From positions 2,680 through 34,679 of the forward strand of contig JBKPJW010000162.1 in the NCBI GenBank assembly GCA_046730875.1: a DNA stretch of 32,000 bases, read 5' to 3'. The DNA is from Actinomycetota bacterium (lineage in GTDB: Bacteria > Actinomycetota > Actinomycetes > Actinomycetales > Micrococcaceae). The notes under the pieces were generated by a model, which was not told the origin of the DNA, ran no database searches, and saw only the letters and a list, made by a program, of their open reading frames with translations. Below are positions 1 to 32,000 of this stretch, in pieces. Positions within the stretch are counted from its first letter, which is position 1. Each line of letters begins with the position of its first letter. A program made the translations under genes and the position numbers.

Positions 1-136
1 CCGAGGGTCGGAGGGTTGCGGCAATATGGGTCCCCGGCAGGAAGAAGAGCCGCTGCCCGAAAAGCCTGGTCACCGAGCGGGCGGCCTCGTCGGCGCGGAC
101 GGACCAGTCGGGGGCGGCGGCGTCAGCTCGGGTCAT
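1..136 (-). CDS. hypothetical protein, N-terminal ~45 codons only (gene runs off the left edge)
   Basis: A minus-strand ATG at 136-134 opens the frame MTRADAAAPDWSVRADEAARSVTRLFGQRLFFLPGTHIAATLRPS. It stays open to position 1 and has G/C-rich third positions. It is too short for the ORF track, I recognise no family, and there is no clear SD. Confidence 0.3.
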   Translation of the reverse strand, partial: MTRADAAAPDWSVRADEAARSVTRLFGQRLFFLPGTHIAATLRPS

Positions 137-237
137 GGCTCAAGCCTAATCGCGGCGACCCGTGCCGACCGCCGGCCCGGCGGCGATCCGGCGGCGACCG
201 CGAAAGGCCGGCCGAACGTGCGGAATGCCAGCATTCC

Positions 238-255
238 AGTTAAGATTCATTAACT
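238..255. promoter_or_regulatory. AT-rich palindrome AGTTAA-N6-TTAACT in a divergent intergenic region (candidate operator)
   Basis: AGTTAA (238-243) and TTAACT (250-255) are perfect reverse complements. They sit in an AT-rich patch of an otherwise GC-rich intergenic region, between the edge gene and the SDR gene. Confidence 0.3.
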
Positions 256-343
256 AATGTTCCCCCGGGCGGCTGCAAGTGCCGCCCGCGTCGAGGCTTC
301 GCGGCCTCTCGGCCGGGGTTCGGTTCCACATCAAGGAGGATGG

Positions 344-1201
344 ATGGACATCAAGGGTACTGTCGCGCTGATCACGGGCGCGGCCTCAGGTCTCGGAGCC
401 GCCACGGCCAGGCGCCTGTTCGACGCCGGCGCGTCGGTGGTGCTCGTTGACCTGCCGGGGTCCGCCGGGGACGCCTTTGCCGCCGAACTGACCGCATCCG
501 CTGCTGCCCCCGCGGCTGGTTCCGCCGGCGGGGACGCGCCGGCCGCTGGCGGAGGCGGGCCGGCCGGGACCGGCCGCACGGCCGTCTTTGTCCCTGCCGA
601 CGTCACCGACGAGGCGCAGGTGCAGGCCGCCGTCGACGCCGCCGCCGCCCTCGGCCCGCTTCGCATCGTGGTGAACTGTGCCGGGATCGCCACCCCGGGC
701 AAGGTTCTGGGCCGCGACGGCGTGCTGCCGCTTGAGAACTTCAACCGCGTCATCCAGGTCAACCTCGTGGGCACCTTCAACGTGATCCGACTCGCCGCGG
801 CCGCGATGGCAGCCACCGAGCCCGCCACCACGGATCTCGGCGGCCCCGAACGCGGTGTCATCATCAACACCGCCTCCGTGGCCGCGTTTGACGGCCAGAT
901 CGGCCAGCCCGCCTATGCCGCCTCCAAGGGGGCCGTGGCAGCCATGACCCTGCCGGTTGCCCGTGAACTCGCGCGCTCGCTGATCCGGGTTGTCACTATC
1001 GCGCCGGGCATCTTCGAGACGCCCATGATGGCCGGGCTGCCGCAGGAAGCCCAGGACTCCCTGGGCCAGCAGGTGCCGCATCCATCCCGGCTGGGCCGAC
1101 CCGCCGAGTACGCCAATCTCGCCGCGCACATTGTGGAGAACGCCATGCTGAACGGCGAGACCATCCGCCTCGACGGCGCCATCCGCATGGGTCCGAAATG
1201 A
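344..1201 (+). CDS. short-chain dehydrogenase/reductase, 3-hydroxyacyl-CoA dehydrogenase type II-like
   Basis: TGAASGLG cofactor motif right after the start [18 protein letters not shown], and a YAASKGAV (YxxxK) catalytic motif. AAGGAGGA SD at 333-340 precedes the ATG at 344; the track ORF start at 257 is probably too far upstream. The stop overlaps the next gene's start (ATGA at 1198-1201). Confidence 0.9.
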
Positions 1202-2463
1202 CCAGGTCCGATATGACCGGTTCCGGGGTGGCCGGGTCCGGGGTGGCCGCGGCAACCGCACCGCCTGTGGCCGCGTCGCCTGTGGCGGGGCTGCCCGCTG
1301 CCGACTTCTTCGACTACGAATCCCTGCTCAACGCGGCGGAACGGGCGAAGCTGGCCCAGCTGCGGGAGTTTCTGGCTGCCGAGGTCGCCCCGTTCGCCAC
1401 GGAGTGGTGGAACAAGGCCGAATTCCCGGCCCAGATCCTGCCCAAGCTGGCCGCCCTGGAACTGAGCGCCCCCGCCCGGCGCGGCTACAGCAACCTGTTC
1501 GCCGGATTCGTCATCGCCGAGATGACCCGGGTGGACACCTCGCTGGCGACCTTCTTCCTGGTCCACCATGACCTCTTCGTGGAGGCGCTGTACGGCTTCG
1601 GCTCCGAGGAGCAGAAGGCGCGCCTGCTCGACGACGCGGCGAGCCTGCGCACCACCGGCGCCTTCGCCCTCACCGAACCGGAACACGGCTCGGACGTCGC
1701 CGGCGGCATGGAAACCCGGGCCCGGCGTGTTCCCGGCGGGACGGCCGACGGCGGCCAGGCCTGGGTGCTCAACGGCGCCAAGCGCTGGATCGGCAACGGG
1801 ACGTTTTGTGACTACATGCTCGTCTGGGCCCGGGACGAGGCCGACGGAGCTATCCGCGGCTTCATCGTCGACGCGACCCTGCCGGGCGTGAGCAGGAGCA
1901 GGATCGAAAACAAAATCGCGCTGCGCACGGTGCAGAACGCGGACATCGTCTTCACCGACGTTCGCGTGGCCGAGACGGACCGATTCGCCGGCATCAGCAG
2001 TTTCGAGGACACCAACGAGCTCCTGCGCGGCTCACGGATCATGGTGGCCTGGCAGGGCGTGGGCCAGCAGCTCGCGGCGTTCGACGTCGCCCGGCAGTAC
2101 GCCGTCGAACGCCAGCAGTTCGGCCGTCCGCTGGCGAAGTTCCAGCTCGTCCAGCAGCAGCTGGTGACCATGCTCGGCAACGCCGTGGCGAGCATGGGCA
2201 TGATGGTCCGGATCGCTCAGCTGCAGGAGCAGGGCGCCGCGGACATGCCGCAGGTGGCCCTGGCAAAGTCCTATGTCAGCGCCCGGATGCGTGAAACTGT
2301 GGCGATAGGCCGGTCGCTGCTGGGCGGCAACGGGATCGTCACCGACTACCGGATGGCGAAGATCTTCTCCGACGCCGAGGCGATCTACACCTACGAGGGC
2401 TCGTTCGAGATCAACACGCTGATTGCAGGGCGCGCCGTCACCGGAGTATCCGCGATCGTCTAG
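1198..2463 (+). CDS. acyl-CoA dehydrogenase (glutaryl-CoA dehydrogenase-like)
   Basis: 421-aa ORF with typical ACAD layout, including [18 protein letters not shown] and a C-terminal [10 protein letters not shown] catalytic-Glu region. It is translationally coupled to the upstream SDR. The exact start (1198 or 1213) is uncertain. Confidence 0.9.
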
Positions 2464-2485
2464 AAGACCGTCCAGAAGAGGCTGT

Positions 2486-3358
2486 CTAAAAGAGGCCGGG
2501 TTCCTTCTCGCCGGCCGTAATCCGGTAGTCCAGGCTGTTGTTCTTCACCGGCATGGGGCAGGTGCCGTACGGGGTGAAGGCGCTGGGGTAATTGATGGCC
2601 CGGTTGAAGTCCAGCACCACGGTGCCGTCAGGACGGGGTCTCGCCGTAGAGACCTTCCGCCACTCATCCGTTGAGTCCCCGTTGGTCTCGTCGTGGAACG
2701 TGACCGTCAACGCGCCGAGCTTCTCCTCTTCGGCCTGCAGATGGAACTCATGGTCCGAGCCGGGCAGGCGGAAGACCAGCTCGCCGACCGAGCGGTGGAC
2801 CCCGTCCACCAGCGGGTTTGCGGTGCCGATCGGCACGTCGACGGGCTCGGAATAGGGCACGAAGCGGGCCTCGACTGCCAGGTCCGGGCGGAAATCGAAC
2901 GTGGGCACGCCGTCGAACTCAGTGAACGCCGGTGACTGGGAGTCCCGCGTGCGGATGGCGTACCTGTCCGCGCGCATGGCGAGTTCCACCACCACCTGAC
3001 GGCCGTCGTCGCCGCCGTACTGCACCCACATGAGTGACTCCTCGTCGGCGAGGACCGCGCTGACGGTCCCGTCCACGGGTTCGCCGGTTTCCACGAGGGT
3101 CAGGCCGTCGGACGCGGCGGCGGTAAGGAACGCTGCCGTGCCGTCAGTGGACCAGAGGCCCGGGGCGAGTTCGACGGCTGCCGGCCGGTCCTCGAGCCAC
3201 TGGAAGGAGGTCAGGGTCAGCCAGCCGTAGGCGCTCGCGAGGGCTGCGTTGCGGCTGTTCCGGAACCGCTGCCAGCGGGCCAGCTGCGGGTCCGTCGCAG
3301 AATCAATTGTGGGATTCGAGCCAGGCCCGGTTTCAGGAGCGGTCATGGGCACCTCCAA
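2486..3358 (-). CDS. DUF1684-like protein
   Basis: 290-aa ORF. The C-terminal NYPSAFTPYGTCPMPVKNNSLDYRITAGEK matches my memory of the conserved DUF1684 C-terminus (aromatic-x-CP-x-PP-x-N-x-L...AGEK). GGAGGTG SD lies upstream of the ATG at 3358. Confidence 0.75.
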   Translation of the reverse strand: MEVPMTAPETGPGSNPTIDSATDPQLARWQRFRNSRNAALASAYGWLTLTSFQWLEDRPAAVELAPGLWSTDGTAAFLTAAASDGLTLVETGEPVDGTVSAVLADEESLMWVQYGGDDGRQVVVELAMRADRYAIRTRDSQSPAFTEFDGVPTFDFRPDLAVEARFVPYSEPVDVPIGTANPLVDGVHRSVGELVFRLPGSDHEFHLQAEEEKLGALTVTFHDETNGDSTDEWRKVSTARPRPDGTVVLDFNRAINYPSAFTPYGTCPMPVKNNSLDYRITAGEKEPGLF

Positions 3359-3367
3359 GGGGTATCA

Positions 3368-3436
3368 GCCCAACTAGCTCGCAGCAGGGGCCGTTTTGAA
3401 GCCTCAGAACGGCCCCTGCTGCCAGTCAGTTGGGGG
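3368..3436. repeat. palindromic hairpin element, copy A (likely terminator of the TetR gene)
   Basis: GCAGCAGGGGCCGTT (3381-3395) pairs with AACGGCCCCTGCTGC (3408-3422). The whole 68-nt stretch aligns with 4893-4960 at 54/68 identity and an exact offset of 1524 nt. It overlaps the TetR stop codon. Confidence 0.65.
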
Positions 3437-4043
3437 TGGGTGGAAATCTGAGGCTCGCCGCCACCAGTTGGGCGGCGGTGGCCTTGGCGGCGGCGGCCGC
3501 GTCCGGGTCGCCGTCGAGCACCCCGCTGGCCAGGCCGCCGTCGAGCAACAGGGTCAGGCTGCGGGCGAGTTGGTCCGGATCGTGTGCTCGGGCGCGGGCG
3601 GCCAGCTCACGGATCCAGGCGCGGATCTGCTGCTTGTGGGCGACGGTCCGGTCGTGGACTCGGGTGCCCGCGGCTGATTCGGCAGCCGCATTGATGAAGG
3701 CGCAGCCGCGGTAGCCGTCCCGCCGGCAGGCGGTGGTCAGGGCGTCGAACAAGCCTACGAGCTGTGCGGCGGGGTCTTGGCCGGCAGCGTCGGCGGCGGC
3801 GTGAAGCTGCCCGGTCCAGACGCCGTCGACCTTTTCCAGATAGGCGAGAATGAGGTCATCCTTCGCCGGGAAGTACTTGTAGAACGTGGCTTTCGCGACG
3901 CCGGACTCGGTGATGATGGTATCGATGCCGGCGGCCCGGAATCCGTGCGCGTAAAAGAGCCGGAAGGCCGTGGCCAGGATCTTCTCCCTGGCGGGCCCGG
4001 CGGAGGAGCGGGCAACCGGCGGTGCGGCTGCTGGCAGCGTCAT
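3426..4043 (-). CDS. TetR family transcriptional regulator
   Basis: The last 205 codons of the 483-aa track ORF begin MTLPAAAPPVARSSAGPAREKILATAFRLFYAHGFRAAGIDTIITESGVAKATFYKYFPAKDDL, a classic TetR N-terminal HTH. The upstream part of the track ORF is antisense to the oxidoreductase gene. An alternative ATG lies at 4052. Confidence 0.9.
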   Translation of the reverse strand: MTLPAAAPPVARSSAGPAREKILATAFRLFYAHGFRAAGIDTIITESGVAKATFYKYFPAKDDLILAYLEKVDGVWTGQLHAAADAAGQDPAAQLVGLFDALTTACRRDGYRGCAFINAAAESAAGTRVHDRTVAHKQQIRAWIRELAARARAHDPDQLARSLTLLLDGGLASGVLDGDPDAAAAAKATAAQLVAASLRFPPTPN

Positions 4044-4054
4044 GAAAACCATCG

Positions 4055-4166
4055 TACACAGACAAGTCTGTCTAGGCCCGGCGCCCTGGCGTCCGCCCAA
4101 TGCCTTGTTGTCGCCAAGTCCGTTTGATAGCGTCATCCTCAGGGGTAGACGAATCTGTCTACCCCT
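4055..4166. promoter_or_regulatory. divergent promoter region with two related palindromes (candidate TetR operators)
   Basis: TACACAGAC-AA-GTCTGTCTA at 4055-4074 has 9-bp arms with 1 mismatch. AGGGGTAGAC-GAATCT-GTCTACCCCT at 4141-4166 has perfect 10-bp arms. Both contain TCTGTCTA. Confidence 0.5.
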
Positions 4167-4209
4167 GAATTTTCGAGGTGAGCTCCTGGTGGGCGGAACA
4201 GAGGATGCC

Positions 4210-4890
4210 ATGAAGGTAGCAGTACTGGGAACCGGGATGGCGGGGCGGGCGATTGCCGGCGCTCTCGCGGGCTTGGGGCACGACGTTGTGATCGGCACCC
4301 GCGACCCGAAGGCCACGCTCGCCCGGACCGAGCCGGACAGGATGGGCACCCCGCCGCTCGCCCAATGGCACGCCGCGAATCCCGAAATCGGCCTCGCCGC
4401 CTTTGCCGACGCCGCGGCCGGCGCCGAGCTGGTGGTCAACGCCACCAACGGCAACGGCTCATTGGCCGCGTTGGCCGCCGCGGGCACGGGGAATCTCGCC
4501 GGCAAAGTCATCATGGACGTTGCCAATCCGCTGGATTTCTCGCGGGGCATGCCGCCGTCGCTGAACCCGGTGAACACGGACAGCCTCGGCGAGGAGATCC
4601 AGCGGGCCTTCCCCGAGGCGCATGTGGTGAAAACCCTGAACACCATGACGGCGTCCGTGATGGTGAACCCGGCGAGCGTGGCCGGCGGAGACCATACGGT
4701 ATTCGTCTCCGGGGACGACCCCGATGCCAAAGCGGCCGTGACGGAACTGCTCAAAGCCTTCGGCCACCGCGACGTGATCGACCTCGGCGACATCACCACT
4801 GCCCGCGGCGCGGAAATGATGCTGCCGATCTGGCTCCGGCTCTGGGGCGCGCTGGGCACCGGCGAGTTCAATTTCAAGATCGCGCGCTGA
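4210..4890 (+). CDS. NAD(P)-binding oxidoreductase of the F420-dependent NADP oxidoreductase / NADPH-F420 reductase-like family
   Basis: MKVAVLGTGMAGRAIAGALAGLGHDVVIGTRDP Rossmann GxGxxG start, about 226 aa, AGAGGA SD upstream of the ATG at 4210. It is divergent from the TetR gene. Confidence 0.85.
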   Translation: MKVAVLGTGMAGRAIAGALAGLGHDVVIGTRDPKATLARTEPDRMGTPPLAQWHAANPEIGLAAFADAAAGAELVVNATNGNGSLAALAAAGTGNLAGKVIMDVANPLDFSRGMPPSLNPVNTDSLGEEIQRAFPEAHVVKTLNTMTASVMVNPASVAGGDHTVFVSGDDPDAKAAVTELLKAFGHRDVIDLGDITTARGAEMMLPIWLRLWGALGTGEFNFKIAR

Positions 4891-4892
4891 AA

Positions 4893-4960
4893 CCTAACTG
4901 ACTGGCAGCTGAGGCCGTTCTGGACGTCCAGAACGGCCTCAGCTGCCAGTCAGTTGGGGG
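4893..4960. repeat. palindromic hairpin element, copy B (terminator after the oxidoreductase gene)
   Basis: Perfect 58-nt palindrome at 4897-4954 (ACTGACTGGCAGCTGAGGCCGTTCTGGACG / CGTCCAGAACGGCCTCAGCTGCCAGTCAGT). It shares CAGAACGGCC..GCTGCCAGTCAGTTGGGGG with copy A. Confidence 0.7.
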
Positions 4961-5121
4961 GCCGGGGGCCGGGGCGGAGCGGCGTGGTGCGGCCCGACAC
5001 TATCTGAGACGGAGTTCCGGCCGGCGGTGCCTGCGGGTAACATCCCATGGGAAGAAGTAATCAGGCTCACAGTATCCAGCGCAGTGTACGAGCCACGTCG
5101 AACCCTCGAAAGATAGTTTCC

Positions 5122-7941
5122 ATGGCTGACACTGCAATGCATTCCGACACCGATCTCGCCGCCGAACTCCGGGCTGATGTCCGCCGCGTTTCCACCCTCC
5201 TCGGCGAATCCCTGGTCCGTCAGCACGGGCCGGAACTGCTCGACCTGGTCGAACAGGTGCGCCTCCTGACCAAGGAATCCAAGGAGGCCGCCCGCGGCGG
5301 CGCCGACGCTACCGGGCCGTGGAGCTCGTACGACGTCGTCGCCCAGGTCCGCGAGCTGCTTGGCTCCCTGCCGCTTGACCAGGCCACCGACCTGGTCCGC
5401 GCCTTCGCGTTCTACTTCCACCTGGCGAACGCCGCCGAGCAGGTCCACCGGGTCCGCGGGCTGCGTACCCGGCAGGAGAAGGACGGCTGGCTCGCCAAAG
5501 CCGTGGAGGAGATCGCGGACCAGGCCGGTAACTCCGTGCTCCAGGAAGTCATCAACGAGCTCGATGTCCGTCCGATCTTCACGGCGCACCCCACCGAAGC
5601 CTCCCGCCGCTCTGTGTTGGACAAGATCCGCCGGCTCTCGGACATCCTGTCCGAATCCACCGTGGAGGGCACTTCCGCGCGTCGCCGCCAGGATCGTCAG
5701 CTGTCCGAAGTGATCGACCAGATGTGGCAGACGGACGAACTGCGTAAGGTGCGGCCCACCCCCGTGGACGAGGCCCGGAACGCCATCTATTACCTCACCG
5801 GCATCCTCAGCGACGCCATGCCGGAAATGCTCTCGGATCTCTCCGAGCTGCTCGCGGAGCATGGCGTCACGCTGCCGCCGCTGAAGGCCCCGATCCGCTT
5901 CGGCTCTTGGATCGGCGGAGACCGGGACGGCAACCCCAACGTCACCGCCGCCGTCACCCGGGAGATCCTCCAGATCCAGAACCAGCACGCCGTTCGGATC
6001 AGCATCGGCCTGATTGATGGACTGATCTCCATCCTGTCCAACTCCACCGCGCTGGCGGGGGCGGACCAGGAACTCCTGGATTCGATCGATGTCGACCTCA
6101 AGAACCTGCCCGGCCTGGATCGCCGCGTCCTCGAGCTGAACGCGCAGGAGCCCTACCGGCTCAAACTCACCTGCATCAAAGCCAAACTGATCAACACCGG
6201 CCGGCGCGTCGGCGCCGGATCCGCGCATGAACCCGGCCGCGACTACACCGCCACCGCGGAGCTGCTCTCCGAGCTCGGCCTGCTGGAACAGTCGCTCCGG
6301 AACCACCACGCGGGCCTTGCTGCCGACGGCGCCCTGTCCCGGGTCCGCCGCGCCATCGCCTCCTTTGGGCTGCACCTGGCCACCCTCGACATCCGCGAGC
6401 ACGCCGATCACCACCACGACGCCGTCGGGCAGCTCATGGATCGCCTGGGCGGCCCCGGTGTCCGGTACGCGGAACTCAGCCGCGCCGAGCGGCTCGAAGT
6501 GCTGGGGTCCGAACTTGCCTCCCGTCGTCCGCTCTCCGGCCACCCGATCAAGCTCGACGGCGTCGCTGACGGCACGTACGACGTCTTCCGGGAGATCCGG
6601 CGCGCCCTGCGCACCTACGGCCCCGACGTGATCGAGACCTACATCATCTCCATGACCCGCGGCGCGGACGATGTCCTGGCCGCGGCCGTGCTGGCCCGCG
6701 AGGCTGGTCTGGTCAGCCTCTTCGGCGAGGCGCCCTACGCCAAGATCGGCTTCGCCCCGCTGCTGGAGACCGTGGACGAGCTGCGCGCCTCGGCCGAAAT
6801 CGTGGACCAGCTGCTTTCGGATTCGTCCTACCGCGAACTGGTGCGGCTGCGCGGTGATGTGCAGGAGATCATGCTCGGCTACTCGGACTCCAACAAGGAA
6901 TCCGGCGTCATGACGAGCCAGTGGGAAATCTATAAGACCCAGCGCAAGCTTCGGGACGTTGCCGCGAAGCACGGCGTCCGGGTGCGGCTTTTCCATGGCC
7001 GCGGCGGCTCCGTGGGCCGCGGCGGCGGACCCACCTACGATGCCATCATGGCCCAGCCCAACGGCGTGCTCGAGGGCGAGATCAAGTTCACCGAGCAGGG
7101 CGAGGTCATCTCGGACAAGTACTCCCTGCCGGAGCTGGCCCGGGAGAACCTCGAGCTCTCACTCGCCGCGGTGCTGCAGGGCTCGGCGCTGCACCGGGCG
7201 CCGCGGACCTCGGAGGACCAGCGCGTACGCTACGGGCACGTCATGGAAACCGTCTCCGACGCCGCGTTTGCCCGGTACCGCACGCTGATTGAAGACCCGG
7301 ACCTGCCCGCCTACTTCATGGCCTCTACCCCCGTGGAGCAGCTGGGATCCCTGAACATCGGATCCCGTCCGTCCAAACGGCCCGATTCCGGCGCCGGACT
7401 TGAGGGCCTGCGGGCTATCCCGTGGGTGTTCGGCTGGACGCAGTCACGCCAGATCGTTCCCGGCTGGTTCGGCGTGGGCTCCGGCCTCAAGGCCGCGCGT
7501 GAGGCCGGAAACTCGGCCCAGCTCAAGGAGATGATCGAGGGCTGGCACTTCTTCCGGTCGGTGCTCTCCAACGTTGAGATGACGCTGGCGAAGACGGACA
7601 TGGACATTGCCGGCTACTACGTCTCCACCCTGGTGCCCGAGGAACTGCACCACCTGTTCCGCGCCATCCGGGCGGAGTACGAGCTCACGGTCGAGGAAAT
7701 CCAGAACCTTACCGGCGAGCACGTCATCCTCGACGCCCAGCCCACCCTGAAGCGCTCCCTTGAAATTCGGGACCAGTACCTGGATCCGATCAGCTACCTG
7801 CAGGTGGAACTTCTGCGCCGGGTCCGGGCGGAGGCCACGGCGGGGGCAAGCATCTCCGGCGGCGAGATCGACGAGCGACTCCAGCGCGCCATGCTGATCA
7901 CGGTCAACGGAGTCGCGGCCGGACTGCGCAACACCGGCTAG
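5122..7941 (+). CDS. ppc: phosphoenolpyruvate carboxylase
   Basis: Contains [33 protein letters not shown] and the C-terminal LRNTG. The start is set at MADTAMHSD (ATG 5122) rather than the track start at 5047. Confidence 0.95.
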
Positions 7942-8028
7942 CCCTGAACTGGGCCCGGCAGACTTCCCGCCGGTCTCGCAACTGTTCCGGCCATAGGCAC
8001 GGCGGGCCCCCAGCCGTATGATGCGGCC

Positions 8029-8658
8029 ATGAAAGCGAACGTCGGCGTGGTTGGAGTAGCGGCCCTTGTTATGTTCGCTTTGGCCTCGTGCGGGACGAGG
8101 CCGGCGTCGACCGATACAGCCGCCGCGCCGGCGTCGGGCGTTGTAGCGCCAGGCAAGGGTGCGGCGCCGTGTCACGGCGCCTACCTTTCTAATGTCGACA
8201 CACGTCTCCCGGGAGAGTCAACGCCGGAAGCGGCTGCTGTGGCCTGGTCCAAGTCGGTACTCGCGCCTTCGGGCGCCCCAACCGAGGGATGGGACCCGAT
8301 CGACGACCGGACCCTGGGCAGTGGTGACTGGATCGTCCGTGTAGTTCATGTCTCTGGTGACGGTTGGCATGTTGACGGCCTTGGGTGTGGAGCGGCGCCG
8401 TGCCACGGCGCCTACGTCGCCGACGTCGACACAAGTGTCCCGGGAGAGCCGACACCTGAAGCGGCGGCCCTGGCGTGGGCAGAGTCGGGAGCCGCGCCTG
8501 CCGGCGCCCCGACCGAGGGATGGAAAGCTGTCGATGACCGGGACGAGCCGGGTGGTTTGCCAAAGGCACGCAGCGGTGACTGGACCGTCGGTGTAACCCC
8601 TACCATCCCGGGCGGCTGGGTAGTCTCGGGCCTCGGGTGCGAAGTCACGCGCAGCTAG
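8029..8658 (+). CDS. putative lipoprotein with two tandem ~80-aa repeats
   Basis: Signal peptide plus lipobox (MKANVGVVGVAALVMFALASCG). Residues 44-120 and 121-204 are clear paralogous repeats (GAAPCHGAY...PTEGW...GDW...GLGC). TATGAT at 8017-8022 ends 7 nt before the ATG with no SD, so the mRNA may be leaderless. Confidence 0.75.
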   Translation: MKANVGVVGVAALVMFALASCGTRPASTDTAAAPASGVVAPGKGAAPCHGAYLSNVDTRLPGESTPEAAAVAWSKSVLAPSGAPTEGWDPIDDRTLGSGDWIVRVVHVSGDGWHVDGLGCGAAPCHGAYVADVDTSVPGEPTPEAAALAWAESGAAPAGAPTEGWKAVDDRDEPGGLPKARSGDWTVGVTPTIPGGWVVSGLGCEVTRS

Positions 8659-8878
8659 CTCTCTCCAGTTCTTCCGCCTCGGACTCGACGAGGGCCCGGT
8701 CATCCGCAAGCCGTTCGAATCAGCGCACTCTCGTTCCTCTTTCACCCGCATTGGGTGAAGACCGCCCCCAGCTGGAAGCGTTAGCTTGGAGAACATTCTG
8801 ATTGACCAGCCTCTATCCCTTGTGAGACCTCACTAAAGGCTGCCGCCGTCCAGCGGACGGCCAGCGGAAGGAGAAGGG

Positions 8879-9001
8879 ATGCTCGACTGTTATCACGGGC
8901 GCACTGAACCCAGTCTCTCCGTCCTCTCGGCGCCTCCGTTTGCTCGCGGGCCGTCTTCCGGGCGGACCATGGCTGAGTCCGCGGCGGGATGCCGGCAATG
9001 A
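8879..9001 (+). CDS. candidate 40-codon upstream ORF coupled to the ClC gene
   Basis: GGAAGGAG SD at 8865-8872, ATG at 8879, product MLDCYHGRTEPSLSVLSAPPFARGPSSGRTMAESAAGCRQ. Its TGA at 8999-9001 overlaps the in-frame ClC ATG at 8998 (ATGA). It is below the ORF-track size cutoff and I recognise no homology. Confidence 0.3.
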   Translation: MLDCYHGRTEPSLSVLSAPPFARGPSSGRTMAESAAGCRQ

Positions 9002-11088
9002 GCGGGCCTACCGCGCCGGCGCCCAGTATCGATCCGGTCGCGGTGATTCGTTCCAGGCCGTACATCGCTGCGCTTGTGCTGGCCGCGGTCTTGGGCGTTC
9101 CCGTCTCGGCCATTGCGTACGGTTTTCTCGCTTTGGTCACGGCGATCCAGCGCTTCCTCTTCATCGGACTGCCGAATCAAGTCTTTGGGAGTCCTGCTCC
9201 TGCGTGGTGGCCGGTTCCGTGGTTGGTTCTGTGTGGGCTGTTGACGGCGTTGACCATCCGGTATCTTCCGGGAACCGGGGGGCACTCACCTGCTCTCGGA
9301 TTCAAAATGGGCGGTGGTCCGGCCAGCGGTCGGGAGCTCGTGGGCATCGTTCTCGCGGCGCTGACCACACTCAGCCTGGGTGCGGTGCTCGGGCCCGAGG
9401 GGCCGCTGATCGCGATCGGTGGCGGCCTCGGGGCGTTGGCGGTGCACCTGGTGAAGAAGGACGCTCCGCCGATGGCCCTGACAATCATGGCCTCGGCGGG
9501 CAGCTTCGCAGCGATCAGTACCCTGCTCGGGTCTCCGGTGCTCGGTGCTTTCCTGATCATGGAGGCCGCCGGGATCGGGGGAATGACGCTGAGTCTGATG
9601 GCCCTGCCCGGACTGCTTGCTTCTGGCGTCGGGGCGCTGGTGTTCGTCGGCCTGGACGGCTGGACCGGGTTGGGCAGCTTCTCGCTGGCGCTGCCCGTGG
9701 TGCCGCCCGCGGTGCCGCCGACGCTGGCGACGTTGGGCTGGGCGGTGATCATGGGCGCGGTCGGCGCGCTGCTGGGATGGTTGATCCGGCGGGTCGCCCT
9801 GTCGCTTCGTCCGGTGGTGCATGCGAACCGGGTGTTGATGACGTCGGCGCTCGGCTTGCTGATCGGTCTTACCGCGATGGCGTACCAGCTGATCTCGGGG
9901 CGCAGCTTCACCCAGGTGTTGTTCTCGGGGCAGGACGCACTTCCGGAGCTGGTCGAACACGCCGCGGACTACTCGCTTCCCGTGCTGGTCCTGCTGATCG
10001 CTTGCAAGACCTTGGCCTACGGGCTCTCGCTGAGCGCATTTCGTGGCGGGCCGGTATTCCCGTCGATGTTCATCGGTGCGGCGCTCGGTATTGCTGCGAG
10101 CGGGTTGCCCGGCATGAATCTTGCGGCAGGGATCGGCATGGGCATGGGAGCCATGTGCGCAGCCATGCTGCGGCTGCCGTTGACGTCGACGCTGCTGGCC
10201 ACGCTGCTGCTGGGTGTGGACGGCGTGGCTGTAACCCCGCAGGTGGTGGTGGCTGTTGCCGTGGCCTTCGTGATCACCAATGTGCTCCCGAGCCCCGGCC
10301 CCGGCCCCGGCCCGGGCCCGTCGGCGTCCGTGGCCCCTAACGGAGTCGGCAGCGTCCAACATCGGGCTCCCTCAAGGCCCGATCATGCGCAGGAGATCTC
10401 GAGTGCGGGCGGTTCGAGCGCACGGGGCCGGTGGATCGCCTGGTTGTTCATCATTGGCTCGAGTCTGTTCGCCTTGGGGGCGGTGCCGTTATACGCCGAG
10501 GCCGTGGGACTGCGCTGGTGTGCAGTCACATTCTTCGTCGGTTCGCTGTTCTTCACCGGTGCGGCGTTCCTGCAGTACCGCGAAGCCGTTGACGCGCTCC
10601 CGGCCATGGGTGCCACGCGGCGCCACTCGTTCTGGGTATGGGCGCCGCAGAATCTCGGCTGGCTCGCCGGCGCGATTCAACTTGCCGGCACGCTGTGGTT
10701 CAACTGGAGTACGGGAAACGCAGTGCGGGACAATCTCAGCGCGGCGCTGACCGAGCAGCGGGTGTGGCGACCCGACGCTCTGGGTTCAGTCGCCTTCCTC
10801 GTTGCCAGCGGTGTGGCGTTGCGGGATGCCGGTCGCGGAGCCATTGCCGGGCGGCCCAGGCCTCGGACGTGGAAGATCGGCGTGATCAACGTGGCCGGCT
10901 CCGTTGCGTTCGGAATCTCGGCCGTCGCGGCCTTTGTCATACCGTCGAGCGGCGATGTCTGGAACGCCGAACTGTCCAATCTCGGCACACTCGTGGGAGC
11001 CCTGTGCTTCCTCGTCGGCGCGATTCTGATGCTGAGTCCAGAATCCACCGACGCCTCGGTTCCTGCGGAGCGGGGAACTTATCCGTAA
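8989..11088 (+). CDS. ClC family voltage-gated chloride channel / H+-Cl- antiporter homologue fused to a C-terminal 6-TM repeat domain
   Basis: The N-terminal ~430 aa has ClC hallmarks: LGPEGPLIAIGGGLG (the GxEGP gating-glutamate motif), RGGPVFPSMFIGAALG and many TM helices. An SPGPGPGPGPS linker at 10291-10323 is followed by ~250 aa with three pairs of TM helices (WLFIIGSSLFALG / FFVGSLFFTGAAFLQY and so on). The start is either 8989 or 8998. Confidence 0.85.
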   Translation: MPAMSGPTAPAPSIDPVAVIRSRPYIAALVLAAVLGVPVSAIAYGFLALVTAIQRFLFIGLPNQVFGSPAPAWWPVPWLVLCGLLTALTIRYLPGTGGHSPALGFKMGGGPASGRELVGIVLAALTTLSLGAVLGPEGPLIAIGGGLGALAVHLVKKDAPPMALTIMASAGSFAAISTLLGSPVLGAFLIMEAAGIGGMTLSLMALPGLLASGVGALVFVGLDGWTGLGSFSLALPVVPPAVPPTLATLGWAVIMGAVGALLGWLIRRVALSLRPVVHANRVLMTSALGLLIGLTAMAYQLISGRSFTQVLFSGQDALPELVEHAADYSLPVLVLLIACKTLAYGLSLSAFRGGPVFPSMFIGAALGIAASGLPGMNLAAGIGMGMGAMCAAMLRLPLTSTLLATLLLGVDGVAVTPQVVVAVAVAFVITNVLPSPGPGPGPGPSASVAPNGVGSVQHRAPSRPDHAQEISSAGGSSARGRWIAWLFIIGSSLFALGAVPLYAEAVGLRWCAVTFFVGSLFFTGAAFLQYREAVDALPAMGATRRHSFWVWAPQNLGWLAGAIQLAGTLWFNWSTGNAVRDNLSAALTEQRVWRPDALGSVAFLVASGVALRDAGRGAIAGRPRPRTWKIGVINVAGSVAFGISAVAAFVIPSSGDVWNAELSNLGTLVGALCFLVGAILMLSPESTDASVPAERGTYP

Positions 11089-11118
11089 CCCCTTTCAACA
11101 GTCTCTGAAGGAGAAGTG

Positions 11119-12498
11119 ATGTCAGTAAATTCACAGCCGACAGATGTCAACGCGGCGCTGTTCGGCAACAGATTTGTCACCCAGGAGGTTCCGAGCCGGG
11201 AGTTCCCGGAGACCGGCATACCTGCTGAGGACGCTTTGCGGCTGGTGTCGGAGGACCTGGCACTGGAGGGTGATCCGGCCCGGAACCTTGCGACCTTCGT
11301 GACGACATGGATGGAGCCGCAGGCCCAGCGGATCATCGCCGCGAACCTGCACCGCAATTTCATCGACCACGCCGAATATCCCCGCACGGCCGAGATCGAG
11401 CAGCGCTGCATTCGGATGCTCGCAGACCTCTTCCACGCGCCCGGCGAGACGACGGGAGCCCGAACCCAGGGATCATCCGAGGCGATCATGCTCGGCGGTC
11501 TGTCCCTGAAGTGGAACTGGCGCAAGCGTCGCGAGGCCGCCGGCGCGTCGACCTCGAGCCCGAACCTGGTGTTCGGCGGCGACGTGCATGTCGTGTGGGA
11601 GAAGTTCTGCCGCTACTTCGACGTCGAGCCGCGGATCGTGCCGCTGAAGCCAGCGAAGTATACGATCGGCCCGGACGACGTGCAGGCCCATATCGATGAG
11701 AACACCATCGGTGTGGCGGCCGTGCTGGGTACGACGTTCACCGGGCACAAGGACGACATCGTCGGCATCAATGACCTGCTGCTACGGATCAAGCGCGAGC
11801 GAGGCCTTGATGTGCCGCTGCACGTGGACGGGGCCAGTGGGGGTTTCGTCTGGCCCTTCCTCTACCCGGACTCCGAGTGGGACTTCCGGCTCGAGCAGGT
11901 CCGCTCGATAAATGTTTCCGGGCACAAGTTCGGACTGGTCTATCCCGGCATCGGCTGGCTGATCTTCCGGGAGAAGGCCGACCTTGCCAAGGATCTCGTC
12001 TTCGAGGAGAACTACCTCGGCAAGACCGACTCGACCTTCACCCTGAACTTCTCCACCGGCTCGTCGATGGTCCTCGCCCAGTACTACAACTTCGTGCGCT
12101 ATGGTCGCGCCGGCTACACGTACATCATGCAGAACATGCAGACCAACGCCCGCGTGCTGGCCGAGAAGTTGGAGGCCATGGGCCGGTTCGAGATCATCGG
12201 TCCCGACGAGGAGCAACTTCCCCTGGTCGCGTTCCGGCTCGCGGCCGACACCGGGTACGACGAGTTCGACATCGCCTGGCAGCTCTCTGCCGAGCGCGGC
12301 TGGATGGTGCCGGCCTACACCCTGCCGCCGAACGCCCAAGACGTGACGATCATGCGGGCCCTGGTCAAGGAAACGATGAGCCGCGAGCACGTCGACACGC
12401 TCGCCCGGGACATTGAAGAGGCGTGCTCCACGCTGGCGAAGAAGGGCGGCGCGCACGAATCCGAACGGAAGAAGATCGTCACCGGACCGGGCCATTGA
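11119..12498 (+). CDS. gadB: glutamate decarboxylase (PLP-dependent)
   Basis: About 459 aa with the SINVSGHKFGLVYPGIGWLIFRE PLip-lysine motif region (PLP-lysine motif) and strong overall resemblance to GadA/GadB. GAAGGAGA SD at 11107-11114. ATG at 11119 is preferred over GTG at 11116. The gene begins 30 nt after the ClC stop. Confidence 0.93.
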   Translation: MSVNSQPTDVNAALFGNRFVTQEVPSREFPETGIPAEDALRLVSEDLALEGDPARNLATFVTTWMEPQAQRIIAANLHRNFIDHAEYPRTAEIEQRCIRMLADLFHAPGETTGARTQGSSEAIMLGGLSLKWNWRKRREAAGASTSSPNLVFGGDVHVVWEKFCRYFDVEPRIVPLKPAKYTIGPDDVQAHIDENTIGVAAVLGTTFTGHKDDIVGINDLLLRIKRERGLDVPLHVDGASGGFVWPFLYPDSEWDFRLEQVRSINVSGHKFGLVYPGIGWLIFREKADLAKDLVFEENYLGKTDSTFTLNFSTGSSMVLAQYYNFVRYGRAGYTYIMQNMQTNARVLAEKLEAMGRFEIIGPDEEQLPLVAFRLAADTGYDEFDIAWQLSAERGWMVPAYTLPPNAQDVTIMRALVKETMSREHVDTLARDIEEACSTLAKKGGAHESERKKIVTGPGH

Positions 12499-12530
12499 CC
12501 CGTGCCCGTAGCCCCCTGCCCGGAGTGAAG

Positions 12531-12770
12531 TCAGCCGGGATGGCCGCTCCGATGAGCTTTGAGCGCGTCGGCTCTGATCCACTTTCTGATCAGGAATGCG
12601 TCCAGAACGAACGAAGCAGCGAGGATAGTCCAGAAAATCGATTCTGGCGCCAGACTGGCAAACACCCACACTCCGGCTGCAACCACGGAGCCAGCGGAGA
12701 CGTAGCCGTACATTCGACGCGCAGAGGTCGCAAATCGTGCCTCCTGCGTCTCGCGAAAGTAGTTCAGCAT
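12531..12770 (-). CDS. hypothetical small membrane protein (79 aa, two predicted TM helices)
   Basis: The ORF MLNYFRETQEARFATSARRMYGYVSAGSVVAAGVWVFASLAPESIFWTILAASFVLDAFLIRKWIRADALKAHRSGHPG has two hydrophobic stretches and a GGGGAGA SD-like sequence upstream. I recognise no family. Confidence 0.45.
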   Translation of the reverse strand: MLNYFRETQEARFATSARRMYGYVSAGSVVAAGVWVFASLAPESIFWTILAASFVLDAFLIRKWIRADALKAHRSGHPG

Positions 12771-12867
12771 TAGTCTCCCCGGGTTCGAATCGGAGCTTAC
12801 CGCACTGGTTCCGCCAACTAACGTTATTAGATAGGCGCCAGAGCCCTGCGATTCAAAACCTCACCGG

Positions 12868-12931
12868 GTGGGGGAGCGTGTGGGGTTTTGGTGCGGTACG
12901 TGGGGGAGGGTTTGGGTTTTTGGTGCGAAAG
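12868..12931. repeat. two tandem ~32-nt G-rich direct repeats
   Basis: GTGGGGGAGCGTGTGGGGTTTTGGTGCG (12868-12895) and GTGGGGGAGGGTTTGGGTTTTTGGTGCG (12900-12927) match at 25/28 positions with a 32-nt period. They lie just downstream of the ABC ATPase stop codon. Confidence 0.65.
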
Positions 12932-12955
12932 GTGAGGGAGCGCTGTGGCCGTCGG

Positions 12956-13717
12956 TCACGCCTCCTGGTCCCGGGCCTCGCCGTAGGGCACGACGACGGT
13001 GCGGCGGGCCGTGCCGCCGTCGGAATAGGGGAGCGTCCTGACGGGAACGCCGTACAGGGCCGTGAGCGCGGGCTCCGTGAGCAGCTGCGCTGCCGGCCCG
13101 GTCAGTGCTCGTCCGCTGCCCAGGAGGACGGCCTGGTCGGCCAGATGCAGGGCATGGTCGGGATGGTGCGTGCTCAGCAGCAGGGCCATCCCGTCTGCCA
13201 TCAACTCGCGCAGGAGCGAGAGGACTCGCACCTGGTTCTTGAGATCGAGACCCGTGGCGGGCTCGTCCAGCACCAGCACAGGGCATCCCGTGGCGATGGC
13301 CCGCGCTATCAGGACCAGCTGTTGCTCGCCGCCGCTCAGGGTGGGGAAGCGGCGGTCCTGCAGGCCTTCGACGCCGACCTTTTCCATTGCCGCCAGGGCC
13401 GCGACCCGGTCCGCGGTTCCCGGTGTCCGGAAGATCCCTATCAGCCGGGCCCTGCCCATCAGGACCATGTCCAGGGCGCTGTATCCGAAAGCGCCGCCGC
13501 CGCGGGCCTGCGGGACATACCCGACGCCGTCTGAGCGGCGGACCGTTCCTTCCGCCGGCTCCAGCAGTCCGGCAGCGCATCGGACCAGCGTGGTCTTGCC
13601 GCTGCCGTTCGGGCCCAGCACCGCGGTGGCCGTCCCCGGATCCACCCGGAAACTGACACCCCGGAAAACCCAGGCCCGCCGGGCGTAGCCGAATCCCACA
13701 CCGTCCAGCTCAAGCAC
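12956..13717 (-). CDS. ABC transporter ATP-binding protein (FecE/BtuD-type)
   Basis: Walker A GPNGSGKTT, signature LSGGEQQ, Walker B LVLDEP. The GTG start at 13717 overlaps the permease stop by 8 nt. Confidence 0.9.
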   Translation of the reverse strand: MLELDGVGFGYARRAWVFRGVSFRVDPGTATAVLGPNGSGKTTLVRCAAGLLEPAEGTVRRSDGVGYVPQARGGGAFGYSALDMVLMGRARLIGIFRTPGTADRVAALAAMEKVGVEGLQDRRFPTLSGGEQQLVLIARAIATGCPVLVLDEPATGLDLKNQVRVLSLLRELMADGMALLLSTHHPDHALHLADQAVLLGSGRALTGPAAQLLTEPALTALYGVPVRTLPYSDGGTARRTVVVPYGEARDQEA

Positions 13718-14903
13718 TTTCCCAGATCCGATCCCGGTTCTGGCGGAGCAGCAGGAAGAACACAGGGGCGCCGATCAAAGCGGTGAGGACACCCAGCGGG
13801 ATCTCCCCGGCGGTTGCGGTGCGGGCAATGGTGTCCACAAGGACAATGTAGGCGCCGCCGAGGAGGAAGGAGACGGGCAGGAGCACCCGATGATCCGGGC
13901 CCACCCACATGCGGGCCAGGTGCGGTATCACCAGGCCCACCCAGCTGACCGCGCCGCTGACGGCCACCGCTCCGGCCACGATCAGGGCCACCGCAATCAG
14001 CACCACCCAGCGCAGGGGACGCGGCGCGACACCCAAGGCCGCGGCGTCCTCGTCGCCCAGGGAGAGCACATTGATGCGCCAGCGCAGCGCCACCAGCACC
14101 GCGGCTCCGCCCAGCACCGGCAGCAGCGCCACGGCGACCTTCGTATAGGTGGCCGTAGCCACGCTGCCCAGCAGCCAGAAGACAATCGCCGGCAGGGTGG
14201 TATTCGGGTCCGCGATGTAGGTGACCAGTGCGACGAGGGCGGAGAAGAACGACCCCGTGACCACCCCGCCGAGAACGATCATCAGCATCGGTGTCCCCCC
14301 GCGGCCGGACGTGATCAGGAGAAGCGTTCCGAGGGCTACCAGGCCGAAGAAGAAGGAACTCGCCACAAGGAGGAAAGGGCCCAGCCCCAGGAGCAGCGCC
14401 AGCGCGCCGCCGAAGGACGCCCCGGCGGAGACGCCGATGATCTCGGGACTGACCAGCGGATTGCGGAAAATCGCCTGCAGAGCAGCGCCGCCGATCGCCA
14501 GCCCGCCGCCGACGAGCACCGCGAGCAGCACCCGCGGCATCCGGACGAGCAAAACTACGTTCTGCTCAGTCTGGCTAGCGTCGAGGGGGAAGGGCACCAC
14601 CTGGGCGGCGAGGATCTGGACAACGTGCAGGGGCGGCACGCTGAACCGGCCCAAGGCCAGCGACAGCACCGAGACGACGATGAGCACACCCGCGGCGGTG
14701 GCAATGGGTCCCAGGACTGCCGGCCCGGCCCTTGGCGGACGACTCGCTGCCGGCCCGCTGTCTCCCGCAACCCTGCCTCCCGGAGCACCGGTAAGATCCC
14801 TTCCAGATAACCGGCCCCGCTGGTGCAGTCCTTGCCGGGAGGGGGTTCCTTCAGCCCGCTTGCTGCGGCCGTTCAGCCGCGCCGAGCTGCCTTCATGCAG
14901 CAT
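13710..14903 (-). CDS. FecCD/BtuC-family ABC transporter permease
   Basis: Polytopic membrane protein with MPRVLLAVLVGGGLAIGGAALQAIFRNPLVSPEIIGVSAGA, typical of iron-chelate/cobalamin-type permeases. The N-terminal ~60 aa are non-conserved-looking, so the true start may lie downstream of 14903. Confidence 0.87.
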   Translation of the reverse strand: MLHEGSSARLNGRSKRAEGTPSRQGLHQRGRLSGRDLTGAPGGRVAGDSGPAASRPPRAGPAVLGPIATAAGVLIVVSVLSLALGRFSVPPLHVVQILAAQVVPFPLDASQTEQNVVLLVRMPRVLLAVLVGGGLAIGGAALQAIFRNPLVSPEIIGVSAGASFGGALALLLGLGPFLLVASSFFFGLVALGTLLLITSGRGGTPMLMIVLGGVVTGSFFSALVALVTYIADPNTTLPAIVFWLLGSVATATYTKVAVALLPVLGGAAVLVALRWRINVLSLGDEDAAALGVAPRPLRWVVLIAVALIVAGAVAVSGAVSWVGLVIPHLARMWVGPDHRVLLPVSFLLGGAYIVLVDTIARTATAGEIPLGVLTALIGAPVFFLLLRQNRDRIWESA

Positions 14904-16047
14904 TGAATTGTTGATAGTTGGCGGACTGGCTGTTGGCCTCGGCCCACAGGATCCGGTTCAGCTCATCCTCGGTAGGCTCGTGGTTGTACAGGAACTGGAA
15001 GTACTCGCGGACCTTGCTGCGCAGCCCGGACCGCTCCTGGGGAAAAGCAATATCGGTGAGCCAGTGCCACATGAGCGGTGATTCCTGGCCCGGAGGATCC
15101 CAGCGGTAGCCGCCGAGCGGAACCTTGTAGACGCGCCGCTCACGGACCGCGGAAACGTTCTGCCACACCGGGTCCGAGTAGATGTCCTGGGGCACGGCCT
15201 GGTCGAAGTTGCCCAGGAGGATCACCTCGGGGTCCCACCGCAGGACCTGCTCCACATCCAGGCCCACCATGCCCGTACCCGGTAGCGGGTCGGGGCCGGT
15301 AGCGGGGTTGGTCCCGCCGATGAGCTTGATGTAGAAGTCGTTGTAGGTGTTGGCTGCCGCGGCCTTGAGTCCGCCCGTGAACCGGTTGAAGTACAGGATG
15401 CTGGGGCCAGCGGAGCCGCGGCCCGCCGCCGCGGCCTTGATGTCGCCGAGTTCCTGGTCGCTGCGGGCCTTGATCTCGGTGGCCCGCTCGGGTTTGCCAA
15501 GCATGGCGGCGAACATCGCCACCCAGGCGTCCACGTCCTCCTGCTTTCCGTTGTTTTTTAGGCCGATGACCGTCAGCCCGGCGTTCTCGAGCGGCTCGAT
15601 CAGTTGGGCGTCGGACCACTGAATCACGACGTCCGGGTTCAGGGCACGCACGCTCTCCACATTGGGGGTGAAATCCTGGGTCGCGATGTCGTGGGGAAGC
15701 TCCAGTGCGCGCGGAAACATCGTTCCCATGATGCCGTCACGCATCGCGACCCAGGAAGCGTTGTGCATCGCGGTCAGATGGTCGGCGCTGCGGTCAACGG
15801 CGACCAGCAGCGAGGCTGACGGCATCGGTATGGTCACGACGGAAGTGACCGGCCGGGCGAAAGTGACGGTCTTGCCCCGCTGATCCGTGATGCTGATGGG
15901 TCCGGCGGCTGCGGAACCTGTCCCGCCGGCGGTGGGCGATGCGGCCGGGGGAGCGGTCGATGCTCCGCATCCGGTGAGGAGGGCTGCGGATCCGCCCGCC
16001 ACGAGGACCTGAAGCACGGTGCGGCGGTTCAGATCGTCGACTCGCAT
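14893..16047 (-). CDS. ABC transporter substrate-binding lipoprotein (periplasmic binding protein type 2, iron-chelate/cobalamin class) with a Tat-type signal
   Basis: MRVDDLNRRTVLQVLVAGGSAALLTGCGAS carries a twin-arginine motif plus the LTGC lipobox. The body resembles class III SBPs. It is the first gene of the SBP-permease-ATPase operon, whose genes overlap each other. Confidence 0.87.
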   Translation of the reverse strand: MRVDDLNRRTVLQVLVAGGSAALLTGCGASTAPPAASPTAGGTGSAAAGPISITDQRGKTVTFARPVTSVVTIPMPSASLLVAVDRSADHLTAMHNASWVAMRDGIMGTMFPRALELPHDIATQDFTPNVESVRALNPDVVIQWSDAQLIEPLENAGLTVIGLKNNGKQEDVDAWVAMFAAMLGKPERATEIKARSDQELGDIKAAAAGRGSAGPSILYFNRFTGGLKAAAANTYNDFYIKLIGGTNPATGPDPLPGTGMVGLDVEQVLRWDPEVILLGNFDQAVPQDIYSDPVWQNVSAVRERRVYKVPLGGYRWDPPGQESPLMWHWLTDIAFPQERSGLRSKVREYFQFLYNHEPTEDELNRILWAEANSQSANYQQFNAA

Positions 16048-16261
16048 GCTTTAACCCCCTGTGCGTAGGTTCTTCACAGCATCCGCCTCGTGGTCAGGGC
16101 TGTCAATCGGCCCTGCCGGGCCAGGCCCGGCCCCGGCCAGAGCGCCGGCCCCGGCGGAGCGCCTGCCCCGTCCAATGCCGTGCCCGCCCAGAGCCCGCCC
16201 CTTGTCGGGGCCTGGGGGCGGTGCTACGTTCAAAGGACCTTGCGCAGAAGGTGGCCAGATC

Positions 16262-17041
16262 ATGCTTCTTGACGGTGCCCAGCTTTTTGTCCGCTATGCC
16301 TACCCGCCCAATTCGAGGGGCAGTTGCGGTCCGCCCGACAGTGATGCTCTGCTGCATTACGGCCAGTCCGGCGTGACGGACCAGGGTCTTCGCCAGCTGG
16401 CCAAAGGCTTCGCCGGGGCGTGGCCTTACCTGGAGCTGATTGCGGCCTCCACCGGCATACGGGATCCCCTCGACTACCGCGTGGTGGAAGCCTACTGGGT
16501 GGGGAACAGCCTCCTGGACTCCGTGGGCATCACCAACATCGGCAACTCCATGGAGGACCGGTTCCGCGCCCGCACGGGACATCAATTCCCGCACCTGGTG
16601 GAAGGCGTCCTTGCCGGCGGGGTTCCGCACCACAGTTTCCACGTTTTCGAGATCTATCCCTGGCTCGGTCTACTCCATGACGACCGGCGCCATGCCACGG
16701 CCTTGAGCGTGCTCGACCGGTGCCGCATCCGCTGGGGCGAGGTGCTGGCGGTTTCCGGCGACGATGCCGTGGTCCGGTCCAGGCCCCTGGTCTGGGACGG
16801 AACCTCGCTGTCCGTGGGTGAACCCGTGGTGGAGTCGGCCAAATATGCGGTGAACGGAGCCGGTTTCGTGGCGGGGCTCGCCGCCGGAGACATCGTCTCG
16901 CTCCACTGGGACTGGGTGTGCGACCGGCTCTCACCGGGTCAGCTGGAGCGCCTAAAGCACTTCACGGCACGGCATCTGCGGATCGCCAACGACGGCGTCG
17001 AGCACCGGGGCGCGGCCATCGCCCTGGAGCGCCAAGGCTGA
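16262..17041 (+). CDS. conserved hypothetical protein, DUF6390-like
   Basis: 259 aa from MLLDGAQLFVRYAYPPNSRGSCGP. Motifs such as EAYWVGN, HHSFHVF and LHWDWVCD match my memory of DUF6390 proteins found near actinobacterial hydrogenase maturation genes. GAAGGTGG SD lies upstream of the ATG at 16262. Confidence 0.7.
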   Translation: MLLDGAQLFVRYAYPPNSRGSCGPPDSDALLHYGQSGVTDQGLRQLAKGFAGAWPYLELIAASTGIRDPLDYRVVEAYWVGNSLLDSVGITNIGNSMEDRFRARTGHQFPHLVEGVLAGGVPHHSFHVFEIYPWLGLLHDDRRHATALSVLDRCRIRWGEVLAVSGDDAVVRSRPLVWDGTSLSVGEPVVESAKYAVNGAGFVAGLAAGDIVSLHWDWVCDRLSPGQLERLKHFTARHLRIANDGVEHRGAAIALERQG

Positions 17042-17042
17042 G

Positions 17043-17195
17043 GCTCCAGGCAAAAACGAAGCTCCAGGCAACACCGAGGTTCCAGGTAACACTGAGGCCC
17101 AAGGGCAGCGCTGGGATCACCGCAACCTCGGCTCCCCAGCAGCCGGGAATCAAGCAGCCGGGAAGCAAGCTGCGGGGAAAACGGCTGGGGGCATC
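17043..17195. repeat. two short tandem-repeat arrays (18-nt units x3-4, then 15-nt units x3-4) in a convergent intergenic region
   Basis: 18-nt units: GCTCCAGGCAAAAACGAA / GCTCCAGGCAACACCGAG / GTTCCAGGTAACACTGAG (17043-17096) plus a degenerate fourth unit. 15-nt units: CCAGCAGCCGGGAAT / CAAGCAGCCGGGAAG / CAAGCTGCGGGGAAA (17136-17180). Confidence 0.65.
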
Positions 17196-17198
17196 CAC

Positions 17199-17537
17199 CT
17201 ACGGGGAATGCGGCGCAGCAGAGTCCGTGTCCTCCGGCGGGTTGACTCCCGTGGCGTGCCGCGGCGAGGCTTCGGCCGCCGGGCGGCCGGCAGGGCTGGC
17301 GTTGGCGTCGGTGTCCTCGCGGCCCGGCTCGTGGCCTTCCTGCTTGACCACGTCCTCGCCCCGGCGCGTGGTGCTTTCGCCAACACCTTCAGGGGCCATC
17401 GCTGCGTCGTCGGGAGTCTCGTCGGCTCCCGGCTGCGCGGGTTCCTTCAGCGGCGGTTCGCTTCCGAAAGCGCGTGCCGTCCCGGGGGCGGTTCCTTCCG
17501 CGGCGTCTTTGTCGTTGGACGGATTGGTCGGTGACAT
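17199..17537 (-). CDS. hypothetical acidic, Pro/Ala/Glu-rich (probably disordered) protein, 112 aa
   Basis: Strong GAGGAGGA SD lies 5 nt upstream of the ATG at 17537, third positions are G/C-rich, and the gene sits 45 nt downstream of hypC on the same strand. There are no recognisable motifs. Confidence 0.5.
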   Translation of the reverse strand: MSPTNPSNDKDAAEGTAPGTARAFGSEPPLKEPAQPGADETPDDAAMAPEGVGESTTRRGEDVVKQEGHEPGREDTDANASPAGRPAAEASPRHATGVNPPEDTDSAAPHSP

Positions 17538-17582
17538 CGTGTCCTCCTCTTTCTGGCTGTGTGGTTGCCTTCGTTGCCGGGG

Positions 17583-17840
17583 TCAGCCCTCGTCGGCATC
17601 CGCGTCCCGGGGACGGCCCATCAGTTCCAGCCCGTCCATGGCCCGGTCGGCGCCGTCGGAATCGACCCGTTCCAAGGCGAATCCCATGTGGATGAGTACC
17701 CAGGTGCCGGGCTCCAGCGGGCCTTCGTCCAGCAGGCCGATGTTGATTTTCCGCTGCACGCCCGCCACGTCCACCAGGGCGAGCTGGTTGCCGTACCCCT
17801 CCAGCAGTTCGATGACCTGGCCGGGTATTCCTAGGCACAT
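17583..17840 (-). CDS. hypC: hydrogenase maturation chaperone HypC/HupF family
   Basis: MCLGIPGQVIEL N-terminus with the essential Cys2, 85 aa, starting 4 nt after the endopeptidase stop. Confidence 0.9.
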   Translation of the reverse strand: MCLGIPGQVIELLEGYGNQLALVDVAGVQRKINIGLLDEGPLEPGTWVLIHMGFALERVDSDGADRAMDGLELMGRPRDADADEG

Positions 17841-18427
17841 GATGCCCCCTCCGTGTGGTGTTCCGAGACAAGGCCAACGACGGCGGCAATCGCCTCAGGT
17901 ACGGCCGCCGCCACAGCGTCGCTCAGGCCGATCCCTTCGGTCATGTCAGCAGGCACGCAGCCCACCACATAGGTCACGGGCAGCTCGCCGCCCAGCGAAC
18001 GGAGGCGGCCCAGCACTGCCGCCGGGTCCATGCCGTGCGGGTCCAGGGCGGCGGTGCCGTCCAGGTCCTCCCGGCGCACCCGGAGGACCCTGATGCTGCC
18101 GGGTGCCGCGGTCTTTGAGCCGTCCGGCGGCACCGTGTCCACCAGCACCAGGACGTCCACGCCTGCCACCAGGTCGTAAGCCAGGTGCATGCCGCGGATT
18201 CCGTAGTCCACGGCCAGCAGGCCCGGCAGGTCCGGGTCAGCCGCACCGGCGAGCCGGCGTGCCACCTCCGGGCCGAATCCGTCGTCGCGCAGGAAAATGT
18301 TGCCCACCCCGGCCACCAGGATGCGGGCTCGGTGCCCTGCGGGGTCGTGCCCTTCCGTGCCGGTGGCCGCATTGCCGTTGCCCGCCGTCCCGGTGGCCGC
18401 ATTGCCGGGCTGGAGTCCGTTCGTCAC
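17831..18427 (-). CDS. [NiFe]-hydrogenase maturation endopeptidase (HupD/HyaD/HybD family)
   Basis: ILVAGVGNIFLRDDGFGPEVARRL and LDPHGMDP motifs. I place the start at GTG 18427, which overlaps the stop of the 39-aa ORF (GTGA). The track ORF extends to 18658 through a frame that gives an implausible Cys/Arg-rich N-terminus. Confidence 0.85.
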   Translation of the reverse strand: MTNGLQPGNAATGTAGNGNAATGTEGHDPAGHRARILVAGVGNIFLRDDGFGPEVARRLAGAADPDLPGLLAVDYGIRGMHLAYDLVAGVDVLVLVDTVPPDGSKTAAPGSIRVLRVRREDLDGTAALDPHGMDPAAVLGRLRSLGGELPVTYVVGCVPADMTEGIGLSDAVAAAVPEAIAAVVGLVSEHHTEGASCA

Positions 18428-18543
18428 ATCCGCCGCGCTTTCAGGTAGCGCTGGATGTCCGGGACCGAGCGTATTCCCACATAGACGGCACCGAGCGCCA
18501 GAGCTGCCAGCAGTCCGACTGTGGCCATTCCTACAATCCTCAT
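18424..18543 (-). CDS. 39-aa single-pass membrane micropeptide (not in the ORF track)
   Basis: My own minus-strand translation gives MRIVGMATVGLLAALALGAVYVGIRSVPDIQRYLKARRM. Its ATG overlaps the stop of the upstream 463-aa gene (ATGA, 18540-18543), and its TGA overlaps the endopeptidase GTG (GTGA, 18424-18427). The peptide has a hydrophobic helix and a basic tail. Confidence 0.55.
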   Translation of the reverse strand: MRIVGMATVGLLAALALGAVYVGIRSVPDIQRYLKARRM

Positions 18544-19931
18544 AGCGGGTCGTCCCTTTCATCGTCGAGCGGTTCAAGTTCCTCGGGAGCGTAATAGAAG
18601 GATCTGCCGTAGCCCTCGTGGAGGTCCGCGGCGGGGTCCTGTTCGAGCACGAGCCCAACGTGGGTGCTGCCGTCGACGTCGAAATGCACGCTGGTGACCC
18701 GGCCGGTCTGCCCGGCGAAGAACAGGTCCTGGGCGTCGGCCCGCCGGCTCGGGTTCACCCGGACCCGGCTGCCGCGGGCCACCGGAACACCGTTAATCAG
18801 AACGGCATCCATGTGCGGCTGGACGAGGGCTTCCGATTCCGGCGTCCACCACGGTGCCTCACCGCCGGTGGGGGTCAAACCTTCGGGATCGTTCAGGAAT
18901 TCCTCGGCACGGGGGTTGCGCAGGATTCCGTGCAGCTGCTGGAGCTCCTCCGGTGACATGGCTTCGCACTGGTCGATGATCGCGGCCGCGCGGGGATCGG
19001 TGGCGCGGGCCTCGGCTTTTTCCTCATCGGTCAGTGTCAGCACCCGTAGGGTGAGGATCTCGTCTATCTCCGTTGAGTCGTACAGGGCCACGGAACTTTC
19101 CGGCGCGACGGCCGGGTGGTCGTAGAGGATGATCGGGGACACCAGGAGCACGTCCGTCTGCCCCTCGGGACCGGCCAGCACGGGCCAGCAGCGATGCTGT
19201 GTGCAGGCAGCAGCCGCGTCCTTGGCCCAGCCGGGCGGATCCAGAAGCGACAGGAAATCCGCGTCCCGCAGGTCCAGGAGCACGTGCGCGCCGATGAAGG
19301 ACGCGGCGATCGCGTCTTGCCGGTTCCCGGGATCCTCGGCCGGCTCTGCGGTGTTGGTGACGGAAACCCGGAGCCGGATAAGCCCGTCGCCGGCGGCGGC
19401 GCTGAGGCCGACTTCGCCGTGCAGCGCGCGACGGCGGCGCACCAGCCGCCCGGCCAGCCGGCCGGCGTCGTCGCGGAGTTCCTCCACGTCCTCACCCGCG
19501 GGGATGTCCACCGGCAGCACGAGCGGTCCGTCGCCGGGCCGAAGCTGCCCCACCGGAACCGGGCCCAGCGCGATTTCCCGCTCCACTGCCTCGTCCCAGC
19601 TCAGCCAGCGGGAGGCGCCGACGGCGAGTTCGGCCACCGGACTGAAGTTGCCGGCGTCGTCCGCTTCTTCCGCGGTACGGCTCTGCAACTGCAGGAAACG
19701 CAGGTGGACTTCCACCTCCGCCTGCGCTCCGGGGCTCAGCAGGCAGTCGGCGAACATTCCCGGTTCCTCCCCGGCGCCGGCTTGGGCGGCTCCGGGCGGC
19801 CCCAGGATGCCAAACTGCCAGCGCGACTGGTTCTTTTGCGAGGAGGCGCGGTAGGGATACAGCAGGTAGCCCTCGTAGAGGACCGCGTCCGCGACTGCCC
19901 GGGCCAGGCTCAGGCTCATATTCATGGTCAT
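18540..19931 (-). CDS. conserved hypothetical protein of hydrogenase clusters (463 aa)
   Basis: The frame starts MTMNMSLSLARAVADAVLYEGYLLYPYRASS at ATG 19931, overlapping the upstream stop (ATGA, 19928-19931). The track ORF's extra 71 N-terminal codons overlap the previous gene. No cofactor motif is visible. Confidence 0.8.
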   Translation of the reverse strand: MTMNMSLSLARAVADAVLYEGYLLYPYRASSQKNQSRWQFGILGPPGAAQAGAGEEPGMFADCLLSPGAQAEVEVHLRFLQLQSRTAEEADDAGNFSPVAELAVGASRWLSWDEAVEREIALGPVPVGQLRPGDGPLVLPVDIPAGEDVEELRDDAGRLAGRLVRRRRALHGEVGLSAAAGDGLIRLRVSVTNTAEPAEDPGNRQDAIAASFIGAHVLLDLRDADFLSLLDPPGWAKDAAAACTQHRCWPVLAGPEGQTDVLLVSPIILYDHPAVAPESSVALYDSTEIDEILTLRVLTLTDEEKAEARATDPRAAAIIDQCEAMSPEELQQLHGILRNPRAEEFLNDPEGLTPTGGEAPWWTPESEALVQPHMDAVLINGVPVARGSRVRVNPSRRADAQDLFFAGQTGRVTSVHFDVDGSTHVGLVLEQDPAADLHEGYGRSFYYAPEELEPLDDERDDPL

Positions 19932-20584
19932 GGGAGCCGCTCTCCGCCCACGCCCGAGGCGTCGGCAGCCAGCAGGGTCTCGACGGTGGCCTCCCATGAG
20001 GTCAGGCCGCGCGCCGACTTGTACCGGGACAGGGCGGCCAGCACGTCCCGGTCCAACCGGATCCAGCCCGCATTGGGAAAGTACTGGTCCATCAGCCGGT
20101 GCCAGGCCGCCACGGGGAGCCGGTAGGACGCTTCGAGGTCCCACGGCACTTGTTCCACCCCGAATCCCGTCTGGCCTTTGGTAAAGACGGTGCCGGAGAA
20201 CAACAGTTCAAGCGGGATCTCCCCGTCCCGGAGGGCGTTCAGGTACTTGGCCGCGGCGACGTCGAAGTCGAAGGTGCACGGCAGGGCCAGGTCCGCCTCG
20301 GTGCTGCCCGTGAAACCCTGCACCATGGTGCTGCATTGCAGCCACAGGAAGGACTTGAGCGTGCTGGGCCACCGGCCGCGCTCGCCGAAGAGGTCCAGGA
20401 GCCCGCCTTCCTCCTCGTCCGCATACCCGCGGCGTTGCGGCAGGATCCGCACCTGGCAGCGCAGCGCGATAGCGTGGACGGCGGCTCCGGTGGCCTCGGT
20501 GATCCGGAGCCGGGCGGTCAGCTGCGGGGCAGCGGCGTAGGGCTCAGGCTGGATGTCGACGACGGCGAACGCCAGCTCGGTCAT
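19928..20584 (-). CDS. conserved hypothetical protein, DUF6084-like (218 aa)
   Basis: MTELAFAVVDIQPEPYAAAPQLTARLRI... The ATG at 20584 overlaps the upstream stop (ATGA, 20581-20584). The position and sequence style match the conserved unknowns of actinobacterial hhy loci as I recall them. Confidence 0.78.
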   Translation of the reverse strand: MTELAFAVVDIQPEPYAAAPQLTARLRITEATGAAVHAIALRCQVRILPQRRGYADEEEGGLLDLFGERGRWPSTLKSFLWLQCSTMVQGFTGSTEADLALPCTFDFDVAAAKYLNALRDGEIPLELLFSGTVFTKGQTGFGVEQVPWDLEASYRLPVAAWHRLMDQYFPNAGWIRLDRDVLAALSRYKSARGLTSWEATVETLLAADASGVGGERLP

Positions 20585-21345
20585 CGCGGGCCTCCCGGCA
20601 TGGACTCATGCCCGTCCGCCGGCGCGGGCTTGTCGGCCGGTGCAAGCTTTTCCTCGGGCGCATGCTTGTCCTCCAACACCGGCCGGCTGCGGCTGCCGAG
20701 CCGCGCGAAGAAGGCCGCGAGCTGCTCACGGGCCTCCTGACCGCCGTCGAACCCGCGCCAGAGCCGGCGCAGCTGGCCCACCAGTTCGTAGCAGGCGTCC
20801 ACGGGGACGAGGTGGCAGTCGGCGCGGGCACGCTCCGGTCCGGGACCACGGATCAGGAGCGCTTCCGTGTCCGGGGCCGCCATGGCCAGCGCCGGGTTCC
20901 GGGCCATCACCGCGCCCCACGCGCCCAGCGGAAGCTCCGATTCGGTGGCACCGGCCGGCCCGGGATAGAAGGCCACCGTCCGGTCGAGTTTGGAGCTGCG
21001 GAAGAAGAAGGCCAGGCCCACCGGGATTTCCAGCTCGTCCCACTGACCGGGACCGAGTTCGAAATCGGGGAAGGACAGGTACCGGTCCGGCACTGAACGG
21101 TAGCGCAGATGGGCGCTGGCGTCGGTGAAGAGGAGATAGCACGGCCGGCATGTGCACATCATGGCGTGGGATTCCAGGTCGACGACGTGCTGGTGCTCCT
21201 CCGGGATCGGTTCCCCGCACATTTCGCAGCGCTCGCCGGCGGGCGCCGCAGGCGGATTGGTGGCGATCCTGCGCAACAGTGCCACCGGCAACCCGCCGGG
21301 GGCAGCCCGGGTGCGGCCGGTCTCGGTGCTGCGTCCGGCGCTCAC
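20581..21345 (-). CDS. conserved hypothetical protein with a Cys-rich N-terminal motif, DUF5947-like (254 aa)
   Basis: The GTG start at 21345 lies 1 nt after the upstream stop. It contains CEMCGEPIPEEHQHVVDLESHAMMCTCRPCYLLF (CxxC...CxCxxC). Confidence 0.78.
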   Translation of the reverse strand: MSAGRSTETGRTRAAPGGLPVALLRRIATNPPAAPAGERCEMCGEPIPEEHQHVVDLESHAMMCTCRPCYLLFTDASAHLRYRSVPDRYLSFPDFELGPGQWDELEIPVGLAFFFRSSKLDRTVAFYPGPAGATESELPLGAWGAVMARNPALAMAAPDTEALLIRGPGPERARADCHLVPVDACYELVGQLRRLWRGFDGGQEAREQLAAFFARLGSRSRPVLEDKHAPEEKLAPADKPAPADGHESMPGGPR

Positions 21346-21346
21346 G

Positions 21347-22336
21347 TCAGGCGTCCTGGCCCGAAACCGCCGGCACGGCCACGGACATCACGCCGGACCT
21401 GACCAGGAGCGGTAACGGATCCAGGTGCAGGTTCCGGTCCTCGAGACAGCTTCCGGCCTGCCGCACGTCGAAATGGGCGCGGCATGAGGGGCAGCGCAGC
21501 AGGCCGCCGCCCGCCGGTGCGGCCAGCGCGCGCTGGAGTGTGGCACCGGCCATCGACGCCGTGCAGCGCGGGCAATAGTCGCGGTAGGCATAGACGTCCT
21601 GGCCGGTCCGGCAGGCGAGCACCGGATAGCCGCCCACCAGGAAGCCGGCAACGTCGCCGGGCTCCAGTCCGGCAATTTCCGGCACAGGCTCCCAGGACCC
21701 GCCGGGGTGCTCCTGCCAGGCCCCGGCGCCGCCCGGTCCGCGGTTCGGCGCACTGTCAGCGGTGCCGACGCCGGTGCCGACGCGCTGCTGGTCCAGACGA
21801 ACCAGAAGCGCGTCCACCGGGATTACGGCAGGAATGCCGGGACGCGATTCCTCCTCGACCACTTCGATGCCCGTAACCTCAGGTGCGGCCGACTCGATCG
21901 CCTCCTCGACGGCGAACTTGAGCGTGACCGACGACGACGGGCAGCCCTGGCAGGTGCCGAGCAGCTTCAGCCGAACCACGCCCTCCGGGCTGATGTCCAG
22001 GAGGTCCACGTTGCCGCCGTGCGAGCCCAGATACGGCCGGACACTGTCCAGCGCGGCAGCCACGCGTGTTTCCAGATCCTGCGGGTGCAGCCCGTGGATG
22101 ACCAGAAGGCTGGACACCAGCTCATCGGAGGTCAGCGCGTCCAGCGTGCCGTCGTCCAACTGTCCGCGGTCAGAGAGGATTTCCAGGATCCGGGCCAGCC
22201 CGGCACCGTACAGCTCCGTTACCTGGCGGACCAGTTCCTCAGCGCGGCCGCGGGCCACCGCCCCACCGGCGCCCAGGGCGTCGAGGAGACTCTCGATCCG
22301 GTCACCGGCCGGCCGCGGCCGGTCCTCGCCAGGCAT
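21347..22336 (-). CDS. hhyE: putative iron-sulfur protein: NifU-like domain plus Rieske-fold-like Cys4 domain (HhyE/HucE type)
   Basis: VRPYLGSHGGNVDLLDISPEGVVRLKLLGTCQGCPSSSVTLKFAVEEAI is a NifU C-terminal domain with CxxC. The C-terminal half has YRDYCPRCTASM and LLRCPSCRAHFD (CxxC...CxxC). The gene starts 6 nt after the hhyL stop. Confidence 0.8.
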   Translation of the reverse strand: MPGEDRPRPAGDRIESLLDALGAGGAVARGRAEELVRQVTELYGAGLARILEILSDRGQLDDGTLDALTSDELVSSLLVIHGLHPQDLETRVAAALDSVRPYLGSHGGNVDLLDISPEGVVRLKLLGTCQGCPSSSVTLKFAVEEAIESAAPEVTGIEVVEEESRPGIPAVIPVDALLVRLDQQRVGTGVGTADSAPNRGPGGAGAWQEHPGGSWEPVPEIAGLEPGDVAGFLVGGYPVLACRTGQDVYAYRDYCPRCTASMAGATLQRALAAPAGGGLLRCPSCRAHFDVRQAGSCLEDRNLHLDPLPLLVRSGVMSVAVPAVSGQDA

Positions 22337-22342
22337 GGCTTG

Positions 22343-24136
22343 TTACTCGCCGGTCAGACTCTGGGTGGGGGAGTGCAGCTTGTCCAGGGTCTGGCCGTTG
22401 CCCAGATACATGTGGACGCCACAGGGCAGGCAGGGGTCGAAGCTGCGGACGGTGCGCATGATGTCGATGCCCTTGAAGTGCTCGCGATCGTTTTCTTCGA
22501 AGATCGGCTGTCCCTGGACTGCGTCCTCGTAGGGGCCGGAAACCCCGGCCGAGTCCGTCGGGCTGGCATTCCAGGGGGTCGGCGGATACGGATGGTAGTT
22601 GGCGATCTTCCCGTCGCGGATCACCATGTGGTGCGACAGGACACCCCGCACGGCTTCGGTGAAGCCGCAGCTGATGGCTTCGTCCGGCACCTCGAAGGTC
22701 TCCCAGGTCTTGGTGCGGCCGGCACGGATCTCCTCGAGCGCCTTCTCCGCGAAGTGCAGCGCCGCGGCCGCGGCGTAGGCCTGGAAGTAAGTGCGCGCCC
22801 GGTTGCGTTCGATCGTGTTGCTCCACTGCGGGATGTTCCACTCCAAGGACACGGGACCCTTCAGCGCGGTCTTGGGCAGGTTGATCTGGACACTCCGGCC
22901 GGTGGACTTGATGTAGCCGATGTCCACCAGCCCGGCCAGTGCCGTTGCCCAGAGGCGCGCCAGCGGGCCGCCGCCGGTGTCCAGTGCCAGGTTGTCCTGG
23001 CCGTCGAACCAGCGCGGCGACATGACCCAGCTGTACTTGTCCGCGAGGTCCCGCTTCTGAGGCCGCGGATTGGTGTGCTGGTTCCAGGGATGCCGGCGGT
23101 CCACGGGATTGCCCAGCGGATCGTGGGTCACGAACATCTCCTGGCCTTCCCAGTCCTCGTAGTAGGAGGAGCCGAGCATGATCCGGATGCCCAGGTTGAT
23201 CCGCACCAGGTCCGTCGTGATGAGTTTTCCGTCCACCACCACGCCGGGGGTGACGAACATCTTCCGGCCCCACTCGGTCATGTCCTTGTACTCGAAGTTG
23301 CAGTGGTCCGGGTCCTGGAGCGAGCCCCAGCAGCCTAGCAGCGTGCGCCGCAGCCCCACCTGCTCGTAGCCGGGCAGGGCCTCATAGAAGAAGTCGAAGA
23401 GGTCGTCATGCATGGGGACAACCTTTTTCATGAACTCCACGTAGCGCATGAGCCTGGTGACGTAGTCCGTCATCAGCTGGATGGTGGCAACGGTGCCCAC
23501 ACCGCCGGGGTAGAGCGTGGACGGGTGGACGTGGCGTCCTTCCATGAGGCAGAACATTTCGCGGGTGGCCCGGCTGACCTGCAGGGCTTCGCGGTAGAAC
23601 TCGCCCGTGAACGGGTTGAGCGAGCGCATGATGTCCGCGATGGTCCGGTAGCCGTGGTCGGCCTCATGCGGGGCGCGGGTGTTTTCAGCCTTGGCCAGCA
23701 CTCCGGGGTTGGTTTCGGAGACCATCTTTTCGCAGTAGTCCACGCCGACGAGGTTTTCCTGGAAGATGTTGTGGTCGAACATGTACTCGGCAGCTTCACC
23801 CAGGTTCACGATCCACTCGCCCAGGTTCGGTGGCTTCACGCCGTACGCCATGTTTTGCGCGTAGCAGGAGCAGGTGGCGTGGTTGTCGCCGCAGATGCCG
23901 CAGATCCGGCTGGTGATGAAGTGGGCGTCGCGCGGGTCCTTGCCCTTCATGAAAATGGAGTAGCCGCGGAAGATCGAGGAGGTGCTCTTGCACTCCACTA
24001 CCTGGTTGTTTGCGAAATCGATCTTGGTGTAGATGCCGAGGCTGCCGACGATCCTGGTGATGGGGTCCCACGCCATCTCCACCAGGTTGCTGTCGCCTGT
24101 TCCGCTTCCGGACGGCATTGGAATCGTTGAGGTCAT
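22343..24136 (-). CDS. hhyL: [NiFe]-hydrogenase large subunit, group 1h (Hhy/actinobacterial type)
   Basis: 597 aa from MTSTIPMPSG (ATG 24136). L1 motif TSRICGICGDNH; L2 motif SFDPCLPCGVH, followed by a cleavable tail MYLGNGQTLDKLHSPTQSLTGE. Confidence 0.95.
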   Translation of the reverse strand: MTSTIPMPSGSGTGDSNLVEMAWDPITRIVGSLGIYTKIDFANNQVVECKSTSSIFRGYSIFMKGKDPRDAHFITSRICGICGDNHATCSCYAQNMAYGVKPPNLGEWIVNLGEAAEYMFDHNIFQENLVGVDYCEKMVSETNPGVLAKAENTRAPHEADHGYRTIADIMRSLNPFTGEFYREALQVSRATREMFCLMEGRHVHPSTLYPGGVGTVATIQLMTDYVTRLMRYVEFMKKVVPMHDDLFDFFYEALPGYEQVGLRRTLLGCWGSLQDPDHCNFEYKDMTEWGRKMFVTPGVVVDGKLITTDLVRINLGIRIMLGSSYYEDWEGQEMFVTHDPLGNPVDRRHPWNQHTNPRPQKRDLADKYSWVMSPRWFDGQDNLALDTGGGPLARLWATALAGLVDIGYIKSTGRSVQINLPKTALKGPVSLEWNIPQWSNTIERNRARTYFQAYAAAAALHFAEKALEEIRAGRTKTWETFEVPDEAISCGFTEAVRGVLSHHMVIRDGKIANYHPYPPTPWNASPTDSAGVSGPYEDAVQGQPIFEENDREHFKGIDIMRTVRSFDPCLPCGVHMYLGNGQTLDKLHSPTQSLTGE

Positions 24137-24161
24137 GTGCTTCACCTGTCTGGACGTGGGG

Positions 24162-25220
24162 CTACCAGGTGCGCCGCGCACCGGTGAGAAGCTGAGTGCC
24201 GGGCCGGCGCCACTTGGGCTCCTGGTCCAGGGTGTGGGTGGTGATTCCACGCAGCGCCCTGATGGCCGAACCGTACGGGCGGATGGTGTTCGTTGAAAGC
24301 TTGCCGCCGGGAGGCTCATCCATAAAGGGCATGAACTTGTCCGGGAATCCCGGCATCGTGCAGCCGATGCAGATGCCGCCGACGTTCGGGCAGCCGCCGA
24401 TGCCGTTCATCCAGCCCCGTTTGGGCACGTTGCATTTGACCACGGGACCCCAGCATCCGAGTTTGACGATGCACTTGGGGGATCCGTACTCGGTGGCGAA
24501 GTCGCCCTGTTCGTAGTATCCGGCCCGGTCGCAGCCCTCATGGACGGTCTTGCCGAAGAGCCAGGTGGGCCGCAGCGCGTCGTCGAGCGGAATCATCGGG
24601 GCCTGGCCGGTGGCCTGGTAGAGCAGGTAGGTCATCGTCTCGGAGAGGTTGTCCGGCTGGATGGGGCACCCGGGGACGCAGACAATAGGGATCCCGGCCT
24701 TGGATTTCCAGTCATAGCCGAGGTAGTCCGGCACTCCCATGGCCCCGGTGGGGTTTCCTGCCATCGCGTGGATGCCGCCGTAGGTGGCGCAGGTCCCGGC
24801 GGCGATGATGGCGGTGGCCTTGGGGGCCAGGCGGTCCAGCCATTCGCTGGTGGTGATCGGCTGGCCGGTCTCCAGGTCGTTGCCGAACCCGCACCAGTAG
24901 CCGCCCGGGGCGTGCAGTTTTTCGTTAGGGATGGATCCCTCCACCACCAGGACAAACGGTTCAAGTTCGCCGCGGTCCGCCTTGCGGAACCACTCCAGGA
25001 AGTCATCGGCCCCTTCCTGCGGGCCGCACTCGAAGTCGATCAGCGGCCAATGCATGGCAATGCGCGGCAGGCCGGGCAGGGCGCCGAGGGCTATTTCCTC
25101 GACACTGGGCTGGGTGGCCGCGGTCAGGGCCACAGAATCGCCGTCGCAGCTGAGCCCTGCGTTGATCCACAGCACGTGAATGAGGGTTTCTTCGGCCTTC
25201 AGAGAAGTTTCAGTAGGCAT
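24162..25220 (-). CDS. hhyS: [NiFe]-hydrogenase small subunit, group 1h, no Tat signal peptide
   Basis: 352 aa, MPTETSLKAEETLIHVLWINAGLSCDGDSVA, with multiple Cys ligand motifs (CVPGCP, CIGCTMPGFPD). No RRxFxK signal. AAGAGG SD. Confidence 0.95.
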   Translation of the reverse strand: MPTETSLKAEETLIHVLWINAGLSCDGDSVALTAATQPSVEEIALGALPGLPRIAMHWPLIDFECGPQEGADDFLEWFRKADRGELEPFVLVVEGSIPNEKLHAPGGYWCGFGNDLETGQPITTSEWLDRLAPKATAIIAAGTCATYGGIHAMAGNPTGAMGVPDYLGYDWKSKAGIPIVCVPGCPIQPDNLSETMTYLLYQATGQAPMIPLDDALRPTWLFGKTVHEGCDRAGYYEQGDFATEYGSPKCIVKLGCWGPVVKCNVPKRGWMNGIGGCPNVGGICIGCTMPGFPDKFMPFMDEPPGGKLSTNTIRPYGSAIRALRGITTHTLDQEPKWRRPGTQLLTGARRTW

Positions 25221-25241
25221 CGTTGCCTCTTTCGGAGGCCC

Positions 25242-26132
25242 TTACGGGCTCAGTGTGTCCGTCAAAGATCCGGTCAACGTGGATGACCGGGAGTTGGCTT
25301 CCCCGAGCCAGTCGTACCAGCCGGCGAGGCCTTCACCGGTGGTGGCCGAAAGGACCAGGAAATCGGTGTGCGGGTTGATCTGCCGGGCTCTGCGCCGGAA
25401 CCCGTCGACGTCGAAATCAACGTAGGGGAGCAGGTCCGATTTGTTGATAATCACCAGATCGGCTGCGCTGAACATATGGGGGTATTTCTGCGGCTTGTCA
25501 TCACCTTCCGTCACGGAAACGACTACTACTTTGGCTGCTTCGCCCAGGTCGAACAGTGCCGGGCAGACCAGGTTGCCCACATTCTCGATGAACACCGTGG
25601 ACCCGGTTTGCGGATCCAAGGCGTCCAGGGCACGCCGGAGCATGTCCGCATCCAGGTGGCAGCCCGCTCCGGTGTTGATCTGGACAACGGGCCGGCCCAC
25701 CGCACGGATGCGGTCCGCGTCCAGGGACGTCTCCTGGTCACCCTCGACGACGCCGGCCCGCAGCCGTCCGCCCAGGTCCGCGAGAGTGCGGACCAGGAGG
25801 GTGGTTTTGCCTGCGCCGGGGGAACTCATCACGTTCAGCGCGCGGATTCCCCGGCCTTCCAGCCAGCCCCGGTTCCTCGCCGCGAGCAGCTCGTTTTTCG
25901 CGAGCAGGCTCTGCTCCAGCGGGATGGTTTCAGGCTGGTGGGCGTGGGCGTGGGCGTGCTCGTGGTCGTGGTCGTGGTCCGGACCGTGCTCGTGCGGGTG
26001 GTCGTGCTCGTGCTCCGAACCGTGGGCGTGGGGATGAACATGCAGGTGCCCTGGCAGCAGTGCGCCTGAAGGTTCCGCAACGGCCGAAACCCTGATGTTC
26101 GTCTCGTCCCCGCATCCGCACGTCATACACAT
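25242..26132 (-). CDS. hypB: hydrogenase nickel-incorporation GTPase HypB with a His-rich tract
   Basis: MCMTCGCG N-terminal CxxCGC motif, a His-rich stretch (HLHVHPHAHGSEHEHDHPHEHGPDHDHDHEHAHAHAH), and the SSPGAGKTT P-loop. The start at 26132 lies 2 nt after the hypA stop. Confidence 0.93.
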   Translation of the reverse strand: MCMTCGCGDETNIRVSAVAEPSGALLPGHLHVHPHAHGSEHEHDHPHEHGPDHDHDHEHAHAHAHQPETIPLEQSLLAKNELLAARNRGWLEGRGIRALNVMSSPGAGKTTLLVRTLADLGGRLRAGVVEGDQETSLDADRIRAVGRPVVQINTGAGCHLDADMLRRALDALDPQTGSTVFIENVGNLVCPALFDLGEAAKVVVVSVTEGDDKPQKYPHMFSAADLVIINKSDLLPYVDFDVDGFRRRARQINPHTDFLVLSATTGEGLAGWYDWLGEANSRSSTLTGSLTDTLSP

Positions 26133-26134
26133 TC

Positions 26135-26464
26135 TTAGGCCACCTCCACCGACATCAGCATGAGTTCGCGGCCGCTGAGGACTTCCACGTCCGCGCTTCC
26201 GCAGGGACACAGCAGGATCAGGTCAGTCAGCTCGAACTCGTCGAGGCAGTCCCGGCAGCGGGCCCGGCCCTGCGGTTCGTCAATCATCAGCCGGGCGCCT
26301 GCCAGAGGGGTGTCAGCGGAGGCAACGTCGAAGCAGAAGCGCATGGCATCCGGCAGGACACCGGACAGGGACCCAACCTTGAGATTGACCGCGGTGACTT
26401 TCCGTTCGCCGGTTCGGTCGAGAACGGCTTCGATAAGGCTCTGTGTGATAGAGAGTTCGTGCAT
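26135..26464 (-). CDS. hypA: hydrogenase nickel-insertion protein HypA
   Basis: 109 aa from the MHELSITQSL start (MHE nickel-binding N-terminus), with CRDC...CPCG zinc motifs. AGGAAGGGG SD lies upstream of the ATG at 26464. Confidence 0.9.
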   Translation of the reverse strand: MHELSITQSLIEAVLDRTGERKVTAVNLKVGSLSGVLPDAMRFCFDVASADTPLAGARLMIDEPQGRARCRDCLDEFELTDLILLCPCGSADVEVLSGRELMLMSVEVA

Positions 26465-26598
26465 GGCGCACCCCTTCCTGCCAAGATAGGCGCGGGCAGG
26501 ATAAAAAACAACCATCCGATATGCCGCGGGCGTATACTGCCGCCAAAGCGGCCAAGCCGACACGGCAATGGTCCGCGAGGGGAACCCGAGGCTGGACC
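26465..26598. promoter_or_regulatory. divergent control region between hypA (hydrogenase operon) and the NiCoT nickel permease
   Basis: 134-bp intergenic region containing an AT-rich core (ATAAAAAACAACCATCCGATATG), a TATACT -10-like hexamer (26533-26538) facing the permease, a TATCTT-like hexamer facing hypA, and the inverted repeat CCTGCC-N12-GGCAGG (26477-26500). Confidence 0.5.
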
Positions 26599-27732
26599 AT
26601 GAAACAACCGAAGGTTACGCGTCCGGGCCGGATCCGCGGCGCGCGCAGTGTCCTTTCTGGCCGGGAGTGGGCATCGGTCGGCGGAATGGTCCTGTTCGTT
26701 GCTTTCCTGCACATTCTGGGCTGGGGCGTGCTGGCAGGAGTGGCGGACCCGCAGAATGTCCCCGCCGGTTCAACCGGAGTGTTCGGCGTGGGCCTGGGCG
26801 TGGCTGCCTATACGCTGGGCCTGCGCCACGCTTTCGATGCCGACCACATTGCCGCAATCGATAACATCACCCGCAAATTCCGGGCCGAGGGCAAGCGCAG
26901 CATGTCCGTGGGTTTCTGGTTTTCGCTGGGCCATTCGAGCATCGTGTTCGGCTTATGCGCCCTCCTGGCGGCCGGCATTCGCGGCCTGACGGATCAGGCG
27001 GTGGACGGGGCCTCGGAGCTCCATTCCGTCCTGGGACTCGTGGGCACAATGGTCTCCGGCTTTTTTCTGGTGTGCATTGGCGTCCTGAACCTGGTGGTGC
27101 TGCGGGGCATCATTAAGTCAGTCCTGCGGATGCGGGAGAGTGAAGAAGCCGGCGCAGATCTGGCGGGGCAGGCCGCGACCCCGGGACTGATGTACCGGGT
27201 GTTCGGGCGGATCACCCGCTTTGTCACCCGTCCGTGGCACGTCTACGGCGTCGGATTGCTGTTCGGCCTGGGCTTTGACACGGCCACCGAGGTCAGCCTC
27301 CTGATTCTGGCAGGAGGTGCCGCGGCCTCCACGCTGCCCTGGTACGCGATCATGACGCTGCCGATCATCTTCGCTGCGGGGATGAGCCTGCTGGACTCGC
27401 TGGACGGCTGTCTCATGAACTTCGCCTACGGCTGGGCGCTGTCCCGGCCAGTCCGCCGGATCTATTACAACATCGTCATCACGGGACTTTCTGTGGCCGT
27501 CGCGCTGGGCATCGGCTCCATTGAGCTGATCTCTATCCTCGTGGAACGGGCCGGGATCAGCGCCGGTCCGCTGTACGCCATCGGCGGCATCGACCTGGAT
27601 TCGGTGGGGTACACGGTGGTTGCGCTTTTCCTGGGTACATGGGTGCTGGCACTTGGAGTGTGGCGGTTCGGCCACATAGAGGAACGGTGGTCCGCTCCGG
27701 TCAGGAACCCGGACGCGGGCGAGGACCGCTGA
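26599..27732 (+). CDS. hoxN: NiCoT family nickel/cobalt permease (HoxN/NixA type)
   Basis: LRHAFDADHIAAIDN signature (HX4DH) and LFGLGFDTATEV, in a polytopic protein. The start is set at MKQPKVTRPG (ATG 26599). Confidence 0.9.
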   Translation: MKQPKVTRPGRIRGARSVLSGREWASVGGMVLFVAFLHILGWGVLAGVADPQNVPAGSTGVFGVGLGVAAYTLGLRHAFDADHIAAIDNITRKFRAEGKRSMSVGFWFSLGHSSIVFGLCALLAAGIRGLTDQAVDGASELHSVLGLVGTMVSGFFLVCIGVLNLVVLRGIIKSVLRMRESEEAGADLAGQAATPGLMYRVFGRITRFVTRPWHVYGVGLLFGLGFDTATEVSLLILAGGAAASTLPWYAIMTLPIIFAAGMSLLDSLDGCLMNFAYGWALSRPVRRIYYNIVITGLSVAVALGIGSIELISILVERAGISAGPLYAIGGIDLDSVGYTVVALFLGTWVLALGVWRFGHIEERWSAPVRNPDAGEDR

Positions 27733-27773
27733 CCCGGCAGCCGGCGGCATCCGATGCATCTAGGCTTGAGCCT

Positions 27774-28079
27774 ATGCCGTCGTTCCAAACCAGACTGAAG
27801 ATCACCGGGCTTAAGCCGGGCACCGCTCCGGAAGCGGTCATGGCTGCGGCCATCGAGGCGCTCGGCACGCGGCACCACGTTGAATCGCACCAGCTGGAGC
27901 TGGCCGGCGGCGTACCGCAGTTGAATTTGCGCTTCCTGGTCGATGCCACCGCGTACAGCGCCGAGAACAGCCAGGCGCGCGAATCGGCAGCCATGATGCG
28001 CGACGCCGTCGAACGTGTTGCGCTCACCGGAACGCTGACGGTGCTGCGCCGCAGCCGCGGCCGCTGGGCGCCTGTCTAA
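27774..28079 (+). CDS. hypothetical protein (101 aa)
   Basis: MPSFQTRLKITGLKPGTAPEAVMAAAIEALGTRHHVESHQLELAGGVPQLNLRFLVDATAYS... has a coding-like G/C third-position bias and lies 41 nt downstream of the nickel permease on the same strand. The SD is weak and I recognise no family. Confidence 0.55.
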   Translation: MPSFQTRLKITGLKPGTAPEAVMAAAIEALGTRHHVESHQLELAGGVPQLNLRFLVDATAYSAENSQARESAAMMRDAVERVALTGTLTVLRRSRGRWAPV

Positions 28080-28723
28080 AAGTCCAGTTCCTCGTCCGGG
28101 TCGCGGGATTCCACGGGGGAGCGGCTGCCCCGCCGCCGCGTCACGATCAGGCCCACGACGGCGCCGATCGCCAGCCCGACGCCGACGCCGATCAGGGAAC
28201 TGGCCCAGAACGGAAGCCCGGTGGCGGACCCGGTGAAATAGCCCAGTGCCACCGACCAACCTGCCCACAGCAAGCCTCCGAGGGCCGCGCAGAGGCTGAA
28301 CCCGCGGGTCGAGACGTTGGCGATGCCCGCCGCAGCCGTCGTCGCCAGGCGCCCGCCGGGGATGAACCGGATGCCGATGATTGCGCCGTAGGTGGAGGAC
28401 CGGCCGGCCTTCGCGATGGCCGCGTGGACTCCCGCGTGGAACCGGTGGCCCCACTTCCAGCGGTCGAGGACGTGGCTCAGCCGGCGTTTGAAAAGCTGGA
28501 AGACGAGGATGTCGCCACACCAGGAGGCCAATGCGGCGAGGAGCACCACAACGAGGGCGTTGATGTGGCCCTCGGCTGAGAGCGCGCCGCCGGTGATAAC
28601 GATCATTTCCGAGGGGAGAGGCGGGAAAAGGGCATCGCCCATCACTAACGGGAAGATCCAGAAATAGATCGCGGTACCCCAGCTGGCCGCATTCCCGAAG
28701 TCCATGGGCACAAGGTACCGCAC
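28076..28723 (-). CDS. DedA/VTT-domain family membrane protein
   Basis: MGDALFPPLPSEMIVITGGALSAEG...WCGDILVFQLFKRRL is typical of DedA. The start is ambiguous (GTG 28723 or ATG 28705). The gene lies 9 nt downstream of rluA-like. Confidence 0.85.
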   Translation of the reverse strand: MRYLVPMDFGNAASWGTAIYFWIFPLVMGDALFPPLPSEMIVITGGALSAEGHINALVVVLLAALASWCGDILVFQLFKRRLSHVLDRWKWGHRFHAGVHAAIAKAGRSSTYGAIIGIRFIPGGRLATTAAAGIANVSTRGFSLCAALGGLLWAGWSVALGYFTGSATGLPFWASSLIGVGVGLAIGAVVGLIVTRRRGSRSPVESRDPDEELDF

Positions 28724-28732
28724 TTCCGGCAG

Positions 28733-29677
28733 CTAGCGCGCTTCGCTCAGTTCCAGTCCGCTGCGGTATTCCACCGGGCGCCCCGAGATGGGATCGACGA
28801 AGCGGATCCCGCGGGCCAGCAGCTGCAGCGGATTGGCGTAATTGTCCGGCGCCTTATCCAGCAGCTCCGGGTAGAACGCGTCGTTGACGATTCCCAGACC
28901 CAGTGAGGCCATGTGGACGCGGAGCTGGTGCGTCTTCCCCGAGTGCGGCTCGAGCCGGTACAGCGCTCGGCGACGGGGGCCGCCGTCGGGCCCGCCGGCC
29001 TCAAATGTCCGCAACCATTCGATCCGGGTTTCCGCATTGGGTTCGCCGTCAATCACCTCGGCGAGCAGGTAGCTGCGCGACTTGGTCATCCGGTTCCGCA
29101 CCACCAACGGGAAGTCCACCGGGGGGTGGCCCGGGGCTGGCTCCGCGGCGGACACGCACTCGTATTCCTTCTGGACCTGGCGCTTTTCGAAGAGCACCTG
29201 ATACTTGCCCCGGGTCTCCGGGTTCGTGGAGAGCAGCAGGATGCCGGCCGTCATGCGGTCGAGGCGGTGCATTGGAATCAGGTCCGGGAGGCCCAGCTGG
29301 TTCCGGAGCCGGACCAGAGCCGATTCCTGGATGTACGTCCCGCCGGGCGTGGTGGGCAGGAAGTGCGGCTTGTCCACGACCAGCAGGTGATCGTCCTGGT
29401 GCAGGATGTTTAGCTCCACGGGTATCCGGGTCTCCGGCGGCAGGGTGCGGTAGTACCAGATAAACGTATGGTTCTGCAGCGGGGTTGCGCGGTCCAGGGC
29501 TACGCCGGCCTCGCCGACGATCTCGCCGGCGTCGAACCGGTCCTCGATGCCCTGCGGATCGATGTGCCCCCAGCGGTGCATCATGTAGTCCAATGCGGTC
29601 TCCCACGGACCGTCGTCCGGCAGGCGCAGGCGCGTGGCGTTCACGCCGTCGCGCACAGGGAGGGGGGATTGCATCAC
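28733..29677 (-). CDS. RluA family pseudouridine synthase
   Basis: HRLDRMTAGILLLS catalytic-Asp motif, YECVSAA, and the HSGKTHQLRVHMASLGLGIVND motif. Confidence 0.9.
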   Translation of the reverse strand: MMQSPLPVRDGVNATRLRLPDDGPWETALDYMMHRWGHIDPQGIEDRFDAGEIVGEAGVALDRATPLQNHTFIWYYRTLPPETRIPVELNILHQDDHLLVVDKPHFLPTTPGGTYIQESALVRLRNQLGLPDLIPMHRLDRMTAGILLLSTNPETRGKYQVLFEKRQVQKEYECVSAAEPAPGHPPVDFPLVVRNRMTKSRSYLLAEVIDGEPNAETRIEWLRTFEAGGPDGGPRRRALYRLEPHSGKTHQLRVHMASLGLGIVNDAFYPELLDKAPDNYANPLQLLARGIRFVDPISGRPVEYRSGLELSEAR

Positions 29678-29925
29678 CGGACCATTCTACGTGGCGGGCT
29701 GTGCCGCCGGTCGCCCGGACGGGTCCGCTCGGCCGGTGGTCCCGCCGCCCGCCGCCGCGCTCGTTAACCCTCGCCGGCCGCCCGCTGGTCCCTTCCCTCG
29801 CCGCTCGCCGCGCTCGTTCGCCCTCGCCCCTGCGCTTCAGTTCGCCGGACGCGTGCGGGGTCGCCGGAAAGGTCCCGCGAACCCGCACGTTTCCGGCGAG
29901 CTGGGACGACTGCGCCGACCAACCG

Positions 29926-29973
29926 CCGACGAATAAAAATTTCTTGACAAATAAAATCGTCGGCAGGCACACT
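29926..29973 (+). promoter_or_regulatory. AT-rich promoter/operator island upstream of the ArsR-family gene
   Basis: TTGACA at 29944-29949 with CACACT (TANNNT-like) 18 nt downstream. Inverted repeat CCGACGA (29926-29932) / TCGTCGG (29957-29963) flanks the AT-rich core. Confidence 0.4.
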
Positions 29974-29979
29974 GGAGGC

Positions 29980-30678
29980 ATGTTGGATATCGAAGTGATC
30001 GAGGACCCGGCCGCAGCGGAGGCTTCGCTGGATCCGATCCGGACGCGGATCCTGCGCGAGCTCGCCGAGCCCGGATCCGCGACACAGCTGGCCGCGAAGG
30101 TGGGCCTGCCGCGGCAGAAGGTGAACTACCACCTCAAGGCCCTCGAACGCCATGGACTCGTCGAACTGGTCGAGGAACGGCGGCGCGGCAACGTCACCGA
30201 ACGCATCCTGCAGGCGACGGCGAGGTCGTACCTGATTTCGCCGGCGGCGCTGGCCTCCGTGGCCCCGGACCCGCGCCGGTTCGCGGACCGGTTCTCTGCC
30301 TTCTGGCTGCTGGCGCTCGCCGCCCGCATGGTCCAGGAAATGGGACAGCTGATTGCCGGAGCCGCCGCGGCCAGGCAGAAACTCGCCACGTTCGCCATCG
30401 ACGGCGAAATCACCTTCCGGTCGGCGGCGGACCGGGCGGCGTTCGCCGAGGAGCTCGGAGTCGCCGTGACCCGGCTCGTGGACAAGTACCACAGCGGCGG
30501 TCCGGACCTCGCGGCAGGTTCCGGTGCCGGCTCCCCGCCAGCAGGACGCAAACACCGACTCGTCGTCGCGCTTCACCCGTCGCTCAAGTCCCCGGCGACC
30601 AAGGCGCAGCCCGCCACCCCGCACGCAGCAAACCCCCACGCAGCAACCCCACACGCTAAGGAGCAGGACAATGACTGA
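29980..30678 (+). CDS. ArsR family winged-helix transcriptional regulator
   Basis: MLDIEVIEDPAAAEASLDPIRTRILRELAEPGSATQLAAKVGLPRQKVNYHLKALERHGLVELV. GGAGG SD at 29974-29978. The track ORF start at 29485 is too far upstream. Confidence 0.85.
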   Translation: MLDIEVIEDPAAAEASLDPIRTRILRELAEPGSATQLAAKVGLPRQKVNYHLKALERHGLVELVEERRRGNVTERILQATARSYLISPAALASVAPDPRRFADRFSAFWLLALAARMVQEMGQLIAGAAAARQKLATFAIDGEITFRSAADRAAFAEELGVAVTRLVDKYHSGGPDLAAGSGAGSPPAGRKHRLVVALHPSLKSPATKAQPATPHAANPHAATPHAKEQDND

Positions 30679-31363
30679 CAAGCGGAAATTCGAAATCGTC
30701 TACGACACCGAACTGCCCGGCACCCCGGAACGGGCGTGGGAGGCCGTCACCAAGGACACTCCGGCCTGGATGTTCCCCACGGACCAATGGCCGGCCGTCC
30801 GGACCGTGGATGAGTACCCCTCCCGCCTCGTATCCCGGATGGACGGTCCGGACGGCTGGTTCAACCAGCTCGAGCACGTCCTGGAACCGCTGGACGGCGG
30901 CCGGGCCCGGCTGCACTACGTGCACAGCGGCATCTTCGCGGACAACTGGGATGAACAGTACGACGGTGCCAGCAAGCACACTGCGTTCTACCTCCACACC
31001 CTGGGCCAGTACCTGCAGTACTTCGACGGCAAACCCGTGGTCTTTACGGATATCCAGGCGCCGGCCGCCTCGCAGACCCCGGACGGCTTCGACCGGCTCA
31101 AGAAGGCCCTTGGAGTTGCCGACTCGGGCCAGGGGGAGACGGTGGACCTGGAGCTCGACGGCGTCGGGCAGCTCACCGGTGAAGTGGACTTCTCGAACGA
31201 GAACTTCCTCGGGCTGCGGACGTCGGACACGATGTACCGGTTCTTCGGGCGCAACGCCTTCGGGGCGCCGGTGGGCATGACCGTTCACGACTTCAGCGGC
31301 CGCGGGGATTCCGACGCTACGGCCAAGGCCTGGACCGGGTTCCTCGCGAAGGTCTACGCCTAG
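30671..31363 (+). CDS. SRPBCC (AHSA1/START-like) domain protein
   Basis: MTDKRKFEIVYDTELPGTPERAWEAVTKD... shows the typical pairing with an ArsR regulator, overlapping the ArsR stop by 8 nt. AAGGAG SD. Confidence 0.78.
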   Translation: MTDKRKFEIVYDTELPGTPERAWEAVTKDTPAWMFPTDQWPAVRTVDEYPSRLVSRMDGPDGWFNQLEHVLEPLDGGRARLHYVHSGIFADNWDEQYDGASKHTAFYLHTLGQYLQYFDGKPVVFTDIQAPAASQTPDGFDRLKKALGVADSGQGETVDLELDGVGQLTGEVDFSNENFLGLRTSDTMYRFFGRNAFGAPVGMTVHDFSGRGDSDATAKAWTGFLAKVYA

Positions 31364-31392
31364 GCTCACGACGCGCCTCCTATCTGGCGCTA

Positions 31393-31442
31393 CGCAAATG
31401 CCCTGGCGACACCCGAATTCGGGCGTCGACAGGGCATTTGCG
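31393..31442. terminator. long hairpin between convergent genes (bidirectional terminator candidate)
   Basis: CGCAAATGCCCTG (31393-31405) pairs with CAGGGCATTTGCG (31430-31442). The inner stem CGAC-A-CCCGAATTCGGG-C-GTCG has one mismatch. Confidence 0.6.
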
Positions 31443-31511
31443 CGTCGCAGGCAAGGAAGCACAGCGCAGGAAAGAAAGCGCAGCGCAGGACGGGCCCGCG
31501 GGAGCCTTGGC

Positions 31512-32000
31512 TCAGGCGATGGCAGCGACGGGCGGGGCCGGCAGGTTGCGCCGCAGCTGTGGCGCCGACTCCAGTTGGTCCTGGGCGGAGCGCAGCGCCA
31601 GCACCGCGGTCTCGAGCTGAGCCGGAGCCAGGGTGAACGGCACACGGAGATAGTGTTCGAAAGCCCCACCAACACCAAACCTGGGGCCGGCCGCGAGACG
31701 GATGCCGAAGTCCGGGGCGATCACCGTCAGCGCCGTACTGAGCGGAGCGGGCAGCCGGCACCAGATCGACAGCCCGCCGCCGGGCCGCTCCGCCTGCCAG
31801 GTGGGCAGGTTCTGCGTGATGAGCCCCAGCAAGGTGTCCCGGTTGGTGCGGAGCGAGGCGAGCCGTTCGGGGAGCGGTCCCGTGAGGTCATTGACCAGAT
31901 GGGCCGCCGCGAGCTGCTCCACCACGGGCCCGCCCAGGTCCATGGTGGTCCGGGCGGCGGCGAAGCGCTGGATGAGCGGCTCGCCGGCCCGGATCCACCC
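31512..32000 (-). CDS. PLP-dependent aminotransferase-fold protein (MocR/GntR-type regulator or aminotransferase), C-terminal part; gene continues beyond the window
   Basis: The frame stays open upstream of the track Met (…GWIRAGEPLIQRFAAARTTMDLGGPVVEQLAAAHLV…) to position 32000. The C-terminal GGLSIWCRLPAP...GPRFGVGGAFEHYLRVPF is typical of the MocR/aminotransferase class I-II C-terminal domain. Confidence 0.7.
   Translation of the reverse strand, partial: GWIRAGEPLIQRFAAARTTMDLGGPVVEQLAAAHLVNDLTGPLPERLASLRTNRDTLLGLITQNLPTWQAERPGGGLSIWCRLPAPLSTALTVIAPDFGIRLAAGPRFGVGGAFEHYLRVPFTLAPAQLETAVLALRSAQDQLESAPQLRRNLPAPPVAAIA

Follow-up and report, generated by a model that had tools for sequence, protein, structure and literature searches.

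The genes at positions 17583-26464 of the window (the whole 32,000-nucleotide stretch of DNA analysed) make up a canonical hhy operon from an Arthrobacter-like actinobacterium. The operon is a normal representative of a known type and carries, all on the minus strand, hypA, hypB, hhyS and hhyL, then five accessory ORFs, then hupD and hypC. Soil actinobacteria live on trace atmospheric hydrogen with this O2-tolerant class of hydrogenase. On balance, we lean slightly towards reading the five-ORF block of this operon as an enzyme-specific maturation and assembly module and not as an electron-transfer chain. The arrangement is canonical and has been described previously: the accessory genes are genuine and closely tied to the enzyme, have been recorded before in hundreds of genomes, and appear in published work as conserved hypothetical proteins encoded in group 1h operons (PMC6776052, PMC7174314). 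The new leads are fusions between the 463-aa accessory protein (ORF463) and HupD, eight invariant Cys/His residues in the DUF5947 protein, and the conservation of DUF6893 as a single-pass membrane peptide.

The gene content, motifs and junctions listed in an earlier note on this DNA were all recovered from the minus-strand sequence, with a slight difference in one tail length. The large subunit, HhyL (22343-24136, 597 aa), carries both the L1 and L2 motifs in its translation, TSRICGICGDNH and SFDPCLPCGVH, and the C-terminal tail after the His comprises 22 aa instead of about 21. The small subunit, HhyS (24162-25220, 352 aa), begins MPTETSLKAEETLIHVLWINAGLSCDGDS, lacks an RR motif or Tat signal as had been claimed, presents CDGD at the proximal-cluster position and contains the Pfam domains Oxidored_q6 and NiFe_hyd_SSU_C. 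In PDB searches, HhyL matched HofG (5AA5_C) with 1067 bits (E 0), the match stopping at the CGVH histidine (residue 575), while the next best match to any other hydrogenase reached at most 163 bits. HhyS matched HofK (5AA5_A) with 544 bits (E 1e-162), its GLSCDGDS aligning with GLGCDGDS. These scores, the motifs and the missing Tat signal strongly support, at the level of sequence, a cytoplasmic, Tat-independent [NiFe]-hydrogenase of group 1h, the class assigned earlier.

The structural genes are flanked by maturation genes. Upstream, hypA (26135-26464, 109 aa; PF01155 HypA, 108 bits), encoding a nickel metallochaperone, opens the run and is separated by 2 nt from hypB (25242-26132, 296 aa; PF02492 cobW/HypB, 87 bits), which encodes a nickel-inserting GTPase with a His-rich N-terminus. 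Downstream, hupD (17831-18427, 198 aa from GTG 18427) encodes the [NiFe]-hydrogenase maturation endopeptidase (TIGR00072, 104.8 bits with a cut-off of 47.45; PF01750 HycI), and hypC (17583-17840, 85 aa; PF01455, 77 bits; TIGR00074), for the HypC/HupF chaperone, overlaps it by 10 nt (ATG 17840, TAG 17831-17833). No hypD, hypE or hypF was found in the window. On the plus strand, divergent from hypA, lies a gene for a NicO/HoxN-type nickel transporter (26521-27732; PF03824, 279 bits), whose start is uncertain, the family match beginning at residue 91. A DUF6390 gene (16250-17041, approximate start; PF19927, 305 bits) is also on the plus strand and convergent with the operon. This gene is conserved as part of actinobacterial hhy clusters, present in 65 of 80 related genome loci retrieved with an ORF463 profile, and in other genera it follows the hyp genes on the same strand.

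The order hhyS-hhyL-hhyE-DUF5947-DUF6084-ORF463-DUF6893-hupD-hypC was maintained in all 80 of these loci wherever the contig allows, and the order of the accessory block also occurs on Cupriavidus necator pHG1 and Methylocystis pMpar-2. No gap from hypA to hypC exceeds 25 nt, no credible internal terminator was found within the operon, and the run is probably transcribed as one message. The five ORFs have the sizes given earlier (329, 254, 218, 463 and 39 aa) and all five junctions are present: TGAcGTG with a 1-nt gap at 21346 between hhyE and the DUF5947 gene, ATGA at 20581-20584, 19928-19931 and 18540-18543, and GTGA at 18424-18427. To the earlier note, such junctions had suggested fixed stoichiometry, as in a complex or assembly line. 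The tie between block and enzyme stands, given the order kept in the 80 loci and on pHG1; the argument from overlaps is weak, since two other genes of the window with no relation to the operon, for a short-chain dehydrogenase and an acyl-CoA dehydrogenase, also share ATGA (1198-1201), and ABC-transporter ORFs (12956-16047) likewise overlap.

In compact operons of high GC content, genes are most commonly joined by overlaps of this type. We consider it an even call whether those seen here are just such ordinary junctions, carrying no message on stoichiometry or complexes, conserved because the operon itself is conserved and compatible with either functional model. Most starts are preceded by a purine-rich, Shine-Dalgarno-like stretch of their own (GGGAGG for the 218-aa ORF, GGAGGGGG for hypC), so that independent initiation is possible, and junction length is not fixed among the related loci (-4, -1, +1, +2 and +7 nt). 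On the other hand, the 4-nt overlap was kept across genera at three consecutive junctions in 63-84% of loci (HhyE/DUF5947, 47 of 75; DUF5947/DUF6084, 65 of 78; DUF6084/ORF463, 67 of 80), counts that are biased to short distances because, of the possible start codons, the one closest to the preceding stop was selected. Independent gene callers return the same overlaps, which are retained in Betaproteobacteria too, and this persistence exceeds what neutral drift alone suggests. The data show directly what the genes are, that their order and junctions are conserved, which metal-ligand residues are kept, and that fusions exist; translational coupling, like the roles of the individual proteins, is something that we infer.

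It is quite unlikely that the small or GTG-started ORFs (the 39-aa ORF, the start of the 254-aa ORF, the start of hupD) have been misdrawn. The two GTG starts were picked mechanically, as the longest or nearest option; HupD residues 1-33 are a low-complexity extension outside the protease model; and DUF5947 homologues mostly span 210-236 aa versus 254 aa here, so the 1-nt gap at 21346 may not be a true junction. The 39-aa ORF, however, is clearly real. It belongs to a Pfam family (DUF6893; 18424-18543; PF21833, 47 bits), is present with a conserved amino-acid sequence in 80 of 80 related loci and ends in Met-stop in all 79 complete copies, whichever of the three stop codons is used. In the database, 1825 clusters match it, nearly all 39 aa long among the matches listed, and the genomic context was alike in the other loci inspected. 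An identical NCBI contig has public gene calls with the same product lengths of 597, 329, 463 and 218 aa.

The block had not gone unnoticed before: four of the five accessory ORFs fall into named Pfam families, literature descriptions exist and hhyE has been deleted in Mycobacterium smegmatis; ORF463 has no family. The 329-aa ORF (21347-22336; PF01106 NifU, 76 bits) fits HhyE as described in PMC6883350, with C129xxC132 in a NifU-like domain and C255xxC258 plus C282xxC285 in a Rieske-fold-like C-terminal domain that scores below the Pfam Rieske_2 cut-off (24.1 versus 27). In a set of 74 sequences, these cysteines show conservation of 99% or more. When hhyE was deleted in M. smegmatis, Hhy activity was lost and did not appear with the artificial acceptor NBT either, the outcome expected in the absence of active enzyme (PMC6883350). 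Two points count against a maturation role: the paper cites HhyE as running together with both hydrogenase subunits on native gels, and its authors prefer HhyE as an electron relay and name MSMEG_2717/PHG067 as another candidate (PMC6883350).

The DUF5947 gene (20581-21345, 254 aa as the longest ORF; PF19372, 249 bits) occupies the position of that very candidate, C. necator PHG067 and M. smegmatis MSMEG_2717. Its alignment shows eight invariant residues, six of them Cys and two His (C40, C43, H51, H53, C64, C66, C69 and C185), and the protein is probably metal-binding. Its AF2 model (pLDDT 81) found no fold match in the PDB. The DUF6084 protein (19928-20584, 218 aa; PF19562, 322 bits) has no conserved Cys/His in its alignment, is rich in conserved Trp, Phe and Arg, and has no relative in PDB searches. 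DUF6893 has one predicted transmembrane helix, with a Kyte-Doolittle hydropathy of 2.11 in a 19-aa span, and a basic, conserved tail with Met last.

These features could also describe a module for electron transfer and membrane docking, in which HhyE and DUF5947 would take electrons onward from the HhyS distal cluster, and DUF6893 would anchor the assembly to the membrane for menaquinone reduction. The CxxC pairs of HhyE, including its all-Cys C-terminal domain, and the eight DUF5947 ligands could be redox centres, which counts against maturation. A Pfam scan of the cluster turned up neither a cytochrome b nor another membrane subunit, the DUF6893 peptide being its sole membrane element, and M. 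smegmatis Hhy is firmly attached to the membrane and supplies the menaquinone pool, although its subunits have no predicted transmembrane region (10.1101/769216). We nevertheless regard this alternative as rather unlikely. Against it stand the failure of NBT staining to rescue the hhyE deletion (PMC6883350) and the lack of any Fe-S-type or other cofactor motif from ORF463 and DUF6084 in the conservation analysis. For the solved C. necator enzyme (5AA5), PDB matches yielded only the HofK and HofG chains, though the complete block is encoded on pHG1; searches of the PDB found no relative for the accessory proteins. Domains of the NifU type are typical of cluster carriers, not electron carriers, and the one in HhyE favours maturation.

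ORF463 (18540-19931) supplies a further link to maturation. It matches no Pfam or NCBIfam family, yet has relatives in 3919 cluster representatives (E<=1e-3), and its layout comprises an N-terminal motif, a beta-rich domain, a helical acidic motif, a flexible linker and an SH3-like C-terminal barrel (AF2 pLDDT 89.4). Neither its Foldseek search nor DUF5947 gave a fold match that points to a mechanism. Seven diverged representatives of the family, from several lineages, carry a C-terminal fusion to the HycI/HupD protease, one such fusion being found on two independent contigs; in two (P0210 and P0180) the fused gene sits within a group of hyp genes and precedes a gene for a hydrogenase small subunit. 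One representative (P0237) joins DUF6084 to ORF463. Gene fusion is better evidence of physical cooperation than start/stop overlaps, and we propose ORF463 as a partner of the maturation protease. The fusions thus favour a maturation role over electron transfer; a protease fusion is a sign of functional linkage and does not indicate the step served.

In a maturation module, HhyE would act as an Nfu-type Fe-S carrier supplying or repairing the HhyS clusters, and DUF5947 would be a Cys/His metal-binding helper. DUF6084 and ORF463 might serve as chaperone or scaffold on the HhyL precursor when HupD removes the 22-aa tail, and DUF6893 would be a small membrane peptide travelling with the protease gene. 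Methylacidiphilum fumariolicum SolV bears on both readings, having an active high-affinity group 1h enzyme and none of these genes in its genome (PMC7174314). Maturation thus does not depend on the block in every case, and a group 1h enzyme is coupled to the respiratory chain there without it.

Among the closest known systems is the hofK/hofG cluster (5AA5) of C. necator H16 (Ralstonia eutropha) pHG1, alike in order from the small subunit through the large subunit, a NifU-family protein, DUF5947, DUF6084, a long hypothetical protein and the protease, with overlaps of 1, 4, 8, 4 and 4 nt between successive genes and an adjoining HoxN-type nickel transporter, as here. Its accessory proteins are 36-44% identical to ours. 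By contrast, its NifU protein has 192 aa and no all-Cys domain at the C-terminus, its DUF6893-like ORF, missing from the gene table, follows the protease instead of preceding hupD, and hypF, hypC, hypD, hypE, hypA and hypB follow in the cluster, whereas here hypA and hypB lie upstream. M. smegmatis Hhy is of the same enzyme class, mycobacterial loci have the same cluster layout, and the NifU-like CxxC and two C-terminal CxxC of its HhyE (MSMEG_2718) recur in the 329-aa ORF; the mycobacterial hyp genes and DUF6390 run on downstream in the same orientation, unlike the convergent DUF6390 gene here. Genetic tests of function are confined to M. smegmatis and, there, to hhyE (PMC6883350).

The group 2a enzyme of M. 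smegmatis, Huc, is likewise an O2-insensitive, Tat-independent oxidiser of atmospheric H2 that feeds menaquinone, and its large and small subunits match HhyL and HhyS weakly (124 and 102 bits). Huc uses a dedicated membrane-associated subunit, HucM, and no HucM-like gene was seen in the window. HucE is a NifU-domain homologue of HhyE (about 27% identity) with a true Rieske CxH...CxxC motif (PMC6883350). DUF5947, DUF6084 and ORF463 showed no detectable sequence or Pfam relationship to the HoxL/O/Q/R/T/V and HupF-HupK families of O2-tolerant membrane-bound hydrogenases. The layout of those systems offers an analogy: in C. necator (HoxL, O, Q, R, T, V) and Rhizobium (HupF to HupK), enzyme-specific helpers lie between structural and hyp genes, as here, and one of them, the HoxR rubredoxin, is a metal-Cys protein needed for aerobic maturation (cited in PMC6883350).

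Comparison with known enzymes, taken at the level of sequence, securely places the hydrogenase encoded on the reverse strand of the window in group 1h (group 5, Hhy/AH) of the [NiFe]-hydrogenases, as the earlier note had claimed, because of its scores against the solved Cupriavidus necator enzyme (PDB 5AA5) and the gap that separates them from those of other hydrogenases, the presence of both large-subunit motifs and the missing Tat signal. [quoted passage not shown] The same L1 and L2 motifs are conserved in group 1h/5 (PMC5364354). In a search of PDB chains, HhyL matched HofG, the large subunit of 5AA5, with 1067 bits (E 0), versus 163 bits for the best hydrogenase outside group 1h and 124 bits for Huc, the group 2a enzyme of M. 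smegmatis. The match to HofG extends to the His of CGVH (residue 575) and no further, in agreement with C-terminal processing. The small subunit, HhyS (352 aa; 24162-25220, - strand), begins MPTETSLKAEETLIHVLWINAGLSCDGDS and aligns with HofK, the small subunit of 5AA5, from residue 14 (544 bits). Its N-terminus, MPTETSLKAEETLIHVLW, carries no RR motif, in line with the reported lack of a twin-arginine signal. At the proximal cluster, GLSCDGDS of HhyS is aligned with GLGCDGDS of HofK; the second Cys is replaced by Asp (CxxD), reportedly a cluster ligand in the 5AA5 structure. The best homologues belong to Arthrobacter and Pseudarthrobacter. A large share of the biological uptake of atmospheric H2 is attributed to group 1h hydrogenases.

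All genes from hypA (26464) to hypC (17583) lie on the - strand, with every gap of 25 nt or less. hypA and hypB are located directly upstream of the structural genes, and hupD and hypC downstream; HupD scored 104.8 against TIGR00072 (cut-off 47.45) and 33.5 against PF01750 (HycI; cut-off 23). Translation reproduced the lengths of the five accessory ORFs described downstream of hhyL (329, 254, 218, 463 and 39 aa), as well as their junctions: a 1-nt gap at 21346, ATGA at 20581-20584, 19928-19931 and 18540-18543, and GTGA at 18424-18427. The gap between hhyL and the gene of the 329-aa product is 6 nt, and hupD and hypC overlap by 10 nt. Public gene calls on a 34.7-kb NCBI contig give identical 597-, 329-, 463- and 218-aa products. 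The GTG starts of the 254-aa ORF and of hupD are uncertain, since homologues of the former (family DUF5947) mostly measure 210-236 aa and the protease model does not cover the first 33 residues of HupD.

These start/stop overlaps had been read as a sign of fixed stoichiometry, and thus of a complex or assembly line. Although real and conserved, the overlaps argue only weakly for fixed stoichiometry, because an unrelated pair of short-chain dehydrogenase and acyl-CoA dehydrogenase genes in the window shares an ATGA (1198-1201, + strand), indicating that such junctions are routine in this genome, and because the ABC-transporter ORFs of the window overlap too. Across 80 genome loci fetched with a profile of the 463-aa product (ORF463), from many genera of Actinomycetota plus one MAG labelled Sericytochromatia, a 4-nt overlap was kept at the three central junctions in 47/75, 65/78 and 67/80 loci, counts that the counting method biases to short distances; independent gene callers also give the overlaps. 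Most junctions have a Shine-Dalgarno-like stretch of their own. A promoter and terminator scan yielded no site exceeding chance, internal terminator-like ones included, which is consistent with one transcript and no proof of it. What holds of the earlier argument is that the block is tied to the enzyme, and its functional inference is therefore plausible in spirit.

The surroundings of the operon were also inspected. A NicO/HoxN nickel transporter gene diverges from hypA, and in the region between them an imperfect palindrome, GCGGGCGTATACTGCCGC (26526-26543), precedes the hypA start by 81 nt. Three close Arthrobacter loci (L001, L002 and L009 of the compared set) have similar elements, centred on GTATAC, at an equal distance, and the palindrome may be an operator. 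Past hypC, at a distance of 45 nt, a 112-aa acidic, low-complexity ORF rich in Pro, Ala and Glu (17199-17537, - strand) is preceded by a strong ribosome-binding site, AAGAGGAGGA; tblastn matched it in only five close Arthrobacter loci. Convergent with the operon is a DUF6390 gene (about 16250-17041, + strand), found in 65/80 hhy loci, usually on the same strand and after the hyp genes, a recurrence that makes it a further conserved member of the cluster. The genes hypD, hypE and hypF, which come after hypC in Mycobacterium, Streptomyces and C. necator, were searched for across the 32-kb window and, in nine loci of the Arthrobacter group (L001-L009), up to 10 kb from the cluster; none was found, and they must be encoded elsewhere in this genome. 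At 8989-12498 (+ strand), a 699-aa ORF joins a CLC-type channel to a YrhK-like segment, and a PLP-dependent decarboxylase comes after it, in a region of strongly negative AT skew (-0.37); the pairing recalls acid-resistance systems.

The earlier note knew of no demonstrated biochemical function for most of the accessory ORFs. Pfam profiles assigned NifU, DUF5947, DUF6084 and DUF6893 to the 329-, 254-, 218- and 39-aa products, respectively, and ORF463 has no Pfam or NCBIfam family. The NifU domain of the 329-aa product (PF01106, 76 bits) has a C129xxC132 pair conserved at 99%, and its C-terminal domain is Rieske-like at a sub-threshold score, with C255xxC258 (C255PRC258) and C282xxC285 (C282PSC285) at the ligand positions and no Rieske CxH on inspection. 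A NifU-like CxxC plus two C-terminal CxxC is the published signature of HhyE, versus the Rieske CxH...CxxC of HucE (Islam et al. 2019, PMC6883350), and this match identifies the product as HhyE. Its gene is directly downstream of the group 1h large subunit in 76/80 loci, that is, in every locus reaching that far. In M. smegmatis, where alone the requirement has been shown, deletion of hhyE led to loss of Hhy activity that was not rescued by NBT, an artificial acceptor for activity staining; the authors prefer an electron relay as the role of HhyE and call maturation equally compatible (PMC6883350).

DUF5947 (Pfam score 248.6, gathering threshold 25) presents an invariant set of residues, C40, C43, H51, H53, C64, C66, C69 and C185, in 72-90 sequences that include the C. 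necator homologue. Gene order identifies it with MSMEG_2717 and PHG067, reported as homologous to each other (PMC6883350). Its structure model (pLDDT 81) gave no fold match better than E 0.15. The alignment of DUF6084 (321.7, gathering threshold 25) contains no conserved Cys or His, and hhalign revealed no relationship between DUF6084 and DUF5947. Sequence and profile searches of PDB chains with ORF463, DUF5947 and DUF6084 returned no match beyond CarS (E 0.014), in the SH3-like region of ORF463. The literature searched contained no mention of DUF5947 or DUF6893; published accounts of group 1h operons list the accessory genes as coding for conserved hypothetical proteins, ‘hhaABC' (PMC6776052).

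ORF463 belongs to a large family, with 3919 cluster representatives at E<=1e-3 and at least 589 stretches matching its profile in species-representative genomes. The AlphaFold2 model is confident (pLDDT 89.4, pTM 0.79) and predicts an N-terminal helix bearing the invariant motif EGYxLYPYR...N..RWQFG and a large beta domain (residues 58-265). These are followed by a helical domain, in which an acidic D-x-T-E-I-D-E motif is invariant, a disordered linker and, at the C-terminus, an SH3-like barrel. A Foldseek search with the model gave no convincing relative. The barrel, sole region with any resemblance, weakly resembles nitrile hydratase beta and PetP (E 4e-3 to 2e-2). The top match, DrmA of DISARM (E 5.6e-6), was rejected on account of its low TM-score (0.27) and an rmsd of 21.6 Å; a weak phage tail-chaperone match in 8/67 homologues under a lenient Pfam scan was disregarded.

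Among ten over-long representatives of the ORF463 family, seven end in a HycI/HupD protease domain and one begins with DUF6084 (together P0173, P0140, P0142, P0180, P0192, P0204, P0210 and P0237; loci L088-L091). The seven protease-fused representatives are diverged, 44-50% identical to ORF463 of the window. In the fusions, the C-terminus of the ORF463 part reads straight into the protease N-terminus (for example, ...EEIEPLARSVLVAGIGNIFLGDDGFG). One protease fusion was found on two independent contigs, and two are surrounded by hyp genes and have a hydrogenase small-subunit gene downstream. As a Rosetta-stone pattern, these fusions link ORF463 to proteolytic maturation of the large subunit, and by way of ORF463 they link DUF6084 to it as well; they are the informative new evidence on mechanism.

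We give a slightly better than even chance to the accessory block being a maturation or assembly module. The fusions argue for it, and so does HhyE with its Nfu-type domain. Further points in its favour are that ORF463 and DUF6084 lack cofactor motifs, that the block follows the structural genes and precedes hupD-hypC, that NBT gave no rescue of the hhyE deletion, and that HofK and HofG were the only chains of the solved C. necator enzyme to appear in the PDB searches. Against it count the sets of conserved Cys/His residues in DUF5947 and in HhyE, a reported co-migration of HhyE with HhyS and HhyL (cited in PMC6883350), and the enzyme of Methylacidiphilum fumariolicum SolV, active and of high affinity although the genome was reported without the accessory genes (PMC5364354, PMC7174314). 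The rival reading, an electron-transfer and docking module, seems rather unlikely to us; a role as electron carriers has been suggested for these genes in Pyrinomonas, as cited in PMC7174314. The roles may also be split.

The DUF6893 micro-protein (Pfam score 47.0, gathering threshold 24.6) has a counterpart in 80/80 loci, its gene being directly before or after the protease gene or domain. It has a 19-residue hydrophobic core (Kyte-Doolittle 2.11) with one predicted transmembrane helix, which is the cluster's sole predicted membrane element. Its basic tail includes five Lys/Arg and, following the positive-inside rule, would be cytoplasmic. The tail motif is PD-x2-RY-x3-R-x-M, with D29, R32, Y33 and the terminal Met invariant. 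Met-stop ends 79/79 complete copies, with TGA, TAG and TAA all used, so that the constraint on the terminal Met lies in the protein and does not come from the overlapping start codon. Hhy of M. smegmatis is tightly bound to the membrane (5% cholate fails to release it) although its subunits have no predicted transmembrane region (10.1101/769216), so that the peptide is, speculatively, a candidate tether for Hhy. We considered an absence of DUF6893 from C. necator, matching its soluble enzyme; this was ruled out by a DUF6893-like ORF between the protease gene and hypF of plasmid pHG1 (L081; 33 aa, about 10999-11100, + strand, MKGFLKYLVLPALVVALLANIKDIRRYIRIRSM), missing from the gene table shown for the record. 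No DUF6893-like ORF was found on Methylocystis pMpar-2 (L087).

Taken jointly, DUF6893 as the Hhy membrane tether and ORF463 as an obligatory HupD partner, a checkpoint chaperone presenting the tail of the HhyL precursor, form a proposal that we hold to be improbable; if true, the ORF463-HupD checkpoint would be a maturation step specific to hydrogenases of obligate aerobes. As new leads, the fusions and the micro-protein are modest. Together with the fully conserved Cys/His set of DUF5947, they make three testable leads that bear on group 1h assembly in air and on the passage of electrons to the membrane, and that would help to set priorities among the accessory genes for deletion or co-purification in M. 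smegmatis or another tractable model.

The locus itself is an ordinary member of a known operon type and adds nothing new to the catalogue. The order hhyS-hhyL-hhyE-DUF5947-DUF6084-ORF463-hupD-hypC was found in all 80 loci, as far as the contigs extend. The Candidatus Sericytochromatia MAG (L016) shows an actinobacterial-like block, with an ORF463 56% identical to that of the window, which could be due to bin contamination or horizontal transfer. Strain SolV has only hhyS-hhyL-hupD (PMC5364354, PMC7174314). The accessory block is also present on a plasmid of Methylocystis parvus, and pHG1 of C. necator carries the same block, with overlaps of 1, 4, 8, 4 and 4 nt.

What the first reader, a model, noticed from the sequence alone, without database searches (positions are those of the whole stretch)
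18424..18543. Unannotated 39-aa membrane micropeptide wedged between a conserved unknown and the hydrogenase endopeptidase
Seen: the minus-strand ORF MRIVGMATVGLLAALALGAVYVGIRSVPDIQRYLKARRM has one hydrophobic helix and a basic amphipathic tail. Its ATG shares ATGA with the stop of the 463-aa gene, and its TGA shares GTGA with the best start of the endopeptidase. The alternative reading (the 275-aa track ORF) gives the protease an implausible Cys/Arg-rich N-terminus. Inference: group 1h hydrogenases lack a cytochrome b or other obvious membrane anchor, so a co-translated single-pass peptide could tether or organise the enzyme or its maturation at the membrane. I have a vague memory of similar small actinobacterial proteins ending in ...PDxxRYLKxRxM, but I cannot verify family membership here.
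Basis: partly seen in the sequence, partly recalled or inferred. Interest (0 to 1): 0.62.

Follow-up and report, generated by a model that had tools for sequence, protein, structure and literature searches.

The report
Hydrogenase-cluster membrane micro-protein (DUF6893)
The 39-codon frame is a real, conserved gene for a one-helix membrane peptide of the catalogued but untested family DUF6893, which sits beside the maturation protease in most gene clusters for the hydrogenase that burns atmospheric hydrogen, so it is a testable candidate for how that enzyme is held at the membrane.

Summary
The ORF at 18424-18543 (-) is exactly as described, including the ATGA overlap with the 463-aa gene and the GTGA overlap with the protease start. 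It is coding. It scores 47 bits against Pfam PF21833 (DUF6893; cut-off 24.6). Among six same-genus loci, synonymous changes are enriched only in its frame.

NCBI already names 92%-identical Pseudarthrobacter/Arthrobacter proteins "DUF6893 family small protein", so it is missing only from this window's track. No paper in the searched library mentions the family. Other agents of this scan reached the same reading on other genomes.

- **Conservation:** every copy I collected is a hydrophobic helix followed by (P)(D/E)(I/L)xRY(L)(K/R)xRxM-stop. R, Y and the C-terminal Met are invariant.
- **Linkage:** in a 401-genome Actinomycetota sample, all 30 copies whose surroundings were examined lie beside a HupD-type protease. 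Of 78 loci from seven phyla, 56 lie beside HupD and 12 have no hydrogenase gene nearby.
- **Other hosts:** a copy lies after the protease gene on Cupriavidus necator H16 pHG1.
- **Absences:** at least eight hhy loci lack the peptide.

Function is inferred. The most likely role is a membrane-anchored accessory peptide whose cytoplasmic basic tail docks Hhy or its maturation machinery. The family is known; the hydrogenase linkage is unpublished; interest is moderate.

The parts
18424..18543 (-). DUF6893 micro-protein gene (39 codons plus TGA stop)
   Evidence: Read from the sequence. Pfam PF21833 scores 47 bits against a cut-off of 24.6. The coding signal is confined to this frame. NCBI names 92%-identical proteins 'DUF6893 family small protein'.
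18472..18537 (-). Hydrophobic helix (residues 3-24, IVGMATVGLLAALALGAVYVGI), predicted membrane-spanning
   Evidence: This is a 22-residue uncharged stretch with mean Kyte-Doolittle hydropathy 2.2. AlphaFold2 models a helix over residues 2-25 at pLDDT 94.5. Across the family the hydrophobicity is conserved but the sequence is not.
18427..18462 (-). Conserved basic tail PDIQRYLKARRM ending in the C-terminal Met
   Evidence: R32, Y33 and M39 are invariant in 28 copies found by HMM across the phylum. AlphaFold2 models a second helix over residues 27-38 after a break. The C-side flank carries net charge +4 against +1 for the N-terminus.
18553..18560 (-). Shine-Dalgarno-like GAAAGGGA, 9 nt upstream of the ATG, inside the 3' end of the 463-aa gene
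   Evidence: Seen. All six same-genus loci have a purine-rich GGAAAGG-type sequence at this position.
18540..19931 (-). 463-aa conserved unknown (homologue of C. necator H16_RS31865, the gene after the DUF6084 gene); its stop overlaps the peptide's start (ATGA)
   Evidence: No Pfam or NCBIfam family matches. Homologues lie next to the peptide or HupD in nearly all loci examined. The AlphaFold2 model has pLDDT 82, and no convincing fold match was found.
17831..18427 (-). HupD/HybD-type hydrogenase maturation endopeptidase; GTG start overlaps the peptide's stop (GTGA)
   Evidence: TIGR00072 matches at 104.8 bits and Pfam HycI also matches. The match begins at about residue 34-37. The start was assigned from the sequence and from relatives.
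19928..25220 (-). Upstream genes of the operon: hhyS 24162-25220, hhyL 22343-24139, NifU/Rieske hhyE 21347-22336, DUF5947 20581-21345, DUF6084 19928-20584
   Evidence: Pfam matches. The closest solved structure to the large subunit is 5AA5, HofG of C. necator.

Best explanation
Shown:
- The ORF encodes a translated 39-residue micro-protein of family DUF6893.
- It is a conserved, translationally coupled component of group 1h (Hhy/Hof) [NiFe]-hydrogenase gene clusters and almost always neighbours the HupD-type maturation protease gene.

Inferred from shape:
- It consists of an N-terminal hydrophobic helix that spans the cytoplasmic membrane, a Pro-Asp break, and a 12-residue basic amphipathic helix (PDIxRYLKxRxM-COOH).
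- By the positive-inside rule the tail faces the cytoplasm. That is where the signal-less Hhy enzyme and its maturation proteins reside.

Inferred mechanism, untested:
- The tail, with its invariant Arg-Tyr pair and C-terminal Met, docks a cytoplasmic partner. The partner would be either the Hhy enzyme or the precursor/HupD maturation complex.
- The peptide would thereby hold that partner at the inner face of the membrane. There, electrons must reach menaquinone.
- In this way it would supply the membrane element that no larger protein of the operon provides.
For: **Identity and coding**
- Pfam match.
- Close relatives are named by NCBI.
- At least 3470 clusters at 90% identity and 2262 representatives at 50% identity. 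Nearly all of the 150 best-scoring representatives listed are 32-40 aa and match up to their last residue.
- Frame-specific synonymous excess.

**Linkage**
- Within the genus, the peptide is found in exactly the 5 of 24 genomes that have the hhy marker DUF6084.
- In a 401-genome phylum sample, 32 of 45 DUF6084-positive genomes have a Pfam-level hit, and 2 more have divergent copies.
- All 30 copies whose surroundings were examined in that sample lie beside HupD, and nearly all also beside the 463-aa homologue.
- Of 78 copies from seven phyla, 56 lie within 350 nt of HupD on the same strand, and 10 more share their locus with other hydrogenase or hyp genes.
- Copies lie after HupD in C. necator H16 pHG1 and in Methylocystis parvus.

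**Shape**
- A 22-residue uncharged helix, with a tail of net charge +4 against +1 for the N-terminus.
- AlphaFold2 gives helix-break-helix at pLDDT 94.5.
- Only the tail is conserved in sequence, and R, Y and the terminal Met are invariant. That pattern fits a binding motif attached to a generic anchor.

**Need for such a part**
- HhyS here starts MPTETSLKAEETLIHVLWINAG, with no twin-arginine signal visible by eye.
- The literature states that Hhy is membrane-bound but that no cytochrome b or equivalent is encoded in its operon (PMC6883350).
- Sister groups 1l and 1m carry small single-helix proteins in their clusters (PMC9561532).
- In M. smegmatis a 'hypothetical protein', MSMEG_2714, lies between MSMEG_2715 and the M52 peptidase MSMEG_2713, and it is co-induced with hhy genes (PMC5445863). 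Its sequence was not checked.
Against: - There is no direct evidence of any interaction, localisation or phenotype.
- No natural fusion to a partner exists. The longer hits are frameshift or read-through artefacts.
- No solved structure contains the peptide.
- At least eight actinobacterial hhy loci have HupD followed directly by HypA with no peptide, so it is dispensable in some lineages.
- 12 of 78 sampled copies lie in unrelated contexts: glpF-glpK, kynureninase, Sir2/ABC1, DUF302, PilZ/TonB and YceI.
- The strongest linkage is to the protease and hyp genes rather than to hhyS/hhyL. Two genomes keep the peptide with HupD but have no detectable large subunit.
- C. necator carries a copy. From memory, unchecked here, its enzyme was purified as a soluble protein.
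- In many family members both flanks are positively charged and the hydrophobic stretch is only 14-18 residues, so topology is uncertain.
Confidence: 0.4

Rival explanations
1. The peptide is specific to maturation. It works with the HupD endopeptidase, and perhaps the Hyp proteins, for example by placing large-subunit processing at the membrane or by modulating the protease. It is not part of the finished enzyme.
For: - Adjacency to HupD is the most constant feature: 56 of 78 loci, on either side of HupD.
- One genome has the peptide on both sides of HupD.
- G379 has HupD-peptide-HypF...HypD-HypE-SIS-HypA-HypB with no large subunit detectable in the genome.
- G268 keeps the peptide and HupD in a locus whose structural genes are deleted.
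- Other copies sit after HypE or HypB.
- In the window the peptide is translationally coupled to HupD through the GTGA overlap.
Against: - From my own knowledge (not checked here), characterised HybD/HyaD/HycI-type proteases are soluble proteins that act alone, with no known membrane or peptide partner.
- In some genomes the peptide sits directly before hhyS or directly after hhyL (L126 and L140).
- Loci without the peptide still have HupD.
Confidence: 0.25
2. It is a generic membrane micro-protein with no hydrogenase-specific role. It might modulate a membrane complex, lipid or quinone handling under starvation. On this view it is merely co-regulated with hhy genes in many lineages.
For: - 12 of 78 copies lie outside hydrogenase loci, in varied contexts. 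Two independent cases follow glpF-glpK, and others lie next to ABC1/UbiB-like and YceI-like genes.
- G355 and G419 carry extra copies away from HupD.
Against: - In Actinomycetota presence tracks the hhy marker gene almost perfectly.
- Immediate adjacency and start/stop overlaps persist across seven phyla.
- The non-hydrogenase contexts share no common theme.
Confidence: 0.15
3. It is a cis-acting coupling or leader ORF. Translating it matters, for example to deliver ribosomes to the HupD start or to stall at the conserved C-terminal motif, but the peptide itself has no function.
For: - 4-nt overlaps at both ends in the window.
- The conserved motif ends exactly at the stop codon. In form, this recalls arrest peptides that act at termination.
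Against: - The downstream gene varies (HupD, HypA, HypB, HypC, HypF or none), with gaps often over 100 nt.
- Conservation is at the amino-acid level, with heavy synonymous change and all three stop codons in use.
- A conserved hydrophobic helix is not expected of a leader peptide.
- Stand-alone copies exist.
Confidence: 0.04
4. It is not a gene. The protease starts upstream (the 275-aa ORF, TTG 18658 or ATG about 18562) and the 39-codon frame is a chance open frame in high-GC DNA.
For: The 275-aa frame is open.
Against: - The synonymous fraction in that frame is 0.08, against 0.42 in the peptide frame.
- The protease family match starts at residue 34-37 of the short form.
- Where HupD precedes the peptide, its homology to the window's HupD begins only at about residue 30-35, the conserved core.
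- The DUF6893 match has E 2.6e-12.
Confidence: 0.01

Closest known systems
Pfam PF21833 (DUF6893); NCBI 'DUF6893 family small protein'
   Same: The window peptide scores 47 bits against a cut-off of 24.6. It has the same length class (32-40 aa), the same helix plus PDIxRYLKxRxM tail, and 92% identity to named Pseudarthrobacter proteins.
   Different: Nothing differs; it is a member. The family has no assigned function, and no paper in the searched library mentions it.
HylTM1-5 of group 1l clusters, and the two 82-92-aa single-helix proteins of group 1m clusters
   Same: These are also small predicted membrane proteins encoded inside clusters of high-affinity, signal-less [NiFe]-hydrogenases related to group 1h (PMC9561532). 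Their function is likewise untested.
   Different: They are longer, and in group 1l they lie between the large and small subunit genes. Homology to DUF6893 was not tested because I held no sequences for them. That paper describes no such protein for group 1h.
HucM, the membrane-associated stalk of the group 2a atmospheric hydrogenase Huc (PMC10017518; paper found but not read, so the description is from my own knowledge)
   Same: It answers the same problem: linking a cytoplasmic, signal-less H2-scavenging hydrogenase to the membrane and to menaquinone.
   Different: HucM is a much larger scaffold protein. No similarity was detected, since the peptide's only Pfam match is DUF6893. A single 39-residue helix cannot by itself form a quinone conduit.
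Cytochrome b subunits and C-terminal anchor helices of small subunits in classical group 1 membrane-bound hydrogenases
   Same: They serve as the membrane anchor of an uptake hydrogenase.
   Different: Those enzymes are exported by the Tat pathway and anchored on the outer face. The anchor helix is part of the small subunit, and the cytochrome b carries haem. None of this applies here (PMC6883350).
Anchoring or modulating bacterial micro-proteins such as Prli42 (stressosome tether), CydX, AcrZ and KdpF (from my own knowledge; not tested here)
   Same: They are 30-50-residue single-helix peptides that bind and position or stabilise a larger complex.
   Different: There is no sequence relationship, and the partner here is unknown.

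Membership tests
Pfam PF21833 DUF6893 | Score at or above the curated gathering threshold | tested here: met
   47.0 bits against 24.6, E 2.6e-12, covering profile positions 2-32 of 32. The whole-genome scan gave 44.8 bits.
Pfam PF21833 DUF6893 | Stand-alone small protein of about 32-40 residues whose match runs to the last residue | tested here: met
   The peptide is 39 aa and the match ends at residue 39. Nearly all of the 150 best-scoring listed representatives (of 2262 at E <= 0.001) are 32-40 aa and end-matched.
Pfam PF21833 DUF6893 | One hydrophobic helix followed by (P)(D/E)(I/L)xRY(L)(K/R)xRxM-COOH, with invariant R, Y and terminal M | tested here: met
   The window peptide ends PDIQRYLKARRM. 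The invariant columns were found in 28 HMM-derived copies, and AlphaFold2 gives helix-break-helix.
Group 1h (Hhy/Hof) hydrogenase accessory gene set | Encoded inside a cluster with hhyS, hhyL, NifU/Rieske, DUF5947, DUF6084, the about 460-aa unknown gene and HupD | tested here: met
   The same neighbours recur in relatives.
Group 1h (Hhy/Hof) hydrogenase accessory gene set | Presence tracks presence of the hydrogenase across genomes | tested here: met
   In the genus, the same 5 of 24 genomes carry the peptide and the marker. In the phylum sample, 34 of 45 marker-positive genomes have the peptide. Three marker-negative genomes had hits over the cut-off: two are decayed or partial loci, and one is a false hit inside a 795-aa protein. 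The peptide is not universal, since 8 loci lack it.
Hydrogenase membrane anchor or subunit (cytochrome b, HucM or similar) | Sequence homology to a known anchor | tested here: not met
   The only Pfam match is DUF6893, there is no NCBIfam match, and no PDB chain matches.
Hydrogenase membrane anchor or subunit (cytochrome b, HucM or similar) | Physical association with the enzyme and with the membrane | not testable with these tools
   This needs fractionation, co-purification or a structure of the native complex. The only solved group 1h structure, 5AA5, matched here through its large-subunit chain HofG; no PDB chain matches the peptide.
Regulatory leader or arrest peptide | A fixed downstream gene whose translation it controls | tested here: not met
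   The downstream gene is HupD, HypA, HypB, HypC, HypF or none, and the spacing varies.
Twin-arginine (Tat) signal peptide | An S/T-R-R-x-F-L-K motif on the N-terminal side of the hydrophobic region | tested here: not met
   The RRYLK-like string lies on the C-terminal side of the helix, lacks the spacer residue, and its first R is variable (R/K/Q/A/V).

The most novel reading that the evidence does not exclude
DUF6893 is the missing membrane element of group 1h atmospheric-H2 hydrogenases. It would be a true small subunit whose cytoplasmic RY...M-COOH tail binds Hhy, or the HhyE/accessory proteins, and positions the enzyme on the membrane for electron delivery to menaquinone. On this reading, loss of the peptide would uncouple H2 oxidation from respiration without abolishing catalysis.
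Probability: 0.25. Interest if true: 0.75.

Novelty: new member of a known kind. Interest (0 to 1): 0.45.

Why it matters
Group 1h hydrogenases carry much of the biological sink for atmospheric H2. How they attach to the membrane and pass electrons to the quinone pool is still unresolved: the M. smegmatis literature states that no cytochrome b or equivalent is encoded in the hhy operon (PMC6883350).

A conserved one-helix peptide sits in most hhy clusters. The hosts include a Mycobacterium plasmid, several Mycolicibacterium species, Streptomyces and the pHG1 megaplasmid of C. necator H16. No paper in the searched library discusses it. It gives a concrete and inexpensive genetic target for that question.

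If it proves to act only in maturation, it would be the first membrane-linked step described for [NiFe] large-subunit processing. For annotation, it fixes the protease start and adds a gene that falls below common ORF-length cut-offs.

Tried and rejected
- **Related loci by alignment:** I replaced it with a degenerate DNA pattern scan. The first pattern had too few fixed bases.
- **Natural fusions:** I searched 1.84 billion representatives for fusions that would name a partner. The longer hits are artefacts: P0205 is a HupD fragment plus out-of-frame text plus the peptide; P0269 is the C-terminal domain of the 463-aa protein plus out-of-frame text plus the peptide; P0186 is a read-through of two tandem copies; P0147 is an unrelated repeat protein. 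No usable fusion was found.
- **Solved structures:** none contains the peptide.
- **Fold of the 463-aa neighbour:** the model has pLDDT 82, but the fold search gave no convincing global match. Only the C-terminal barrel resembles SH3-like domains (PetP, nitrile hydratase beta) at weak scores. It gives no functional clue.
- **Tat-signal resemblance (RRYLK):** rejected because the position and spacing are wrong.
- **Arrest or leader peptide:** rejected as the main reading because the downstream gene varies.
- **Membrane-bound versus soluble enzymes:** C. necator carries a copy and so do several mycobacteria, so comparing membrane-bound with soluble Hhy enzymes, as I recall them, has no discriminating power.
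- **M. smegmatis gene:** I tried to confirm that MSMEG_2714 is the peptide. Only its position and co-induction could be read. The last homology search listed other Mycolicibacterium species but not M. smegmatis.
- **PHG071:** this name, used for the C. necator copy in earlier scan notes, occurs in no paper of the library.
- **Complex prediction:** the structure tool predicts single proteins only, so no complex could be modelled.
Full report
**Observation**

The minus strand between 18543 and 18424 reads ATG AGG ATT ... CGG CGG ATG TGA and encodes MRIVGMATVGLLAALALGAVYVGIRSVPDIQRYLKARRM. The ATG (18543-18541) overlaps the TGA of the upstream 463-aa gene (18542-18540). A GTG at 18427-18425 overlaps the peptide's last codon and stop, and it opens the frame of the hydrogenase maturation protease. 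A GAAAGGGA lies 9 nt upstream of the ATG.

**Surroundings**

All of these genes are on the minus strand:
- hypA (26135-26464) and hypB (25242-26210)
- hhyS (24162-25220), which starts MPTETSLKAEETLIHVLWINAG; I see no twin-arginine signal in it by eye
- hhyL (22343-24139), 1067 bits to 5AA5 HofG
- a NifU/Rieske protein (21347-22336)
- DUF5947 (20581-21345) and DUF6084 (19928-20584)
- the 463-aa unknown gene (18540-19931)
- the peptide
- HupD (17831-18427), matching TIGR00072 at 105 bits from residue 37
- a 112-aa acidic, Pro-rich protein (17199-17537)

A NiCoT nickel transporter gene (26521-27732, +) and a DUF6390 gene (16061-17041, +) flank the cluster. This is a group 1h (Hhy) locus.

**Is it a gene?**

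The peptide matches Pfam PF21833 (DUF6893) at 47 bits against a cut-off of 24.6, E 2.6e-12. It is the only convincing copy in the 4.4-Mb, 682-contig genome.

A search of 5.8 billion proteins returned 33 close relatives, nearly all 39 aa. They include 92%-identical proteins that NCBI names 'DUF6893 family small protein' in Pseudarthrobacter and Arthrobacter.

I compared six same-genus loci codon by codon:

| Frame | Synonymous | Non-synonymous | Synonymous fraction |
|---|---|---|---|
| Peptide frame | 151 | 211 | 0.42 |
| Sense +1 | 38 | 329 | 0.10 |
| Sense +2 (protease extension) | 30 | 335 | 0.08 |
| Antisense frames | | | 0.06-0.29 |

In the peptide frame, third positions carry 261 differences against 150 and 124 at the first and second positions.

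In two of the six loci HupD starts with a GTG 9 nt after the peptide's stop, directly before VLVAGVGN. Where HupD precedes the peptide, its homology to the window's HupD begins only at about residue 30-35, the conserved core. The 275-aa reading of the protease is therefore wrong, and GTG 18427 is the only available start. No Rfam family matches the region.

**Anatomy of the family**

I collected 34 copies by HMM across the phylum. Every one ends ...(P/S/D)(D/E)(I/L/V)x-R-Y-(L/M/I/F)(K/R)x(R/K)x-M followed directly by a stop, which may be TGA, TAG or TAA.
- In a 28-sequence alignment R32, Y33 and M39 are invariant.
- The preceding hydrophobic stretch is conserved only in character: median 18 uncharged residues, range 14-25, mean hydropathy 2.3.
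- For the window peptide the stretch is 22 residues. The N-flank carries +1 and the C-flank +4, which by the positive-inside rule predicts N-out, C-in. This is an inference.
- In many relatives both flanks are basic, so topology is less certain family-wide.
- AlphaFold2 with a 51-sequence alignment gives a helix over residues 2-25, a break, then a helix over 27-38, with mean pLDDT 94.5.

The terminal Met cannot be a by-product of the overlapping HupD start. It is kept where the peptide lies downstream of HupD, and it is kept with all three stop codons.

**Size of the family**

A profile search found at least 3470 clusters at 90% identity with E <= 0.001. Named members occur in Streptomyces, Kitasatospora, Microbispora, Mycolicibacterium and Arthrobacter.

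A full HMMER scan of 1.84 billion representatives found 2262 at E <= 0.001. Nearly all of the 150 best-scoring ones listed are 32-40 aa and match up to their last residue. The few long hits are frameshift or read-through artefacts, not fusions.

**Linkage to the hydrogenase**

Within the genus, the peptide occurs in 5 of 24 genomes. These are exactly the five that have the hhy marker DUF6084.

In an even sample of 401 Actinomycetota genomes:
- 35 had a hit over the Pfam cut-off, and 45 had DUF6084.
- 32 had both.
- My own HMM found divergent copies directly after HupD in two more, G221 and G436.
- Eight have HupD followed directly by HypA, with no peptide in the 7 kb examined and no Pfam hit in the genome. 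Their 463-aa homologues are only 27-32% identical to the window's.
- Three loci were cut by contig ends or incomplete.

Three hits came from marker-negative genomes:
- One is false; it lies inside a 795-aa membrane protein.
- G268 is a decayed locus: NiCoT, HypA, HypB, HhyS fragments, peptide, HupD.
- G379 has HupD, peptide, HypF..., HypD, HypE, SIS, HypA, HypB. Neither G268 nor G379 has a detectable large subunit in the genome.

All 30 phylum-sample copies whose surroundings were examined lie beside HupD, and nearly all also beside the 463-aa homologue. Two gene orders exist:
- 463-aa gene, peptide, HupD. This is the window's order, also seen in Mycobacteriales and Micromonosporales.
- 463-aa gene, HupD, peptide, then hypA, hypB, hypC or hypF. 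This order is commoner.

One genome has a copy in both positions. Several Acidimicrobiia and Acidobacteriota have two tandem paralogues after HupD.

**Beyond Actinomycetota**

I scanned one genome per species with a degenerate DNA pattern for the tail. They come from Actinomycetota, Acidobacteriota, Dormibacterota, Chloroflexota, Planctomycetota, Gemmatimonadota and Pseudomonadota.
- 56 lie within 350 nt of HupD on the same strand (48 after it, 8 before).
- 10 share the locus with other hydrogenase or hyp genes.
- 12 have none in the 8-kb locus.

The 12 orphan contexts are heterogeneous: glpF-glpK-peptide twice, kynureninase twice, Sir2/ABC1, DUF302, PilZ/TonB and YceI.

In annotated plasmids, copies lie:
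- after the protease gene of the C. necator H16 pHG1 AH cluster (MKGFLKYLVLPALVVALLANIKDIRRYIRIRSM; absent from the PLSDB gene table);
- after HupD in Methylocystis parvus pMpar-2;
- between the 463-aa gene and HupD on a Mycobacterium intracellulare plasmid.

**What is known**

No paper in the library mentions DUF6893 or PHG071.

The M. smegmatis literature states that Hhy is membrane-bound and that no cytochrome b or equivalent is encoded in its operon (PMC6883350).

Small single-helix proteins have been noted in clusters of the sister groups 1l (HylTM1-5) and 1m, but not in group 1h (PMC9561532).

In M. smegmatis a 'hypothetical protein', MSMEG_2714, lies between MSMEG_2715 and the M52 peptidase MSMEG_2713. 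It rises with the other hhy genes in a microarray table (PMC5445863). By position it should be the peptide, but I could not check its sequence.

No solved structure contains the peptide. The only group 1h structure the search found is 5AA5.

**Interpretation**

Shown: this is a real, purifying-selected micro-protein of a catalogued family. In most lineages it is welded into the group 1h hydrogenase cluster next to the maturation protease.

Inferred: it is a membrane helix with a cytoplasmic basic tail that acts as a docking motif.

The mechanism I consider most likely is tethering of Hhy, or of its precursor/HupD assembly intermediate, to the inner face of the membrane. I put that at about 0.4. 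A purely maturation-linked role comes next (0.25), because linkage is tightest to HupD and hyp genes and survives loss of the structural genes. A generic membrane role (0.15) is kept alive by the orphan copies. Cis-regulatory and non-coding readings are essentially excluded.

**The 463-aa neighbour**

I examined this protein for clues.
- It is a two-domain protein: an N-terminal beta-sandwich plus helices, and a C-terminal barrel of about 90 residues.
- It is split into two ORFs in Acidobacteriota.
- It has an invariant N-terminal LYEGYxLYPYR motif.
- The AlphaFold2 model has pLDDT 82.
- The fold search gave no convincing global match and only weak SH3-like hits for the C-terminal domain.

It gives no functional handle.

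**Limits**

Complexes could not be predicted. Genome samples are draws of related genomes, so the counts are descriptive and are not statistical tests.

Earlier notes of this scan show that other agents reached the same DUF6893 reading on other genomes, including the orphan copy after glpK. I treated those notes as leads only.

**Verdict**

- The family is known and its function is unknown; the hydrogenase linkage is solid but unpublished.
- Interest is moderate (0.45).
- The peptide is a good, inexpensive experimental target in M. smegmatis or C. necator.

Noticed in passing
window 18325-18427 (-): The HupD N-terminus carries a low-complexity extension of about 33 residues with a near-perfect direct repeat (GNAATGT twice, GGCAATGCGGCCACCGG...). 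The extension is absent or different in relatives, and two same-genus loci start HupD directly before VLVAGVGN.
   Followed up: partly
window 18540-19931 (-); L069, L073, L138, L072, L079, L108: The 463-aa unknown protein has two domains. In Acidobacteriota it is split into an N-terminal ORF of about 310-360 aa and a separate C-terminal piece; in Pyrinomonadaceae the two lie in the same frame, separated by stops. It has an invariant N-terminal motif LYEGYxLYPYR. The AlphaFold2 model has pLDDT 82 and no convincing PDB fold match. The C-terminal barrel weakly resembles PetP and nitrile hydratase beta.
   Followed up: partly
window 17199-17537 (-): A 112-aa acidic, Pro/Ala-rich, low-complexity ORF lies directly downstream of HupD. 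It is conserved at 75-77% identity in same-genus hhy loci and has no family match.
   Followed up: no
window 16061-17041 (+); L057, L064, L086, L110, L123: A DUF6390 gene lies next to the hhy cluster here. Homologues recur near hhy loci in several other genomes, which suggests another linked unknown.
   Followed up: no
L051 (G268) and L052 (G379): Two complete or nearly complete actinobacterial genomes keep the peptide and HupD (plus hyp genes) but have no detectable Hhy large subunit. In G268 only two HhyS fragments remain between hypB and the peptide, which looks like a deletion scar.
   Followed up: partly
L053, L066, L071, L064, L073, L114, L138: Some loci carry two DUF6893 paralogues, either flanking HupD or in tandem after it. 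One is a short MxRRF-type and the other a 39-aa MxxLG-type like the window's. Acidobacteriota also have a variant of about 60 aa, with the same tail joined to the helix by a longer linker.
   Followed up: no
L109 and L139 (Acidobacteriaceae); L087 and L131 (Terriglobia): Orphan DUF6893 copies lie outside hydrogenase loci. Two follow glpF-glpK directly, and two sit beside a kynureninase gene.
   Followed up: partly
L059 about 8999-9097 (C. necator H16 pHG1, NC_005241 about 66753-66851): A DUF6893 copy lies between the protease gene H16_RS31870 and hypF in the model organism's AH cluster. It is not listed in the PLSDB gene table, and earlier scan notes call it PHG071.
   Followed up: partly
window 19928-19931, 20581-20584, 18540-18543, 18424-18427: The genes from DUF5947 to HupD form a chain of 4-nt start/stop overlaps (ATGA or GTGA). 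This implies translational coupling across five genes.
   Followed up: no
window 11116-16047 and 26521-27732: The genes flanking the cluster are a glutamate-decarboxylase-like PLP enzyme (11116-12498, +), a FecCD/periplasmic-binding-protein/ABC ATPase transporter (12956-16047, -) and a NicO/NiCoT nickel transporter that diverges from hypA.
   Followed up: no
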